Below are positions 1 through 64,000 of a DNA stretch of 64,000 bases, one piece after another. Below the pieces are notes generated by a model, which was not told the DNA's origin, ran no database searches, and saw only the letters and a list, made by a program, of their open reading frames with translations. The stretch's first letter is position 1. Each line of letters begins with the position of its first letter. The stretch is taken from positions 4,576,001 to 4,640,000 of the forward strand of contig CBDFKD010000002.1 in NCBI GenBank assembly GCA_965248695.1, in the 5' to 3' direction. The position numbers were made by a program, and so were the translations under genes. The stretch comes from Acidobacteriota bacterium (GTDB lineage Bacteria > Acidobacteriota > UBA890 > WLXD01).

Positions 1-124
1 CATCCGCTCATCCAACTGAGTCCGGCTTGCCGACGACCGAATAGGGACCTACTGTCGGGGAAGACGTCACGTCATTCACGATCCGCCGGGCCTCGGAGCG
101 CGTGAAGCCTATCGTCACAAGGCT

Positions 125-2569
125 TTGCGATCCAACACAGAGGCGCGGCAGCGAGGCCGACCATTGAAGCTCTCGAGCCGACGTTTTGCTGCATGTCCCA
201 ACGGCGTGCTGATTCTCACACTGCTGATCGCGTTGCTGGCGCCGGCGGCGCCCGCGGAGGCCCAGTTCAGCTTCGGTCGCACGGTCGCGGCGCTGGAAGA
301 GGAGGTCCTCGTCGGGGAGCCAGGCAACCGCATCGCCCCCGGCTTCGTGTACGTGTATCGCGCTGATGCCGGTAGCTGGCTGGAAGTGCAGCGTCTGACG
401 CGCTCGGGAGCGACCAACGGTGATGCCTTCGGGCAGGCGATCGTGACCGACGGCGACATACTGATGGTAGGTGCCTCTCCGGACGGCAACGGAGCCGTCT
501 ACGTGTTCGAGCGGGGCGATGCCGGTTGGACCCAGATTGGTCGCTTCGAGAGCCACGGGGGCGACACGGATGACGGCTTCGGTGCGTCGGTGGCATTCAG
601 CGGCGACGTGGCCCTCGTGGGCGCGGCCGCCAGCGGCGACGAGACCGGTGCGGCGTACCTGTTCAGCCGCCAGGGCAGCAGCTGGCAGCTCCTGCAGGCG
701 CTGATACCGGACGAGCCTGCCGAGAACGAAGACGAGGACGGGGAGCAGGACGATGACGCCGCGCCGACGACGCGATTCGGCGCCGCGGTGGCTATCGACG
801 GCGACTGGGCGCTGGTGGGCGCACCTGGCGAGTCGGTTACAGGAACCGTCTACGTGTTTCAACGAGCCGAAGACGGCTGGGACTACTTCGACACTCTCGC
901 GCCCACGAATCCGGACGACGACGGGGGCTTCGGATCAACGATCGTGGTAACCGAAGGCATCGCCCTCATCGGGGAGGTCGGCGACGGCGCGATCGGTGCG
1001 GTGCACGTGTACATCCTCGACGAGGAGGACAACGGCTGGGTCGCCGACGGTATCCTGCGGCCGTTCGACGGGAGGTCCGGCGATGCGTTCGGCACTGCCA
1101 TCGCGGTCGGTGACGATGAGTTGCTGGTAGGGTCCCCGGGGGCCGATGACGATGGTCGCATCTATCGCTTCGGCTTCGACGAGGATGAGGGGACGTGGAC
1201 CAGCTCCGCCAAGCTGGGAACGTCGGCGCTGGGTTTCCGGGCGGCGTTCGCCTCGGCCCTGGCCGTTAGCGGCGACCTTGTAGTGGCCGGAGTACCCGAA
1301 GACGACCTCGGCGCGGGCTCCGCGGTCATCATGCAGCGCTCTATGGGTGGATGGGACCGTACCCGCGTGCTCAGCGAAGCGCTCGCCTTCGACCCTGTGG
1401 TCGGGGGGGCCGTGGAGTGCGTCGACGGGCTGGCGGGCCTGTTTCCTTGCGAAAATTTCGACCTGATCTCTTTCCTGCCCAATCACACGATCGGCGGCAA
1501 GCGTGGCGCCTGGGCCAACGACGTCTGGGGCTGGAAGGATCCGGAGACCGGTCACGAGTACGCCCTGGTAGGCCTCTCAGGACGCACGTCGTTCGTCGAT
1601 GTGACCGATCCGCACAACCCTGTTTACGTCGGCAACCTGCCCAAGACCGCGGGCTCGCCGGATAGCTACTGGCGCGATATCAAGGTGTACGCAGACCATG
1701 CGTTCATCGTTGCGGACGCCGCCGAGGAACACGGCGTTCAGATCTTCGACTTGGGGCACCTGCGCGAATATGACGGCACGCCCATCGTTTTCAGCGCCGA
1801 CACTCAGTACGACCGCATCAACAGCGCCCACAACATCGTCATCAACGAGGAGAGCGCCTTTGCCTACGTAGTGGGCGCTAGCGGCGGCGGCGAGACCTGT
1901 GGCGGCGGCCTGCACATGATCAACATCGAGGATCCGAAGCAGCCGATCTTCGTCGGGTGCTTTTCCGACGTCAGTACCGGGCGCGCCAGCACCGGGTACT
2001 CGCACGACGCCCAGTGTGTGGTCTACGAAGGACCGGACGAGCAATACGCCGGCCGCGAGATCTGCTTCGGGTCCAACGAGACGGCGGTCAGCATCGCCGA
2101 CGTAACCAACAAGCGAAACCCGGTGGCGGTCTCATTGGCGACCTATCCGAATGTCGGCTACACCCATCAGGGATGGTTGACTGAGGATCACCGCTTCTTC
2201 TACATGAACGATGAGCTCGACGAGGCAGCCGGGACGGTCGACGGTACCCGCACGCTGATCTTCGACGTGCAGGAGCTCGATGATCCGATCCTGGTCGACG
2301 AGTACATCCACGATACGGACGCGATCGACCACAACCTCTACATCGTCGGCGACCGGATGTACCAGTCGAACTACAACGCCGGGCTGCGCGTGCTCGACGT
2401 CAGCGATCCCGAGAACCCGGAGATGGCAGGCTACTTCGACACCGTTCCGTGGGACGAGGACGAGGCGGAGTACTCGAGCTTCTCGTGGAGCAACTACCCG
2501 TTCTTCGAAAGTGGCTACGTGCTCGTGACCAGCATTCGTGAGGGATTGTTCATCGTCAAGGAGCGCTAG
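125..2569 (+). CDS. Secreted choice-of-anchor B family protein with N-terminal FG-GAP-like repeats
   Basis: Signal peptide (LLIALLAPAAPAEA; true start may be GTG 206). Repeated 'FGxxVAxxGDxxxVGAP...GAVYVF' blades, then 'ANDVWGW..DPETGHEYA', 'YWRDIK', 'HNIVINE', 'YTHQGW', 'SWSNYPFF' motifs typical of this family. Confidence 0.8.
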   Translation: MRSNTEARQRGRPLKLSSRRFAACPNGVLILTLLIALLAPAAPAEAQFSFGRTVAALEEEVLVGEPGNRIAPGFVYVYRADAGSWLEVQRLTRSGATNGDAFGQAIVTDGDILMVGASPDGNGAVYVFERGDAGWTQIGRFESHGGDTDDGFGASVAFSGDVALVGAAASGDETGAAYLFSRQGSSWQLLQALIPDEPAENEDEDGEQDDDAAPTTRFGAAVAIDGDWALVGAPGESVTGTVYVFQRAEDGWDYFDTLAPTNPDDDGGFGSTIVVTEGIALIGEVGDGAIGAVHVYILDEEDNGWVADGILRPFDGRSGDAFGTAIAVGDDELLVGSPGADDDGRIYRFGFDEDEGTWTSSAKLGTSALGFRAAFASALAVSGDLVVAGVPEDDLGAGSAVIMQRSMGGWDRTRVLSEALAFDPVVGGAVECVDGLAGLFPCENFDLISFLPNHTIGGKRGAWANDVWGWKDPETGHEYALVGLSGRTSFVDVTDPHNPVYVGNLPKTAGSPDSYWRDIKVYADHAFIVADAAEEHGVQIFDLGHLREYDGTPIVFSADTQYDRINSAHNIVINEESAFAYVVGASGGGETCGGGLHMINIEDPKQPIFVGCFSDVSTGRASTGYSHDAQCVVYEGPDEQYAGREICFGSNETAVSIADVTNKRNPVAVSLATYPNVGYTHQGWLTEDHRFFYMNDELDEAAGTVDGTRTLIFDVQELDDPILVDEYIHDTDAIDHNLYIVGDRMYQSNYNAGLRVLDVSDPENPEMAGYFDTVPWDEDEAEYSSFSWSNYPFFESGYVLVTSIREGLFIVKER

Positions 2570-2570
2570 C

Positions 2571-2597
2571 CGGGTGCGCACATCTGGTGCGCACCCG
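2571..2597. terminator. Perfect 11-bp hairpin between convergent genes (possible bidirectional terminator or REP-like element)
   Basis: CGGGTGCGCAC-ATCTG-GTGCGCACCCG just after the TAG at 2569; no clear U-tract. Confidence 0.5.
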
Positions 2598-2654
2598 AAC
2601 AGCATCTCCGAACGAATCGGCCCCGGGCCGTTGTCGCCCCTGGAGCAGGAGTCG

Positions 2655-3989
2655 CTAGGCGACCACTAGCAGGTCAGCCGAAGTCATCGACAACCGTCGG
2701 CACCTATCGGTCTCGTGCACGAACGTGTCGATGAGCGCCGTGCTACCGGTTGAGTAGCTCTCGAAGTTGAACACCTGGCGTTCGGGGATGATCCACTCGC
2801 TCGTGTCCTCTTCGCCGACGCTGAAGCTCCACCAGCCGACCCAGTCCGGCGGGAAGCTGATGCCGAGCTCGTAGCCGCCGGTGAAGCCGCTGATCTCGCC
2901 GCGCTGACGCATCTGCCAGGCGCCCGTGTCCAGGTAGAACTCGCGCATGACCTTGGTGAGGTCCCTGAGCGGCATGCCGGCGCGCGCGTGAGCGGCGAGT
3001 GTTTCCATCGCCCGCCCGTTCATGTGGTAAAGGTCGGCCAGCTTCTTTGGCGGATCGCCAACGAAGAAGCCGCGGGCGGTGTTGGAGTGGTAGCGGTTCT
3101 TGACGCCGCAGATATCGCAGATGACGTGATCACCCATCTGCACCACGCGCTCCGAGGCGATGCCGTGCAGGAACGACGCGCCGCCCACCTTGATGGACGA
3201 CAGCAACCCCGACATGCCGCCGCCGGCTCGGGTCATGGCGCGTACCATCTCGCCGTAGACCTCGAGCTCGGTGACACCCGGCTGCAAGTGTTCCATGATC
3301 GCCTGCAGGCCGATGTCGCAGATGCGTGCCGCCTCGATTATGACGTCGATCTCGGCGGGTGACTTCAGCAGCTTCACATCGGCCATGATGTCGGAGGCAT
3401 CCTTGAGCGCGCAGCCGCGCGCCTCGAACACCGTCTCGAGCTGTCTCATTCGCGCCGGCACCGGCCGGTAGCTGAAGTACTGCAAACCGACGGTGCCGTT
3501 GAGCCAGCCGGCGGCCTCGAGCTCCATGGCGTGCCCTTCATACGGGCGCCCGCCGCCGCTCTGTGGGCGTCGGACATCGGTGGCTCCCGAGGTGGCCGCC
3601 ATCAGGTCGTCGTGGCTGTCGAAGTGGATGAGCGTGTCATGGTCGACATGCACGGCGCTAATCGAGTTCATCCCCCACGCCTTGGGGCCGTTCTGCTGGA
3701 ACCAGTTGAGCTCGATCCCGTGCAGATAGCACATGTCCTCGGGCATGGTGACGAACAGCATGTCGATGTTGTCCTTCGCCATGCGCTCGCGAACGCGGTT
3801 GAGCCGATCCTGGTATTCGGCCTTCGAGAATGGCGGTGGTGGGTGCTCACCAACGGTCGCTCCCGGAGCGACCTTGCGAGGCGTGAAACCGCCCGTGGTG
3901 GCGTTCGCAGAACCAGCGGCGAGCAGGCCGGCGGCAGAGGCCGCCGAGGTCGCCATGAAGTTGCGTCGATTCAGCTCCGGGTTCTTCAT
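2655..3989 (-). CDS. Tat-exported M24 family hydrolase (ectoine hydrolase EutD/creatinase-like)
   Basis: ATG 3989 preceded by GGAGGAGA; twin-Arg NRRNFM; creatinase-N-like 'FSKAEYQDRL..R'; 'LKSPAEI'; 'GYELGISFPPDW'. Confidence 0.75.
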   Translation of the reverse strand: MKNPELNRRNFMATSAASAAGLLAAGSANATTGGFTPRKVAPGATVGEHPPPPFSKAEYQDRLNRVRERMAKDNIDMLFVTMPEDMCYLHGIELNWFQQNGPKAWGMNSISAVHVDHDTLIHFDSHDDLMAATSGATDVRRPQSGGGRPYEGHAMELEAAGWLNGTVGLQYFSYRPVPARMRQLETVFEARGCALKDASDIMADVKLLKSPAEIDVIIEAARICDIGLQAIMEHLQPGVTELEVYGEMVRAMTRAGGGMSGLLSSIKVGGASFLHGIASERVVQMGDHVICDICGVKNRYHSNTARGFFVGDPPKKLADLYHMNGRAMETLAAHARAGMPLRDLTKVMREFYLDTGAWQMRQRGEISGFTGGYELGISFPPDWVGWWSFSVGEEDTSEWIIPERQVFNFESYSTGSTALIDTFVHETDRCRRLSMTSADLLVVA

Positions 3990-4178
3990 CGGTCTCCTCC
4001 GAGGCGGTGGTCGCCTAGATCGCATCAGCTGTTCGCGGCGGCGACCGCCCCGCGATGGGGGGCGTCGACACGCTTGGCGCGACACTACCTCTGGAACGAC
4101 GGCTTTTCCACCGGAACCGAGGAAGCGTAGAGGGTTATTCGATCCGCAAGCTCGACCCCGGAACCATTTCGCCCGGCG

Positions 4179-4565
4179 CTACTTTTGGCCCAACGCCACC
4201 AGGATCACGTCGCGCACGTCGAATACCAGCGAGATGAAGATCGTCGCCACCAGCAAGAGCACCCAGATGCCGTAGGGGCTTCCGACCTTGAACTCGTCGG
4301 TCCGCACCTCGCTCTTCACCATGTAAACCAGCAAGGGTGTCCACAGAATGAGGTGGGTGATCCCCAACAGGTGCACCGCACCGGTGAGCGCGAAGATCGC
4401 CAGGCCGAGCGGCATCGTGAGCACCATCACCGCGAGCACCCAGCGCGCCGCCTTATGTGTCCAGACGAACAGCAGCGACACTAGGAAGCAGATGGTCATC
4501 CAGTTGAGCCAGGCCTGGACCGCCGGGGAGAGCATCTCCATCTGGGCCTGCATGTCAGCGAGCAT
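4179..4565 (-). CDS. Hypothetical inner-membrane protein (about 4 TM helices)
   Basis: 128-aa hydrophobic ORF with plausible codon usage. Confidence 0.65.
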   Translation of the reverse strand: MLADMQAQMEMLSPAVQAWLNWMTICFLVSLLFVWTHKAARWVLAVMVLTMPLGLAIFALTGAVHLLGITHLILWTPLLVYMVKSEVRTDEFKVGSPYGIWVLLLVATIFISLVFDVRDVILVALGQK

Positions 4566-4774
4566 TCAGGGAACCTCCGGTGTCGGGGCCGGCTCGAAGC
4601 GAACGCCGGGAGCCCAGGCGGATCTGCTACGCCGGTCGGCTACGCAACGGACTCTACCGCAGCACGCTTGGACGGACACGGTACAAGTTGGATGATGGGA
4701 AGCGATCTGGACCCCCCGCACGTCGGTAGCCCGGACATGCCGGTCTACGGTTTGCCAGAAAGAGGGAACGCTAC

Positions 4775-5605
<831 letters not shown>

Positions 5606-5618
5606 GAGGGTTTCGATC

Positions 5619-6155
5619 ATGACGCGAGTGGTCCGCGTTCCGCTAAGACGACTGGTACCCGAGAACGTCGAGGGCTTCGGAGAGGTCATCCGCGACCTTG
5701 ACGATGTGTGCCCGGTCGTTCGCGAAGGCGAGATGGTGTGCGATCGCATGGAGATGGTGCGTCGTGACGACGAGATCTACTCCACCAACCTCGCGGTCGG
5801 CGACGAAGGTGTGGTGGCCACGGTTGTCGATGGTGCGGCGCGCGTCAGCCACGTCAACTACCACGGCGACGCCACGCAGGCGTTCATCGCTGCCGATCGC
5901 CGGCCGACCATCTTCTTGCTCGCCAAGCCGACCGACGACCTGCAGCCGGAGGACTTCGTGGCGTTCTACTCCGACGGCTCGGTCGGCATGAGCATGCTTC
6001 CCGACGTCTGGCACACCTCGCCGTTGCCGGTGGAAGGCAGCCAGTCGTACGAGAACACGCAGGGTAACGGCTATCACCACGCCACCGTCGAGCACGAGTT
6101 TCTCGACCAGGGCGTGGTGCTGGCGGTGCCGCTTCAGGCACCGGAAGACCAGTAG
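5619..6155 (+). CDS. Ureidoglycolate lyase-like cupin protein
   Basis: 'L.PEN..GFG.VI', 'NYH.D.TQAF', 'PEDFVAF', 'PDVWH.SP' resemble the AllA family. Confidence 0.6.
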   Translation: MTRVVRVPLRRLVPENVEGFGEVIRDLDDVCPVVREGEMVCDRMEMVRRDDEIYSTNLAVGDEGVVATVVDGAARVSHVNYHGDATQAFIAADRRPTIFLLAKPTDDLQPEDFVAFYSDGSVGMSMLPDVWHTSPLPVEGSQSYENTQGNGYHHATVEHEFLDQGVVLAVPLQAPEDQ

Positions 6156-6167
6156 GCCGACATCGCG

Positions 6168-8423
6168 GTGCAGCTTGGAGCGCCGTGTCTCCGGGGACCG
6201 GCCGCTGCTTGGCTCGGGCTGGCGCTTTTGGCGCTACCGACGGGCGAGGTCGTGGGCTTGCCCGTCGATCCCCGGTCTCCGGAAGCCCGTCAGGCGGCTG
6301 GTTCGCCGCCCGGTTCGCCAGCCGTTGACGCCGGAGAGACCATCCTCCACGCGCTACGGGTTACGGAGGCACCTGAGGTCGACGGCGTGCTGGACGAGAA
6401 GATCTGGGACGATGCCCCACCGTTCGATGCGTTCATCCAGCAAGTTCCCGATACCGGGTCAGCGGTCAGCGAGCGCACCGTTGTGCGAATCCTCTACACC
6501 GACGCCAACCTGTACTTCGGTGTGTGGGTGTTCCAGCGCGACCCCGACACCGTTCTCGCCAACGAGCTGCGTTACGACCAGCCACAGATGCACCGGCAGG
6601 ACGACACCATCTCCATCATCCTCGACACCTTCCACGATCATCGCAACGGCTACGAGTTCATGTTCAATCCGCTCGGGACGCGCAACGATTGGGCCTGCAC
6701 CGACGAGGGGCGCCACTGGAACCAGTCCTGGGATCCGGTGTGGGACGTCGTCACCACGATCACCCAAGAGGGTTGGTTTGCCGAGGTCGAGATCCCGTTC
6801 AAGAGCCTGCGGTTCCGGGGTGACGGCGGCCGCTGGGGTATCAACATTCGGCGCGCGATCCTGCACCGCAACGAGTGGGTTCATGCGACGGCCATCTCTC
6901 CTGCGTACACGCATCCATCGCAGGGTATCGGCAAGCTCTCGTCGGCCGCCGACCTGGATGGCCTGGAGGGAATCGGCGTCGGTCACAACATCGAGATCAA
7001 GCCCTACGTGTCGATCGACTCGAGTGCGCGAGTGGATGGGCTGGAGCGCCCGCAATCGGGTGTCGAGCCAGGGGTCGATCTCAAATACGGGTTCACCCCG
7101 AGCCTGAACCTCGACCTGACATACAACACCGACTTTTCCCAGGTCGAGGTTGACGAACAGCAGATCAACCTGACGCGCTTCGGGTTGTTCTTTCCGGAGA
7201 AGCGCACCTTCTTTCAGGAGGGGCGTGGGATCTTCGACTTTGGTGTGAATCGTGGGAACTACCGCGTGCTGCCGTTCTTCAGTCGCCGGATCGGCCTGGA
7301 GGATGGCACGCCGGTGCCGATCGGCGGCGGCGGTCGCGTTACCGGCAAGCTAGGTGACTACAGCATCGGTGTTCTCGGGCTGCGGACCGCGGCGGAGGGA
7401 GCACACGTGCGCAACGATTTCTCCGCTGTGCGCGTCAAGCGGGACGTTCTGGGTCGATCCAGTGTCGGCATGCTGTTCACCGATCGTCGTTCCGCCGGTG
7501 ACGACGCTGCCAACCAGGTTTTCGGGCTCGACGCCAACGTGGCGTTCGGAGCTCGCAACAAGGTGGACCTGTTCTGGGTGCAGAGCAGCGATGAGCGGGG
7601 CGGCGACAGCTCCACCGCGTATAGGGCGCACTTGCTGCTGGAGAACGACCTGCTGGGCCTCGAGACCGACTGGATGCGGGTCGGAGATGCGTTCGACCCC
7701 GGCGTCGGCTTCGTTCAACGGCGCGGCATGAACCGGCGCTATGTCAAGGCGCAGGTGAGCCCGCGCCCGGAGCGATTCGGCATTCGCAGGGTCTATCTGC
7801 GCACGGAACTGGACTACGTAGAGGACCTGCACGGCAGCCTGGAGACGCGGATCTGGACCGAGAGCCTGACCATCCAGTCCGAGCATGATGACAACCTGAC
7901 GTTCAGCTGGCAGAGCTCGGACGAGGTGATTCGTGAGCCGTTTCTTGTCGCCGGGGTTCTGCCGGTGGCACCGGGGAGCTACGGGTTCGACGACTGGCAG
8001 CTGCGCATGGGGACCTCACCGATCCGCAGCCTGTTCGCCACCGTGCGACTCCGCGGCGGAGGCTTCTTCGATGGCACGCGCTCCGATCTCGCTGCCAACG
8101 CCTTCCTGAGAGCCAGTCGGCACTTGCTGGTCGACGCCGGCTACTCCAACAGCAGGATTCGCTTGCCCTCCGGGCGGCTCGACGCGACTCTCCTGCGCTT
8201 TCGCGGCACCTACGCCTTTAACCCGCGCATCTGGGTGGCAACGTTGGTGCAGTGGAATAACGTCAGTCGCGAGCTCGGCGTCAACGCACGGCTGCGCTAC
8301 ACCTACCGACCGGGTAGCGATCTCTATGTGGTGATCAATGAGCGGGCCATCAGCCCGGAGAGCATGTGGCTGTTGCGCGAGCGCAGCCTGATCGTCAAGT
8401 GGACCTACTTGCTGCGCCTCTAG
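6168..8423 (+). CDS. CBM9-like + DUF5916 outer-membrane protein
   Basis: 'PEVDGVLDE..W', 'LDTFHD.RNGY.F..NPLG', 'GW.AE.EIPFKSLRF', 'NTDFSQVEVD.QQINLTRF.LFFPEKR.FF'. Confidence 0.85.
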   Translation: MQLGAPCLRGPAAAWLGLALLALPTGEVVGLPVDPRSPEARQAAGSPPGSPAVDAGETILHALRVTEAPEVDGVLDEKIWDDAPPFDAFIQQVPDTGSAVSERTVVRILYTDANLYFGVWVFQRDPDTVLANELRYDQPQMHRQDDTISIILDTFHDHRNGYEFMFNPLGTRNDWACTDEGRHWNQSWDPVWDVVTTITQEGWFAEVEIPFKSLRFRGDGGRWGINIRRAILHRNEWVHATAISPAYTHPSQGIGKLSSAADLDGLEGIGVGHNIEIKPYVSIDSSARVDGLERPQSGVEPGVDLKYGFTPSLNLDLTYNTDFSQVEVDEQQINLTRFGLFFPEKRTFFQEGRGIFDFGVNRGNYRVLPFFSRRIGLEDGTPVPIGGGGRVTGKLGDYSIGVLGLRTAAEGAHVRNDFSAVRVKRDVLGRSSVGMLFTDRRSAGDDAANQVFGLDANVAFGARNKVDLFWVQSSDERGGDSSTAYRAHLLLENDLLGLETDWMRVGDAFDPGVGFVQRRGMNRRYVKAQVSPRPERFGIRRVYLRTELDYVEDLHGSLETRIWTESLTIQSEHDDNLTFSWQSSDEVIREPFLVAGVLPVAPGSYGFDDWQLRMGTSPIRSLFATVRLRGGGFFDGTRSDLAANAFLRASRHLLVDAGYSNSRIRLPSGRLDATLLRFRGTYAFNPRIWVATLVQWNNVSRELGVNARLRYTYRPGSDLYVVINERAISPESMWLLRERSLIVKWTYLLRL

Positions 8424-8451
8424 AGAGGCGGCAGCGGCGATTCACTCCGGA

Positions 8452-8570
8452 TCAGGTCCCGTCGTCCGTGAGGCAGAGGTTGCGTAGTCGCCTCGGCAGC
8501 TCGACGAACACGAGCGGATTGGAGCTGTCGCTGTTGGCCATGATCACGAAGCCGTAGCCGTCCTCTCGCG
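8452..8570 (-). pseudogene. C-terminal remnant of a probable beta-lactamase-family serine hydrolase
   Basis: Minus-strand frame reads EDGYGFVIMANSDSSNPLVFVELPRRLRNLCLTDDGT-stop with no matching 5' part; 'GYGFVIMANSD' resembles the C-terminal strand of this family. Confidence 0.4.
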
Positions 8571-8598
8571 CGCCTGCGGCCGAGTCTGCCGGGAAGGG

Positions 8599-10023
8599 TT
8601 ATCGCAGCCCGACCTGGCCCTTGACCGAATCCAGCAGCTTGCCGGCGTCGTAGCCGATGCCGTCCTTGAAGACGGTGACGACGTTGCGGATCACGCTGGC
8701 CGCAGTGGTGAGATCGCCTTCGAGAACGGCCAGATCTGCCAGCATACCGACCGCGATCGTGCCGCGCTCGTGGTCGACGCCGAGCACTTTGGCGCCGTTG
8801 GCGGACATGATGCGTACTGCCTCTTCGGGTCGAAATCCGGATTCGACGAACAGCTCATAGTTCCGATGATCGCCGAATCCCGGAAGCGCACCTCCCGCAG
8901 GATCGACGCCGCTGGCGAGTATCCCGCCGGCCTCGACGAAAGCGCGGTTGAACGCCATCGCGTTGGCCAGCAGCCCCTTCATGAAGGCGCGTTCCTGTGC
9001 CGTCTCGCGGGTGCGCTCACGAAGCTCCTGGTACTCCTGACGCAGGCGTGGAGTCATCATCTCCAGGGCTCGCGGATGCACGTCGGGGCGATCCGGGATC
9101 CTCCACTCGAACACCGACAGCGTCGAAGTCAGCGGCACGCCGTGTGCGACGATGTGGCGAATAGATTCCTGCACCTGTTCGCTGTCGATGTCGAGGTCGG
9201 CGAGTGTGGCGGTCATCTGCGGCGGGCAGACGTCGACCTCCTTGCCGGGGACGAAGTCGCTCATCGTGATGAACGAGTGCTCGAGGTTGTCGATGCCCAA
9301 CTCGACGGCCTCGCCGTGGGTCACCGAACACAGATGCGCTGTTACCTTGATGCCGCGCTTGTGGGCCTCGTCGATGGCCGCGCCCAGCGTTTCCCGGCTG
9401 ATGCTGGTGTAGGCCTTCATCCACTCGATGCCTTCCTCGTCCCAGTAGGCCACTAGCCTGCGAGCCTCCTCCGGCGTCGCGGTCTTGGGCTCGACGGTGT
9501 CGAGTGGGTTCGTGCTGTTGTCCAGGTACGGGCCGGTGACGTGCATGTGTGGCCCGGGGACATCGCCGCGATCGATCTGGGCTTTGACGTTGAGGTCGCT
9601 GTACGCCAGCACGGTGCCGGTGGTGCGGATCGTGGTGACGCCGCTGCCGAGATACAGGCGCGGCGCCGAGAACACCATTTGGCTATAGATCGCCCCCGGG
9701 GAGGTGTAGAACGTGTGGTTGTGCAGCCCGATGAGACCTGGAATGACGGTATGGCCGCGCAGCTCCAGCACCTCGGCACCGGAGGGGATCGGTACCTCCC
9801 CTGTGGCTCCCACCGCCGCGATACGACCGTTCCGGATTAGCACCGTCTGATCACTGGCTGGCGGCGCGCCGGTACCGTCGATCAGTTGCACGTCGGTCAA
9901 CGCCACGACCCCCGCGTCGACGCTGACGAACTCCATCGTTTCCGGGGCGAGGGCGGGCGGCGCTTGCGCCGCCGCGACGCTGGCGAGCGTTGCCATGATT
10001 AAGGCGTAGGTAGGGGCTCGCAT
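8599..10023 (-). CDS. Secreted amidohydrolase family protein
   Basis: Signal peptide; 'IPGLIGLHNH', 'GVTTIR', 'LEH', 'GVD', 'GTIAVGMLADL'. Confidence 0.9.
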   Translation of the reverse strand: MRAPTYALIMATLASVAAAQAPPALAPETMEFVSVDAGVVALTDVQLIDGTGAPPASDQTVLIRNGRIAAVGATGEVPIPSGAEVLELRGHTVIPGLIGLHNHTFYTSPGAIYSQMVFSAPRLYLGSGVTTIRTTGTVLAYSDLNVKAQIDRGDVPGPHMHVTGPYLDNSTNPLDTVEPKTATPEEARRLVAYWDEEGIEWMKAYTSISRETLGAAIDEAHKRGIKVTAHLCSVTHGEAVELGIDNLEHSFITMSDFVPGKEVDVCPPQMTATLADLDIDSEQVQESIRHIVAHGVPLTSTLSVFEWRIPDRPDVHPRALEMMTPRLRQEYQELRERTRETAQERAFMKGLLANAMAFNRAFVEAGGILASGVDPAGGALPGFGDHRNYELFVESGFRPEEAVRIMSANGAKVLGVDHERGTIAVGMLADLAVLEGDLTTAASVIRNVVTVFKDGIGYDAGKLLDSVKGQVGLR

Positions 10024-10027
10024 CGGT

Positions 10028-11404
10028 CTACTCCTGCACGCGTAGTGTCAGCGCCACGTCCTGGCGCCGATAGAGGCAAATCCCGTTGACGTCCTCGCAT
10101 ACGTAGTAGAGGGCGTATCCCGGCAGCTTCAGGTCGCCCTCCGGGGCGTTGTCCGGAACGCGAATCTCGAACTCGACCGTGCGCGGCTCCAGGCTCACGG
10201 TCTGCGGTGGGTTGGCGACCGTGAGGACGCGGTGATCGACCTGCCACTCGTCGGGCGGCTCGATCCAGAAAACGAGATCATCGACCTCGTTGTTCCAGTG
10301 CGCCTTGATCGCATCGTTCGGCAGGAACGTCACGTGAGCGCGGGTGCTGGCGCCCGGTGCGACGGTGCCCGGCACCAGAGTGCTCTCGGCGACCACGTAG
10401 GTGCCGTCGTCGCGCAAGATACGCTCGTCGATCACCGGCGGGACGGTGGTGTCGGCGACAAAGGCGGGCGTTGGCCGGGCGAACTCTGCGCCGCCAGGCT
10501 CCACGACGAGCTCCGCTGGCGTTTCGCCACGGGCAGTGATCTCGGCGCGCGCCGTCGGGACCCAGTCGTAGAAGGGGTACGGCTTGTCCAGCCGCGGTCC
10601 GTACTGCTGAATGCGCCGTCGCCAGATGTAGTTGTTGGGGTCGACCGTCAGCGCCGCTTCCCAGTAGTGCACGGCGCGCTGGAAGTCGCCTGGCCGGGCG
10701 GACGGGGAGTCGTAGCGGCGCCGGACTGCCACGCCGGCGCGGAACAGGCCGTAGCCGTGCCCCGGATTCGCGCCGGCGGCATCGGCGAATGCATCGACGA
10801 TGGTGTCGATCTCGTCGTTGCCGCCCCAGCGGTACAGATCGTGAGCCCGCTGCCGAGCCGCATCCACCGCCACCGGCTGGCTCAGCGCGGGAGCTCTGGG
10901 TGCCTCGAACGCCACGTCGACGAAGGTGCGGCGCAGCTCATCCGGGTTGTCCAGCGGCGGGTGTATCTGCCGGACGATGCCGTGCTCGTCGATGGCCAAG
11001 GTCAACGGCACGACGTCTATCTCCAGCAGGTCGAGAGAATCCACCAGCACCGGCCAGTCCATCCGCTTCCATTGCATGAACAGGCGCGCTCGATCCGGGT
11101 GCTGCTCCTGCACGATGCCGAGCATCTGGACGTCGCCGGCGGCTCGCCAGGTTGCGGTCGCTTCGTGCCACCCGGGCACGTGCACGCGGCAGCCTGCTCA
11201 CCACGAGGCGAACACGTGCAAGATCAGCTTGTGGCCGCGAAAATCAGCGACGCTGCGACGAGTGCCCTCCAGGTCGGGGAGCGAGATGGTCGGGAACGGG
11301 CGGCCGATCTCCGGCGCGGGCGCGCTCTGCGGCACAGGCCCGGGGGCTGGAATCACCGCCATCAGCATCACCAGAGCTCCGAGGCTCGCCGCTCGTGTGG
11401 TCAT
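10028..11404 (-). CDS. Putative selenoprotein: exported TlpA/ResA-like redoxin (UxxC) fused to a TPR-like helical region and a DsbD-N-like C-terminal domain
   Basis: ORFs 11198-11575 and 10028-11185 are in the same frame, separated by TGA at 11198-11200 and four sense codons, reading HVFASW-U-AGC-RVHVPGW. Redoxin context 'FPTISLPDLEG..RSVADFRG', 'VPLTLAIDEHGIVR'. ATG 11404 starts a signal peptide. Confidence 0.8.
11146..11197 (-). promoter_or_regulatory. Candidate bacterial SECIS element
   Basis: Apical hairpin CGTGCC-CGGGT-GGCACG (11180-11164) begins 17 nt after the UGA; extra pairing CAGG/CCTG, TGC/GCA and CGC/GCG could form a lower stem. Confidence 0.6.
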
Positions 11405-11610
11405 GTTCTGTCTCCGGATCTCGCCAACGTGCGCACTCGCCCCGCCAGGGAAGCTCACGTTCGTCTGCCGGCGCAGTCTATCCTGGTGAGGCCGTAGTTC
11501 ACCAAGAGCCCGACGACGCAATCGACTCCCTCGCTGCGCCTTGATCTCACCGGGAGTCCGATCCGCAGCATGCAACGATCATCTCTTGCAGTCCGCTAGC
11601 CTCCTCACCG

Positions 11611-12976
11611 GTGCGTGTGACAATGAGCTTTGGATGGTCTGGAGGAGTTTGGCGGCGGTGGAGCCTGGCTGCTGCTCTGGTGACGGTGTGGGTTACGGCG
11701 CTGCCTGGGGCGGCTGCGCAGCTGTCGGTCGATGTCGCGACGGAGATCTGGCGAGGCGATGTGGATCAACGGCTGGCGACTGCCGATCGTCTGGCCGCGT
11801 CGGGGTCCTTCGACGAGCTCTACGCGGCACTCGAAGCCGGTCCGCGCTACGACGGCACCTCGCCTACAGGACGGCTGCTGCACCGGCACGAGATCGGCGG
11901 TGTGGGGCATTCGTACCTGGTCCAGGTGCCCGGCGACTATGATCCGGTGCGGCGCTACCCGGTGCGGGTGTATCTGCACGGTGGGGTCGCTCGCGGCGAA
12001 GTTCCCGACAACGGCGGCTGGTGGCGCGATCCGAATCGTCTGGCGAGCTCCGACCACATCGCCGTGTTCCCGGCGTCGTGGGGTGCCTCCAAGTGGTGGC
12101 AGGAGAGCCAGCTGCTCAACCTGACGGCGATCCTCGCCAGCTTGAAGATGACCTACAACGTCGATGAGAACCGAGTGCACGTTGTCGGGGTTTCGGACGG
12201 CGGTACCGGGGCGTGGTACATGGCGTTCCGCGACCCCACGCCGTGGGCCAGTTTCGTGCCGATGATCGGCCACCCGGCGGTGCTCGCCAGCCCGCGGGTC
12301 GACGTCGAGGGACAGATGCACGTGGTCAACCTCCGCAGTCGCCCGTTCCTGGTGTTCAACGGTGAGGTCGATCGGTTGTATCCGGCGCGCAGCGTCCGGC
12401 CGTACATCGAGCTATTCCGCGACGCCGGCGTGCAGGTGGAGTTCATCGAGATCGCGGGCGAGGGGCACACGGTGCGATGGTGGCCCGAGCGCGCCGACCG
12501 CATCGACGGATTCCTCACGTCGACGCGGCGCGATCCGCTACCCAGCCGCCTCAGCTGGGAGACCGAGGACGTCACGCGCTTCAATCGCTCCCACTGGATG
12601 GTGATCGATGCACTGGGGCCGGCTGACGGCGACGCCGCCTTGCCGGACATCGAGCGCCGTCTGGCGGATGCTTCCAATCTGCTGGTCGGATTTCCGCGGG
12701 CGGCGTCGAGCGGCCCGTGCCGAAGCGACGGTCGACGGGAACGATATACAGATCCGCTCGCGCGGAGTGCGTCGTATGCGATTGTTGTTGTCGCCGCGTC
12801 AGTTCGACCTGTCCCGCGCCGTACGCGTACGGGTCAACGGCATCGAGCGCCACGCCGGCGTGGTTGAGCGGAGCAAACAGACGTTGTTGCGCTGGGCGGC
12901 GCGAGACCTCGATCGGTCGATGCTCTTCGGCGCCGAGCTGGAAATCAGAATCCCGCCGGCGCGCGGGTCTCTGTAG
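11611..12976 (+). CDS. Secreted alpha/beta-hydrolase (esterase/peptidase-like), split by a +1 frameshift near 12715
   Basis: 'VYLHGG', nucleophile 'GVSDGG', 'GEVD', 'GEGH'. The C-terminus (RAEATVDGNDI...FGAELEI) continues in ORF 12608-12976 after an extra C in CGGCCCG. Confidence 0.7.
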
Positions 12977-13088
12977 CGGGAGCGGAGCCGGGGTGGCCGT
13001 TGCTGCTTCCTCGCGATCTGGCTAAAGTTCACCCGACACGCCGACCATTGTCCAGCGTGAGTTCCGGTCCTGATCTGGTAGGTGAGAC

Positions 13089-14561
13089 ATGAACAACCGA
13101 GCGGTGCACAACACTGGTTTCGTCAGCCCGGTCGCACTGGCGGCGATCATCACGCTCGCCGTATCACCGGCGTCCGCACAGTGGGCTCAAGCGCCGCCAC
13201 GGGAGGTCGTGATCACCGGCGGCTGGTTGTTTGACGGCATTCGCGACACGCGTGTCCGTAACACCGGCATCGTTATCCGCGACGGCAAGTTTATCGAGGT
13301 CGGGGCCGACCTGCGGGGTCGCTACTTTCCTGCGGCTCAGATGGTCGAGCTCGACGACGGCGCCACGATCTTGCCGGGCATGATCGATCTTCACGCGCAC
13401 CACAACATGAACATGGTCGGGGTAGGGCGGGCCGAGGAGGTCACGTACAACTCGATGATCTTCCTGGCTAACGGAGTTACCGCCACCTGGTCGGCGGGAG
13501 AGTTCTTCCCCGAGCGTGTTATCGAGGCGCGCGATCGCATCGATCGCGGCGAGGCGATCGGGGCGCGGGTGTTCGCCTCCGGCCCCTACTTCGGCGCTTT
13601 CCGATGTGAGTACCAGATCCAGACCGCTGAGGACGACTGTATCGGGTGGCCGAACGACATCACCGAGACCGAGATTCGTGCCGAGGTCGACTACTGGGCG
13701 CAGCAGGGAGTCACCAGCATCAAGATCAAGCAGTCGACGCCGGAGGAGATGCGCATTCTCATCGACCAGGCGCATCGGCGGGGCATGACCACGACGAGTC
13801 ACCTCGGCAACTACGCCGGTAGCTATGACGTCGAGCCCGCGGATGCCATCGCTATGGGGCTCGATCGCGTCGAGCACTGGATCACGCGAGGTAGCGAGCC
13901 GGAGCCCGGCGAGCTCGAACGCCTGATCGGGCTGTTCTTGGAGGAACAGGTTTACTTCGATGCCAACCTGCAGATGTTCGGTGGCAACATGGCCAACCAC
14001 CCGCAGCTCGATATGGTGTGGGTGGACGAGTACAAGTACTTCACCCCGTACGCTCAGGCGCGTATCCGAGAGCGCCTGGCTGCCGGGGCGGAGCCGGCGG
14101 ATGTGTATGTGGAATCGGCGAGCTTCCGCCGCCGTATGGCGGAGGTCGGGGCGCTGTTCGAGTCCGGCGGCGGCGACCTGCTCATCGTCGGCACCGACGA
14201 GCCTACGTCGGGGCCCTGGCTTCCAGGCTTCGCCTACCAGCGCGAGCTGATGGTCATGGCGCACGCCGGATTGCCGGCAGCCGCGGTGCTCAAGGCAGCA
14301 ACGATCAACGGTGCTCGTGCGCTCGGGGTCGTCGACCGTCTGGGTTCGATTGAGCCCGGGAAGTTGGCGGACCTGTATATCACCGAGGGCAATCCGCTGG
14401 AGGACATGTCCGCCGCCCGCAACGTCCGCCTGGTGATCAAGGCCGGGGTGGTCTACGACCCGGAGGCCTTGCTGAAGGCGGCCGAAGGCAAGATCGGACC
14501 TGCCGGGCCGGACGATCACGATGCCTGGGAATTGAAGGTCAAGCCCCTCGTCAGGCAGTAG
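13089..14561 (+). CDS. Secreted amidohydrolase family protein
   Basis: Signal peptide; 'LPGMIDLHAH', 'NGVT', 'VEH', 'GTD', 'GSIEPGKLADL'. Confidence 0.9.
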   Translation: MNNRAVHNTGFVSPVALAAIITLAVSPASAQWAQAPPREVVITGGWLFDGIRDTRVRNTGIVIRDGKFIEVGADLRGRYFPAAQMVELDDGATILPGMIDLHAHHNMNMVGVGRAEEVTYNSMIFLANGVTATWSAGEFFPERVIEARDRIDRGEAIGARVFASGPYFGAFRCEYQIQTAEDDCIGWPNDITETEIRAEVDYWAQQGVTSIKIKQSTPEEMRILIDQAHRRGMTTTSHLGNYAGSYDVEPADAIAMGLDRVEHWITRGSEPEPGELERLIGLFLEEQVYFDANLQMFGGNMANHPQLDMVWVDEYKYFTPYAQARIRERLAAGAEPADVYVESASFRRRMAEVGALFESGGGDLLIVGTDEPTSGPWLPGFAYQRELMVMAHAGLPAAAVLKAATINGARALGVVDRLGSIEPGKLADLYITEGNPLEDMSAARNVRLVIKAGVVYDPEALLKAAEGKIGPAGPDDHDAWELKVKPLVRQ

Positions 14562-14636
14562 GAGCGCCGATGGGCGGCCGTCGTATTGGGTAGCCGGGCT
14601 AACCGGTCCGGGTCCGATGACTACCGGTGGCGCAGC

Positions 14637-15617
14637 TCAGTCGGGCATCTTCACGGCACGGGCGCCGTTTTGCGCCGCCCGGACGCACAGGTACTCGAGT
14701 GCAATGGCTGCCCCGGCGAGCGAGGTGATCTGCGCGTGATCGTACGGCGGTGCAACCTCGACCAAGTCCATGCCGGCGTAGTCGATCTGGGTCAGCTCTC
14801 TGAGGATCGATGACGCCTGGTGGGTCGTCAGACCGCCGGGGACGGGAGTACCCGTGCCAGGAGCGTATGCTGGGTCGAGGCAGTCGATGTCGAACGTCAG
14901 GTACGCCTTGTGATCGCCGACGGTTCGCTGGATCTGCGCTGCGATCTCGGCGGGCGTCGAGCGGTGCACCTCGTCAGCGTAGATGATCCGCATGCCGAAC
15001 GAGCGTTCCCCGGTGTAGTAGGTGCGGATGCCGATCTGCACCGATCGTGCAGGATCGATTACGCCTTCCTCGATGGCGAGTCCGAACATCGTGCCGTGGT
15101 CGATGCGATCGCCGACATTGGGCTCGACGTCGCGATGGGCGTCGAACTGGATGAGCGAGAGGGGCCCATGTACCGCCGCGTAGGCACGCAGCATCGGATA
15201 GGTAACGTAATGATCCCCACCAATCGCCATCGATGAGGCGCCGCCGGCGATGATCCCCGCAATGTGCTGCTCGATCACCTGTGGAGCACTGGCGATGTTC
15301 CCGTAATCGAGCTCGCAATCTCCGTAGTCGACCACCGCCAGCGTGTCGAACGGATCGAACATCCACGGCCACTGGGGTCCCCAGGCGAAGTTCGCTGACG
15401 CCTGCCGCACGCCCTGTGGCCCCAGCCGGGTTCCGGGACGATTGCTCGTCGCCTGGTCGAAGGGAATCCCGGTAACCGCGATATGGGCGGCCGTCAGGTC
15501 GCGCGTGTACTTGCGACGCATGAACGAGAGTGCGCCCGCGTAGGTGGATTCGATGACACTTCCTGTCAGGCCCTCACGTTGGAAGGCGCTATCACCGCTG
15601 ACCTCACTTTCAGACAT
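14637..15617 (-). CDS. speB: Agmatinase (ureohydrolase family)
   Basis: 'GIPFD..TSNRPGTRLGP', 'GGDH', 'FDAHRD', 'DHGT', 'FDIDCLDPAYAPGTGTP'; likely start ATG 15617. Confidence 0.85.
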   Translation of the reverse strand: MSESEVSGDSAFQREGLTGSVIESTYAGALSFMRRKYTRDLTAAHIAVTGIPFDQATSNRPGTRLGPQGVRQASANFAWGPQWPWMFDPFDTLAVVDYGDCELDYGNIASAPQVIEQHIAGIIAGGASSMAIGGDHYVTYPMLRAYAAVHGPLSLIQFDAHRDVEPNVGDRIDHGTMFGLAIEEGVIDPARSVQIGIRTYYTGERSFGMRIIYADEVHRSTPAEIAAQIQRTVGDHKAYLTFDIDCLDPAYAPGTGTPVPGGLTTHQASSILRELTQIDYAGMDLVEVAPPYDHAQITSLAGAAIALEYLCVRAAQNGARAVKMPD

Positions 15618-15651
15618 TCCGATTCCCGTTCCAAGGCCACGAGTAGTTATC

Positions 15652-15664
15652 AATAAACTTTATT
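15652..15664. promoter_or_regulatory. AT-rich palindrome in the divergent promoter region
   Basis: AATAAA-C-TTTATT within an AT-rich island between divergent speB and kinase starts. Confidence 0.35.
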
Positions 15665-15746
15665 ATCTATGGGTACGTAAGCCTAGCTGTTGATGACTAT
15701 CATGCCTTGAAGCGGTGGATTCCCACCGCGTCAGAGGCCAAACACG

Positions 15747-18423
15747 ATGTCACTTCGCGCCAAGGCATTGCTGACCCTCGCGCTCGTCGCGCTCGTCTCG
15801 CTGACGGCAAGCTACTTCATTCTCATGGCCGTCGTCCTGCCGGTGTTCAGCAGTCTGGAGGATCTCGCTGCCGAGGCCAACCTGGAGCGCGTGCAGCGCG
15901 CTCTCGAGGCGCAATTCGGCGAGGTCGCCGCAGCGAACCAAGAATGGTCTGTTTGGGATGCCACCGTGGAGTTCGTGCAAACTCGGAACGCTTCGTACGT
16001 CGAAAGCTCCCTCGGGGAAGCTCCGGGACAATACACCGGGATCGATCTGTTCCTGTTCTTCGACGCCCAGGGGTCGCTGGTCTTCGGCAGCCTCTATGAC
16101 TATGCGGCAGATCAGCAGTTGCCGCTGGGCGACTTCCGCATGAGCGCCATCGTACCCGAGCTTCTGGATCTTCCGACGCCCGACAGTCGCGCTCGGGGGT
16201 GGGTCGTGACGGGCCGCGGTCCGATGATGCTGAGCTCAGCACCGATCGTGGGCACGAACAACGTCGGGCCAGTTGCGGGAGTGCTGATTGTGGGGCGCTG
16301 GCTAACTCCGGCCCGCGTCGACACGGTGCGGCAACAGAGCCAAGTAGACGTCCAGATCTACCAGGCAGAGACGTCAGCGCTCCCGGAAGCCTTACAGTCG
16401 GTGCTCGGCAGCCTATCCAGCTCGACCGAGTCGATCCAGGTCGCCGCGAACGACAATAGCCTCACCACCTATCAACTGCTGAGGGACGTCGGCGGAGCGC
16501 CGGCGGTTCTTGTCGAGGTGCGGACCTTTCGGGAGATGAGCTACGCCGGTGCGCAGACTGTGCGCCTCGCGCTGGCGTTTCTAGCAGTTGCCGGGCTGGT
16601 GAGCCTCGCCGTGACCTGGCAGCTCCTGAAGCAGATCGTCGTGAAGCCCCTGACCGCGCTCACGACCGCGGCTGCGGACGTCTCCGAGCATCAAGACTAT
16701 GCGGTGCGAGTGCGCCGGCACAGCCAGGACGAGATCGGGCAGCTGGCCGACGCTTTCAACCAGATGCTCGGACAGATCCAGGAGCGTGACCAGCTGGTTC
16801 GCGAGGGCCGGACCCGAGCGGAAGACGCCAGCAGAGCCAAGTCCGCCTTCCTCGCGACGATGAGCCACGAGATCCGTACGCCGATGAACGGTGTCGTTGG
16901 CATGCTCGACTTGCTGCTCCGTTCTCCGTTGACCAGTACACAGGAGGACTACGCGCGCACTGCTGTTCGGTCAGCCGATAACTTGATGGAGATCATCAAC
17001 GACGTGCTGGATTTCTCCAAGATCGGGGCCGGCAAGCTCATTCTCGAAGAGCGCGTCTTCCAAACCCGTCGCTTGGTGGAGGACGCGGTGGGAATGTTCG
17101 CCGAGTCGGCCGAGAAGAAAAGCCTGGAGTTGACCTGGTTCGTCGATGCCGATGTACCGCACGCGTGTGTTGGTGACGAGACCCGGTTGCGTCAGATTCT
17201 GGTCAACTTCCTCGGAAACGCGCTCAAGTTCACCGAACAGGGAGAGGTAGTCGCCACGGTCGCCGTGGATGCCGAAACTGGCCGGGTCAGGTTCGCGGTC
17301 AAGGACACAGGCAGCGGAGTCGATGCCGAAGCGGAGACGACGATCTTCGCTCCGTTCGTGCAGGCCGATAGCACGGTGACGCGGACACATGGGGGAACCG
17401 GCCTGGGTCTGGCGATTTGCAAGCAGCTTGTCGACGGCATGGGCGGCGAGATCGGTCTCGACAGTTCGGTTGGTGAAGGGTCTACGTTCTGGTTCGCGGT
17501 GCCTTTGCCGGATGCCCCGGTAGACGCCACGACATTCGACCAGCCAGACGTGCGAGACCTGCAGGGCCTGCGGGTGTTGGTCGTTGACGACAACGCGACC
17601 AACCGAGAGATTCTCGTGCGTCAGACCGAGAGCTGGGGCATGAGCGTCGGCGCGGCGGAGGATGGGCCATCAGCCCTGAGGTTGCTGACGAGCTCCGCCG
17701 CGGATCGGTGCCCGTACGACGTGGCAGTCCTCGACATGCATATGCCCGGCATGAGCGGCTTGGAGCTTGCCGAGCGCGTCAAAGCCTCGCCCGCGATCCG
17801 CGATCTGAACATGCTCATGTTGACGTCACTGGCATCTGATCTCGATCCGCGCGAGATGGACCGGCTCGGCATCGTGAGATCGCTGACGAAGCCCGCCGGG
17901 CACGGGCGCCTTCGGGGAGCCCTCATCGAGGCCGTTCAGGACAATCCGCCGCAGGCGGCCGCTTCCTCGAACCGGTCGCCGGGCGACGGACCCGCCGCGG
18001 GGTCGTTCGGCCTGCACGTGCTGGTGGTCGATGACAGCGCCGTCAACGTCAAGCTGACGTCGCTCATTCTGAAGGCGCTGGGCTGTCAGGTCGGCGTTGC
18101 TACGAACGGTGCCGAGGCTCTGGATCAGCTTGAGCGAGCGACCTACGACGTCGTTCTGATGGATTGCCAGATGCCGATCATGGACGGATACACGGCAACT
18201 CGGGCGATTAGGCGACGTGAGGCCGAAGCCGGAGGCGATCGGATACCGATCCTGGGCTTTACGGCAAACGCGTTTCAAAGCGATCGTGACGCCTGCTTCG
18301 CGGCCCGGGATGGACGACTACATCACCAAGCCGGTCAAGATCGACCGGCTTCGCGAGGCACTGTCGCATTGGTGTTCCGGCGGTGCCCAGGCCAGCAAGC
18401 GAGAGTCCGGCGCCGCCGCCTAG
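15747..18423 (+). CDS. Hybrid sensor histidine kinase (CHASE4-like, HAMP, HisKA, HATPase, 2x REC), +1 frameshift near 18305
   Basis: 'WSVWDAT', 'DEIGQLADAFNQM', 'FLATMSHEIRTPMNG', 'NALKFT', 'GGTGLGL', two receiver domains. The end 'GMDDYITKPV' lies in ORF 18217-18423. Confidence 0.9.
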
Positions 18424-18450
18424 ATCGGTGGCGCTGCGGTGCGGGTTCCC

Positions 18451-18996
18451 CTACTTGAGCTGCACAAGCTGCTCGGGGTCTATCCGGATTACGAGGTAGG
18501 TGATGTCCTCTTGCAGCTCGCTGAACCCGTGCGCCACCCCGGCAGGGATGATGACGATGTCGCCGGCGGAGATTTGCCGACTCTCGCCGCCCCGGATGGC
18601 GCTGCCGAATGAACTCGGGCCGGTGAGTTGTTTGACGACGTTGCCGTCGGGGGGCAGCTGCCGGCGGTCGACCAGCTCCCCTCCGGTGACCAGGGTTCCG
18701 GAGCCGGATACCACCCGGTAGACCTCGGTTTGCTTGTCGTGCTCGATGGCACCGCCGGGAGCCGACGCCGGTCGTAGGACCACTCCCACGCCGACGTTGT
18801 AGCCGCCAGCGTCTACCATGCGGAACTGCACATCGCTCACTCGACCGTTGGGCGCCGCCTCGATGACGGCGCCGATGTCGGCATCGGCTATGAGGGTTGC
18901 GACCGCGGCCACGTCTGCCTGCGCCGGCGCGCCCTCGGTGGCAACCGCGAGGTGCAGGGCCAGCATGGTGATCAGGGTGGCGAACGCCGTGCTCAT
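18451..18996 (-). CDS. Secreted cupin domain protein
   Basis: 'EH.KQTEVY.VVSG.GTL', 'GDIVIIPAGVAH'; signal peptide. Confidence 0.8.
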   Translation of the reverse strand: MSTAFATLITMLALHLAVATEGAPAQADVAAVATLIADADIGAVIEAAPNGRVSDVQFRMVDAGGYNVGVGVVLRPASAPGGAIEHDKQTEVYRVVSGSGTLVTGGELVDRRQLPPDGNVVKQLTGPSSFGSAIRGGESRQISAGDIVIIPAGVAHGFSELQEDITYLVIRIDPEQLVQLK

Positions 18997-19048
18997 GGGA
19001 GCCTCCTTGGCGGGAGATCTTTCAAGAAACCGGGAGTACCGAAGACAG

Positions 19049-20542
19049 CTACTCGAAGACCCAGGGCCCCAGCGGCACGTCGTCCTTGCAGCTGTCGTCG
19101 ACCTTTGCGGACGGATCTTCCAGAAAGCTCTTGATCATCTGTGTGCGGCAGCGGCCCGGGATTCCATGTCCCAGGGCCGAGAACTCCACTAGCTGCAGAT
19201 TGGGCATCGTCTGCGCCACATAGTGCCCCCATCGAATGCCGCAGCAGGAGTCGACCTGCCCGTGCAGCGAAAGGCCGGGGACATCGGAGTCGAAGCGATT
19301 GTTGTGCTCCGGGGGGACCGCTCCGTCGACACCCCACCAGGCGCAGATCTTGAGATCCTCGTAGCCGAGCAGGGCCGGCTCGCGCTCGAGCATGGCGAGG
19401 ACGTCGTCCTTGGTCGGACGGTTGGTGCCCATGTCTCCACAGATGTGGGCCAAGTAGTAGCCGTAGGGGAGCACCCCCGAGGTCTCGTCGGCCGAGACCT
19501 CGACCCATTGATCGGTAGCGAAGAAATCGTCCAGCGCCGAGTAGTCGTGGCGTCGGATCCTCGCCAGCACGTTCGGCAGCTTCATGTAGACGTTCTCGAA
19601 GTCGCGGTAGATCTTGCCCATCAGCGCGACGCCGTCGAACGACAGGGTTCGTTGTTCCCCGGCCGCGGTTTCGACGATGCTCAGGAACGGTCGCTCGTCG
19701 AGCGCGCGGCGGGCGCGATCGATCTCGTAGTACCAGGCGGGCAGCAGCTCGCGGCAGTGCGGATCGGAGGCCACACACTCGCCTAGAATATCGGTGGTCT
19801 TCTGCTTGACGGTGTAGAACTCGTCGATCGCGGCGCGGTTGCGGTACTCACCGAACCACGGCGCTCCCAAAATCATCGATCGCACGTTGTCCTGGTAGTA
19901 GCGCAGGTACGAGATCGCCCCGCCGCCGCCGGTTGACCATCCCAGGATGTTGATCTTGTCGTAGCCCAGCAGAGCGCGGATCTCGTCGACATCGCGTGCG
20001 ACGTCGTACTCGTTGTACTTCGAGACGTCGATGCCCTCTCCAACGAGCTTGTCGTAGCAACGCTCGACGGACTCGGCATGGATGCGCAGACGCTCACCGG
20101 TATCTATCGATGAGACGATCGCTGGCGACAGCTGGTTGAACCAGGGTGCTAGTTGACTCCCCGGACACTCGAGGTGTGGCTTGGCGTGGGCGAACCCGCG
20201 GTGATCGATGAGCACGAGCGACCGGTCGCCGGTGACCTCGTGGAGCCAGTCGAAGCTCCGAAGGGGCGATCCGCCGGGCCCGCCAGGAAAATAGAACAAC
20301 GGGTCGGAATCGCCACTTCCCGTCAGCGGCGGGATCACGCCCAAGGGCAGCTCGACGATCGTCCCGTTGGGACGGTCGCGGTCTTCCTGCCCGAAGAAGC
20401 GGTAGCAATCGGCGTTGGCGGATACCAGAGCCTCGGTGACGCACTCGGCGGCTTCGATCCGCGGGATCGTGGCCTCCTGCGCATCCAAGGGTCCGCAGAA
20501 CAGCATCATCAGGGCGCCGGCGAGTGTACGCGCGGCGGGCAT
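19049..20542 (-). CDS. Secreted alpha/beta hydrolase (TAP-like peptidase/esterase)
   Basis: 'FPGGPGGS', 'DHRG', nucleophile 'GWSTGG', C-terminal 'GQVD' and 'GHG'; start uncertain (ORF is open to 20659). Confidence 0.8.
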   Translation of the reverse strand: MPAARTLAGALMMLFCGPLDAQEATIPRIEAAECVTEALVSANADCYRFFGQEDRDRPNGTIVELPLGVIPPLTGSGDSDPLFYFPGGPGGSPLRSFDWLHEVTGDRSLVLIDHRGFAHAKPHLECPGSQLAPWFNQLSPAIVSSIDTGERLRIHAESVERCYDKLVGEGIDVSKYNEYDVARDVDEIRALLGYDKINILGWSTGGGGAISYLRYYQDNVRSMILGAPWFGEYRNRAAIDEFYTVKQKTTDILGECVASDPHCRELLPAWYYEIDRARRALDERPFLSIVETAAGEQRTLSFDGVALMGKIYRDFENVYMKLPNVLARIRRHDYSALDDFFATDQWVEVSADETSGVLPYGYYLAHICGDMGTNRPTKDDVLAMLEREPALLGYEDLKICAWWGVDGAVPPEHNNRFDSDVPGLSLHGQVDSCCGIRWGHYVAQTMPNLQLVEFSALGHGIPGRCRTQMIKSFLEDPSAKVDDSCKDDVPLGPWVFE

Positions 20543-20869
20543 CGCCGACGCTGCTCGGTAATGGCTCAATGGCGATCTCCTGGTCAATGGGCGTAGACAT
20601 GCGACAGTAGGATGGAGGCCCACCGCAAGGGACGCAACGGTATGGTCGGAATCAGGCATCTTGGATACGCCGTCCCGTTCGTGCTCAGCTCGGGGTCGGG
20701 GTCTGGTTTGATAGTCTGTAGAGCAACTTGGCTATCCTCCCCATGGCCAAAACATCACGGTGCCGGCTACGACCTCGCATCGGCGTGAGCCCCGCAGTTG
20801 AATCCTCACTCGGCCGGCAGTTAGCTTCTTGGTGAAGTCTGGGATGAACCTGCGCGCAGGAGAGTTTCG

Positions 20870-23182
20870 GTGAAAGAGCGCTACGACCCGATCCGGGTTC
20901 TCGGTCTCCTGTTGGCGTTGACCATCGCCGGGCTACCAGTGTCGAGCGACGCCGCGATCGCGGGTACTGGTTGGTACGCGGCATCGTTCCGAATGCCGTC
21001 GCAAGAGGCCGTGCCGGTGCAGCTGCCGCAGGCGCCGATGTTCCGGTCGGCGGTGACCCGCGTGCGTGTCGACGCCATCGTTACCGACAAGGACGGCAAC
21101 TTCATCGATGACATGGGGGCGGAAGACTTTCGCGTCTTCGAGGACGGCGTTGAGCAGGAGATTCTGAACGTCCAGTTCGTCAGCCTGACGAGCGGCCAGA
21201 TAAGGAACGTGGCCTCCCGCGCCGCCCCCGTACCATCGGAGAGCGGTCGCAGCGAGCCGGCCGAGGTGCAAGGTCCCGCCGCCGCGCCGACAGAAGCCGT
21301 GCCGATTCGACGGAGTCCTGCGAGACTGGGTGCGGTCGTTTATCTGGTCGACTTGCCCAGCCTCGATCGCGCCAATAAGCCGCGGCTCGCGAAGACGTTC
21401 GAGGAGTTTTTGGAGGGAGAGGGCGACCTGGACGTACCGCGCAGCGTGTACATGATCGACCAGGCCGCCGTGGTGAGGGAGCTGGCGCCCCTGACGACCG
21501 ATCGGGAAGTGCTGCGCAACGCAGCCGAAGCGGTGGCTGCAGCGAAGTTGACCAGCACGTCGATCTTCAGCCGTATGGAACGCGAGTACCAACCGTTGAT
21601 GCAGCAAGCGATCGACGCACAGAACTCGCCGACGGCCGGCATACTGCGGGCGGCCGATCCCACACCGATCCCTGTGCAAGAGATCGTCGAGAGGCTGGAG
21701 CGCAAGGCCCAGCGAGATGGCGAAATCGAACGTATGCGCGGTGAGCGAACGCTCCGAACGCTCCTGCAGTTCACCAACGCCCTTTCGGCGATGGAGGGCC
21801 GCACCGCCCTGGTGTGGATCTCGTCGGGCGCCATGATCAGCGAGGGCGGACCCTATTCGGCTTTTGCGGCGGCTGTACGGGAGGCGGTAGATGCCCCGAT
21901 CGGGACGTCGACGCTGGCGAGGACGGCCCCGGACAAGCGCATGCTCGACCTGATGGAGGAGGTCTACGAGACTGCGAACACTGGCAACGTCAGTATCTAC
22001 TCGGTCGACCCGCGGCCGATCTCGGCGCTTAACAACCTCGGTACGAGTGCTTCGATCGGTCAGGGCCTGGTCTCGACGGCGCTGCGGCGGCATGTTCGCT
22101 CGGCGTACCGCGACCTCACTGCGCCGCTGGTCGACGTGGCGACGAAGACCGGCGGGCGTGCGTTCATTGGCTGGGGCGACCTAGGCCGAGCTTTCGAGGA
22201 GCAGTACAACGACTCGACGCAGTTCTACCTGGTCTTCTACGAGCCACCGGCACCGCACGAGGACGGCGAGTACCACGAGATCGAGGTACAGGTGACGTAC
22301 CCGGATGCCGAGGTGCGAGCGCGCCCAGGCTATCGGGAGCTACCCGAATCCGAGCTCAGGACACGCAAGGTAGCGGCGGCGCTAGCGTTGCCCGGATCGG
22401 TCATCGGCCGCCCGGTGCCGGCGTCGGCGTTCCATCGGTTTGCTGCCGACGGCTCTGCCAAGATTCTACTTGTCGCCGGGCTGCCACGGCCGGCGGAGAC
22501 GGTCACCGGGAGCTGGGCGCCGGCATTCGGCGGCGTCTCGCCGGAAGAGATTCCCGAGGAGATGATCGACGTGCTCGGGATTCCCTTCTTCCGCGTGCAC
22601 GCGATCGCCCTGGATCGCGCTGGCAGCATCAGCGGCGAGACCCACGAGCTCGTACAGCCGCGCGCCGACCTGGCGGAGTACGCGCCCGATGCTGCCTTTC
22701 GACACTTCCGCTATACGACCGAGTGGGCCGTCGAGCCCGGGACCTACGATATCCGCCTCCTGATAGCCGAGGACGGCGGCGATCGTCTCGGCACGTCCAG
22801 GCTCGAGGTAAGCGTCCCGGCGAGTGAGGGCCGGTGGGTGATGGCCGACCCGATGTTGGTAGCGGTGGATACAGAGGATGGGCTCAGGCCGCTACTGGAC
22901 CAGGCGTTACCCGCCGGAATCCCGATCGCTGCGAGCGTTCAGGTCAGCGGCGCGACGAGCCCGCACGTCTCGGCGTCGATCTTCCACCGCGCCACGCGGC
23001 TCATGACCGCGGAGGTCCCGGCCCAGGCATTGCAGGCAGAGGGCCGCGGGGTACACGGCGGGGTGCTGCCGTTGCCCTATCTGGACCCCGATGAGTACTT
23101 GGTCGAGTTGCATGTGGTCGATACCACGGTCGACGGGCAGTCGGTGCGGCTGTTACCGCTGCAGGTGGTCGAGGGCAACTGA
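20870..23182 (+). CDS. Acidobacterial-type VWA domain protein
   Basis: 'FRSAVTRVRVDAIVTDKDG.FI.D....DFRVFEDG..Q.I', 'GRTALVWISSG', 'IYSVDPR', 'TGGRAF', 'DGEYHEIEV', 'RARPGY'. Confidence 0.8.
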   Translation: MKERYDPIRVLGLLLALTIAGLPVSSDAAIAGTGWYAASFRMPSQEAVPVQLPQAPMFRSAVTRVRVDAIVTDKDGNFIDDMGAEDFRVFEDGVEQEILNVQFVSLTSGQIRNVASRAAPVPSESGRSEPAEVQGPAAAPTEAVPIRRSPARLGAVVYLVDLPSLDRANKPRLAKTFEEFLEGEGDLDVPRSVYMIDQAAVVRELAPLTTDREVLRNAAEAVAAAKLTSTSIFSRMEREYQPLMQQAIDAQNSPTAGILRAADPTPIPVQEIVERLERKAQRDGEIERMRGERTLRTLLQFTNALSAMEGRTALVWISSGAMISEGGPYSAFAAAVREAVDAPIGTSTLARTAPDKRMLDLMEEVYETANTGNVSIYSVDPRPISALNNLGTSASIGQGLVSTALRRHVRSAYRDLTAPLVDVATKTGGRAFIGWGDLGRAFEEQYNDSTQFYLVFYEPPAPHEDGEYHEIEVQVTYPDAEVRARPGYRELPESELRTRKVAAALALPGSVIGRPVPASAFHRFAADGSAKILLVAGLPRPAETVTGSWAPAFGGVSPEEIPEEMIDVLGIPFFRVHAIALDRAGSISGETHELVQPRADLAEYAPDAAFRHFRYTTEWAVEPGTYDIRLLIAEDGGDRLGTSRLEVSVPASEGRWVMADPMLVAVDTEDGLRPLLDQALPAGIPIAASVQVSGATSPHVSASIFHRATRLMTAEVPAQALQAEGRGVHGGVLPLPYLDPDEYLVELHVVDTTVDGQSVRLLPLQVVEGN

Positions 23183-23217
23183 TCGCCGGAGCACGTGCGC
23201 TTGTTGCCAGACCAGAC

Positions 23218-24345
23218 ATGAGCGATCTCGTCTCCGCCCCAACACGCATCCCTCGCTTGGCATCCCTCGATGCGCTGCGGGGCTTCGACATGTTCTGGAT
23301 CATCGGCGGCGAGGGCATCGTCCATGCGTTGGCCGAGCTCACCGGCTGGTCGCTGGCGTTGTGGGCATCGCACCAGCTGCACCACGTCGAATGGGACGGG
23401 TTCGTCTTCTACGACCTGATCTTCCCGTTGTTTCTGTTCATTGCCGGTGTAGCGATGCCCTTCTCCTTGGTCGGGCGCCTGGAACGCGGCGACTCTCGGC
23501 GGGCGCTGAGCCTGCGCGTGGTGCGACGTGGCCTCCTGCTGGTGGCGCTCGGCGTCATATACAACAACGGGCTCTTCCAGGTCAGCGCAGAGCAGATGCG
23601 GTACCCCAGCGTACTGGGGAGAATCGGTTTGGCGTACATCTTCGCGGCGCTGATCGTGTTGAACGCCCGGTTGCGGGCGCAGATCGGCTGGTTCGTGGGT
23701 CTGCTGCTGGGTTACTGGGCCGCGATGGAGCTGATTCCGGTGCCCGGGTACGGCGCCGGTCAGCTGACGGTGGACGGCAGCCTGGCGGCCTTTCTTGATC
23801 GTCTGCTCATTCCCGGACGGTTACACCTGGGCGTACATGACCCTGAGGGACTGTTGTCGACCGTCCCGGCAATCTCCACGGCTCTCCTGGGCGCATTCGC
23901 CGGCTACCTGCTGCGCAGTGATCAGCCGAACCTCACGCGAGTTCGGAAGGCCTGGATCCTGGCCGCAGCCGGAGCAACAGCGTTGCTGCTGGGGTCGCTC
24001 TGGGATCCGGTGTTTCCGATCAACAAGAACCTGTGGACCAGCTCGTTCGTGCTGTATGCCGGCGGCTGGAGCCTTCTTCTCCTGGCGGCGTTCTATGCGG
24101 TTCTCGACGTTTGGGGCAAGCGGCGATGGGCCACGTTCTTCGTTGTTATCGGGATGAATTCGATTCTGATCTACATGGCAGGCTCGGTCATCGATTTCGC
24201 CTACACGACCGACTTCTTCGTGCACGGTCTGCTGCGACCGCTCAGCGAGCCTGCCGGCGCCACGCTCTGGTGGAGCAGCTTCGTTTTTGTCGAGTGGTTG
24301 TTCCTGTACGCCCTTTACCGGAAGCGCATCTTCTTGAGAATCTGA
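23218..24345 (+). CDS. DUF5009/NagX-like membrane acyltransferase (heparan-alpha-glucosaminide N-acetyltransferase family)
   Basis: 'RLASLDALRGFDM', 'H..WDGF..YDLIFPLFLF', 'DPEGLLST', 'PINKNLWTSSFVL'. Confidence 0.85.
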   Translation: MSDLVSAPTRIPRLASLDALRGFDMFWIIGGEGIVHALAELTGWSLALWASHQLHHVEWDGFVFYDLIFPLFLFIAGVAMPFSLVGRLERGDSRRALSLRVVRRGLLLVALGVIYNNGLFQVSAEQMRYPSVLGRIGLAYIFAALIVLNARLRAQIGWFVGLLLGYWAAMELIPVPGYGAGQLTVDGSLAAFLDRLLIPGRLHLGVHDPEGLLSTVPAISTALLGAFAGYLLRSDQPNLTRVRKAWILAAAGATALLLGSLWDPVFPINKNLWTSSFVLYAGGWSLLLLAAFYAVLDVWGKRRWATFFVVIGMNSILIYMAGSVIDFAYTTDFFVHGLLRPLSEPAGATLWWSSFVFVEWLFLYALYRKRIFLRI

Positions 24346-24431
24346 GACGCTCACTAAGCGGAGTTCTCGCGCTGTAGAATCGAAGTACCCGACGCCACGC
24401 CACGGGTATCAACGGGCGGAGGATATTTCCG

Positions 24432-25400
24432 ATGAGATGCATGCACGCCGCGGCATTGGCACTAGCCGCGCTCGCAGCGACGTTGCCGCCGACCCCCGTT
24501 GCTGCAATGGCGCAGGAGGCCGCCCGCGAGCTCCAAGAGCAGACGATTCGCAGGGCGCAATGGCACATCCAGCATGACGAAGCGGACTTCGCCCTGCGTC
24601 TGCTCGAGGACCTCCTGAACGAGGACGACGAGGTCTGGACGGCACAGTTCCTGCGTGGCATGGCCCTTGGTCAGCTCGGAAAGGAGAGGGGAGCACTCGA
24701 GGCTTTCCTCCTCGCCGACGATCTGAATCCCGGGGTGGCGGACGTCTACGTCTGGGCCGGGATCGCATCCTTCGGAATCGGCGATTACGACACCTGCTGG
24801 GAACAGACGATCCGGGCCCATCAGGCGGGCCGCAACATGAGCCTCGAGATCGAACAGCTGAAAGAGGTTGCCGATCCACCAAGCGATCTGGCGAGGCGGC
24901 TCCGTGCGCCGCGCGCCTTCCTGGCTGAGATGGACACCTCTGTCAGACAGCACAATACGGGCCTGGACGCCGCGTTGTTGCTGGGTCAGGGGGAGCTGTT
25001 CACCGTCCAGCAGCAGCTCGGGCAAGCGGTGCGAGACTCACGAGCCTTTGGCCTGGTACGTGCTCGAGGGCTGGCGGATTATGTGATCGGCCTGACCGTC
25101 AGCGACTATGGCAACGCCGCGTATTCTGGCTCGGAGACGAAACCCGATAACCTGCCTGCCGAAGTCGTCGATCCCGACATCATGTCGCCCCACGCCAACC
25201 CGCTGACGCATCTGTCGGGGACGGAGGAGCCGCTGGCCCATGCGCTCGAAGGCCAGCTCGAGCTGGTGAACACGGTGACCGGTGCCGTTGCGTTTTCCGT
25301 TCCGTTGATCATTGAAGACGTCACCTCGGTCGGTGACCTGAGCCGCGAGTTGCGGCGCTACGTCGGCTACCTGGAACGCTGGGCGCAGGAGAACGGCTGA
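24432..25400 (+). CDS. Exported TPR-containing hypothetical protein
   Basis: Signal peptide; TPR-like 'AQFLRGMALGQLG', 'YVWAGIASFGIGDY'. Confidence 0.6.
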   Translation: MRCMHAAALALAALAATLPPTPVAAMAQEAARELQEQTIRRAQWHIQHDEADFALRLLEDLLNEDDEVWTAQFLRGMALGQLGKERGALEAFLLADDLNPGVADVYVWAGIASFGIGDYDTCWEQTIRAHQAGRNMSLEIEQLKEVADPPSDLARRLRAPRAFLAEMDTSVRQHNTGLDAALLLGQGELFTVQQQLGQAVRDSRAFGLVRARGLADYVIGLTVSDYGNAAYSGSETKPDNLPAEVVDPDIMSPHANPLTHLSGTEEPLAHALEGQLELVNTVTGAVAFSVPLIIEDVTSVGDLSRELRRYVGYLERWAQENG

Positions 25401-25438
25401 TCTTGGCGGGCCAGCCCGGAACACGCCCGCGCCACGAG

Positions 25439-25458
25439 CATCTGTTACAGGGCACTAG
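25439..25458. repeat. Dispersed CTAG-anchored motif, copy 1
   Basis: CATCTGTTACAGGGCACTAG; 19/20 identical to 37151-37170. Confidence 0.65.
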
Positions 25459-26117
25459 AGGTTCGTGGCCGTCAGCGTGTATACGGCCCCCGCGCCGGCA
25501 ACCGAGTATGTTCCGGCCAGCGTGGCGCGGTTGAAGTTGAGCCGTAGCCGGACGTCGCCGACGATCGGATTGAACAAACCCGTCGGACCGAACGCTGTGC
25601 TGGTGCCCCAGCTACCACCGGATGTTCGGATACGTGTGTTTCTGACCACGATCCTCTTGCTGTTGTCGACCGCGTGGACGAGCCTCACGGTGCCCGCCGA
25701 CTTGGCGATGGCCACCTGTGTCTGACTACCGCTGTTGTTGATGGAACGGACCGCCCACACGTTGTTCAGGTGCATTACCACCCGGTTTCCCCGCGGATCG
25801 ACGGTCATGTCGGCACCATTGTTGACGATATCGACATCGCGGCCGAGCGTGACGCCTGTATTCGAGAGGCTGTCGGCACGAGCTCCCTGGTCCGCTGTGG
25901 CATTCAGCCATGCGGTGACGGTCGCCGCAGGAATTGTCAGGTTGAGCTGGCTGAAGTAGTGCAGGATCACTACGCCGTTCATGTCGATATCTACATCGGC
26001 CTGTTGTTGGGCGGAGGCGCCGGACGGAACGATCGCCAGGCTCAGCGCCAGCAGCAGCCAGACCCCGAGTGATGCGTGGCGAGGCCCCCGGCTCACGGTG
26101 TCGTGCTCATCAGGCAA
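25455..26117 (-). CDS. Secreted beta-rich hypothetical protein (pilin/WxL-like C-terminus)
   Basis: Signal peptide ending ASA-QQQ; Asn/Thr-rich; C-terminal 'AGTYS....YTLTA'. Start uncertain. Confidence 0.55.
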   Translation of the reverse strand: MPDEHDTVSRGPRHASLGVWLLLALSLAIVPSGASAQQQADVDIDMNGVVILHYFSQLNLTIPAATVTAWLNATADQGARADSLSNTGVTLGRDVDIVNNGADMTVDPRGNRVVMHLNNVWAVRSINNSGSQTQVAIAKSAGTVRLVHAVDNSKRIVVRNTRIRTSGGSWGTSTAFGPTGLFNPIVGDVRLRLNFNRATLAGTYSVAGAGAVYTLTATNL

Positions 26118-26137
26118 GGTATCGGGCTCATCAGGCA
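26105..26137. repeat. 12-bp direct repeat with 21-bp period
   Basis: GCTCATCAGGCA at 26105-26116 and 26126-26137, with further GCTCA copies at 26139 and 26156. Confidence 0.6.
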
Positions 26138-26397
26138 GGCTCAGGACGGGGGGCGGCTCAACCGTTACCGGTGTCTTCTGTGGCCATCACCGGACACGAG
26201 AAGACATTAAGAGTCATCTTGACGCAAGATCACATAGAATAAAATTGTTCCACTTCCGATCAAATCCAAAAAGCTCGCACTGCCTGAATTGTGCCGATGA
26301 CGTGAAGGTGGGCAAAAGGCCCGCTGTGGCACGTGCGAAGACGACGAGGGTGACTCGCGACTTGCCGCAGAGGCTGCTCAGTCCTCGGGCGCCAGCA

Positions 26398-27732
26398 CTA
26401 CGGAGCCGGGGCTTTGATCACTAGCACGATCTGGCGCAGGGCGGCGATATCCTGAGTCGGGTCGCCGGTCACCGCGACCAGATCGGCGAGCATTCCGGCG
26501 CGGATCGCGCCGAGCCGCTCGTCGAGCTCGAAGATGGCGGCGTTGCCGGCGGTGGCGGCGCGCAGCGCGGCGCTCGGTTCCATGCCGTAGTCGACCATCA
26601 GCTCCAGCTCGCGCACGTTGTCGCCGTGCGGGTACACGCCGACGTCGCCACCGAAACATAGGCTCACCCCGGCAACCATGGCGGCGCGGAAGCTGTCACG
26701 TTTCCGCCGTATTCGCTCGGGCTCGGGGTCGCGTCCCTTCCGCCAGCCGCCGTACTGGAGAATTGCGTCGCCCGCAGCGAGCGTCGGGCACAGGGCCACG
26801 TCGTTGGTGGCCATGAGGGCAAACGTCTCGTCGTCGCCGCCGTCGCCGTGTTCGATGGTGCGCACCCCCGCCCGGGCCGCCCGTCGCATGCCCTCGGCTG
26901 TCGCCGCATGCGCCACCACGCGCCGGCCCGAGCTCTCGGCCACCTCGACGACGAGCTCCAGCTCGCGCTCGGTGAAGGTCGGTTGCGCAGTGCCGTCAGG
27001 ACCCCAGCGGTAGTCTGCGTAGACCTTGATCCAGTCGGCGCCGCGACCGATCTGATCGCGCACGACGCGGATCAACTCGTCGTGGCCGTCGGCGACCTCG
27101 GCGCCTTTGTGGAACCGGATCTCGGGAGCGCCGCGCGGGTTGTAGCTGCCGGTGGTGACGATCGCCTTGGTAGCAACCAGCATGCGTGGTCCGGGCACCA
27201 CCCCCTTGTCGATCGCCGCCTTGAGCCCGGCATCGGCATAGCCGGCACCCTCGGTGCCGAGATCGCGGACGGTCGTGACCCCGGCCAGCAGGGTCGCGCG
27301 TGCGTGCACTACCGCGCGTGCGGTGCGCTCCGCCAGTGACTCTCGCATCACCTGATCGGTCCAGGCGGTCTCGTTGTAAGGATGCAGCAGAAGATGCGAG
27401 TGACCTTCGATGAGCCCCGGCAGCAAGGTGGCTCCCTCGAGTCGCACTACCCTGACGTCTCCACTGCTGTTCCCGTCCGTTAGGAGCGCGTCGGCCGGAC
27501 CCACTCGGGTGATCCGTTCGCCGTCCACCCTTACCGCCCAGCCAGCGTGACTGCGCTCACCATCGAAGACCCGGTCGGGGATCAGCAGCAACGGCACGGC
27601 GGATTCTTGCGCGGCGAGCGGGCCGCAGGTCGCCGCCGACAGCGCAGCGCTCACAACGATCATGGCGGCAGCCCGCAAGGGGATTGTCTGCAACTGGATT
27701 CGATTCCGGCACGGGGAGGGAAGCGCGAACAT
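26398..27732 (-). CDS. Secreted amidohydrolase (Xaa-Pro dipeptidase-like)
   Basis: 'LLPGLIEGHSH', 'AGVTTVRDLG', 'GADWIK', 'AH', 'IEHG', 'GGD', 'GMLADLVAV.GDP'; likely start near 27663. Confidence 0.9.
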   Translation of the reverse strand: MFALPSPCRNRIQLQTIPLRAAAMIVVSAALSAATCGPLAAQESAVPLLLIPDRVFDGERSHAGWAVRVDGERITRVGPADALLTDGNSSGDVRVVRLEGATLLPGLIEGHSHLLLHPYNETAWTDQVMRESLAERTARAVVHARATLLAGVTTVRDLGTEGAGYADAGLKAAIDKGVVPGPRMLVATKAIVTTGSYNPRGAPEIRFHKGAEVADGHDELIRVVRDQIGRGADWIKVYADYRWGPDGTAQPTFTERELELVVEVAESSGRRVVAHAATAEGMRRAARAGVRTIEHGDGGDDETFALMATNDVALCPTLAAGDAILQYGGWRKGRDPEPERIRRKRDSFRAAMVAGVSLCFGGDVGVYPHGDNVRELELMVDYGMEPSAALRAATAGNAAIFELDERLGAIRAGMLADLVAVTGDPTQDIAALRQIVLVIKAPAP

Positions 27733-30508
27733 GTCTGCGGGCCCGGAGAGTCGCCTCTGGCCGCCAGTGGCCAGTCGACGTGGTCAGCGGCGCCCGCGAT
27801 CATATACGCCGTTAGGCAGGCGCTGTAACGTCCTAGATCACCCGTCGCCTCACTCGGATGCTCTCTTCGTGCGTAGACTCGCGCCTGCCGTTGTCATTCT
27901 GTGCCTCGTGCTCGTGCTCGGCGGCGTCGGCCGACTCGAAGCCTCCGGTCAGGCCGAGGACGGTTCGCGACAGGACACCAGCGAGGGGCAAGCCACGCAA
28001 ACGAGTCAAGAGCGAACGGAGGCCCGGCGACGCACAATCCCTGTGCGCATGGTCCGGCCAGGCGCCCCCGTACGACCGTCGGATCAGCCCGCGGCGGCGA
28101 TTCCGGACGTACAGCCCCTGCCGGTCGAAACCATGCCGCCGCCCAGGCGAAGGATCCCTGTGCGCCTGGTGACCCCGGAGGAACTGCATGCGCCTGTGCG
28201 CGGCATGGGGGCTCCGGTTCTCGTTCCTGGAGACCGGCGCTCGGCTGCCTCGACCGATCCGGTGGCACCCTTGCCGGCCGGTGTCGGCGGCATCCCCCCG
28301 CCGACGCCCGCGCCCGAGGGGCCGCCCGCCGGCGCCGATCCGTTGCCGGCTGGCTCCGATACGACGTTCTCGACTGCGCGGCCGCGCTCGACCCGTTCTC
28401 CTGGCGTGGCACCGGACATGGCCGTCACACGCGCCGTCGAGCCTCCGGTGATGGACGGAGTGGTTGACGACGCCGGCTGGGCACTCTCGGACGTCGCGAC
28501 CGGGTTCCTGCAGCGGGAGCCGCAGCAGGGTCAGCCGGCGTCGGAACGCACCGAGGTGCGCATTCTGTACGACGACGACAACCTCTACGTCGGGGTGATC
28601 GCTTACGACAGCAACCCGAGCGCCGTACTTGCCACGGAGATGCGACGCGACGCCCTCGGATCACGATTCAGCGGATCTGACGACACCTTCAGCGTGCTGC
28701 TGGATACCTTCCACGATGGCCGCAGCGCGTTCCTGTTCACGGTGAACGCGCTGGGCACCCGTTACGACGCGACCATCCGCAACGAGCGCCAGATCAACTC
28801 GGACTGGGACGAAGCCTGGGAAGCCGCGGCGCAGATCACCGCTCGCGGCTGGGAGGCCGAGATGGTCATCCCGCTAGGTATCCTCCGTTTCTCCACCGGA
28901 CTTGCCGATTGGGGTGTCGATTTCGAGCGTCAGATCCGCCACAAGAACGAGCAGGTGGCTTGGAGCAACTACCGGCGCGACTTCCGATTCATCAGCGTGT
29001 CGCAGGCCGGCGATCTGCGTGGTTTCGAGAACCTGTCGGTTACGGAGCGTTTCCGCCTCAGGCCGTACTTTCTGGGATCATCCAGGTCGTTGTTCGAGGA
29101 CCCGGGACGAACGAACGACGTCGACAACGAGTTCGGCATCGACGATCTCAAGATCCAGCTGACGTCGAACCTGACCGCCGATCTGACGTACAACACGGAC
29201 TTCGCCCAGGTCGAGGTCGATCAGCAGCGGGTGAACCTGACGCGCTTCTCGTTGTTCTTCCCGGAGAAGCGCGACTTCTTCCTGGAGGGGGCCAACAACT
29301 TCAGCTTTGGCCAGCAGCGCGGCGGCTTCGATAGCTTTGGCGCTCCATTGCTGCGGCTTTTCCACTCGCGCAACATCGGGCTCTCTGAGTTCGGCGAACC
29401 GACGCCGATCGACTTCGGTGCCAAGATGACCGGCAAGGTGGGCGGCGGCAACATCGGCTTTCTGAACGTCCGGACCGGGGACTCGGAGTTCGGTGAGGGG
29501 CGCAGTTACTCGGCGTTGCGCTGGCGTCAGGATGTGCTGGCGCGGTCGAGCGTCGGCGCCCTGATCACCAACGTCGAGGGACCGGACGGACAGACCAACA
29601 CGGTCATCGGCGCCGACGCAAACTTCACCTTCTTCGACAACTTCAACATCTCGGCGTTCGGCGCCCGGGCCACCGACGACACGCTCGAGGATGGCAAGTT
29701 CGCGGGACAGTTCCGTGTGGGTTGGCAGAGCAATCTGTGGAGCGCGACCTTCGACGTGCTGCGCATTGACGAAGACTTCAAGAGTGACCTCGGCTTTGTC
29801 CTCCGAGACGGAATTGTTCGCCGTGATTTCCGGGGCTCGGTGAATCCCCGGCCGGCGCTCTCGTGGCTGCGATCAATTAGCTTTGACGCCAACTTCACGA
29901 CCTTCCACGACACCACCGGTACTCTCGTCGGTCGCGAGGGGTCGGGCGGCGCGTTTCTCGAGTTCGAGTCGGGAGACTCGATCGGCGCCTTCTACACCAG
30001 CAGCTTCGAGGTGCTGGACTTCGCGTTCCCGATCCACCCCGACGTGACGATCCCGGCGGGCGAATACAGCTTCGACATCGTCTCGGCATTCCTGTTCACC
30101 TTCGGCGGACGCCGGGTCAGCGTCGGGGGCAGCGCAAATTTCGGGGAGTTCTACGACGGTACGATCCTGTCGTTGTCGCCGCGGCTGACCCTGCGGCTCA
30201 GCGAGAAGCTGCGTATCGCGCCCAGCTACAGCTACAACAAGATCGACCTGCCTGGCGGGAGCTTCACGAGCAACGTGTTCAGCACGCGCGCCAACTACAG
30301 CTTCTCGGACCGCTGGCTCACCGACGCGCTGGTGCAGTACAACAATGTCTCCAACGGCATTTCGATCTTCGCCCGCTTGCGTTACATCTATCGAATCGGC
30401 GACGACATTTACCTCGTTTACCGACAGGTGGGCGAGTACGACAGTTTTCGCTTCGGACGCCACGACCGCTCGATCACGCTGAAGGTGACGCGCTCGTTCG
30501 GCTTCTAG
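27662..30508 (+). CDS. CBM9-like + DUF5916 outer-membrane protein with a Pro-rich N-terminal extension
   Basis: Same motifs as 6168-8423 ('LDTFHD', 'NTDFAQVEVDQQRVNLTRFSLFFPEKRDFF'); ends in an aromatic residue (F). True start probably near 27870. Confidence 0.85.
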   Translation: MAAARKGIVCNWIRFRHGEGSANMSAGPESRLWPPVASRRGQRRPRSYTPLGRRCNVLDHPSPHSDALFVRRLAPAVVILCLVLVLGGVGRLEASGQAEDGSRQDTSEGQATQTSQERTEARRRTIPVRMVRPGAPVRPSDQPAAAIPDVQPLPVETMPPPRRRIPVRLVTPEELHAPVRGMGAPVLVPGDRRSAASTDPVAPLPAGVGGIPPPTPAPEGPPAGADPLPAGSDTTFSTARPRSTRSPGVAPDMAVTRAVEPPVMDGVVDDAGWALSDVATGFLQREPQQGQPASERTEVRILYDDDNLYVGVIAYDSNPSAVLATEMRRDALGSRFSGSDDTFSVLLDTFHDGRSAFLFTVNALGTRYDATIRNERQINSDWDEAWEAAAQITARGWEAEMVIPLGILRFSTGLADWGVDFERQIRHKNEQVAWSNYRRDFRFISVSQAGDLRGFENLSVTERFRLRPYFLGSSRSLFEDPGRTNDVDNEFGIDDLKIQLTSNLTADLTYNTDFAQVEVDQQRVNLTRFSLFFPEKRDFFLEGANNFSFGQQRGGFDSFGAPLLRLFHSRNIGLSEFGEPTPIDFGAKMTGKVGGGNIGFLNVRTGDSEFGEGRSYSALRWRQDVLARSSVGALITNVEGPDGQTNTVIGADANFTFFDNFNISAFGARATDDTLEDGKFAGQFRVGWQSNLWSATFDVLRIDEDFKSDLGFVLRDGIVRRDFRGSVNPRPALSWLRSISFDANFTTFHDTTGTLVGREGSGGAFLEFESGDSIGAFYTSSFEVLDFAFPIHPDVTIPAGEYSFDIVSAFLFTFGGRRVSVGGSANFGEFYDGTILSLSPRLTLRLSEKLRIAPSYSYNKIDLPGGSFTSNVFSTRANYSFSDRWLTDALVQYNNVSNGISIFARLRYIYRIGDDIYLVYRQVGEYDSFRFGRHDRSITLKVTRSFGF

Positions 30509-30521
30509 TGGCCTGTTACAG
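30505..30521. repeat. Dispersed CTAG-anchored motif, copy 2 (opposite orientation)
   Basis: CTAGTGGCCTGTTACAG overlapping the TAG stop at 30506-30508. Confidence 0.55.
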
Positions 30522-30546
30522 GCTGGCGCTGTAGCGGAGTTGGTCA

Positions 30547-31017
30547 TTGCTCTTCAAGACACGCTTCCACGCCGGGATTCGGGATGGCTCGATTCGGCTC
30601 ACGTTTCGCCGCTGGAAGCGGCCGCAAGTGAAGGTGGGAGGGCAGTATCGGGTCGGTGCCAGCGATCAGATCGAGGTGAGCGCCTTGCGCATGCTCTCGA
30701 TGTCGAGCCTGACGCCCGATGATGCTCGCGATGCCGGCTTCGAGTCGCTGGAGGCGTTGCGGGCGGCAGTCGGTGACCGCACGGGTGCTGCTGCAGACGA
30801 CGCGATCTACCGGATCGACTTCCGCCATGTCGGCAAGTGGCGGGATTGCAGCGACCCGGACAGGCGTGCTGCCGATCTGGCGGGGCTCCTGAGGCGAGAT
30901 CGACAGCGGTTCAAGGTCGATGTCCGCAAGCTCAAGAGCCTGGGCCTGACCCTCAGCCTGGCTGTCGGCTACCGCCTGTCGCCGCGCGGGCGCGTCTTCC
31001 TAGCGCGTCGAAGCTGA
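30547..31017 (+). CDS. ASCH-like domain + C-terminal wHTH protein, possibly internally deleted
   Basis: 'GIRDGSI.LTFRRWKRPQVKVGG', 'DARDAGF', C-terminal 'FKVDVRKLKSLGLT.SL.VGYRLSPRG'. Confidence 0.6.
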   Translation: MLFKTRFHAGIRDGSIRLTFRRWKRPQVKVGGQYRVGASDQIEVSALRMLSMSSLTPDDARDAGFESLEALRAAVGDRTGAAADDAIYRIDFRHVGKWRDCSDPDRRAADLAGLLRRDRQRFKVDVRKLKSLGLTLSLAVGYRLSPRGRVFLARRS

Positions 31018-32621
31018 CTCCGAGCACGCTTCGTTGCCGGCCGCATCGACGGCGCAGACGCTGTAAACGGTCGCCGCTGAGCTCGGCGCAGGTATCTCCG
31101 CGAACCACAGATACTCGCCGTACCAGGTCATCGGAGTCTCACGGGTGGTGCCGGATTCCGACCACCGCACTGCCACCGACTGCCAATCGTGCGGCATCGT
31201 GGGGCTCTTGCGATCGTGGATCCGGGCCCGGAGTCTGAGAACTGCGTCTTGCTGTTGAGCCATCTCGACGCTCCCGATGACCGGTGGCGCCGTATCGGGA
31301 TCCAGACCACTTCCCAGAAAGATCCTCTCCTCGACAGCTGCGGGATTCTCTCCCTGGCCCTGGACCACATCGAGCCGGTTGTCACCGTCCAGGTCCGCCA
31401 GCAGGAGCGATAGCGTGCCGGCGGTCTCAGGTCCGGAGAAGACCTCATCCGCCATCATGAAGCGTCCGGTGCCATCGTTGATCAGCAGACGATCGGCGCC
31501 GGTGAGCGACCCGACGACGAAATCAGCGTCGCCATCGGAGTCGTAGTCGATGAACACGGCGTTGTTGTCGTCTTCGCCAACGTTCTCGCTGTCTGGCCAC
31601 AGCGTCGAGGTGGCATCCACGAAGGCCCTGCCGGCGTCGTTCCGGAAGACATGCTGACGGCGCATCATGTTGATCTCGCCGACGATCTCGCCGTCGTTGA
31701 TGGTGACCAGATCGAGGAAGCCGTCGCCGTCGACGTCCATGGGCTCGAGCTCGTAGTTGTTGGAGTGCCGCGGCAGCCCGACGAGAAGCTCCTCGAAGTA
31801 CCCGCTGCCGTCATTCACGAAAAGGCTGCCACCGTAGCAACGCTTGCATGATACGGCGATGTCGAGGTCGAAGTCGTTGTCGAAGTCCAGGAACTCCAGA
31901 TCCCAGGAGAAGCCGAGCAGCGTATCCGGCATGCGGGATTCCGTTGCGTCGACGAAGTGGCCGTCGCCCTCGTTGAGCCATAGACGTGTGCGGCCGCCCA
32001 AGTTGCTCATGTTGTTGCCGGGCCCCCAGTCGGCCAGGACCACGTCGAGGTCGCCGTCGCCGTTTGCGTCGCCGAGCTCGAGGTCGCCGACGCTGGTAGG
32101 CCCCTGCGGTAGGTGCGTTGCCGTCACCTCCCGGAAGGTCGCCTGCGGACCGCCCAGGTACAGGCGACTTTGGCTCTGGAATGTCGTGCCGACCAGGATG
32201 TCCGCCAAACCGTCGCGGTTGATGTCGCGGACCTTGATCACACGCGCATGGTCTGCCCGCGGGCCGAATACCTGCTCCGTGGCCTCCTCGAACATCTGGT
32301 CGGGTCCGCGGTTGAGGAATACCCGGTTCGGCTCGGGCTCTCCGGGCTCCGAATAATCGCAAACAGGATGTCCACCCGACCGTCGCCGTCGACATCGGCG
32401 AGCTCGACACGATTCGTCCACTCGGCCGTTGGCGGCAAGAACCTGTCTGTCGCTTCAACCCACAGCGCTCGTGGCAAGCCGTCGTTGGGGCTCGATTCGG
32501 AAGGTGGCTGGCGATCCGCGCCACCGCAGCCGACCATCGAGCCGGTGCACAGAAGGGCGAGGAGCCAGGCGGTGAAGCCTGGCCCTGCTATCGCCTGACG
32601 AGCTACTCCGGCGTCCCGCAT
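31000..32621 (-). CDS. FG-GAP/VCBS repeat lipoprotein, frameshifted near 32358
   Basis: Repeated 'D.DGDGDLD' and 'L.LN.G.G.F'. The N-terminal lipobox (MVGC) is in ORF 32238-32621 and joins ORF 31000-32421 at 'ILFA|DYSEPG'. Confidence 0.7.
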
Positions 32622-34162
32622 GCGAAGCTTGCGGCGTCGTCGGGGTCACCGCCGCCGTTGTAGACGGCGACCTGCGGATAGGCGCACAGCGGTCTGGACA
32701 GTGTCATCTGGCCCTCGGCGTTGAACTTCTGGGCCAGCAGCTGTTCCGGTGCCTGTCCGTCCTCCACCCATGAGGTGATCGCCGACAGGTAGTCGACTTG
32801 ATCCGGCCCCGGACCAGCACCGCAGTGCAGTACGCCTGGGGCGAGGAACAAACGTGAGTAGTCCCGCACGTGCGGATCGCCGGCCTGGACGGCCTCGTAG
32901 TAGCCGATCGTCCCCAGGGCGGTGAGCGCCGGGTCCGACCAGCCGTGCCAGAAGAGCAGCTTACCGCCGGAGTCACGGAGTCCGCTCAGATCCGTCTCGA
33001 GGGCGCTCAGGAGCTGGTCGGCGGCGGCGATGTCATGGTCCCAGTTGGCGAAGTCGTAGTCGCTGTAGTCGAAATCCGGGTCGTCGAAGATCAAGTACTT
33101 GAACATCTCGGTGCCGAAGGCCCAGTGCAGGTTGGGAACCCCGGGGCCGAGGGCGTCCTGGCCACCGGTGATCCAGGTGTCCCAGCCGCCGCGGTCGTTC
33201 TCGCCGCCGAACGGGAATCCGGGAAAGACCTGTTGCCCGTCGACGACGGGTCCGTCGTAGATCGCCTGCACCGCGTCGAGCTGTGCCTCGGTGAGGCAGG
33301 ACGAATCCGCAGGTCCGGAGCACTGCAGCTCGGCGGGATCGAAATCGCAGGAGCGCGGATCGGTGAGCACGCCGTCTTCGACGCCGTCGGCAGCGTCGCA
33401 ACGGCCGAGGGTCTCTCGCTCCAGGAGCGCGCGATTCTCGTCCGTGATGACGGGCTCCGAGAGATTCTCGGCGTCTGGGAAGACGCGTTGCTCGATTTGC
33501 ACGAACTGCGTCCCGACTCGGGGCCAGCTGAATGCCGGAGCCCTGGCGACGATACCGTCGTAGTCATCCGGGTACCGCTGCGCCTCGATCATCGCCTGGC
33601 CGCCACCGCGCGAGCAGCCGATGAAGTAGGAGTACTCGATCGGTGCAGCGTAGTAGTCCTCGATGATCTCCTTGGCCGCCTCGGTGGTTCGGTGAACCGC
33701 CCGGTGGGCGAAGTTGATCTCGGCCTCGTCGTCGTCGAGAGCCCAACTGGCGTCGATACCGGTACCGGTGTGGCCGGTGTCGGTGCCGACGGTGGCGAAG
33801 CCGCGCTCCAGGGCGTTGCCACCCGGCGACGGTTCCAGCGCCGAGTTCTGCACCGAACCGACGAATCCGCCACCGCCGCCCATCACGAAGCGCTCGTTCC
33901 AGTGCGCGGCGGTCGGCAGCAGGAGCTCGAATCCGATCGTCCCGTCGATCGTTCCGGCAACCTTGCAGTGCTCCACCGGGTTGCTGGCGCTCGTAGCCTC
34001 CTCGACGCTGTCGACCGCGATACCGTCGCCGGCCCAGGCACTGAGATCCGAGCACGCCAGGGGAGGAGCTGTTCTTGTGGCGGTTCCACAAGCGGCAAGG
34101 ATGACGATCAGCGGTACTATGACCGCCCTCGCCAATGGGGTGCGTCCCGGTTGGCTGATCAT
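32603..34162 (-). CDS. Tannase/feruloyl esterase family lipoprotein
   Basis: Lipobox LAAC; 'GGGGF.G', 'TDTGH', 'GCSRGG' nucleophile, 'HGWSD', 'PGVLHC', 'RPLCAYP'. Confidence 0.92.
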   Translation of the reverse strand: MISQPGRTPLARAVIVPLIVILAACGTATRTAPPLACSDLSAWAGDGIAVDSVEEATSASNPVEHCKVAGTIDGTIGFELLLPTAAHWNERFVMGGGGGFVGSVQNSALEPSPGGNALERGFATVGTDTGHTGTGIDASWALDDDEAEINFAHRAVHRTTEAAKEIIEDYYAAPIEYSYFIGCSRGGGQAMIEAQRYPDDYDGIVARAPAFSWPRVGTQFVQIEQRVFPDAENLSEPVITDENRALLERETLGRCDAADGVEDGVLTDPRSCDFDPAELQCSGPADSSCLTEAQLDAVQAIYDGPVVDGQQVFPGFPFGGENDRGGWDTWITGGQDALGPGVPNLHWAFGTEMFKYLIFDDPDFDYSDYDFANWDHDIAAADQLLSALETDLSGLRDSGGKLLFWHGWSDPALTALGTIGYYEAVQAGDPHVRDYSRLFLAPGVLHCGAGPGPDQVDYLSAITSWVEDGQAPEQLLAQKFNAEGQMTLSRPLCAYPQVAVYNGGGDPDDAASFACGTPE

Positions 34163-34719
34163 GAGGTCTCCGATGTGCTGCCGGAAGCGTCGCTAGCGGT
34201 CCGCTTCCATACCAGCACGCTCACCGAACCGCCGGTAGTGTCCGGATCGGGAGCGGTGCTCAGGGTGATCAGGTCAGGGCCGTTGAACTCGAACGCCCGC
34301 GGGCGCCGTGATCCCACCCAGCGTGGCAGCAGCGCCCCCTCGACATGGTGGGTCACGACGTTCTGTTCCAGATCCACCGTGTAGGTGCCGTAGTACGAGA
34401 AAAAGCCTCCGAGGACATCCTGGGCTGTGAGCGATTCTTGGTCGGCAAACTCTCGACCGGGCCGCATCAGCTGAGCCGACATGCGTCCATCGGCGGTGTA
34501 CACGATCTGACCCGCTGCGTCCGGCCCGTAGGGATGGGTCACTGTGCCATCGGCGGCGGTGCGCTCCCAGGAGACCAGAGTCCAGGCTCCGACGAGTGGA
34601 TCAGTGCTCCTGGCCGGCGGCGGTGCCTCTGCGGTCGTGCAGGCGGTCATGGAGGCGACGAGCGCGACTACGAGGGTCGCGTGTTGCAGTGCGGGCCGGA
34701 CATGGGGACCAAAGCGCAT
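34159..34719 (-). CDS. Lipocalin-like domain lipoprotein
   Basis: Lipobox MTAC; 'LVGAWTLVSW', 'G.IVYTADGRMSAQL', 'SYYGTY'; ATGA overlap with the tannase gene. Confidence 0.8.
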   Translation of the reverse strand: MRFGPHVRPALQHATLVVALVASMTACTTAEAPPPARSTDPLVGAWTLVSWERTAADGTVTHPYGPDAAGQIVYTADGRMSAQLMRPGREFADQESLTAQDVLGGFFSYYGTYTVDLEQNVVTHHVEGALLPRWVGSRRPRAFEFNGPDLITLSTAPDPDTTGGSVSVLVWKRTASDASGSTSETS

Positions 34720-34804
34720 CGGCTTCTCCAGGTCGAAGGGTGCCCGAGGATGTTCCACCGGTCGGTGCGCGGTCAACGGATGCACCCGGATCGGCTCCCA
34801 CCCG

Positions 34805-36106
34805 TCAGGCCGGCTCGAGCCCACACCATTCGGCGATGAACAGCGCGATCGTGCCGGTGATCTGTCGTGCCGACGCCAGGCTGACGCGTTCATCGAACGC
34901 GTGGATGTTCTCGGAACGCGGACCGTAGACCAGACACGGGCAATCGTCATAGAGCACGAACACACGCCCGTCGAGGTAGCCGGGTGTGACGACGCTCTCC
35001 AATGCCGCCCCGAAGGCCCTGAGATGCGCGCCCGCCAGGGTCCGTTCGGCATCGGAGCCTTCGTCCAGCACATAGCCCTCGGCGAGGAATCCGTTGAATT
35101 CGACCTCGGGCACGTTGCTGGCAAGAAACGGGTCGTCGCGTGCCGCGACCGCGACCGCTTCCTCGATCTCGCGCGCAGCCTCGTGCGGGTTCGTGCCGGG
35201 GAAGATCGCGATGCGGCAATCGAACTCGCACCACGCCGGTACCGACGAGGCCCAATCGCCGCCACGGATCTTGCCGACGTTGAAGTTGATCGGGTGTTCC
35301 AACTCCTCGAAGTGCCGACGACCGGTCTTGCGGGTGTTCCACTTCGCCTCGAGCTCGCGCAACGCCCGGATCAGTCGGAACGACGCCTCGATCGCGTTCG
35401 TGCCGCTGCCGGCATCGCGGACGTGCACCGGGCGCCCGCGTACGGTCACCCGGAACCAGATCACACCGACGTTGGCGCGTACCAGCTTGTCGTCCTCCGG
35501 CTCGGGAATGATCGCGGCTTCGGCTCGGTATCCTCGTACCAGCGCCGACAGGGCGCCGTTGCCGGTGCACTCCTCTTCGGTGACCGACTGGACGTGGACG
35601 GTGGCGGCTGGCTTGTAGCCGAGAGCCCGCAGCGCGTCGAGCGCGCCGATGTTCGCCGCCAGCCCCGCCTTCATGTCGGCCCCGCCGCGACCGTAGAGCC
35701 AGTCGCCGTCGATCCAGGGGTCGAACGGTGGCCGCGTCCACATCTCGGTCGGTCCGGTGGGCACAACGTCGACGTGACCGTTGAGAATCAGCGAGCGTCC
35801 GGTCTCGGCTCTCGGTTCATGTGTTCCCACCACGTTGATGGCGTTGTCGTAGTCGACCTTGACGGGGGAGAAACCCGGATGCTGCTCGATGTCGGCGACA
35901 TCGATCGCCCAGCGGTCCATGGTCAGCCCGCGCTCGCTAAGTTCCCGGAAGATGAAGTCCTGGCAGGTGTGCTCCAGGCCGCGCAACGACGGGTAGCGGA
36001 TCAGGTCCTGTGTCAGCGCGGTCTGGGCCTCGAAGCCGGCGTCGACGGCGACGAGGATATCGTCGGCGAGTTGGTCGTCGATACTCGAGGGAGTCGCGTC
36101 GCTCAA
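34805..36106 (-). CDS. ArgE/DapE family (M20) deacylase
   Basis: 'ILNGHVDVVP', 'LYGRGGADMKAG', 'TEEE', 'PEP', 'H.FDE'; likely TTG start at 36106. Confidence 0.9.
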   Translation of the reverse strand: MSDATPSSIDDQLADDILVAVDAGFEAQTALTQDLIRYPSLRGLEHTCQDFIFRELSERGLTMDRWAIDVADIEQHPGFSPVKVDYDNAINVVGTHEPRAETGRSLILNGHVDVVPTGPTEMWTRPPFDPWIDGDWLYGRGGADMKAGLAANIGALDALRALGYKPAATVHVQSVTEEECTGNGALSALVRGYRAEAAIIPEPEDDKLVRANVGVIWFRVTVRGRPVHVRDAGSGTNAIEASFRLIRALRELEAKWNTRKTGRRHFEELEHPINFNVGKIRGGDWASSVPAWCEFDCRIAIFPGTNPHEAAREIEEAVAVAARDDPFLASNVPEVEFNGFLAEGYVLDEGSDAERTLAGAHLRAFGAALESVVTPGYLDGRVFVLYDDCPCLVYGPRSENIHAFDERVSLASARQITGTIALFIAEWCGLEPA

Positions 36107-36128
36107 TGTGCATCCTTCCTCGGGCCCC

Positions 36129-37136
36129 TCATGACAAGTCCCGCCTGACCGGCAGCGTGATACAGCGAATGGCCCCGCCCCAGAAGCCGATCGCATCGCA
36201 TGGGGTCGGAATCGGCTCGATACCGTGGCTGTCGAGCGCCTCCATGATGCGACCGAAGCGCGGGTTGATCATGTAGTGGCTGTCGTCGAGGCTGACGCCG
36301 ACGGTAGCGTGGCCGTCCATCTCCTCCCGCGTGATCTCCAGCACGTCCCAATCCTTCAGCGGTTGCGGTAGGCCCTCCGCGAGGGCTGGCAGATGGGCCA
36401 TCAATAAGCCCTCCCGCAGCAGACACATGACGCCGAGCGCATGCAGTATCGGGCCCTTGATTGGCATGGGGTGAACGGTGTACCCGAAGCGCCCCAGGTA
36501 GCGGCCGAGCCACGCCCCGCCGGCGCGGTCGGAGCACAGATCGCCGACGCCGACTACGACATCCTGGCCGTGGATCAGGATGTCGCCGCCCTCCAAGAAC
36601 GGCCCCGGCCCCTCGTCGGACGGCGTCCACGGGCCCGACTGCGGCATCGCGACATAGTGCGCCTCCGGGTCCGCCTCGATCATCGGCAAGATCAAGTCGC
36701 GGAGGGGAAAGATCTCCTTGCGCCGATAGGCGCGTCGGATCGAAACCTCGATGTAGTGCTTACCGAGGACGAACACCGGGTCGGCGACGTAGAGCTGCGA
36801 ATGGCCAGGCTGCAGTTGGTCGAGGTAGCTCGTCTCTTCCGGTGTGTAGGGCCGTACGCGATGGACGATCACTCCGAAGCGCTCGTAGGTCGCGGCGATG
36901 CCCTCCATCTGCTCGACGGTCGTCTGCCAGCGTCCGGGAAAGGTCGCCTTGATGTCGAGCGGCTGACCGCCGTTGGCGATCAGGGCCGCTCGCAGCTCCT
37001 CGTTGTAATGGCTGAGGTCCTTGGAGAACGGCGGCAGGGTCAATCCGTCGGCACGACCGACCACGACCTCGCGCAGCTTGCCGAACTCGCTGTGGGAGCC
37101 GAAGAGCTGTTCCTGCGAGTCAGCGCCTGGTGTCAT
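36129..37136 (-). CDS. Amidinotransferase / arginine deiminase superfamily (pentein) enzyme
   Basis: 'SEFGKLREVVVG', 'DP', 'LEGGD', 'H', C-terminal 'GGAIRCITLP' with the catalytic Cys. Confidence 0.85.
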   Translation of the reverse strand: MTPGADSQEQLFGSHSEFGKLREVVVGRADGLTLPPFSKDLSHYNEELRAALIANGGQPLDIKATFPGRWQTTVEQMEGIAATYERFGVIVHRVRPYTPEETSYLDQLQPGHSQLYVADPVFVLGKHYIEVSIRRAYRRKEIFPLRDLILPMIEADPEAHYVAMPQSGPWTPSDEGPGPFLEGGDILIHGQDVVVGVGDLCSDRAGGAWLGRYLGRFGYTVHPMPIKGPILHALGVMCLLREGLLMAHLPALAEGLPQPLKDWDVLEITREEMDGHATVGVSLDDSHYMINPRFGRIMEALDSHGIEPIPTPCDAIGFWGGAIRCITLPVRRDLS

Positions 37137-37150
37137 GCGGTCTCCGTGAT

Positions 37151-37170
37151 CATCTGTTACAGGCCACTAG
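37151..37170. repeat. Dispersed CTAG-anchored motif, copy 3
   Basis: CATCTGTTACAGGCCACTAG, 14 nt upstream of the amidinotransferase start. Confidence 0.65.
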
Positions 37171-37352
37171 CCAGGCAAATGAACGCCATCAGGACGGTGG
37201 GCGCAAGTGCCACACATCGTCGCGGTTCGGGGTAAGATCGGCGGCCACCCTACGGTTTAGCCATCGGGGATACTACAGCCAGGACGATCTTCATCGATGC
37301 GCACGAGACTCAGACAACCGATTGCGTTGCTGGCGCTGGTCGCGCTGCTTCC

Positions 37353-37796
37353 GTGGAGTTGACCAAGAACCGCGCCTATAGAACGGTGCCGATATCGCCG
37401 GCAGTGCTCGCACGTCTACGCCACCATCGCGCCGAGCAGGAGCGTGCCGCGTTGCGAGTCGGCGGCAAGCCTCCTGAGTGGGTATTCGCCACCTCTCGCG
37501 GCAACCCCATCGGTACGGGGCAGTACCGATGGGAGATTTGGAAGAAGCGCCTCTTACGACGCTCGGGCGTACCGGACTACGGACTGCACGGGTTTCGGCA
37601 TACGTGGGCGAGCCATGCGCTCAAATCCATGAACCGGGGGGAAGTGTCACGTCGGCCGGGCCATTCGGAGGCCAAGACAACCGAGCTGTACAGCCACTTC
37701 ATCGAGGATGCAACCACGTCGGTGCCGTTCAGTCCGCTGGCCGATTCTGGGGCCAATCTGCACCCCCCGCGCACCCAGTCGAAAATCGAGGATTAG
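37353..37796 (+). pseudogene. C-terminal fragment of a phage-type tyrosine integrase
   Basis: 'TKN...RTVPI', 'LHGFRHTWAS', 'GHS...TT.LYSH' present; the N-terminal domains and first catalytic Arg are absent. Confidence 0.8.
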
Positions 37797-37855
37797 TAAT
37801 CCTAGTAGAATCAGCATGATAGAAGAATTTCCATCACTACGGCGGATAGACACGC

Positions 37856-39079
37856 ATGAAGCTCGACGAAAGCGAGCTCATATACGACTGGAACCGGACA
37901 CAGGACCGGGCGCCGGCGGGTGCGGTCGAGTTCAACGACGAGACCCTGCGCGATGGATTGCAGTCGCCGTCGGTCATCGATCCGGCGATCGACACGAAGC
38001 TCCGGATCTTGCATTTGATCGCCAGCCTCGGGATCCGCGGTGCCAACCTCGGGCTGCCGGCCGCTTCGCAACGGCAGCGCGACGACGTCAAGCGCCTGGC
38101 GCAGGAGATCCGCGATCAGCGCCTGGAGGTGCAGCCGAACTGCGCCGCGCGCACCGCGATTGTCGACATCGAGCCGATCTGCGACATCGCCGACGAGGTC
38201 GGTATTCCCATCGAAGTAGCTTGCTTCATCGGCTCCAGCCCGATCCGGCAGTTCGCCGAGGATTGGGGGCTGGACCGCATGCTGGAGCGCACTGCTGAGG
38301 CGGTCGGCTACGCCACCGGCAGGGGACAGCCAGTGATGTACGTCACCGAGGACACCACCAGGTCGCACCCGGAAGCGATTCGGGCGCTTTACACGGCGGC
38401 GATCGAACACGGCGCCAGGCGGATCTGCGTCTGCGACACCGTGGGGCACGTGACGCCGCGTGGAGTGAAGGCGTTGCTGCAGTTCGTCCGGCAGGTCGTC
38501 GACGACACCGGTGAGGCAGTACAGGTTGACTGGCACGGTCACCGCGACCGAGCGCTGGACGTGGCCAACACCATGGCGGCGATCGAGGCCGGTGCGGATC
38601 GGGTTCACGGCACGGCACTGGGGATCGGTGAGCGCTCGGGCAACACGCCCATGGACCTGGTGCTGGTGAACTGTGCCCTCGAAGGCCTCATCGACAACGA
38701 TCTCTCCACGCTCGGCAAGTACTGTGAGCTCGTGTCCAAGGCGACCGGCCGGCCGATCCCGGACAACTACCCGGTGGTCGGGCCCGATGCGTTCCGCACC
38801 GCCACCGGGGTACACGCTTCGGCGGTGATCAAGGCGCAAGCGAAGGGCGATGCGTGGCTCGCCGACCGTGTCTATTCAGGCGTCCCGGCAAGCCTGGTGG
38901 GGCGGCGGCAGCAGATCGACATCGGCCCGATGAGCGGCGCTTCGAACGCCGTTTGCTGGCTCAAGCACTTCCACATCGATCCCACCGAGGAGCGCGTCGC
39001 CGCGCTGATCGAGGCGGCGAAGGAATCTGATCACGTGCTGTCGCAGGACGAGATCCTCGGCGTCCTGGCGAGCTGCTGA
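37856..39079 (+). CDS. leuA: LeuA-family (DRE-TIM) synthase, 2-isopropylmalate synthase-like, without regulatory domain
   Basis: 'DETLRDGLQ', 'EDTTR', 'CDTVG', 'HGHRD', 'GIGERSGN', 'AF....GVH'; exact substrate not determinable. Confidence 0.75.
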   Translation: MKLDESELIYDWNRTQDRAPAGAVEFNDETLRDGLQSPSVIDPAIDTKLRILHLIASLGIRGANLGLPAASQRQRDDVKRLAQEIRDQRLEVQPNCAARTAIVDIEPICDIADEVGIPIEVACFIGSSPIRQFAEDWGLDRMLERTAEAVGYATGRGQPVMYVTEDTTRSHPEAIRALYTAAIEHGARRICVCDTVGHVTPRGVKALLQFVRQVVDDTGEAVQVDWHGHRDRALDVANTMAAIEAGADRVHGTALGIGERSGNTPMDLVLVNCALEGLIDNDLSTLGKYCELVSKATGRPIPDNYPVVGPDAFRTATGVHASAVIKAQAKGDAWLADRVYSGVPASLVGRRQQIDIGPMSGASNAVCWLKHFHIDPTEERVAALIEAAKESDHVLSQDEILGVLASC

Positions 39080-39084
39080 GGTAG

Positions 39085-40119
39085 TCAGAAGCTCAGATCG
39101 ATGGTCACCGGGATCAGGGTGAACGAGCTCACGAAGACGAGGAACGCCAGCACCAGCAGCAGCGACCGCGTCAAGCCGAGGGTCCCCTCGAAGCTCAACG
39201 GGCGCGGATGATGCGTTCCCAGCACGAACAACACCAGGAACGCGAACACCAACCAACCACTGAAGTAGCGGAAACCGGCGAACACCATCGCCACCACCAC
39301 GAGCAGCGATATTGCCCGGTGTAGGCGGGGCGTGATCGCATACAGCAGGTGTCCACCGTCCAGCTGACCTACAGGCAGCAGGTTCATGGCGGTCACCAGC
39401 AACGCGAACCAGCCAACGAACGCCAACGGGTGCGCCAGCAGAGTCTGCGCCGGGCCCAGCGGTGGCGCAAATAGGATGCTCAGCGGGGCCCAGATCAGCG
39501 GTTCCCCCATCGAGATCGTTCCGGCGCCGAGATCCTGCAGGTCCACCACCCGTGATTGCGCCAGCCCCACTGCCAGAATAGGCAGCGCCGCGGCGAAGCC
39601 GGCGAGCGGTCCGGCGATGGCTACGTCGAACAGCGCCCGGCGACTCTTGATCGGCGCCACGATCCTGATAACTGCGCCCATCGTTCCGGGGAGCAGCACC
39701 AGCCCGGGGACGGGCGGAATGGGAATGAAGTAGGGCAGGGTGGCGGCTATGCCGTAGTACCGACAGGCCAGGTAGTGCCCCATCTCGTGCGCCAGCAGGA
39801 ACGCGACAACGGCGAGGCCGTACGGCAGACCTGCGAGCCAGAGCAAGGGCTCAGAGAAGGGATTGAGGGTGATCAGATCGTCCAGATAGTAGGCCTGATA
39901 CTGGATGAATCCCCAGTAGCTGGTTGTCAGGATGGTGAGAACGAACAGCACCGTATGACGCCGGCTGCGCACCGGCCACAGGGGAGCAAGCTCGCCTTCC
40001 TGAGCGGTGCTCGCACCGTACGGGCTCGCTGCGATCGATGCGTGAGGAGCTTCGGGCGGTGGCCAGTCGGAGGAGGGCCAGGGGCCCGAGGACGGAGAGG
40101 AGGTGTCGTCGAGGCTCAT
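39085..40119 (-). CDS. Site-2 protease (M50) family protein
   Basis: 'HEMGH', 'AGPLAG', 'NLLPVGQLDGGH'. Confidence 0.92.
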   Translation of the reverse strand: MSLDDTSSPSSGPWPSSDWPPPEAPHASIAASPYGASTAQEGELAPLWPVRSRRHTVLFVLTILTTSYWGFIQYQAYYLDDLITLNPFSEPLLWLAGLPYGLAVVAFLLAHEMGHYLACRYYGIAATLPYFIPIPPVPGLVLLPGTMGAVIRIVAPIKSRRALFDVAIAGPLAGFAAALPILAVGLAQSRVVDLQDLGAGTISMGEPLIWAPLSILFAPPLGPAQTLLAHPLAFVGWFALLVTAMNLLPVGQLDGGHLLYAITPRLHRAISLLVVVAMVFAGFRYFSGWLVFAFLVLFVLGTHHPRPLSFEGTLGLTRSLLLVLAFLVFVSSFTLIPVTIDLSF

Positions 40120-40150
40120 CTAGCGGATAACCCGGTGCAGGGGGCGCGAG

Positions 40151-40429
40151 TCAGAGGTCGGCGGGGAGGTTCGAGAGGTGCTTTCCGGGCTTGAAGCGTG
40201 TCGTCTTGCCGGAGGGGATGGCGACCTCTTCGCCGGTCCGCGGGTTGCGCCCGATACCGCTCTTGCGCGGCCGCACATCGAACACCCCGAATCCACGCAG
40301 CTCGATCCGTTCGCCGCGGGCGAGCGCGTCCTTCACTGTCTGCAGGATGCGGTCGACAGCGCGCTCGGCCTGGATCTTGGGGATGCCGGTAGCGGCGGCA
40401 ACGCGCTCGACGATATCTGCCTTGATCAT
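40151..40429 (-). CDS. HU/IHF-beta family DNA-binding protein
   Basis: 'MIKADIV', 'GERIELRGFGVF', 'GRNPRTGE', 'FKPGK'. Confidence 0.92.
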   Translation of the reverse strand: MIKADIVERVAAATGIPKIQAERAVDRILQTVKDALARGERIELRGFGVFDVRPRKSGIGRNPRTGEEVAIPSGKTTRFKPGKHLSNLPADL

Positions 40430-40528
40430 GCAGCGTTCGGGGTCGAGTGGAGCGTTTCGAGTGAAGGAAGTCGAAGCTTAGCATAGTCTTTACGGCCTGC
40501 TGCGGACGCCGCTCCCGAGCCCCGGACC

Positions 40529-41890
40529 ATGCCCGAAGACCGCTTGCCCGAAGTCGTGATCGTCGGCCGTCCGAACGTCGGCAAGTCGACCCTGTTCAAT
40601 CGCATCATCGGGCGCCGGCAGGCGATTGTCGGCGCCGAGCGGGGCCTGACCCGCGACCGGCACATCGCCCCTGCCGAGTGGGCCGCGCGCCACTTCCTGC
40701 TGAGCGATACCGGGGGAGTGGAGTGGGAGTCCGCCGACGAGCTGCTCCGCAAGATCCAGGACCATGCGCTGTACGCGGTGGAGGACGCCGACGTGGTGCT
40801 GTTTCTGGTCGATGTTCGCGAGGGCATGGTGCCGATCGAGGCACGGATCGTCATGGAGCTTCGCCGCCGTGGCATTCCGATGTTGCTGGTGGTCAACAAG
40901 TGCGACACGGCGGAGATCGCCGCATCGCGCACATCGGAGTTCCACGAGCTCGGTGTCCAACCGGTGTTCGCCGTTGCCGCCGAACACGGCGACGGTGTCG
41001 CCGACCTGCTCGACGCCGTTGTCGCCGGGCTGCCGGAGTCCGAGGCGGAGCCCGACGCGTTGCCTGACGGAACGGTCAGGGTAGCGGTCGTCGGGCGACC
41101 CAACGTCGGCAAATCGTCGCTGGTGAACGCCATGCTGGGGCAGGAGCGCGTCGTTGTCAGCGAGGTCTCCGGCACGACGCGCGATGCGATCGACACGCTG
41201 ATGTTTCGCGATGAGCGCCCCTATCTGCTGATCGATACGGCCGGCATTCGCCGCGGCGGGCGGCGTGAGGGGTTTGCCGAGATGGTGAGCGTGACCATTG
41301 CTCGGCGCCGCATGCGACGTGCCGACGTGGCGCTGCTCGTGGTCGACGCAACCGTCGGGCTGACGCGCCAGGACGTCACCATCGCCGCCGAGGCCGGTGG
41401 CTCAGGATGTGCTGTCGTCGTGGTGGTCAACAAGTGGGACCTCATCACTGCCCAGAAGGGTCAGGCCCAGGCCTGGCAGGCAGAGCTGCAGGACCGAATG
41501 GGGAGAATCGGGTTCGCCGAGATCGCTTTCACGTCGGCCAAGACCGGCCGCGCTGTCGACAGCCTGTTCGGCAGGATCGACCGCGTGCAGGGAAACCGCA
41601 TGCGGCGTGTTCCGACCGCTGCCCTTAACGCCCTGTTCGATCGTCTGGAGCAGCGCGGAGTACAGGGCCCGCCGGGCTCCCCGCAGCTGAAGTACCTCAC
41701 CCAGGCCCGGGTCGGGCCACCGAGCTTCATCGTGTTCGTCAGCGGTGGGCGCCGCAAGCTCCCGGACAACTTCACACGCTACCTGGAGAACCGCTTGCGC
41801 GCCGCCTTCGATTTCGGCGGCACGCCGGTACGGGTGTGGGTGCGGCGGCGCCAGAAGCGCGGCCGGGAGGGCGCCGAAGGTGGGCTATAA
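40529..41890 (+). CDS. der: Ribosome biogenesis GTPase Der (EngA)
   Basis: Two GRPNVGKS P-loops, DTGG/DTAG, NKCD/NKWD, KH-like 'RYLENRLR..FDF.GTP'. Confidence 0.97.
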   Translation: MPEDRLPEVVIVGRPNVGKSTLFNRIIGRRQAIVGAERGLTRDRHIAPAEWAARHFLLSDTGGVEWESADELLRKIQDHALYAVEDADVVLFLVDVREGMVPIEARIVMELRRRGIPMLLVVNKCDTAEIAASRTSEFHELGVQPVFAVAAEHGDGVADLLDAVVAGLPESEAEPDALPDGTVRVAVVGRPNVGKSSLVNAMLGQERVVVSEVSGTTRDAIDTLMFRDERPYLLIDTAGIRRGGRREGFAEMVSVTIARRRMRRADVALLVVDATVGLTRQDVTIAAEAGGSGCAVVVVVNKWDLITAQKGQAQAWQAELQDRMGRIGFAEIAFTSAKTGRAVDSLFGRIDRVQGNRMRRVPTAALNALFDRLEQRGVQGPPGSPQLKYLTQARVGPPSFIVFVSGGRRKLPDNFTRYLENRLRAAFDFGGTPVRVWVRRRQKRGREGAEGGL

Positions 41891-41930
41891 TCGCATCGTC
41901 TCAGCGGCCTAGTTGCATCCCCAAGGCGCC

Positions 41931-42215
41931 ATGACGCTCACCAAGCGAGAGATCGCCCGCTCCATTCACGCGGCCGAGCCTGCGATCTCGATCAGTGAGG
42001 CGGTCACGCTGGTAGACAAGCTGTTCGTAGTCTTGGAGCGCCGCCTCGACCGCGGCGAGAAGGTCATGATCACCAACTTCGGCGTCTTCGAGGTGGTCGA
42101 CCGCGCCCGGCGCCGTGGCGTGAATCCGGCCACCGGCGACAGCATGCTCATCCCGGCTCACCGAGCGGTTTCCTTTCATCCGGCCCCGGCGCTGATCGAG
42201 TTGATCAATGGCTGA
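41931..42215 (+). CDS. ihfA: Integration host factor alpha-like protein
   Basis: 'MTLTK', 'GEKVMITNFGVF', 'G.NP.TG'; position upstream of merR-tRNA-Pro-surE. Confidence 0.7.
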   Translation: MTLTKREIARSIHAAEPAISISEAVTLVDKLFVVLERRLDRGEKVMITNFGVFEVVDRARRRGVNPATGDSMLIPAHRAVSFHPAPALIELING

Positions 42216-42567
42216 GTCCACCGCGGTCGCCACCGGCTACAGGAAGGGCTTCTATCGCATGGGTGAGGTGTGCAGCCTCACCGACCTCGAGAGCCACGTC
42301 CTGCGCTACTGGGAGCACGAGTTTCCGCAGCTGCGCCCGCGCAAGAGCCGCGGTGGTCAGCGCATGTATCGCCCCGACGACATCGAGCTCATCCTCCGCA
42401 TCCGCGACCTTTTACACCAGGAGGGATACACGATTGCCGGGGCCCGGCGGCGGCTGCGATCCGAGTCCGCACCCGCGGGCGAACCGGATTCGGCGGCGCT
42501 GCTGGAGGACGCCCGCCGCGAGATCGACGCGATCTTGACCCTGCTGGAGGCCAATGACAAGCTCTGA
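42208..42567 (+). CDS. MerR family transcriptional regulator
   Basis: 'YRMGEV...TDLESHVLRYWE.EFPQL.P.K..GGQR.Y', 'GYTIAGA'. Confidence 0.92.
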   Translation: MAESTAVATGYRKGFYRMGEVCSLTDLESHVLRYWEHEFPQLRPRKSRGGQRMYRPDDIELILRIRDLLHQEGYTIAGARRRLRSESAPAGEPDSAALLEDARREIDAILTLLEANDKL

Positions 42568-42599
42568 TCGGGGCGGTCAATTCGACGCCGACCCCGCAT

Positions 42600-42674
42600 C
42601 GGGACGTGGCGCAGCTTGGATAGCGCACCTGACTGGGGGTCAGGGGGTCGGGAGTTCAAATCTCCCCGTCCCGA
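42600..42674 (+). tRNA. tRNA-Pro(GGG)
   Basis: Acceptor CGGGACG/CGTCCCG; anticodon arm CCTGA-CTGGGGG-TCAGG; T-loop GTTCAAATC; CCA not encoded. Confidence 0.95.
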
Positions 42675-42690
42675 CTGAAGCTTTCTCGTT

Positions 42691-43491
42691 TTGACGACAT
42701 CGATTCTGGTCACCAACGACGACGGGATCCACTCGCCTGGGCTGCACGCTCTGGCAGACGCCCTGCGGCCTTTGGGCGAAGTGACGATCGTCGCCCCGGA
42801 TCGTGAGAAGAGCGCCGCCTCGCATGCGCTGACGCTGCACCGGCCGGTCACCGTTCGACAGCTGGAGCCGGGCGTCTACACCGCCGATGGGACGCCGGCC
42901 GACTGCGTGTACCTTGGCGCGCTGAGCGTGCTGGAGCGCAAGCCCGATCTGGTGGCGTCGGGCATCAATCGCGGCAGCAACATAGGCGACGACGTGACGT
43001 ACTCGGGCACGGTGGCGGCGGCACTGGAGGGGACGATCCTGGGGATCTCCTCGATTGCCATCTCGCAGGCGGCGGGCATGAACGATGAGCGCGGGCAACA
43101 CGGCGAGCTGGCGTTCTCCTGGGACACCTCGGCGCGGGCGGCGCGCCAGGTGGCGGAACAGGTGCTCAGCGAAGGATTGCCCGACGACATCCTGCTCAAC
43201 GTCAACGTGCCGGTCGATCCGGTGAAGGGCGTCCGCTGCACGCGCCAGGGCAAGCACCTCTACGATCAAGTATCACACCAGGTGGTCGATCCACGTGGGC
43301 GCATTTCCTACTGGGTCGGCAGCGGCGAGCCGCGAGAGATCGAGCAATCGGAGGACACCGATTACATGTCGGTGCGGCGCGGCTACGTGTCGATCACGCC
43401 TCTGCACCTGGACCTGACGCACCGGCAGTTTCTCGAGCGGATCCAGGGCGAATGGGAGTCGAGCCTCGACGCCCAGTTTCGCGTAGAGTGA
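42691..43491 (+). CDS. surE: 5'/3'-nucleotidase SurE
   Basis: 'ILVTNDDGIHSPG', 'GTPADCV', 'SGINRGSN', 'YSGTVAAA'. Confidence 0.97.
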   Translation: MTTSILVTNDDGIHSPGLHALADALRPLGEVTIVAPDREKSAASHALTLHRPVTVRQLEPGVYTADGTPADCVYLGALSVLERKPDLVASGINRGSNIGDDVTYSGTVAAALEGTILGISSIAISQAAGMNDERGQHGELAFSWDTSARAARQVAEQVLSEGLPDDILLNVNVPVDPVKGVRCTRQGKHLYDQVSHQVVDPRGRISYWVGSGEPREIEQSEDTDYMSVRRGYVSITPLHLDLTHRQFLERIQGEWESSLDAQFRVE

Positions 43492-43521
43492 GCCGCTTCG
43501 CGCCGACTGAGCCGTCCGCGC

Positions 43522-44523
43522 TCAGTCGTCCCCGAGTCGGGAGACCGCCACGGTGGCGAGGGTGCCACCCACAATGAGCGCCAGGCCGACGGCCGCCTGC
43601 CCCCCTGTGGGGCGGAAGGACTCGACGGGCCATTCGGTGCGGTCGATGTGCGGCAAGCTCTCCGGTGTCACCAGGAAACCCTTGAGGGTGGTTCCCAGTC
43701 CGGGCTCTACCGCCTGCTGGAAAGGCCAGAGACCCACCACCACGCCCGCGAGCAGGCCCAGCAGGACCCCCAGGGTCGCTGGTCGATAGCTCTCAAGCAG
43801 ATAGCGAAGCAGGTTGCTGATCGCCGCCACGCCGATCACGATCCCGAGCCCGACCGGTACGAACACCCGTAGCACCGGGTCTGCGAGTGCGGCGATGTCG
43901 GCGATCCGGAGCGCGTCGACGGCGCGTTCGATGGCGGTGAGGATGTGGACATACTGACCCAGCACCAGTAGCAGATACCCACCGCTGATCCCCGGCAGGA
44001 TCATCGAGGCGGCGCCCGCAGCGCCGGCGACCATTAGGGCCAGAAAGCCACCTCCGGTCCCACTCGCCGCCGCCACGCCGCGTTGCGCGATGCCGAGCGC
44101 CACCATGCTGCTGATCCCGGCCGCTACACCGAGCCAGAGCGCTGGCGACGCCGGTCGCGCGAGACGCCAGAGTGCCGGGATGCCGCCGAGCGTCAGTCCG
44201 ACGAACAGGGAGTACATCATCCATCGTTGATGCACGACCAGGTCTCTCACCGGGCCAGCGAGCACGGCGATACCCAGCGCGGCAGCCCCGCCGATGACCA
44301 ACACCATCAGAACGGACCGCCGCCGCCAGCGCAGCCGCGAGATATCGGCCACGGCGTCGATGAACTCACCGTAGACGCCTGTAGCCAGCAGCATCGTCCC
44401 ACCGCTGATTCCGGGTACCAGATTAGCGACCCCCATGAGCACGCCCCCGATGACGGCGCGAGCCGTTCGGATGCCCGCAGAGGGGCTGAGGGAAGCAGCG
44501 CGGGGAGGCGCATTGTCGGTCAT
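43522..44523 (-). CDS. DUF368 membrane protein
   Basis: 'MGVANLVPGISGGT' and 'MILPGISGG' repeats. Confidence 0.9.
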   Translation of the reverse strand: MTDNAPPRAASLSPSAGIRTARAVIGGVLMGVANLVPGISGGTMLLATGVYGEFIDAVADISRLRWRRRSVLMVLVIGGAAALGIAVLAGPVRDLVVHQRWMMYSLFVGLTLGGIPALWRLARPASPALWLGVAAGISSMVALGIAQRGVAAASGTGGGFLALMVAGAAGAASMILPGISGGYLLLVLGQYVHILTAIERAVDALRIADIAALADPVLRVFVPVGLGIVIGVAAISNLLRYLLESYRPATLGVLLGLLAGVVVGLWPFQQAVEPGLGTTLKGFLVTPESLPHIDRTEWPVESFRPTGGQAAVGLALIVGGTLATVAVSRLGDD

Positions 44524-44564
44524 TCGTCCATGCTACACTCGCGTTTCGTCTGGGGTTTTCGTGT

Positions 44565-44642
44565 CGGGGCGTAGCGCAGCTTGGATAGCGCGCACGGTTC
44601 GGGTCCGTGAGGTCGGGAGTTCAAATCTCCCCGCCCCGACCA
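44565..44642 (+). tRNA. tRNA-Pro(CGG)
   Basis: Acceptor CGGGGCG/CGCCCCG; anticodon arm CACGG-TTCGGGT-CCGTG; GTTCAAATC; encoded CCA. Confidence 0.95.
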
Positions 44643-44695
44643 TCTTTTCCTACTGACGCGGCAGTCGTCGCGCTGTGCTCATCGGTTGCTTATCG

Positions 44696-45229
44696 ATGGA
44701 CCTCTCCGCCACCGAGCTGCGGCTGCGGGAACTGATCCGCGATGTTCCCGATTTCCCGACGCCCGGGATCGTCTTCAAGGACATCACCACGCTGCTGACG
44801 GACGGCGAGGCGTTCCGCGACGCCGTGCGGGCGATGTGCATGCCCTTTCGCGCTGAACGGCCGGAGATTCTCATGGCCATCGAGTCGCGCGGCTTCCCGT
44901 TCGGTGCCGCCATGGCCTTGGAGCTCGGTTGTGGGATCGCGCTGGTGCGCAAGCCCGGACGGCTGCCCGCGGCAACCGAGCGCGTCCACTACGACCTCGA
45001 GTACGGCTCCGACAGCCTCGAGATCCATCGTGATGCGTTGCAGCCTGGTCAGCGCGTCCTGGTCGTGGATGATCTTCTTGCCACCGGCGGCACGGCGCGG
45101 GCAACCGTCGAGCTCGCCCGTCGACTCGAGGCCGAGGTGCTGGGAGTGACCGTGCTCATCGAGCTCACATTCCTCGACGGTCGTCAGCGGCTCGACGGTA
45201 TCGACCTGCACTCCGTTCTGAAGTATTGA
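44696..45229 (+). CDS. apt: Adenine phosphoribosyltransferase
   Basis: 'PDFP.PGI.FKDIT', 'ESRGF', 'YDLEYG', 'VDDLLATGGT'. Confidence 0.97.
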   Translation: MDLSATELRLRELIRDVPDFPTPGIVFKDITTLLTDGEAFRDAVRAMCMPFRAERPEILMAIESRGFPFGAAMALELGCGIALVRKPGRLPAATERVHYDLEYGSDSLEIHRDALQPGQRVLVVDDLLATGGTARATVELARRLEAEVLGVTVLIELTFLDGRQRLDGIDLHSVLKY

Positions 45230-46602
45230 CCGCTACCGACGACGACGGGGAGCTCTCGCCAGCTCGCCGTGCTCACCGGTCGGACGGGCGCCGGATACTC
45301 GACGCGGCGATCGGTGCGGTCGACGGCGAGAGAATCGTCGAGGAGCAGCTCACGCTACTCGATGACCCGGACGGAGGCTCCCCGTGGGTGCGCGCCGGGA
45401 GCCACTCGATGCGGCTCCCTTCCGGGCAGCTGTTCGTTGTCGCGGCCGGCAAGGCAGCGGTGCCAATGGCGGCGGCGGCGGAGCGTGTCTTCGGGTCCCG
45501 CATCGCCGACGGAGTGGCGATCACCAACGAGGTCGACGCGATGCCGCTGGAGCGGCTGCGGGTACGCCAGGCGCGGCATCCCATTCCCGACGTTCGCGGG
45601 GTACGCGCAACCGACGAGTTGCTGCGCCTGGTCGGCTCAGCAGGCGTCGACGATCTCGTCGTCTGTCTGATCTCCGGCGGAGCGTCGGCGCTCATGGTAC
45701 GTCCGGCAGAGGGGGTCGAGTTGGAGCAGTTACAGCGAACTACGGAGAAGCTGCTTGCCTCCGGGGCACCGATCGACGACGTCAACGCCGTCCGCAAGCA
45801 CCTTTCCGCCGTCAAGGGGGGACGACTTGCGGAGGCCGCCCATCCGGCCGCGTTGTTGACCCTGATGCTCTCTGACGTCGTCGGCAACCCGTTGACCGCG
45901 ATCGGGTCCGGACCCACCGTGCCAGACCCGACCAGCTTCGCGGATAGTCTCGCGGTGGTCGAGCGTCACGACCTGATCGACGAGCTGCCACCTCCCGTCC
46001 TGGATCGTCTTCGCCGCGGGGCGCGCGGGGAGATACCCGAAACGCCTGACGCCGATTCGTCGGTCTTTGCGCGGGTAACCAACCTGGTGATCGGTGACAA
46101 CACCCGTGCTCTGCAGGCGGCGGCGATCGAAGCTTCGCGGCTCGGGTACCGACCATTCATTCTGACGTCCCGGCTACAGGGCGAGGCCCGATCGGTCGGA
46201 CGACAGCTGGCCGCACTCGGTGCGTCGTGCATCGGCGGCGGGTCCGCTTGTCTGCTAACCGGCGGCGAGACGACCGTACAGGTGGTGGGTCGAGGCCGCG
46301 GCGGACGTAACCAGGAAGCGGCGCTGGCGGCGGCGCTGCAACTGGACGGCATTGCCGACGTGACCTTCGCGTCCGTGGGAACGGATGGCTGTGACGGCCC
46401 GACCGATGCAGCCGGCGCGTTCGCCGACGGAGCCACCGTGGGTCGCGGGCGAGCACGCGGGTTGGAGGCCGGCGAGTTCCTGTTGGACAACGACTCGTAT
46501 ACGTTCTTTGGAGCCCTGGGTGATCTGGTCCGTACTGGCCCGACGAGGACCAACGTGATGGATCTCCAGCTCGTCCTGGTGGGAGCGCAATCGCATGGCT
46601 GA
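45226..46602 (+). CDS. Glycerate 2-kinase (DUF4147/MOFRL family)
   Basis: 'GKAA..MA', 'LISGGASAL', 'SDVVG', 'GGETTV', 'GGRNQE', 'GTDG.DG', 'TNVMD'. Confidence 0.92.
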   Translation: MTATDDDGELSPARRAHRSDGRRILDAAIGAVDGERIVEEQLTLLDDPDGGSPWVRAGSHSMRLPSGQLFVVAAGKAAVPMAAAAERVFGSRIADGVAITNEVDAMPLERLRVRQARHPIPDVRGVRATDELLRLVGSAGVDDLVVCLISGGASALMVRPAEGVELEQLQRTTEKLLASGAPIDDVNAVRKHLSAVKGGRLAEAAHPAALLTLMLSDVVGNPLTAIGSGPTVPDPTSFADSLAVVERHDLIDELPPPVLDRLRRGARGEIPETPDADSSVFARVTNLVIGDNTRALQAAAIEASRLGYRPFILTSRLQGEARSVGRQLAALGASCIGGGSACLLTGGETTVQVVGRGRGGRNQEAALAAALQLDGIADVTFASVGTDGCDGPTDAAGAFADGATVGRGRARGLEAGEFLLDNDSYTFFGALGDLVRTGPTRTNVMDLQLVLVGAQSHG

Positions 46603-47383
46603 GGACCGTCGCACGGCCACCACGCTGGATCAGCTGGAGGCTGCGCGAGTCGCCGTCGAGACCGAGTATCTGGAGTGCATGCACGGGCTCGAAATCCACG
46701 CCGACGCGCTGCGTGCTGTCGTCGGTGATCTGGCGCTGCTGCCCACGGACCCCGAGGAACTGACGGCTGACGAAACGGACAGCGCTGCGCCCGCGGCAGC
46801 GACGATCGCCCTGTCTGCCGTCGAGCCGCCGCACGAAGTTGCGCTCGCCGCATTGACGCTGCCGACTGCTGGTCTCCGGGGCTGGCTCGTGGGCTGGTTG
46901 CTGGGCGACGTGCAGTCGGTCATCGACCAGCGCGAGGCTGCCGTCGAGGCCGCGATGGGCGAGCTGCGGGCCGACCTCGGTAGGTTGCGCGACGATGTCT
47001 CCGAGGTGCTGGAGCGCCTTCAGAAAGCCTCGACGGTCCGAATCGATAGCGCGATTGCGGGATTGCGCGCCACGCTGCAGCAACAGAAAGCCGCGCAGAC
47101 CGAAGCGTGTGACGAGGACTCTCGACGCTGGCGTGGCGTCGGCGAGGTTCTCGACCGCGTGGTGGAGGGCTTGACGCAGGCGACCCGTCTCAGCGAACGG
47201 CTTCGCGCTGTGGTCGACGCCAAGGACGCCGAGGGTCTACAACGCGCTGTGCAGGGGCCGGCGCTGCAGATCGAGGTGATCATCGACGAGCTCATGCGCC
47301 GCCAGGAAGCGCTGCTGGCGGAGCTCGTTGGCCGGCGGCAGGAGCTCGACGAGCTCGTCGCATCGGTGTCCAGGGGCGACTGA
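46595..47383 (+). CDS. Hypothetical coiled-coil protein
   Basis: 262-aa helical Ala/Glu/Leu-rich ORF overlapping the upstream stop. Confidence 0.55.
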   Translation: MAEDRRTATTLDQLEAARVAVETEYLECMHGLEIHADALRAVVGDLALLPTDPEELTADETDSAAPAAATIALSAVEPPHEVALAALTLPTAGLRGWLVGWLLGDVQSVIDQREAAVEAAMGELRADLGRLRDDVSEVLERLQKASTVRIDSAIAGLRATLQQQKAAQTEACDEDSRRWRGVGEVLDRVVEGLTQATRLSERLRAVVDAKDAEGLQRAVQGPALQIEVIIDELMRRQEALLAELVGRRQELDELVASVSRGD

Positions 47384-47428
47384 CCGCGGCCGGTACCGAC
47401 GCATCCGCACGTCAGCCAATCGGACGGC

Positions 47429-48100
47429 TCACCCCGCCGAGCCGCTTGGACCCTTGCGATCCGCGCCACGCGGGCGGTCGAGCAATCGGTCGATCTGATC
47501 GAGCGGGTCGGGGATGTCGGCGGCGAGCCGCGCGGCGAGGTGCGGTAGCCGATCGTGGCCCCAGAACAGCTCCTCGCCCAGGCGGCAGGTCGGCACTCCG
47601 AACACTCCTCGCTGGATCGCGTCCGTGGTCGATTGTCGTAGTCGATCCTTGGTCTGCTTTGCAGAGATTCCGACTTCCAGTAGGCTAGCGTCGAGGCCGA
47701 CCTCGGCCATCACCGCCGCCAGCGTGGTGAGATCGGCCAGGTCGCGGCCGTCTCCCCAGCAGGCGCGAGCTAACGCCGTGGCGAGTTCCAGACACCGCGG
47801 GTCTTCCAGGTGCAGGCACACGGTGCGTAACGCTTCCAGTGAGCGAAAGGGATGTGTCGGCGGACCGGCCAGGGGAACGCCGAGCAGTGACGCGCTGCGA
47901 CGCACATCGGCGAACGTGTAGCGGCGCTTGGCCTCGACCTCGACCGGACCGACGAGCCCAGTGTGGTTCAAGAGCACCGCGTAGACTACGGGTCGCGGCT
48001 GCCATTCAACTCCGTGGCAGCGGCCGAACTCGCGCGCCTGCGTCAGTAGCAGGTACGTGTAGGGTGAGACGAAGTCGAAGTAGAGCTCAACGGTTCTCAT
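47429..48100 (-). CDS. 2-hydroxychromene-2-carboxylate isomerase / DsbA-like (GST-kappa) protein
   Basis: 'YFDFVSPYTYL', 'RGVFGVPT', 'ELFWGHDRL'; start ATG 48100. Confidence 0.9.
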   Translation of the reverse strand: MRTVELYFDFVSPYTYLLLTQAREFGRCHGVEWQPRPVVYAVLLNHTGLVGPVEVEAKRRYTFADVRRSASLLGVPLAGPPTHPFRSLEALRTVCLHLEDPRCLELATALARACWGDGRDLADLTTLAAVMAEVGLDASLLEVGISAKQTKDRLRQSTTDAIQRGVFGVPTCRLGEELFWGHDRLPHLAARLAADIPDPLDQIDRLLDRPRGADRKGPSGSAG

Positions 48101-48126
48101 GCAATTGGCCTCATGCAATTGGCCTC
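48096..48126. repeat. 14-bp tandem duplication spanning RBS and start codon
   Basis: CTCATGCAATTGGC x2 followed by CTC. Confidence 0.8.
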
Positions 48127-48159
48127 GTCCGGCTGGCCGTATCACGTCCCCGCCGGCTG

Positions 48160-50469
48160 TCAGAGGTCATCGGGCGGCTCGTCCTGCTCGAGCGCCTGGC
48201 GCAGCCGCTCGCGTGCGGCCTCATCGCCGAACAACGTGGAATCTGTGTGCAGCAACTCGGCCACGACATCGTCGAGGCTGCGCTCGCTACGACGGCGCTG
48301 GTGCTCGCTGAGGTCACCGATAAACGGCCACAGGCGCACCCGGATGTCCGGTGGTAGCACTTGCTCGAGGTATTCCAGAGAGATGCTCTTGAGCTTGTCG
48401 TCGTCGAGAACGATGCCGTGAAACGCCGTTCGGATCGGGGCGGGCTCGAGAACCAGTGACAGGAGTCGGAACGTGTGCTCGAGCGAGAGCTCGCCGCGAC
48501 CATAAACGCGGTCGCTGATGAAGTCATCTGCGGTCGGGCGATCGTCGAGCAAGCGCTGCAGCTCCCAGATGGGTTGGTCTCGGCCGACCTCCGTCCGTAC
48601 GGCCCCCCAGACGCGGTCCTCGACATCGCGCTCGGCGATAGCTCGGGCTTTCTTGCGCCGCTGCGCCAGCGCCACGCCGCTGCGGTAGCGGATTTCGAAG
48701 CGGTCGCCGGCCAATCCATCCAGGAGCGCGTCGTCGGCGCGCGCCAGCTTGATCCCCGACAGAACGCGTGGGATACGGCGGCGAATGACGAAGTCGGCGG
48801 ACGGTTCCATCATCGTGGCCGCCAACGAATCGACCGCCTGGTCGGCCAGGCGTATCAGGATGCTGCCGGCTCGCCGGTAGAAGGCGTCGCGGGCCAGTAG
48901 CCGGGTCAGCGCGTCGACGTGCTCGACAGTCCAGTCATCGGCACCGTCGAGCGTTGCCGAGATGGTCTCGGGATCGCCTTCAGTTATGCAGTGGAGGGTG
49001 GTCGCGGCGCTCTGCTCCGATGCCTGCCCTGGCGTGCGTTTGGTCGCCTCTGGCAGTGTCAGACCGGACTGCGTGAGCGCCGCATTGAAGTCGAACTGTG
49101 TCACCGTCATGGTCATCTCACCGCCGGCGAATTGGGTCTGCACCAGGGCGTCCTCGATGCCCTCCTGCCCTTCCTGTAGCCGGTCGAGCAGGGTGCGGAA
49201 ATACTCCGCCCCCATGGCTCTGGCCAACAGCAGGAAGAGGCCTGCCGTGATCGCGACGACCGCGGCAAGGCCGCGCGACGGCAGCCCTGCGAAGACGACC
49301 CAGGCGAAGACGACCGCCGCGGCGGTACCCTCGGCGGCGCTATCCACAAACGAATCCACGAACGTCTTTGTCCGTCGTCGCTGGCTGGCGGGGACGGGAA
49401 CGTAGAGATACTCGAGCACCGAGCGATGCACCGATCTTCGCAGCGTGTTGTCGGTGCCCCGCACCACGGTGGCGGTGACCAGCCCGGGTAGCCAGAACAG
49501 AGCGGCGGAGCCGGTGAGGAGTGCGATCGGAAGCACGGCCAGGCTTACGCCGATACCGGCGGAGCTCAGCAGACGCGAGGCTACCAGCATCTGGATTGCA
49601 AGCGCCGCAACACCGCTGATGCCGTAGAAGGTGCCCAAGAAGGCCGCAAAATCCGTGTCGTCGGGATACGCAGCGGCAGCCGCCTCCTTGAACTGGTAGT
49701 CGATGAGGCCGGATGCGAAGGTGGCGACGGCGACGATCAGCGCCATCGTACGCAGATGTGGAGTGCGGACAACGAGCGCCAGACTTTCGGCGACTGCCGG
49801 GCTGTCGACGTCGCGCGGCGCCGAGTCGACGGTGGGCTCCGGCAGCAAGCGCAGCAACAGGAGCAGGGCCCCGAGCGCGGCGATCAGGCTCAGAACGAGC
49901 CCGGAGTTTCCCATGCCCGGGGAAGACGAAAGGCTCTCGAGGGTCCGGCCGACGGGACCCAGCGAAAGGCCGGCGACCATGGCGCCGAGCGTTCCACCCG
50001 CCCCGATCATCCCGAATAGTAGCTTCGCGTCGCGCAGCGCGAACTGCTCCGAGGTCACGACCCAGAACCCGGACGTGAGGAGGAGCGTTCCCAGCGCTGT
50101 GAAAACGTAGAAAGCGACCGTGGTGGCGCCGTCGACCGCGTCGGATGCCGACAGCGAGGTCAGGGCCCAGAGCACGAAGAGCCCGCCGATAAGGATCGAG
50201 ATCAGCATCTGGTAGACGGTCTCGGGCTCCTGGCGGGTCATCAGGCGACTGAACGCGCCGACAAGCGGCAGGCTCAGGAGCGCCGTGACGATGATCACGT
50301 AGGGGAGCGACTCGATCGAGAACTCGTCGATGAAGAACGCCTCGCGCAGCGAACGGGCGGCGATGCTGAACGCCATGACCAGGAACGCGCCCAGCGCGGA
50401 TACGGTGAACTTGCGGTGCTGGTGTGGTCGGATGTCCAACCAGCGCGCCAGCGCCAACAAGGGGCTCAT
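48160..50469 (-). CDS. Npt/TLC-like nucleotide transporter fused to a HEAT-repeat domain
   Basis: About 12 TM N-terminal domain ('R.AK.LFG.IGAGGTLG', 'DYQFK', 'LY.PVP...R..TK.F.D'); helical repeat C-terminus. Confidence 0.75.
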   Translation of the reverse strand: MSPLLALARWLDIRPHQHRKFTVSALGAFLVMAFSIAARSLREAFFIDEFSIESLPYVIIVTALLSLPLVGAFSRLMTRQEPETVYQMLISILIGGLFVLWALTSLSASDAVDGATTVAFYVFTALGTLLLTSGFWVVTSEQFALRDAKLLFGMIGAGGTLGAMVAGLSLGPVGRTLESLSSSPGMGNSGLVLSLIAALGALLLLLRLLPEPTVDSAPRDVDSPAVAESLALVVRTPHLRTMALIVAVATFASGLIDYQFKEAAAAAYPDDTDFAAFLGTFYGISGVAALAIQMLVASRLLSSAGIGVSLAVLPIALLTGSAALFWLPGLVTATVVRGTDNTLRRSVHRSVLEYLYVPVPASQRRRTKTFVDSFVDSAAEGTAAAVVFAWVVFAGLPSRGLAAVVAITAGLFLLLARAMGAEYFRTLLDRLQEGQEGIEDALVQTQFAGGEMTMTVTQFDFNAALTQSGLTLPEATKRTPGQASEQSAATTLHCITEGDPETISATLDGADDWTVEHVDALTRLLARDAFYRRAGSILIRLADQAVDSLAATMMEPSADFVIRRRIPRVLSGIKLARADDALLDGLAGDRFEIRYRSGVALAQRRKKARAIAERDVEDRVWGAVRTEVGRDQPIWELQRLLDDRPTADDFISDRVYGRGELSLEHTFRLLSLVLEPAPIRTAFHGIVLDDDKLKSISLEYLEQVLPPDIRVRLWPFIGDLSEHQRRRSERSLDDVVAELLHTDSTLFGDEAARERLRQALEQDEPPDDL

Positions 50470-50669
50470 GGTGTCTGCGCTGGTGTTGCGATTCCGACGA
50501 TGGCACCGAGGCGAGCTTGCCAGCGATTCGGTGACGCGTCTTCGGGCACGTTTCCTCGCGCGGAGTGGCTCAGAGCCGATCCGTGGCGCGCGATTGTAGC
50601 ATCGGTCGTGGAGCCCGAGCGGGCGGTGCTAGACTCTTCTCAACGAGCCTGAGACGCGGGTAGGGAATC

Positions 50670-51281
50670 ATGGAAGAAGTTGATCAGCAGGTTGGCGCGA
50701 ACGGGACATCCGTCAGACTGACCGACAAGGCGATTGCGAAGGTCAGCGAGTTCGCCGCCGGACACGACGAGGCAGCGGGCAAGCATCTGCGGATCTATAT
50801 CCAAGGTGGTTCCAAGGCCTCCTACGAATATGGCTTCACGTTCGACGAGCGCCACAACGGTGACGAGGTGCTGCCGCAGGGTGATGTAGACCTGCTCGTC
50901 GACCGGTTCTCGCTCATGTACATGCTCGGTAGCCAGGTGGATTTCGTCGATGATGTGCGCGGCAGCGGCTTCGTGGTCGACAATCCCAACCTGCCGCCGC
51001 TGATGCAGAACCCGGTGGCTGCGAAGGTGCAGGAGATTCTGGAGGAGCGCATCAACCCGGGCGTCGCCAGCCATGGTGGATGGGTATCGCTGATCGACTA
51101 CGACGCGGGTCGCGTCTTCCTCAAGCTCGGCGGCGGGTGCCAGGGCTGCGGCATGGTCGACGTAACCCTCAAACAGGGTATCGAGCGGGTTCTGAAGGAC
51201 GAGATTCCCGACATCGTCGAAGTACTCGACACTACCGACCACGCGTCGGGGACGAACCCCTACTTCTCGGCCGCCAAGTAG
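50670..51281 (+). CDS. nfuA: Fe-S cluster biogenesis protein NfuA
   Basis: Degenerate A-type N-terminal domain lacking Cys; NifU-C 'INPGVASHGG...GGGCQGC', 'TDH..G.NPY'. Confidence 0.9.
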   Translation: MEEVDQQVGANGTSVRLTDKAIAKVSEFAAGHDEAAGKHLRIYIQGGSKASYEYGFTFDERHNGDEVLPQGDVDLLVDRFSLMYMLGSQVDFVDDVRGSGFVVDNPNLPPLMQNPVAAKVQEILEERINPGVASHGGWVSLIDYDAGRVFLKLGGGCQGCGMVDVTLKQGIERVLKDEIPDIVEVLDTTDHASGTNPYFSAAK

Positions 51282-51296
51282 GCCCCGGCGGGGGCC
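51281..51296. terminator. GC hairpin after nfuA, between convergent genes
   Basis: GGCCCC-GGCG-GGGGCC. Confidence 0.35.
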
Positions 51297-51366
51297 GCTG
51301 GTCGACGGCAAGGCCGCGCCGGTCGCCGATCTCGATGTCCACTGTCGACCGAGAGGCCCGAGGACC

Positions 51367-52596
51367 CTAGTCGATCGTGAAGCGCAGCGCCGTGTGGGCA
51401 CGGCGCAGCACAGATTCGACGGCGTCTGGTGTTTCTGCGCGCGCGAAGATGAACCCCAAGTACTGGTTGCCTTCCGGCAGCGGTACGACCGCTTGGCCGC
51501 GGAGGATCGAGATCGTGACCTCCTCGATACCGATGATCGAACGCGCTGTCTCCAGACCCTCGACACCGCGCAGTGTCCCGGCGTAGGGGATCGGGATCAT
51601 CATCACGCCAGCCGCGGCCGACTCACGACTCAGGTCGTCGACGCCGTATCCCAGCGCGGCTCGGAGTATCAGCTCCTCGAGGCTGATCCCGGTACCGAAT
51701 CGCAGTACGCGGCCGCAGCGGCCGCCAATGCTCCGCGGCGCGACCTCGAGCACGGTCGCCTGACCGTCGTGCAGACGAACCTCGGCGTGGATCGGCCCGT
51801 GGCTTAGCCCGAGGGCGACGATGGCAGCCTCGGTAGCAGCAACTACGGTGCGCCGGTGCTCGTCCGGCAGGCGTGAGGGCGTCGTGTAGAGGGTCTCCTC
51901 GAAGAACGGACCTTCGAGTGGATCCGGTTTGTCGAAAACTGCCAGCACCTGCATGACGCCGCCCATCAGCAGCCCTTCGACGGCGACCTCCGTGCCAGGC
52001 AGGTAGCTTTCGATCAGCAGCTGGTGACCCGCGATCGGAGCGCGCTGGCGGATCTCCGGTGTGTCGAGCAGTGCGGTAATGCGCGCCGCTGCACCCAGCA
52101 GCTGTTCTGCGGAATCGACTCGGATGACCCCGCGCGAAGCCGACAGGAACGTTGGCTTGATGACGCACGGGTAGGGCACTTCGGTTGCCAGACGATCAAT
52201 CTGCGTGCCGGTCGCACCCCAGTACTTCGGACCCGGGAGCCCCGCCGCGTCGAGTCGTTGCCGAAAGAGAAGCTTGTCGCCTGCCGTGGCGACGGCCTGC
52301 GGCGGATTACCCGCGAGTCCCAGGTCGGCGGCCGCCGCGGCTGCCAGCAGCATCGTCTCCTCGTCCGGTCCGAGGATCGCGTCCAGCGGCTGTTCGTCGT
52401 GATGCGCGGCGATTGCTCGACTGGTTCCGTCCAGATCGGCGAAGTCGAGGGTCAACGTTGCCGTTCCGGGCAAAGACTCCAGTGCCTGCCGACGGTTGGT
52501 ACCGATCACCACTTCGGCGCCCACCCGGTCGGCCGCTGTCAACAGCGCTTCGGCCCGGTAGGTGGTGGCCGGGATCAGGATGAGAACCCTGGGCAT
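51367..52596 (-). CDS. ATP-grasp domain protein (L-amino acid ligase-like)
   Basis: 'DK..FR', 'YPCVIKP..LSASRGVIRV', 'ESYLPG.EVAVEG', 'HAEVR', 'EVAPRSIGG'; start ATG 52596. Confidence 0.85.
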   Translation of the reverse strand: MPRVLILIPATTYRAEALLTAADRVGAEVVIGTNRRQALESLPGTATLTLDFADLDGTSRAIAAHHDEQPLDAILGPDEETMLLAAAAAADLGLAGNPPQAVATAGDKLLFRQRLDAAGLPGPKYWGATGTQIDRLATEVPYPCVIKPTFLSASRGVIRVDSAEQLLGAAARITALLDTPEIRQRAPIAGHQLLIESYLPGTEVAVEGLLMGGVMQVLAVFDKPDPLEGPFFEETLYTTPSRLPDEHRRTVVAATEAAIVALGLSHGPIHAEVRLHDGQATVLEVAPRSIGGRCGRVLRFGTGISLEELILRAALGYGVDDLSRESAAAGVMMIPIPYAGTLRGVEGLETARSIIGIEEVTISILRGQAVVPLPEGNQYLGFIFARAETPDAVESVLRRAHTALRFTID

Positions 52597-52700
52597 GGCG
52601 CGAAGGATAGCCCACCGGTGCGCAGCCGGTTCTGACGCCTGGGGGAATACAGTATCCTGCGCAGCTGCAAGCACTTGAGGCATCTGCTACGCAGGGACGG

Positions 52701-55700
52701 ATGGGCAACGCTCGCGAACGAAAGGCGAAGAGATACGCTGCCGACCTGGTGCACGAGTTATTCGAGGCGCGGGTCGAGCAGGAGCCTGAAGCGAGGGCGC
52801 TGGAAGGGAACGGGGAGCAGCTCAGCTACGCGCAGCTGGAGCGGCGCGCCAATCGACTCGCTCCATCACCTGCTGGAGTGCGGCGTCGGTGCCGAAACGC
52901 GAGTGGGACTGCTTCTGGAGCGGTCCCCGAACATGGTCGTAGGCGGTGCTGGCCGTGCTCAAGGCCGGTGGCGCCTACTTGCCGCTGGATCCCTCGTATC
53001 CCGAGGCCCGGGTGCGCTTCATGCTCGAGGACGCTTCGGCGGGTCTGTTGGTGTCCGAGGGGCAACTCACCGATCGGATACCGGGCGAGCTTTGCTGCCC
53101 TGTCGTGTTGCTCGACGCGGCGGCGACGCAGATCGAAGGTTGCCCGGCCGAACCGCCCGACGTCGAGATCCATCCGGAACAGCTCGCCTACGTTATGTAC
53201 ACCTCGGGATCGACCGGAACCCCGAAGGGTGTCGGGGTACCTCACCGGTCGCTGAGCAACCATACGCGCAGCGCCCGGCGCGCCTACCAGATCGAGCCAG
53301 GCGATCGGGCTCTGCAGTTCGCCTCGCTGACTTTCGATATCAGCGTTGAGGAGAATCTTCCCGACGCTGATGGCCGGCGCGGCGCTGGTGCTGCGCGACG
53401 AGGAGCTGTCGATCGGGTTGTTCTTGCGGCAGCTGTGCCAACGCCGGATCACGGTGCTGAATCTGCCGACCGGCTATTGGCACGAGCTGGTGGCCGAGCT
53501 CGGGCGCTCGGGCGAGCCGCTACCGGCCGGCCTGCGGCTGGCGATCGTCGGGGGCGAGGCAATGCGCGCCGACCGTGTTCGCGCCTGGACGAAGATCGCC
53601 GCGCGCCGCGCCCCGAGCGCACGGTTGGTGAACAGCTACGGACCCACGGAGGCGACGGTCGTGGCAACGCGGTGGACGGCGCCCGAGGAAATAGCCGACG
53701 GCAACGGTGCGGCGACGGTGCCGATCGGCCGACGGATCTACAACGTCAGGGTGTACGTGCTGGACGATGCCATGCGGGTGTGCCCGGTTGGCGCCGTTGG
53801 CGAGCTGTACATCGGCGGGCTGGGGGTGGCGCGCGGCTATCTGAACCGTCCCGGCCTGACCGCCGCCAGCTTCGTGCCCGATCCCTTCGGCCCCTCGAGC
53901 GGCGATCGGGGCGGGCGCCTGTACAAGACCGGCGATCGGGTCCGCTACCGCCCGGACGGCGAGCTCGAGTTTCTCGGCCGCATCGACGACCAGGTCAAGA
54001 TCCGCGGCTTCCGTATCGAGCTCGGCGAGATCGAAGCCGCCCTCCGCGATCACCCAGGAGTTACCGAGACCATCGTCGTCGCCCGCGACGCGCCTTCCGG
54101 AGCTCGCGAGCTGGCCGCGTACATCACGGCCGATCCCGGGGAGACTGCCGACGCATCCGAGAGGGACGGGTGGTGCCACGCCCACGTCGAAGCCAGCCAG
54201 GTGATCTACGAGGAGGCATACAGTCGGATTTCAGCCGGTATCGATCCCGAGCTCAACACCGTCGCATGGAACAGCAGTTACACGAACCGACCTATCCCGG
54301 CCGACGAAATGAGCGAATGGGCGTTGGGAACCGTCGAGCGCATCGAGGCGATGTGCCCGGATCGAGTCCTCGAAATCGGCTGCGGCACAGGAATGCTGCT
54401 GCTCCGCCTAGCACCTCGGTGCTCGCGCTATATGGGCACTGATTTCTCGCGGGCGGTTCTGGGGTGGCTCTCCGATCACGTCGGCCACCTGCCTCAGGTG
54501 GAGCTGTCGTGCTGTGATGCCGCCGATCTATCCGTCGGGGGCCGGGGAAGGTTCGATACGGTGATTATCAACTCGGTCACGCAGCATTTCCCGAGCGCCG
54601 ACTACCTGCTTCGCGTCCTGGAGGGCGCGATTGACAGTACTGAGATCGGCGGCTCCATTTTTGTTGGTGACGTTCGGAGTCTGCCGCTGCTCGAAGCCTT
54701 CGCTACGTCGGTGAAGTTCTTCCAGGCCGACGACGAGCTGTCCCTGCGCGCTCTGCGCGATCAGATCGACCGGCGCGTGCTCGGCGAGCAGGAGCTGGTC
54801 ATCGATCCGCGTTTTTTCTCGGCCCTCAAGCTCCGTCAACCGCGCATCCGCGAAGTGCACGTGTGGCTGAAGCCCGGCCGTGCCGACAACGAGATGACCC
54901 GATTTCGGTACGACGTCGTGATGCGCCTCGACGAGAAACCGCCGGCACAGTCTGCCAGTGTCGTCGATTGGAGCGACGAGATCCGGAGCTTGGCGAGTCT
55001 CGGGGAGCGGCTGACCACCGAGGCACCGGATGTTCTGCACGTTCGCGGCATCCCGAACCGCAGGGTTGGCACCGACATGGCGATCCTCGACGCGCTCTCC
55101 GCAAACGAGAGCTCCCGAACAGTCGGAGATTTGCGCCGGCAGCTAGGACGACTCGTGCGGGACGGCGTCGATCCCGAAGAGCTCCGCAGCCTCGGGCGCC
55201 GATATGGATACCATGCCCGAACCACGTGGATTCGCGCCGACCCGCGCGGAGCCTACGAGGTCGTTCTCGTGCCGGGGCAGAATGGGCAGGCCAGGATCCC
55301 GCCGTGCGCGCTCTCTGAACGTGCAAGTGTGCCGCTGCGTTCGCTGACCAACGACCCTCTGCGAGCCAGAACGGCGGGCGCTCTGGTCCCGCGGCTCAAG
55401 CGCCATCTGCGTAGCGTCTTGCCCGAGTACATGGTTCCTCCGTCGATCGTGGTGCTCGGCGATCTGCCGCGCTCGGCAAGCGGGAAGGTGGCCGTCGAGG
55501 CACTGCCGGCGCCCGACGGGACGCGCCCCGATCTCGGCGCGGAGTTCGTCGCCTCGAGCTCGACGATCGAGAAGACGCTGGTTGAGATCTGGGGCGAGGT
55601 GCTGGGGCTCGAAGCGATCGGTATCCACGACAACTTCTTCGATTTAGGAGGGCACTCGCTTGCCGCGACGCGGGTCGCATCTCGTTTGCGCGATCGCCTT

Positions 55701-58700
55701 GGGCGCGACGTCCCCCTGAGCGACCTTTTCGACCGGCCAACCGTGGCGGATCTGGCGCGTCACGTCGAGATGCTCCAAGGATCGCCGGACACCGCACGAC
55801 GGACGCCGCCGCTCGAGCGCGCCGATCGTGCCGTTCCCCTGCCGCTTTCGTTCGCGCAACAACGCCTTTGGTTCCTCGATCAGGTCGACCCGGGCAGCCC
55901 GGCGTACAACGTGCCCGACGCGGTGCACATGAGCGGACATCTCGAGGTTGCCGCGCTGAAAAGGGCGTTGGCCGCGATGGTGGCTCGCCATGAAATCCTG
56001 CGGACCACGTTTCCGGCGGCCGACGGGGAGCCATATCAGCACATCGCTTCCGGTGGCGCGACGGAGCTGCGGGTCGTCGACCTCTCGAAGCTTCCCGAAC
56101 ACGAGCGTGCGTCGGCCGCTCGACGAGCTCTGGAAACCACGGCAACCGCACGATTCGACCTGAGCGGTGGACCGCTGTGGCGCGCCACACTGGTTCGATA
56201 CAGTGCGACGCGGCACACCCTGTTGCTGACGCTGCACCACATCCTCACCGACGGGTGGTCGCAAGCGGTCTTTTTTTCTCAGCTCGCCGACCTCTACGAA
56301 GCGTTCGTGGAAAATCGCCAGCCTCCGCGGGTCGAGCTTCCGGTGCAGTACGCCGACTTCGCCGCCTGGCAACGCAGAATGCTGACCGGCAAGGCGCTCG
56401 CTCCACTGGTCGATTATTGGACCGACCAGCTCGCCGGCCTTCCCGCTCTCGAACTGCCGACCAACCGGCTGCCCGACGAGGCGCATGGATCGGCTGCCCT
56501 TCGACATCGCTTCCGGCTGCCGGTTGCGTCGGCGCGCCGCCTGGCGGATCTCGGTCGGCGCCACGACTGCACCCTGTCGATGACACTGACCGCAGCCTTC
56601 ATGGCGCTCTTGCAGCGGTTTACAGGACAGAACGACTTCGCCATCGGAACGCCGGTGTCCAACCGCAATCGACGGGAGCTAGACGATCTCGTCGGTAACT
56701 TCGTGAACCTCTTGGTGTTGCGAGCCGACCTGGAGGGTGATCCGACGTTCGACGATCTGCTGGCACGCGTACGGCGAACGACACTGGCGGCCTTGGAGCA
56801 TCAGGAGCTGCCCTTCGAAAGGCTCGTTGAACAGCTCCATCCGCGACGCGACGGCTGGCGCAATCCGCTGTTCCGGGTCTCGTTCGCGCTCCAGGACCGC
56901 CCGCCGCCGGCTCGCGAGCTGAGTCAGCTGTCGATGCGCCTCGAACCGTTCGAGGCGTGTTCGTGCACGACGGAAGACTCATCGATGCGACCACGGTGGC
57001 CAGCATGGCCAGTCACTTCGTCAACCTGATGACCGCCGTGCACGACGAATCCGACCGCCCTCTACGAACCCTCGACCTACTGTCTGAAACCGAGCGGCAC
57101 CGGGTCCTGGTCGAGTGGAACGATAGCAAGGTCGCCCATCCGACCGCCGGCTGTGTGCATCGAGCTTTCGAGGATCGCGCCCGCGAGTGCGGCGGTGCGA
57201 TTGCGGTCGTCGACAACGGCACGCACATCACTTTCGCCGAGCTCAACCGGCGTGCCAACCGACTGTCCCATCATTTGACCGGTCTCGGGATCGGTTCCGG
57301 AGCTCAAAGGGTCCGCCCGGATCTCCTCGTGGGGCTGCTGCTCGAGCCTTCTGTAGAGCTGGTGATCGCGCTACTGGCCGTCGTCAAGAGCGGTGCAGCC
57401 TATGTGCCACTCGATGCCAGGTTGCCCCCAGATCGTCTCCGTGCAATCGCCAACGAGGCCGGGCTGGCCGCCGTGCTGACCGCCGGCCCGCTACCCGAGC
57501 TCTTCGACGATTTGGTGTCGGCCTGCGCCGTCGATCTTGTCGGTGATGCTGCGCTGATCGCGGCGAACCCGTGCGACGACCCCACGACCGCAGTGGCTGT
57601 CGATTCGCCCGCGTACGTGCTGTTCACCTCGGGCTCGACCGGTAGACCCAAGGGTGTGGTCGTGCATCACCGAGCGCTCACCAACCACATGCAATGGATG
57701 GAACGCGCTTTTCCGTTGACCGCTGCCGACCGGGTCCTGCAAAGGACACCCTTCAGCTTCGACGCATCCGTATGGGAGTTCTGGGCACCCCTGATGGCCG
57801 GGGCCACACTGGCAATGGTGCCGCGCGGCGCGCACCGGGAACCGGGAAGCCTCGCTCGAGTGCTCGATGAGCATCGCGTCACGGTAATGCAGGTCGTGCC
57901 AACGTTGCTCGAGCTTTTGATCGACGAACCAGCCGCGTGCCAGTACTTGAAGACGATGTTTTGTGGTGGTGAGCCGCTCCCGGTCGAGCTCGCGCGGCGC
58001 TACTTGGCTAGCGGCTGGGGAGCACGGTTGATCAACCTTTACGGTCCGACAGAAACGACCATCGACGCGAGCTTTCATACCGTCGAGGCGCTGCCGGCCG
58101 GGGGCACCGTGCCCATCGGGCGGCCCATCGACAACGTGACGCTCTACGTTCTGGACGCCGACCAGAGATTGGCACCCCCCGGGGCGCGGGGCGAGCTGTA
58201 CATCGGCGGCGCCGGTGTCGGGCAGGGCTATCTCCGGCAACCGGGTTTGACTGCCGAGCGCTACCTGCCCGACCCGTACAGCCACAAGGCCGGGAGCCGC
58301 ATGTATCGGACCGGCGATCTCGTGCGCCGCCTCGCCGACGGCAACATCGAATTCCTCGGGCGGATCGACGCGCAGGTCAAGGTGCGCGGCTTCCGCATCG
58401 AGCTCGGCGAGATCGAAGCCGTGCTGCAGACACACCCGGGCGTGCACGGCGCCGTGGCTTCGGCGCGCGAAGACCGTCCGGGAGACAAGCGTCTGGTGGC
58501 ATACGTGGTGGTCGCTGAGGAGCAGCCGACGGCTGCCGAGCTGCGCGCACATATGAAGACGAAGCTTCCGCTGTACATGGTGCCCGCGACGTTCGTGACC
58601 GTCGAGGCGTTTCCGCTCCTGCCGAGCGGCAAGGTAGACCGCCGGTCGCTGCCCGCCCCCGGCATCACGCAGCGCAGCACCGCGGTCGCCTACGTGGCCC

Positions 58701-61700
58701 CGCGCACAGCCGAAGAGGAGCCATTGTGCGAAATCTGGCGCGAATGCCTCGGTCTAGAGAGGGTGGGGGTGCACGATGATTTCTTCGAGCTCGGAGGGCA
58801 TTCGTTACTAGCGACGCAGGTGATCTCCCGGATCCGGAAAGGGTTCGGCGCCGAGGTTCCGCTGCGCAGCATCTTCGAAAACCCGACCGTCGCCGAGCTC
58901 GCCGAGGAGATCCAGCGTACCGGGCACGCCGAGGTCCGAGCCGACGCTGATATCGAGCCAAGAGCTCGAACCGGTGACTTGCCGCTATCGTTCGCGCAGC
59001 AGCGCCTGTGGTTCCTCGACCAACTCGAGCCCGGGACGACGCTGTACAACGCTCCCGAGGCGTTTCGCTTGCGCGGCCCGCTGGACCCGGGCGCTTTGGA
59101 GGCCGCGCTGTGTGAGATCGTGCGCCGCCATGAGGCGTTGCGAGCGACGTTTCCGAGCCGCGGCGGGGTGCCGTATGCCTCCATTGCCGCGGAGCCGGAC
59201 TTCGTGTTGCATCGCACCGACGTATCCGGGGACGGCGATCCCGACGGCGATGTTCTACGTTGCATCCAACGGAAGATAGCCACTCCCTTCGAGCTCGATC
59301 GAGGTCCTCTGCTTCGAGCGGCGTTGCTGCGCTGCGGCGCCGACGATCACGTTCTGCTGCTTAACCTCCATCACATCGTTACCGATGGATGGTCGCAGCG
59401 AGTTCTCTACAGCGAGCTCAGGGCGCTCTACGAGGACTTCGTCGCCGGCCAACCCTCCCGTTTGTCAGATCCTACCGTCCAATACGCGGACTTCGCCGCG
59501 TGGCAGCGGGAGTGGCTACGCGGCGACACGCTGCAGCGACAACTCGACTATTGGCGTTGCCAACTGCGTGATCTGCCGATGCTGGAGCTTCCTACCGACC
59601 GGCCCCGACCCAAGGTCCAAAGCCACAGGGGAGGCGGTCACTCATTCGAGCTCTCCGCGCAGCTAACGCGGCGGCTTCGTGCCGTGGCCGTACAGCACCG
59701 ATCGACGCCCTTCATGATCGCCCTGGCGGCGTTCTACCTGCTCCTGCACCGATACTCCGGGCAGGACGACTTCGCGATCGGTATTCCGATCGCCAATCGC
59801 AATCGGCGGGAGATCGAGGACCTCATCGGGTTCTTCGTCAACATGCTCGTGATCCGCGTTGACCTCGGCGGCGACACAACCTTCGCCGAGCTCCTGGCGC
59901 GCGTCCGAGAAACAACTCTCGATGCCTATACCCATCAGGATCTGCCCTTTGAGAAACTGGTGGATGAGCTCGAGACGGTTCGCGACACGTCACGCAGCCC
60001 GCTCTTCCAGGTTTCCTACACCCTGGATGACGAGCTCGCCTACGGTTCGCGTAGCGATCGACTCGAGCTCATGGATATCGATTCCGAGCCGTTCGACTTG
60101 GAGCTCCGGCGTTGTTTGTTTGATCTCGAGCTCGTCGTCTGGGCCGAAGACGAGAGCCTGCGTGGGCAATTTATGTACGCCGCCGAGCTTTTCGAAGCCA
60201 CGACGATCGCGGCGATGGCCGATAGCTTCGAGACGTTGCTCGAAGCGGTGATCGAGGCCCCTGAACGGCCCCTGCGCGAGATTGATCTTCTCAGTCCAAC
60301 CGAACGGCGCACGCTCCTTGTGGAATGGAATGACACCAGGCGGGATGAGCCTCGCGCCGACCTGGTGCACGAGTTGTTCGAGGCGCGGGTCGAAGAGGAC
60401 CCTGAAGCGAGGGCGCTGGAAGGGAACGGGGAGCAGCTCAGCTACGCGCAGCTGGAGCGGCGCGCCAATCGACTCGCCCATCACCTGCTGGAGTGCGGCG
60501 TCGGTACCGAAACGCGGGTGGGGCTGCTTCTGGAGCGCTCGCCGAACATGGTCGTCGCGGTGCTGGCCGTGCTCAAGGCCGGTGGCGCCTACGTGCCGCT
60601 GGATCCGACCTATCCGGAAGCCCGAGTGCGCTTCATGCTCCAGGACGCCGCGGCGGCTCTGTTGGTGTCCGAGGCGCATCTGACCGATCGGGTCCCGGGC
60701 GAGCTTTCCTGCCCCGTCATCTTGCTCGACGCTGCGGCGACGCAGATCGAAGCTTGCCCGGCCGAGCCGCCCGATGTCGAGACTCATCCGGAACAGCTCG
60801 CTTACGTCATCTACACTTCCGGATCGACCGGCACGCCGAAAGGCGTCGGGGTGCCGCATCGGTCGCTGAGCAACCATACGCGCAGCGCCCGGCGCGCCTA
60901 CCAGATCGAGCCAGGCGATCGGGTTCTGCAGTTCGCCTCGTTGAGCTTCGATATCAGCGTCGAGGAGATCTTCCCGACGCTGATGGCCGGCGCGACGCTG
61001 GTGCTGCGCGACGAGGAGCTGGCGGCCGGCTTGTTCTTGCGGCAGCTACGCGAACGCCGGATCACGGTGCTGATCCTGTCGACCGGCTATTGGCACGAGC
61101 TGGTGGACGAACTCGAGCGCTCGGGCGAGCCGTTACCGGCTGCTCTACGGTTGGCGACCGTCGGTGGCGAGGCGATGCGCCCCGACCGTGTCCGCGCCTG
61201 GACGAAGATCGCTGCACGCGGCGCCCCGAGCGCGCGGTTGGTGAACGGGTACGGACCTACGGAGGCGACGGTCGTGGCAACACGGTGGACGGCGCCCGAG
61301 GAAATAGCCGACGGCAACGGTGCGGCAACGGTGCCGATCGGCCGACCGATCGACAACGTCAGCGTGTACGTGCTGGACGACGCCATGCGGGTGTGCCCCG
61401 TGGGCGCCGTCGGCGAGCTGTATATCGGCGGGTTGGGAGTGGCGCGTGGCTATCTGAACCGTCCCGGCCTGACCGCCGCCAGCTTCGTGCCCGACCCCTT
61501 CGGTCCGTCGAGCGGTGATCGGGGCGGACGCCTGTACAAGACCGGCGATCGGGTCCGCTACCGCCCGGACGGCGAGCTCGAGTTTCTCGGCCGCATCGAC
61601 AACCAGGTCAAGATCCGCGGCTTCCGCATCGAGCTCGGCGAGATCGAAGCCGGCCTCCGCGATCAGCCAGGAGTTACCGAAGCGACCGTTGTCGCCCGCC

Positions 61701-63580
61701 TGGACCATCCCGGCGGTCGTCTCGCAGCGTATGTCGTCGCGACGCCCGGCGAGACCCCGTCGAGACAAGAACTGCGTCGATTCGCGAGAACGCGACTCCC
61801 CGATTACATGGTGCCGTCGACGTTCACGGTTCTCACGGAGTTGCCGCTCACACCCGCCGGCAAGGTGGACCGCGCTGCCTTGCCGCAACCAGACCAGGGC
61901 GCGCCGGAAGAGACTCCTGCGGTGCCCCGAACAGCCACCGAGGAGCTGTTGGCCGGCATCTGGTGCCGGTGCCTCCGGGTGGACCAGGTCGGGATCCACG
62001 ACAACTTCTTCGAGCTCGGCGGCCACTCGCTGCTGGCAACGCAGGTGATCTCCCGAATCCGCTCGCTATTCGGCGTCGAGCTACCGATCTTGACGTTGTT
62101 CGATCGACCGACGGTGGCGCAACTGGCGAAAAGACTGGACGACGGCGACGACGCGCTGCGAGCGGCAGAGTCCGATCTCATCGCTCGGCGCTCGGACGCG
62201 AGCGAGACTCCGCTGTCTTTCTTCCAGGAGCGCCTGTGGGCCCTCGATCGGCTGACGCCAGGCAGCTCTATCTACCATGTCCGCGAAGCGATGCGGCTGT
62301 CCGGCCCCCTCGATATCGGGGCCCTGTGGCGAGCGTTTGGGGCGATCGTGCGTCGCCACGACGCGTTGCGCACGATTTTCCCGTGCCACGACGGGACGGT
62401 GTATCAGGCGGTCGCCGAGCCCGGGGAAATAGAGCCCCGCGTCGTTGATCTGTCTGGGTTGCCGACCGGGGAGCGCGAGGCTGCCGCATCGCGCCATTTG
62501 CGGGAAGCGGCGGAGGTTCCTTTCGATCTGGCACGCGGTCCTTTGTTGCGCGCCACGCTCCTGCGCTGTGGCCCCGAAGAGCACATCCTGCTCCTCGTGT
62601 TTCACCACCTCGTCACCGATGCGTGGTCGGCAACGATCCTGCTAAGGGAGCTCGAGACCTTCTATACCGGTCTTACCAACGGCGGGTCGCCGGCCGTCGG
62701 CGAGTTGCCACTGCAGTACCCTGATTTCGCCGACTGGCAACGCCGCCGCTTCCGGGGTCAGGTCCTGGAGGAGCAACTCTCCTACTGGGGCCGGCAGCTG
62801 ACGGGTCTCCCCGAGCTGAGACTTCCCTACGAAGAACCGAGCTCCACGGTGCGCAGCTATCACGGTGCAGAGCTACCGTTCCGGGTGTCTCGGGAGGCCA
62901 CACGCAAGGTCGAAGAGCTTGGCCGTGAGTACGGATGCACCGCGTTCATGTCGGTAGCGGCAGCACTTGCCGTCGTGCTGCACGGCTACTCGCGGCAGGT
63001 CGACTTCGGCATCGGCTTTCCAATTGCCAACCGCAACATCCGTGAGCTCGAGCAAATGATCGGCAACTTCGTGAACTTCCTGGTGTTGCGCGTCGACCTC
63101 AGGGGCAACCCCCGTTTCGCCGATCTGCTCGCCAGGGTGCGCCAGACTACCCTCGAAGCCTATGCGCACCAAGATCTGCCCTTCCAGACGCTTCTCGAAC
63201 ACGACGTCGGCGTTGGCTCTGCCTCCGGAAACCCGCTGTTCCAGGCCTACATCAACATGCAAACCGCTGCGACACCCGGTCTCGCTCTTCCCGGATTGAG
63301 CGTCGATACGATGGCCGTCCCCGGACCAGCCGAGCGCTTCGAGCTCGGTCCCCCTCGTTGGGCCGACGCGCGAGCGCGGCCTATCCGCCTGTACCTGGCA
63401 CTTGACCAGATCCTCGAAGGTGTGCTCGTTTACAATCGCAATCTTTTTTCCATGCCGACAATTTCGCGCATGCTCAATCGTTTCGAGACGACGCTTGTCG
63501 GCGCCGCGGTTCACCCGGAGCTTCGAGTGCTTGACCTGTGGGATCTGGCGGTCCGGAAGACCGATCGGGAGGAGGACTGA
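52701..63580 (+). CDS. Three-module NRPS A1[N-MT]-T-C-A2-T-C-A3-T-C without TE; interrupted by frameshifts near 52862, 52941, 53354 and 56957
   Basis: A cores (YTSGSTG.PKGV, YGPTE, GELYIGG, YKTGD, KIRGFRIELGEIE); MT (LEIGCGTG, INSV.Q.FP) inserted between A8 and A9; three GGHSL carrier motifs; C motifs HHILTDG, HHIVTDG, HHLVTDA. Pieces are spread over ORFs 52701, 52675, 52946, 53346 and 56957. Confidence 0.92.
52740..54086 (+). repeat. About 1.35-kb internal duplication (A1), paired with 60356-61699
   Basis: Long identical nucleotide runs with 60356-61699; this copy is 3 nt longer, matching three single-base insertions. Confidence 0.9.
60356..61699 (+). repeat. About 1.35-kb internal duplication (A3), paired with 52740-54086
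   Basis: Intact reading frame; near-identical to the A1 copy. Confidence 0.9.
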
Positions 63581-63581
63581 G

Positions 63582-64000
63582 ATGATGGCGAAACCCGTGC
63601 TCGTCGCCTTGGCGGCCCTCGTGCTTACCGCCGGTTGTCAGACGTCAGACGAACCACGGTACGCCGTGCGCCTGTCGGTCTCCGGGGACGCCACGCCGAT
63701 CAAGGACCTCGCCTACGAGAGTTTTATCGATCAATCGTTCGACGACGCCTGCCGAATCACCACGACCCCGGCGTCGCCAAATCTGGCCATTGCCGGTCCC
63801 GTGGGATCGACTGTCTCCGTTGGCGTGGAGGTCAGCTCGTGCCGCCAAGACACCACGGAGCCCGCCGTCACCTGCTCGTGGAAAGTCGTGCCGCGAAGAA
63901 GTGTCTGCGCGCCACAAGGAGCCGTGGCGCACCCGGCTCAGGGGCAGGCAAAATGGTCCGGCTGGAGCCACCAGGCGGCGCTGCAAGTACCGGATCGCAC
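63582..64000 (+). CDS. Hypothetical lipoprotein (truncated by the window end)
   Basis: GGAGGAGG RBS; ATG 1 nt after the NRPS stop; MMAKPVLVALAALVLTAG-C lipobox; open to the window end. Confidence 0.65.
   Translation, partial: MMAKPVLVALAALVLTAGCQTSDEPRYAVRLSVSGDATPIKDLAYESFIDQSFDDACRITTTPASPNLAIAGPVGSTVSVGVEVSSCRQDTTEPAVTCSWKVVPRRSVCAPQGAVAHPAQGQAKWSGWSHQAALQVPDR

Follow-up and report, generated by a model that had tools for sequence, protein, structure and literature searches.

Analysis of the window (the whole stretch of 64,000 nucleotides that was analysed) revealed a coding sequence at 10028..11404 on the minus strand, on which all features described below are located. It consists of 458 codons and a TAG stop codon (10030-10028) and is interrupted in frame by a TGA. 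The extent of the gene is supported by the sequence and by full-length orthologues with 50-91% identity. A Shine-Dalgarno-like GGAGA (11411..11415), which may act in translation initiation, is positioned 6 nt 5' of the ATG start codon (11404-11402). The TGA (11198..11200) lies within the sequence TGG TGA GCA GGC TGC (11203-11189). Translation of 11404..10028 with TGA read as selenocysteine (Sec, U) yielded 458 residues with a single U (U69), followed by 389 codons, and the peptide around the recoded codon is F-A-S-W-U-A-G-C. U69 is the first position of U-A-G-C and corresponds to the first Cys of the WCxxC motif of thioredoxin-like proteins. The codon of Cys72 (TGC, 11189..11191) is invariant in 22 of 22 orthologues; by analogy with CxxC chemistry, Cys72 is the presumed resolving partner of Sec69. 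A preliminary description of this DNA had predicted an in-frame UGA at a thioredoxin-type UxxC site, a product of about 458 residues and a frame open for about 390 codons past the TGA, and all of this agrees with the gene as found.

Translation with table 11 breaks the frame into two open reading frames, 11198..11575 and 10028..11185, the latter encoding 385 amino acids from a GTG start. This GTG (11183..11185) is the codon of Val74 and a false start. Database homologues begin with MHVPGWHEAT, that is, at the GTG just 3' of the TGA, which bears out the earlier suggestion that gene callers split the gene. The best 120 database homologues are all of this truncated form and cover 78-85% of the query; the entries examined are named "hypothetical" or "TPR repeat" and lack the signal sequence and half of the catalytic domain. 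No NCBIfam model reached its cut-off with the 458-residue protein. The family occurs in Acidobacteriota, in Gemmatimonadota and in metagenome-assembled genomes labelled as other phyla, with 518 matching stretches in contigs of one genome per species and thousands of truncated database entries.

Downstream of the selenoprotein gene lies an amidohydrolase gene (8599..10023; Pfam Amidohydro_1, 96.1 bits). Its ATG at 10023 follows the TAG after the 4-nt gap (ACCG) that had been reported before, and this spacing on the same strand suggests that the two genes may be cotranscribed. Of 25 orthologue loci, 3 show the adjacency, and these belong to a single genus; it is therefore uninformative on function. 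Among 98 flanking open reading frames at 14 loci (selected by a greedy length criterion in GC-rich DNA, which makes some of them spurious), Pfam analysis revealed no gene that recurs as a neighbour, and CcdA/DsbD, Sco and cytochrome maturation genes or other redox partners were not detected. One gene for a CcdA-type electron supplier (62 bits) is present in the source genome. One orthologue locus (L062) is located near MerR and MerT genes, and this locus and another (L061) are located near radical-SAM/methyltransferase genes. In 8400-11800, nothing resembling a promoter was detected; the single terminator-like site lies on the plus strand and does not exceed what shuffled sequences give. No RNA run was listed for the locus.

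Conservation of the TGA codon and the downstream hairpin

In a sample of 401 genomes of the phylum, all 27 matches covering residue 69 contain TGA at the same codon (25 loci plus L046 and L050). Among the 80 best loci from species genomes, TGA is kept in 78 of the 78 that cover the site, the other 2 lacking coverage there. It is also present in 77 of 80 metagenome loci, the remaining three carrying Ser. In contigs (rather than raw reads) of four public runs from three studies, no alternative letter appeared at 11198-11200 at a threshold of 10%. TGC or TGT at this place would have spoken against recoding; the public contigs and dozens of independent assemblies confirm TGA. Seven residues encoded 5' of the TGA (F55, G57, L62, F65, A66, S67, and W68) are invariant in 22 orthologues, and nucleotide variation upstream of the TGA falls on third codon positions. 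The TGA and both of its flanks persist over an identity range of 91% to about 50%. Judged from these sequences, the TGA is a conserved feature far beyond chance. Individual copies are damaged elsewhere: one is truncated and contains a further in-frame TGA (L031), and three are frameshifted (L032, L055, and L147). TGA is also the commonest stop codon in the window, where it closes 29 of the 51 stop-free stretches that reach at least 300 codons, and 8 of the 22 intact orthologues terminate with it, which indicates that the genetic code is not reassigned.

The mRNA contains a SECIS-type hairpin at 11164..11180, inside codons 75-81 (H-V-P-G-W-H-E), with a 6-bp stem (CGUGCC/GGCACG) and a 5-nt loop (CGGGU). 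It begins 17 nt after the UGA, and the distance from the UGA to the loop is 23 nt. For bacterial SECIS elements, the Fig. 2 legend of PMC13188914 gives a loop of 3-9 nt, a stem of 4-16 bp, a G within the first two loop positions, a UGA-to-loop distance of 16-37 nt, and a minimum free energy of -7.5 kcal/mol or lower. With its loop and stem lengths, a G at loop position 2, the distance of 23 nt, and -8.5 kcal/mol, the hairpin conforms to all four rules. The energy is unexceptional, as 19 of 200 shuffled sequences fold as well, and the 86-nt context folds no better than shuffles (z = -0.47). The evidence for the hairpin is therefore its conservation and not its energy.

The five inner pairs are intact in 78 of 78 loci, and all four one-sided changes yield G-U pairs. 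A G within the first two loop positions was found in 78 of 78 species-genome loci and in 76 of 77 metagenome loci. Synonymous sites are frozen as well: in 22 orthologues, codon entropy is 0 bits at V76 (GTG in 22 of 22), H75, and G71 and 0.44 bits at P77, compared to 0.79 to 1.93 bits at other invariant Val, Pro, and Gly columns. Across the 78 loci, the hairpin codons are GTG in 78 and CCC in 75, and the Ala codon directly after the TGA appears in four versions. Selection on the peptide H-V-P-G-W-H could be the source of part of this nucleotide conservation. No compensatory covariation was detected within the family, the stem being almost invariant. One compensatory change, from G-C to C-G and probably a single event, was seen relative to the hairpin of a paralogue described below. 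An Rfam scan of window positions 10900-11500 gave no matches at an E value of 10 or lower. The hairpin CGTGCC-CGGGT-GGCACG that the preliminary description had placed 17 nt past the UGA thus stands, given its agreement with the SECIS rules and its frozen synonymous sites. In the metagenome set, the peptide H-V-P-G/V-W is missing at this place from all three Ser forms, a number too small to weigh.

A search for the genes required for selenocysteine incorporation, as had been proposed, revealed the complete set in the source genome: a tRNA-Sec with the anticodon TCA (70.2 bits), selA (521.8 bits), selB (330.4 bits, or 354.3 bits with its C-terminal piece), and selD (319.1 bits), all of them scoring above curated cut-offs. 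In genomes carrying the family, selA was found at an E value of 1e-60 or lower in 26 of 29. It was not found in two well-assembled carriers, G101 (99% complete) and G317 (96% complete); all three selA-negative carriers have a tRNA-Sec (68-76 bits). The presence of selA was rejected as a discriminating marker, since 300 of the 401 genomes in the phylum sample have it and the carriers are barely above this base rate.

Domain organization and relation to known redoxins

The protein begins with a signal-like segment (amino acids 1-26; 11327..11404) in which Arg4 is followed by LGALVMLMAVI and for which the AlphaFold 2 (AF2) model has a pLDDT below 50. Every orthologue contains a comparable hydrophobic stretch, in frame and upstream of the redoxin domain. 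From this N-terminal basic and hydrophobic stretch, the protein is predicted to be exported.

Residues 33-148 (10961..11308) form a TlpA/ResA-like thioredoxin-fold redoxin domain. It scored above the Pfam gathering thresholds of AhpC-TSA (PF00578; 40.9 bits, cut-off 26, E value 2.3e-10) and Redoxin (PF08534; 34.6 bits, cut-off 26.6). Foldseek matched it to ResA, DsbE, and TlpA-like chains at E values of about 5e-9 with TM(target) values of 0.74-0.80. In sequence matches to 26 solved chains, U69 takes the position of the first Cys of WCxxC, the active-site motif that such redoxins have at the start of helix 1, and W68-U69-A70-G71-C72 aligns with WCPPC, WCPYC, and WCSIC of 3or5, 3hdc, and 4evm. 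In the AF2 model, residues 35-165 fold as one domain across the TGA, with a pLDDT mostly above 85. V132, P133, and T135 of a V-P-x-T loop, which we take to occupy the cis-proline position of thioredoxin-like oxidoreductases, are invariant in 22 orthologues.

The middle domain (amino acids 182-291; 10532..10861) consists of helices in the AF2 model and is TPR-like. In the window protein, TPR_2, TPR_16, TPR_1, and TPR_14 matched weakly (E values of 0.01-0.05, below the Pfam cut-offs), and precomputed TPR families are assigned to many truncated homologues. This domain contains the most conserved motif of the family, Y-I-W-R-R-R-I-Q-Q-Y-G-P-R-L-D-K-P-Y-P-F-Y-D-W-V (amino acids 259-282; 10559..10630), with mostly invariant or near-invariant columns in 22 orthologues. 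The C-terminal domain (amino acids 322-458; 10031..10441) was modelled as an Ig-like beta-sandwich (pLDDT of the domain model, 93.9). The structural matches listed for it are generic beta-sandwiches, the best being 9fyo_A (Z 11.1, rmsd 3.1 over 109 residues), and Pfam gave no matches at an E value of 10 or lower. A Cys436-x6-Cys443 pair (10076..10099; V-C-E-D-V-N-G-I-C) flanks the last beta-hairpin and is invariant in 22 of 22 orthologues.

Among 23 non-Sec relatives, Ser is the most frequent residue at the site (18), which is unusual for a selenoprotein family; Cys was found in 2, namely P0246 (FASWCPEC) and P0243, and S-x-x-C occurs in 10. One database relative, P0162, shows W, which a TGG codon or a TGA under another table could explain. 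Eight of the 10 Ser-form relatives that possess the C-terminal domain have lost the C-x6-C pair. The expectation that homologues have Cys at the UGA position thus holds for solved TlpA/ResA-type redoxins and for the two rare Cys forms within the family; it does not hold for the commonest non-Sec relatives.

The best NCBIfam match and closest curated family is NF041054 (ResA-like WAxxUGC). The cut-off of this model is 300 bits; the protein scored 56.3 bits and covered profile positions 84-200 of 354 only, so that membership in NF041054 was rejected. Its motif, (F/W)-A-S-W-U-x-G-C with UxxC, is one residue longer than W-A-x-x-U-G-C, and it lacks an N-terminal extra domain of roughly 140 residues. 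The same genome encodes a paralogous selenoprotein that is a near-member of NF041054 (G000:C2, about 3011693-3012865, minus strand; 280.5 bits). It is 26% identical to the 458-residue protein over the redoxin and helical domains (amino acids 38-270) and lacks the C-terminal Ig-like domain with C-x6-C. After its UGA, the paralogue has the hairpin CCUGCC-AGGUU-GGCAGG, encoding L-P-G-W and equivalent to the hairpin at 11180-11164.

With ResA, TlpA, CcmG (DsbE), and Etrx, the protein shares the fold, the W-C-x-x-C register, and, as predicted from its N-terminus, the exported or anchored location. It differs from them in having Sec for Cys, a threefold length, and two extra domains, and, unlike their genes, the gene is next to no cytochrome maturation, Sco, or CcdA gene at 14 loci. 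All scores against NCBIfam equivalogs were far below the cut-offs. The UxxC redoxin selenoprotein classes of reviews have the same Pfam families and the same motif; one class listed in PMC13188914 is "Prx-like thiol:disulfide oxidoreductase, UxxC". By the domain-plus-motif scheme of PMC9312934 and PMC13188914, compared through their table descriptions, the 458-residue protein would fall into a reviewed UxxC class. In these tables, which give domain and motif, no fusion to a TPR-like or Ig-like domain is mentioned, and the accessible parts of both sources contain 0 occurrences of Acidobacteriota or Gemmatimonadota. Nothing was found in the literature on the WAxxUGC motif or on TlpA-type selenoproteins with a tetratricopeptide domain. 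By title or abstract, none of the literature on Acidobacteriota selenoproteins concerns this family, and the main text of the BSepDB paper mentions neither Acidobacteriota or Gemmatimonadota nor TlpA/redoxin.

In DsbD, a gamma thioredoxin-like domain passes electrons to an Ig-like alpha domain bearing a Cys pair, and DipZ of Mycobacterium combines a thioredoxin-like domain with a beta-sandwich domain. The idea of a thioredoxin-like domain and an Ig-like or beta-sandwich domain in one chain is shared with the 458-residue protein. A membrane domain is absent from the 458-residue protein. For the C-terminal domains of DipZ, the alignment spans 417-422 columns, but with a TM(query) of 0.25 and an rmsd of about 18 Å. 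DsbD-alpha did not appear among the 50 best fold matches of residues 322-458 or among Pfam matches at an E value of 10 or lower, and it is kept as an analogy. The resemblance to DsbD and DipZ may serve as a lead rather than indicate membership.

Proposed function and alternative explanations

The locus is a genuine selenoprotein gene whose domain architecture is new within the known TlpA/Prx-like UxxC class. The system is not novel in kind, as redoxin-fold selenoproteins with UxxC form a well-known class. Very probably, one gene encodes a 458-residue extracytoplasmic Sec69 selenoprotein, which would most likely act as a thiol-disulfide (selenol) oxidoreductase on exported proteins. Recruitment of SelB by a hairpin 3' of the UGA is the standard bacterial mechanism. 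Translation would start at the ATG at 11404, and the ribosome would insert Sec at the UGA (11200-11198), with the hairpin 17 nt downstream (11180-11164, loop CGGGU) recruiting SelB carrying Sec-tRNA(Sec). In the folded protein, Sec69 would replace the nucleophilic first Cys of W-C-x-x-C in a TlpA/ResA-type thioredoxin fold and, together with Cys72, would cycle between the selenol/thiol and selenenylsulfide forms. The TPR-like helical domain is probably a partner- or substrate-binding surface, and the redoxin is also fused to the Ig-like domain with its invariant C-x6-C. The protein may be kept reduced via a CcdA/DsbD-type pathway of the cell. Because no redox partner is encoded nearby, we infer the reductase role and the substrate from family resemblance.

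It is highly improbable that the TGA is a real stop, separating a gene for a 68-residue exported peptide from one for a 385-residue TPR protein (GTG at 11185) or marking a decaying pseudogene. Gene callers read it so, as the truncated form of all 120 best database homologues illustrates, and the damage in four copies could be taken as decay. Such a stop would, however, interrupt the thioredoxin fold within the active-site motif itself, and residues 35-165 are modelled as one domain across it. The TGA and its flanks would not be expected to be retained in 27 of 27, 78 of 78, and 77 of 80 loci down to about 50% identity, nor would a pattern of substitutions at third positions only persist upstream of the stop in a pseudogene. 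Reading of the UGA as an amino acid other than Sec, either by a near-cognate tRNA (Trp, Cys, or Arg) or under a reassigned code, is scarcely probable either. The W of P0162 and the two near-complete carriers in which selA was not found are consistent with it. Reassignment conflicts with the use of TGA as the commonest stop in the window and as the terminator of this gene in 8 of 22 orthologues, and the full Sec machinery (with tRNA-Sec in the selA-negative carriers), the conserved hairpin with its SelB-type G(G/U) loop at the correct distance, and the location of the site at the redox-active Cys position all argue for Sec.

Other explanations accept the selenoprotein and concern its chemistry. 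It is unlikely that it acts as a Prx/GPx-style peroxidase of which the Ser-x-x-Cys relatives are Cys-peroxidatic versions. AhpC-TSA is the best Pfam family, NCBIfam gave a weak match to the thiol peroxidase Bcp (E value 0.001), the Prx/Bcp structures 3drn, 5enu, and 5xbr are among the Foldseek matches, the S-x-x-C of 10 of the 23 non-Sec relatives has the shape of the Prx T/S-x-x-C motif, and the Prx-like UxxC class is among those listed in PMC13188914. The Prx active-site signature is given there as P-x-x-x-T/S-x-x-C(U); four residues ahead of U69 the family has Phe (Phe65 here) or, in 19 of 78 loci, Trp, and Pro never occurs there. The Bcp match reached 19 bits against a cut-off of 140, and the proteins matched best in structure and sequence, ResA, TlpA, DsbE, and Etrx, all have W-C-x-x-C. 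The V-P-x-T loop likewise argues for a thioredoxin-like oxidoreductase. Very unlikely is binding of a metal or metalloid (Cu, Hg, As, or Se) in the envelope by U-x-x-C and C-x6-C instead of disulfide exchange. Several of the prokaryotic selenoproteins listed in PMC13188914 are metal related, and two loci have the MerR/MerT or radical-SAM/methyltransferase neighbours mentioned above. Such neighbours occur in only 1-2 of 14 loci, however, no metal-binding family was matched in Pfam or NCBIfam, and both fold and motif match thiol-disulfide oxidoreductases.

Thiol-disulfide exchange by a Sec69 oxidoreductase being the preferred reading, a possible but doubtful extension of it is that the proteins form a large, undescribed family of three-domain envelope selenoproteins in which U-x-x-C and the protein's own C-x6-C constitute an intramolecular selenol/thiol relay that works without a dedicated neighbouring partner. 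Sec would be irreplaceable by Cys in such a family, and loss of Sec would lead to Ser, mostly without the second Cys pair, and thus to redox-dead binding proteins.

With a family model in which the UGA is read, thousands of truncated records would be corrected, and more selenoproteins would be counted in Acidobacteriota and Gemmatimonadota, two phyla of soil and sediment that receive little mention in the portions of the selenoprotein literature considered here. For nonmodel phyla, the family provides a minimal SECIS that is nearly invariant, and it places a predicted Sec-redoxin in the cell envelope. Its pattern of Sec/Ser instead of Sec/Cys bears on the question of why Sec is kept.

Reading frame and genomic setting

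Inspection of the minus strand revealed the codons TGG TGA GCA GGC TGC at window positions 11203-11189. With the TGA read as selenocysteine (Sec, U), a single frame of 458 residues extends from the ATG at 11404 to the TAG at 10030-10028. The frame contains one U, residue 69, in the context H-V-F-A-S-W-U-A-G-C-R, and GGAGA is positioned 6 nt upstream of the ATG. Under the standard code the frame is divided into two ORFs, the first ending at the TGA and the second (10028..11185, 385 codons) starting at a GTG 12 nt past it. The coordinates and counts of the preliminary description (TGA, hairpin, frame, and gap to the next gene) were all correct on re-reading of the window sequence. Its claim that gene callers split the gene agrees with the two ORFs and with an exhaustive HMMER search using residues 30 to 170, in which 125 of the best 150 matches start past the Sec site and are therefore truncated annotations.

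An amidohydrolase gene assigned by Pfam (8599-10023, minus strand) begins 4 nt past the selenoprotein stop. Between 2655 and 15653 the selenoprotein gene lies amid many hydrolases of nitrogen compounds, including a peptidase M24 (2655-4085, minus strand), a ureidoglycolate-lyase-like gene (5619-6155, plus strand), a further amidohydrolase (13089-14561, plus strand), and an arginase-family gene (14637-15653, minus strand). Two ORFs without a Pfam family, 11605-12321 (minus strand) and 11611-12867 (plus strand), overlap on opposite strands. In two related loci, L058 (G012:C5) at 5541-6830 and L069 (G004:C14) at 8437-9996, a seryl-tRNA synthetase gene adjoins the selenoprotein gene, with DNA polymerase I past it in both. 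Seryl-tRNA synthetase is the enzyme that first charges tRNA-Sec; its position here is probably coincidental synteny.

Conservation of the TGA and the Sec machinery

Six-frame searching, first in 41 relatives and subsequently in a sample of 401 genomes from the phylum, revealed orthologues in 29 genomes. The TGA is in frame in 27/27 matches covering residue 69, a tally that takes in the unpublished genome G071. Inspection of 33 loci located the Sec site in 27, all with TGA (L046 and L050 carry the motif W-A-S-W-U-A-G-C); three of the other six contain the C-terminal part only, and three are unrelated weak TlpA matches. Contigs representing one genome per species contained 518 related stretches, and among the best 80 of these TGA is present in 78/78 site-covering loci; L094, at a contig end, starts past the site, and L113 is missing its N-terminal part. 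Record titles assign these loci to several Acidobacteriota classes and to Gemmatimonadota, and related stretches also occur in single MAGs labelled Poribacteria, Neomarinimicrobiota, Planctomycetota, and Enterobacteriaceae, labels that may be unreliable. A metagenome scan seeded with non-Sec relatives yielded TGA in 77 and Ser in 3 of 80 loci. Nearly all of these homologues thus carry TGA at the position where the preliminary description had proposed to look. For the possibility that TGC or TGT stands in its place, contigs from four public runs, drawn from three studies, gave TGA only, with no other letter at 11198-11200; rare variants would be missed because these data are contigs.

TGA terminates 29 of the 51 stop-free stretches of at least 300 codons in the window and is the gene's own stop in 8 of 22 intact orthologues; it is not reassigned in these genomes. 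Four gene copies are damaged. L031 (G002) is truncated and has an extra in-frame TGA besides the Sec site, L032 (G012) and L055 (G004:C14) have a frameshift near residue 420, and L147 has its N-terminal part and the remainder in separate frames. Such copies represent pseudogenes or else errors of assembly; of the two copies in G004, one is intact and the other broken.

The components of Sec insertion named in the preliminary description are all present in the window's genome: tRNA-Sec (70.2 bits, anticodon TCA), selA (521.8 bits), selB (330.4 bits, with its C-terminal piece in addition), and selD (319.1 bits). The occurrence of selA in 26 of the 29 carriers of the gene is weakly informative because selA is common in the phylum (300 of 401 sampled genomes). 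The carriers without a selA match, G023 (69% complete), G101 (99%), and G317 (96%), all contain tRNA-Sec at 68 to 76 bits. In the near-complete G101 and G317 the TGA gene is accompanied by a strong tRNA-Sec (76.2 and 71.5 bits, respectively), and no selA match at E<=0.001 above 36 bits was obtained.

The SECIS-type hairpin

The hairpin CGUGCC-CGGGU-GGCACG (11180-11164, minus strand) begins 17 nt past the UGA. With a 5-nt loop, a 6-bp stem, G at loop position 2 followed by another G, 23 nt from UGA to loop, and -8.5 kcal/mol, it agrees with all four bacterial SECIS constraints in the legend to Fig. 2 of PMC13188914 (loop of 3 to 9 nt, stem of 4 to 16 bp, G within the first two loop positions, and a UGA-to-loop distance of 16 to 37 nt with an energy no higher than -7.5 kcal/mol). 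Folding energy is no evidence for the hairpin because 19 of 200 shuffles fold equally well in this GC-rich DNA; folding of the wider context was unremarkable (z = -0.47), and Rfam gave no match to the region. Support for the hairpin is evolutionary, not energetic.

Comparison of 22 intact orthologues (50 to 91% identity; damaged L031, L032, and L055 left out) showed that the hairpin-forming codons are frozen. V76 is GTG in 22/22, versus codon entropies of 1.14 to 1.42 bits in other invariant Val columns, and P77 is CCC in 20/22 (0.44 bits; the remaining invariant Pro columns span 0.79 to 1.75). All 22 have CAC for H75 and GGC for G71. In the 78 species-genome loci V76 is GTG in 78 and P77 is CCC in 75, in contrast to the Ala codon beside the TGA and the Arg codon, which occur in four and six versions. 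The inner five base pairs are whole in 78/78 and the outer pair in 65/78, and all four one-sided stem changes lead to G-U. In the metagenome loci, which are more diverse, all 77 retain four of the inner pairs and 70 retain the fifth; the loops are GGUCU (36 loci), CGGGU (18), GGCCU (7), CGUGU (7), AGUCU (5), and four others found once each, with G within the first two positions in 76/77. Both the published constraints and the codon pattern bear out the SECIS-like hairpin of the preliminary description. No compensatory stem change was found within the family among the loci compared; one G-C to C-G change, probably a single event, separates the hairpin from that of an NF041054-like paralogue. 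The three Ser forms from the metagenome scan are without the H-V-P-G/V-W peptide, which would fit peptide conservation being partly RNA-driven, though three sequences are too few to carry weight.

In four metagenome runs, the summed contig depth rises from ~8 to ~500 over ~60 nt at the TGA and hairpin (11150-11210), where the contigs break. The segment is therefore near-identical in, and common to, contigs of many other organisms in these samples.

Domain architecture, relatives, and putative function

Residues 33 to 148 match AhpC-TSA/Redoxin over Pfam thresholds. A full-length AF2 model (22-sequence alignment, pLDDT 83.1, pTM 0.81) has a thioredoxin fold at residues 35 to 165, with ResA, DsbE, and other TlpA-like proteins as closest structural matches. 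As proposed earlier for a redoxin W-C-x-x-C site, U69 aligns in sequence with the first Cys of that motif in solved chains. Residues 182 to 291 are helical in the model, give weak TPR signals, and include the family's most conserved motif (259 to 282). Residues 322 to 458, without a Pfam family, form an Ig-like beta-sandwich (pLDDT 93.9 when modelled separately) whose fold matches are only generic, the best aligning 109 residues at Z 11.1 and rmsd 3.1; C436-x6-C443 on its last hairpin is invariant in the 22 orthologues. The N terminus, with Arg and a hydrophobic run in this and every orthologous protein, is read as a predicted export signal.

Among the 25 HMMER matches spanning the Sec site, two are generic tandem TlpA proteins and 23 have the family architecture (37 to 51% identity). 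At the Sec position, 18 of these 23 have Ser and 2 have Cys; His, Trp, and Asn each occur in a single protein, and S-x-x-C is present in 10. The Cys homologues foreseen in the preliminary description thus exist, but Ser is commoner. Ser forms seem abundant in protein databases through an artefact of annotation, and at the DNA level Sec forms prevail, as in the metagenome loci (77/80). The Trp in P0162 (126 residues, representative library; F-S-S-W-W-V-G-C-R-K-H-V-R-V-W-H) may be encoded by TGG, or its source may have applied a TGA=Trp table to a TGA. The C-terminal domain could be aligned in 12 of the 23: P0246, the sole CxxC form, and P0127 retain both of its Cys residues, P0129 and P0243 retain one, and the remaining eight none. 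In this small sample of related sequences the pattern hints that the Sec/Cys site and the C-terminal Cys pair belong together; a diverged clade that had lost a structural disulfide would show the same pattern.

The best NCBIfam model, NF041054 ("ResA-like WAxxUGC motif-containing protein"), gave 56.3 bits (cut-off 300), which places the protein outside that family. Outside the window, the genome also contains another TlpA-like selenoprotein gene (G000:C2 ~3011693-3012865, minus strand; L070:696-1865, minus strand). It encodes 390 residues with the motif T-W-A-S-W-U-G-C and would be missed by the curated model because its 280.5 bits fall just below the cut-off. This paralogue shares 26% identity with the window protein across both the redoxin and the helical domain; an equivalent hairpin lies 14 nt after its UGA. 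Two other TlpA-like genes, from relatives, L076 (G021:C694) and L078 (G031:C135), each carry W-A-S-W-U-G-G-C and a distinct 5-bp hairpin (loop AGUUA or AGUUG) immediately past the UGA, and probably represent further selenoprotein subfamilies. UxxC selenoproteins on PF00578, PF08534, and cd02966 folds are listed in two reviews (PMC13188914 and PMC9312934) and the GOS paper (PMC2398784), and by the reviews' domain-plus-motif scheme the window protein belongs to a known class. The family may already be among the listed UxxC classes, the comparison being by domain and motif descriptions. In the parts of the selenoprotein literature consulted, including these three papers, no account of the three-domain architecture, of Acidobacteriota, or of Gemmatimonadota was found. 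We rate the architecture as apparently new and the UxxC redoxin-fold selenoprotein class as known.

No conserved neighbour of the gene was found among the orthologue loci, so functional assignment rests on resemblance. The favoured reading is that the product would act as an envelope thiol-disulfide (selenol) oxidoreductase, with peroxidase-like or metal-binding functions as less likely alternatives. In such an oxidoreductase the TPR-like domain would bind a client or partner, and the one CcdA-type gene of the window's genome, located away from the selenoprotein gene, could supply electrons.

What the first reader, a model, noticed from the sequence alone, without database searches (positions are those of the whole stretch)
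52740..61699. Recently duplicated adenylation domains that differ at three substrate-pocket positions
Seen: 52740-54086 and 60356-61699 share long identical runs, including synonymous sites. Among their scattered differences are three of the ten code positions: 278 N (AAT 53460) vs I (ATC 61073), 299 I (ATC 53544) vs T (ACC 61157), and 322 S (AGC 53634) vs G (GGG 61247), plus P/S two residues after 278. Similarity ends just before the MT insertion point after A8. Inference: intragenic duplication or gene conversion followed by specificity reprogramming, a natural minimal pair for A-domain engineering.
Basis: partly seen in the sequence, partly recalled or inferred. Interest (0 to 1): 0.72.

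Follow-up and report, generated by a model that had tools for sequence, protein, structure and literature searches.

The report
Duplicated NRPS adenylation core, one copy broken
Two substrate-selecting domains of one peptide-synthetase gene in an uncultured Acidobacteriota genome are 91% identical copies that differ at three pocket positions, but the first copy and a neighbouring domain carry frame-breaking mutations, so the gene is most likely dead.

Summary
The repeat is real. 52740-54086 and 60356-61699 are 91% identical. The rest of the modules are only 44-49% identical in protein. The tract covers the adenylation core and ends 25 codons before an inserted methyltransferase. This matches the known pattern of Acore replacement or gene conversion in NRPS genes (PMC8097286). 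It is not very recent: dS 0.22, dN/dS 0.20.

They move the reading frame 3>1>2>3, and a stop follows at 53253. The next condensation domain has an out-of-frame deletion near 56898-56944. Contigs built independently from the reads of four runs of one sample reproduce all four lesions. So the trimodular NRPS A(MT)-T-C-A-T-C-A-T-C is most likely a recent pseudogene.

Compared with 80 outgroup domains, the broken A1 keeps the family-typical pocket and the intact A3 has the unusual one. Pocket enrichment is marginal (p 0.04). No orthologue was found. This is a new member of a known kind, of modest interest.

The parts
52701..63580 (+). Trimodular NRPS gene A(N-MT)-T-C-A-T-C-A-T-C. It is now read in pieces: frame 3 from ATG 52701 to the stop at 53253-53255, frame 3 ORF 53346-57029, and frame 2 ORF 56957-63580.
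   Evidence: ORF lists, Pfam, sequence, C domains
52740..54086 (+). Copy 1: the core of adenylation domain A1 (motifs up to A8 plus about 20 residues). Code positions read D I E N I G S V V.
52862..52862 (+). +1 insertion (T) relative to copy 2. The homologous frame moves from 3 to 1.
   Evidence: Reproduced in X1 record 3 (depth 11; 30 letters to its left, one short of the tool's 31-letter rule) and in X3 record 16 (depth 2, spans 52600-54453).
52941..52942 (+). +1 insertion with a substitution (C in copy 2, AG here). The frame moves from 1 to 2.
   Evidence: X1 record 3 and X3 record 16
53253..53255 (+). Stop codon met by a ribosome that starts at ATG 52701 and stays in frame 3.
   Evidence: ORF 52701..53255, sequence
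53354..53354 (+). +1 insertion (A) directly after the codons of E239-E240. The frame moves from 2 back to 3.
   Evidence: X1 record 6 (depth 10.8) and X3 record 16
54162..55394 (+). Methyltransferase inserted in the C-terminal subdomain of A1, after A8 and before A9 (VLEIGCGTG SAM motif seen).
   Evidence: Pfam Methyltransf_12/25/11 at residues 338-444 of ORF 53346, AMP-binding_C 1-43 before it; tblastn gap; translation
55395..55766 (+). Rest of the A1 C-terminal subdomain (LPEYMVP; lysine of A10 at 55485-55487) and carrier domain T1 (55575-55766). About 44.5% identical to the module 3 counterpart.
55839..56897 (+). Condensation domain C2, Pfam profile positions 5-358 of 456, frame 3.
56898..56944 (+). 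Lesion in C2. 47 nt stand where C3 has 41 residues, and the frame changes from 3 to 2: an out-of-frame deletion of roughly 25 codons.
   Evidence: X1 record 7 (4752 nt, depth 13.4) covers 53670-57200 with no difference
56945..57142 (+). C-terminal remnant of C2 in frame 2 (weak match to profile positions 415-453; 51% identical to the end of C3).
57146..58909 (+). A2 (45.7% identical to A3; code positions D A W Q F G L I D) and T2 (58724-58909).
58973..60319 (+). Condensation domain C3.
60356..61699 (+). Copy 2: the core of adenylation domain A3, intact. Code positions read D I E I T G G V V.
61700..62137 (+). A3 C-terminal subdomain (A10 lysine at 61862-61864) and T3 (about 61940-62137).
62204..63541 (+). 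Terminal condensation domain C4. The gene ends at 63580 without a thioesterase.
51367..52596 (-). Divergently placed ATP-grasp / L-amino-acid-ligase-like gene. It is a probable cluster member and looks intact.
   Evidence: Pfam ATP-grasp_4, LAL_C2, ATPgrasp_N; ATG read

Best explanation
One NRPS gene of an uncultured Acidobacteriota genome underwent an intragenic copy or gene-conversion event limited to the adenylation core. The core of module 1 and the core of module 3 became the same sequence. Each module kept its own C-A linker or start, C-terminal A subdomain (in module 1 interrupted by an N-methyltransferase), carrier domain and condensation domains.

The two cores then diverged for a considerable time under purifying selection. 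During that time the module 3 copy acquired unusual residues at pocket positions 278 and 299, and the copies came to differ at 322. This probably changed or broadened the amino acid that module 3 selects, from a basic or long polar substrate of the ApnA-A1-like D-x-E-[D/N]-I-G type.

Later, and recently relative to the copy event, the gene was inactivated. There are three +1 insertions within 493 bp of the A1 core and an out-of-frame deletion in C2. As it stands the gene is a pseudogene and A1 cannot be made.

Shown: the repeat, its limits, the lesions and their presence in the reads, the selection regime, and the polarity of the pocket changes. Inferred: the conversion mechanism, the order of events, the change of substrate, and the loss of function.
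For: Repeat limits:
- 91% DNA identity from 52740 to 54086.
- Flanking parts are only 44.5% (Asub-T-C), 48.7% (C2/C3) and 45.7% (A2/A3) identical in protein.

Uniqueness of the pair: no other A domain is above 54% (loci) or 53%.

Selection and polarity:
- dS 0.223, dN 0.044, omega 0.20 over 446 codons. A1 cannot have evolved neutrally for most of the time since the copy event.
- N278 occurs in 19 of 80 outgroup domains and I278 in 1; I299 in 40 of 80 and T299 in 1.
- The nearest outgroup codes are DIENIGGVT, DAEDIGTVV, DTEDIGTVV and DVENIGAIT.

Pocket analogue:
- The A4-A5 stretch matches ApnA A1 (4d4g) at E 9e-27, against 8e-13 for the next chain.
- ApnA A1 codes DVE[D/S]IG.. go with Arg, Arg+Tyr and Arg+Lys. 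Sites 278, 322 and 331 are under positive selection there (PMC5311044, section 15 read).

Lesions:
- Frame path 3>1>2>3 with the stop at 53253.
- The C2 Pfam match stops at profile position 358 of 456 in frame 3 and resumes weakly at 415 in frame 2, with 47 nt between.

Read support:
- X1 records 3, 4, 6 and 7 (depths 10.8-13.4) and X3 record 16 match the window with 0 differences and 0 gaps across all four lesions.
- The only contigs lacking the insertions carry the 6 of 139 and 38 of 419 differences that define copy 2.
- Copy 2, with almost the same local context, is read without insertions.

Genome quality: the genome is not generally frameshifted. There are 334 open frames of 800 aa or more, rpoB is open over 1389 aa, and a 2249-aa open frame lies next door.

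Literature pattern: Acore-limited exchange that keeps the C-A linker and Asub-T is described as the predominant natural recombination unit (PMC8097286, passages read).
Against: Read evidence:
- All four runs are one sample and one study and may be the data the genome was built from. The read evidence is therefore independent of the assembler, not of the sample or platform.
- The library type is not on record.
- At 52862 the well-covered contig has only 30 letters on one side. The contig that bridges it amply has depth 2.

Lesions:
- Three of the four lesions lie within 493 bp of a 10,880-bp gene (simulation p 0.023), and all three are +1. Simple neutral decay does not predict this.
- The excess of A1-derived changes (24 against 15) is not significant (p 0.20), so relaxed constraint on A1 is not visible in substitutions.

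Pocket changes:
- Enrichment is marginal and was tested after the fact (p 0.038 for all differences, p 0.033 for A3-derived ones).
- The region-level dN/dS difference is not significant.
- Outgroups are at most 54% identical and have mixed substrates, so polarity at pocket sites is suggestive only.

Gaps: there is no orthologue to show an intact form, and no expression data.
Confidence: 0.72

Rival explanations
1. The frameshifts and the C2 lesion are sequencing or consensus errors, for example in a long-read metagenome assembly. On this reading the NRPS is intact, and A1 and A3 are both working domains.
For: - The genome is a 2-contig metagenome-type assembly with completeness 96.4.
- The runs' library type is not on record, and they are from one sample.
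- Three +1 events close together that sum to +3 look odd for natural decay.
Against: - K-mer contigs built separately from the reads carry every lesion at depths 10.8-13.4.
- No A1-like contig without the insertions appears among those listed. At 52862 the two contigs counted account for the whole depth of 16.
- The inserted bases are not in long homopolymers.
- Copy 2 has nearly the same context and is read without them.
- About 987 kb of open frames of 800 aa or more argue for a low indel rate.
- The C2 lesion is a loss of about 25 codons, not a one-base slip.
Confidence: 0.08
2. The repeat is a core conversion as described, but the three pocket differences are ordinary drift. They would be tolerated substitutions, or in A1 the result of relaxed selection, and both domains had the same substrate.
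For: - Enrichment at code positions is only p 0.038. dN/dS for A4-A5 is 0.30 against 0.165 elsewhere, not significant.
- Single changes at code positions did not alter specificity in McyA2 constructs (PMC3640908, passage read).
- The acidic residue at 239 and positions 235, 236, 301, 330 and 331 are unchanged.
Against: - I278 and T299 are each seen in 1 of 80 related domains, and both lie in the intact copy.
- In ApnA A1, changes at 278 and 322 go with changed product spectra.
- N to I at 278 takes two base changes.
Confidence: 0.3
3. Whole-module tandem duplication, or independent acquisition of two similar A domains from outside, instead of an intragenic core-limited conversion.
For: NRPS modules do arise by duplication. 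No relative is available to show the state before the event.
Against: - Identity falls from 91% to 44-49% on both sides of the tract.
- Module 1 has no C domain and has a methyltransferase that module 3 lacks.
- No outside domain is above 54%.
Confidence: 0.04

Closest known systems
Acore subdomain swaps in bacterial NRPS genes (Baunach et al. 2021, Mol Biol Evol, PMC8097286; passages read)
   Same: The exchanged unit is the adenylation core. The native C-A linker, Asub, Asub-T interface and C domains are kept. That paper also marks modules with a methyltransferase between motifs A8 and A9 among its exchange units.
   Different: - Here the source and target are two modules of the same gene.
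- The event is old enough for dS 0.22.
- The 3' limit lies about 20 residues past A8, inside Asub.
- No product or orthologue is known.
- The gene is now broken.
Adenylation-domain gene conversion in microcystin synthetase (McyA2; McyB1/McyC) (Shishido et al. 2013, PMC3640908; abstract and passages read)
   Same: Replacement of nearly the whole specificity-conferring part of an A domain by recombination. This includes recombination between A domains of different modules of one cluster (mcyB1 and mcyC), followed by or alongside point mutations.
   Different: Those clusters are functional and their products are known. Here function is lost and the substrates are only guessed.
ApnA A1 of anabaenopeptin synthetase, natural point-mutation series (Entfellner et al. 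2017, PMC5311044, section 15 read; PDB 4d4g)
   Same: - Best solved-structure match of the A4-A5 stretch.
- Same pocket frame D-[V/I]-E-x-I-G-x-[I/V]-x-K.
- A few changes at 278, 322 (and 331) shift the spectrum between Arg, Tyr and Lys.
- Overall dN/dS 0.22 there, 0.20 here.
   Different: - ApnA variants are alleles between strains, not paralogous cores in one gene.
- Position 299 does not vary there.
- The residues here (N/I at 278, S/G at 322, V at 331) are not among the listed ApnA codes.
Interrupted adenylation domains with a methyltransferase between A8 and A9 (described in PMC8097286; the review by Labby et al. 2015 is recalled, not read)
   Same: A1 has 43 residues of the C-terminal subdomain, then about 411 residues with SAM-methyltransferase matches, then A9 (LPEYMVP) and A10.
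   Different: The type of methylation (N, O or other) was not tested. N-methylation is my reading from motifs I recall.

Membership tests
NRPS adenylation domain (Pfam PF00501 AMP-binding plus PF13193) | Full-length match to the AMP-binding profile in one open frame | tested here: met
   A3: profile positions 1-384 at residues 1141-1500 of ORF 56957-63580, AMP-binding_C at 1562-1636
NRPS adenylation domain (Pfam PF00501 AMP-binding plus PF13193) | The same, for A1 | tested here: not met
   The profile is split: positions 63-220 in frame 2 (ORF 52946-54442) and 224-384 in frame 3 (ORF 53346-57029). The first 65 codons lie in frames 3 and 1.
Acore exchange unit (Baunach et al. 2021) | High similarity to another module confined to the A core, with the C-A linker, Asub-T and C domains native | tested here: met
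   91% within 52740-54086, 44-49% outside. The tract runs about 20 residues beyond A8.
Acore exchange unit (Baunach et al. 2021) | An orthologue without the exchange that shows the breakpoints | not testable with these tools
   No orthologue in 40 relatives, GTDB representatives, JGI metagenomes or the protein collection
Interrupted A domain with methyltransferase between A8 and A9 | Methyltransferase fold match placed after A8 and before A9/A10 of the same domain | tested here: met
   Pfam order AMP-binding, AMP-binding_C 1-43, Methyltransf_12/25/11, then PP-binding. A9 and A10 motifs read at residues 692-715.
ApnA-A1-like pocket for Arg/Lys/Tyr | Code D-V-E-[D/S]-I-G-x-[I/V]-[E/A]-K | tested here: inconclusive
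   Over the nine code positions read, A1 DIENIGSVV shares 5 with DVEDIGAVEK and A3 DIEITGGVV shares 5 with DVEDIGGVEK; the A10 lysine adds one more to each.
Functional NRPS gene | Uninterrupted reading frame through all modules | tested here: not met
   Four frame-breaking lesions, present in read contigs

The most novel reading that the evidence does not exclude
The locus is an assembly line caught while being shortened and re-aimed. The N-methylating loading module has just been lost. The remaining open frame (C remnant-A2-T-C-A3-T-C, called as a 2191-aa protein) may still work as a two-module enzyme whose A3 carries a newly evolved pocket. The dead A1 would then preserve, as a fossil within the same gene, the ancestral pocket state. 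That gives a polarised before/after pair (N278I, I299T, S322G) for a basic-amino-acid pocket.
Probability: 0.12. Interest if true: 0.5.

Novelty: new member of a known kind. Interest (0 to 1): 0.3.

Why it matters
Natural core-limited exchanges between modules are the templates now used to plan NRPS engineering. This adds an example from Acidobacteriota, a phylum with few studied clusters. Its breakpoints lie at the start of the A domain and just past the A8 hinge, next to an inserted methyltransferase.

Its value as a 'minimal pair' is limited. The copies differ at 40 residues, one copy is frameshifted, and no product or orthologue is known.

The practical lesson is that one-base gaps in a repeat alignment must be checked against the reading frame before a functional story is built on the repeat.

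Tried and rejected
- Orthologue searches found nothing close. DNA search in 40 relatives: 0 of 4 same-genus genomes matched, and other hits were at most 74% over at most 408 nt. GTDB representatives: best segment 60%. JGI metagenomes: best 54%. Protein collection: best 53%, own ORF a singleton. blastn of the fetched loci against the genome gave only A-domain similarity of 72% or less.
- The residue-level alignment to GrsA (1amu) could not be shown. It ranked 21st and 7th, outside the alignments printed, and protein comparison does not take a PDB chain id (error). The mapping was done through ApnA A1 instead.
- Full-text search for the two 10-letter codes and four near variants found 0 papers, so no substrate assignment comes from print. 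Supplements were not consulted.
- Earlier findings of this scan: none for this place.
- Region-level dN/dS contrast (A4-A5 against the rest): not significant.
- Heterogeneity of dS along the tract (0.06 to 0.38 in 50-codon windows) and the 102-nt identical run (p 0.011) hint at later small conversion patches. I did not pursue this further.
- Contig depths of copy 1 against copy 2 differ (11 against 5 in X1, the reverse in X2). The tool says such depths cannot rank parts of a gene, so I drew no conclusion.
- Programmed frameshifting at three sites: considered and rejected from the sequence alone. I saw no shared slippery motif, and there is a stop in the starting frame. No formal test was run.
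- Expression could not be examined.


Full report
WHAT IS THERE

The window lies in a 5.89-Mb, 2-contig, 65% G+C genome. Its Der GTPase is closest to proteins named Acidobacteriota (90% partial and 61%).

Between 52701 and 63580 on the + strand lies the genome's only NRPS. All three condensation domains found in the genome are here. Pfam and translation give this order: A1 (interrupted by a methyltransferase)-T1-C2-A2-T2-C3-A3-T3-C4, with no thioesterase.

The neighbours are as follows:
- Upstream and divergent: an ATP-grasp/L-amino-acid-ligase-like gene, an ORF without Pfam match, and a TLC-like transporter.
- Downstream: two ORFs without Pfam match, a Ser/Thr kinase with TPR repeats, an Sfp-type phosphopantetheinyl transferase, an amino-acid permease and an aldehyde dehydrogenase.

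THE OBSERVATION

The repeat is real.
- The repeat finder gives six families linking 52740-54061 with 60356-61674, at spacings of 7616, 7615, 7614 and 7613.
- blastn gives 1235 of 1351 identities with four one-base gaps.
- The genome has no third copy. The next best match is A2 at 70%.

I could not display the alignment to GrsA. I therefore verified the numbering through ApnA A1.
- The A4-A5 stretch aligns to PDB 4d4g at E 9e-27.
- The paper on ApnA A1 gives W277/S278, 322 as the x of NxYGPTE, and codes of the form DVE[D/S]IG.. (PMC5311044, section 15 read).

The nine code positions inside the tract read DIENIGSVV for A1 and DIEITGGVV for A3. The A10 lysine is present in both.

The first gap (52739) is only the ragged edge of the alignment. 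A1 has its own ATG at 52701, 13 codons before the similarity starts.

The other three gaps are +1 insertions in copy 1, at 52862, 52941 and 53354.
- The frame that is homologous to A3 runs 3, then 1, then 2, then 3 again.
- A ribosome starting at 52701 meets a stop at 53253-53255.
- Motifs A2, A3 and A4 are therefore out of frame with the start. The third insertion sits directly after the E239-E240 codons.

A fourth lesion lies in C2.
- The Pfam match ends at profile position 358 of 456 in frame 3.
- The tail of the domain resumes in frame 2 at 56945 (51% identical to the end of C3; weak Pfam match to positions 415-453).
- Only 47 nt stand where C3 has 41 residues.
- This is an out-of-frame deletion of roughly 25 codons.

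ARE THE LESIONS REAL?

Four runs of one sample and study hold the stretch. Their separately built contigs were laid on 52600-57200.
- In X1, records 3 (52832-52972, depth 11), 4 (52949-53275), 6 (53280-53699, depth 10.8) and 7 (53670-57200, depth 13.4) match the window with no difference and no gap.
- In X3, a 1996-nt contig (depth 2) spans 52600-54453, also without difference.
- The contigs that 'leave out' a base at 52862, 52941/2 and 53354 carry 6 of 139 and 38 of 419 other letters. These are exactly the copy 2 differences, so they are copy 2 laid on copy 1.
- At 52862 the two contigs (depths 11 and 5) make up the whole depth of 16. No A1-like contig without the insertion was counted there.

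Caveats:
- The runs may be the data the genome came from.
- The library type is not on record.
- X1 record 3 has 30, not 31, letters left of 52862.
- 118 further pieces were not listed.

Against a general error problem:
- There are 334 open frames of 800 aa or more (about 987 kb) on the chromosome.
- rpoB is open over 1389 aa.
- A 2249-aa open frame follows directly.
- The insertions are not in long homopolymers, and copy 2 with nearly the same context lacks them.

I put an artefact at about 0.08.

WHAT KIND OF DUPLICATION

Identity is 91% only from the first residues of the A domain to about 20 residues past motif A8 (54086). Weaker protein similarity continues to 54161, where the methyltransferase insertion (54162-55394) begins.

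Beyond the tract the modules are no more alike than any two modules:
- 44.5% for Asub-T-C.
- 48.7% for C2 against C3.
- 45.7% for A2 against A3.

No A domain elsewhere comes near. The best of 304 tblastn rows over 160 fetched loci is 54.4%, and the best in the protein collection is 53%.

So this is not a module duplication. It is a core-limited copy or gene conversion between two modules of one gene. This is the pattern described as the predominant natural exchange unit, which keeps the C-A linker and the Asub-T interface (PMC8097286, passages read). Recombination between A domains of mcyB1 and mcyC, and conversion of McyA2, are earlier examples (PMC3640908, passages read).

TIMING AND SELECTION

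Over 446 codons aligned in four in-frame segments (the codons at the breaks were dropped):
- 40 residues and 111 bases differ.
- Nei-Gojobori dS is 0.223, dN is 0.044 and omega is 0.20.

The event is therefore not very recent. Most divergence happened while both copies were under constraint, so the inactivation is late (inference).

I found no significant sign of relaxed constraint in substitutions.
- Against 80 outgroup domains, A1 carries the rarer residue at 24 positions, A3 at 15, with one tie (p 0.20).
- A1 does have R for the Pro of GRPIxN (P in 73 of 80, R in 0), M for I in the A3 motif region and T for S before FD.
- A3 has S for the P of LPT.

THE POCKET

- 3 of 9 code positions differ, against 40 of 446 overall (hypergeometric p 0.038).
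- The A4-A5 stretch has omega 0.30 against 0.165 elsewhere. This is not significant (p 0.20).
- One 50-codon window (53348-53498) reaches 0.81.

Polarity is the more telling result.
- N278 (19 of 80) and I299 (40 of 80) in A1 are the common states. I278 and T299 in A3 each occur once in 80.
- At 322 the A3 state G (14 of 80) is commoner than S (2 of 80).
- The nearest outgroup codes are DIENIGGVT, DAEDIGTVV, DTEDIGTVV and DVENIGAIT.
- Two A3-derived changes among 9 code positions, against 15 among 446, gives p 0.033. This test was made after the fact.

In ApnA A1, which has the same D-x-E-x-I-G frame, changes at 278, 322 and 331 go with Arg, Arg+Tyr or Arg+Lys products.

My reading is that the ancestral core selected a basic or long polar amino acid, and that A3, the intact copy, moved away from it. 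This is inference; no substrate was tested. The A2 code DAWQFGLID is one I recall as a glutamine code. That assignment is from memory.

UNEXPLAINED

Three of the four lesions fall within 493 bp of a 10,880-bp gene (simulation p 0.023). All three are +1, which brings the frame back to 3.

Neutral decay does not predict this. A local mutational cause is conceivable but untested, for example faulty repair during exchanges between the two 91% identical cores. The longest identical run, 52785-52890, spans the first insertion.

VERDICT

- The pair is not minimal, and one member and the gene as a whole are broken.
- It is a new member of a known kind (Acore exchange), in an understudied phylum. It has no known product or orthologue and is of modest interest.

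Noticed in passing
window 51367-52596 (-), 50640-51566 (-), 48160-50469 (-): Divergent from the NRPS start lie three genes: an intact-looking ATP-grasp / L-amino-acid-ligase-like gene (ATP-grasp_4, LAL_C2), an ORF with no Pfam match, and a 769-aa protein with a partial TLC ATP/ADP-transporter match. They may belong to the same cluster.
   Followed up: partly
window 63402-64544 and 64333-65655 (+) (= L094:1402-2544, 2333-3655): Two overlapping ORFs of 380 and 440 aa directly after the NRPS have no Pfam match. It is not known whether either is a real gene.
   Followed up: partly
L094:7347-8054 (+), about 5.8 kb downstream of the NRPS stop: An Sfp-type 4'-phosphopantetheinyl transferase (4PPT_N plus ACPS) that looks intact although the only NRPS of the genome is broken.
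   Followed up: no
window 52862, 52941, 53354: All three insertions are +1 and lie within 493 bp, so that the frame returns to the starting one. This is unlikely under uniform placement (p 0.023) and is not explained.
   Followed up: partly
window 52832-53699 in runs X1 and X2: Contigs of copy 1 and of copy 2 have unequal depths: 11 against 5 and 3.7 in X1, and about 3 against 7.5 in X2. This could be noise or strain mixture. It cannot be interpreted with contig depths.
   Followed up: no
window 57146-58468: The middle adenylation domain A2 has code positions DAWQFGLID. I recall this as a glutamine code, but did not verify it.
   Followed up: no
window 55485-55499: The A10 motif of A1 reads SGKVAVEAL. 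From memory, A10 usually has D-R after G-K-V, which would make this unusual; the lysine is present.
   Followed up: no
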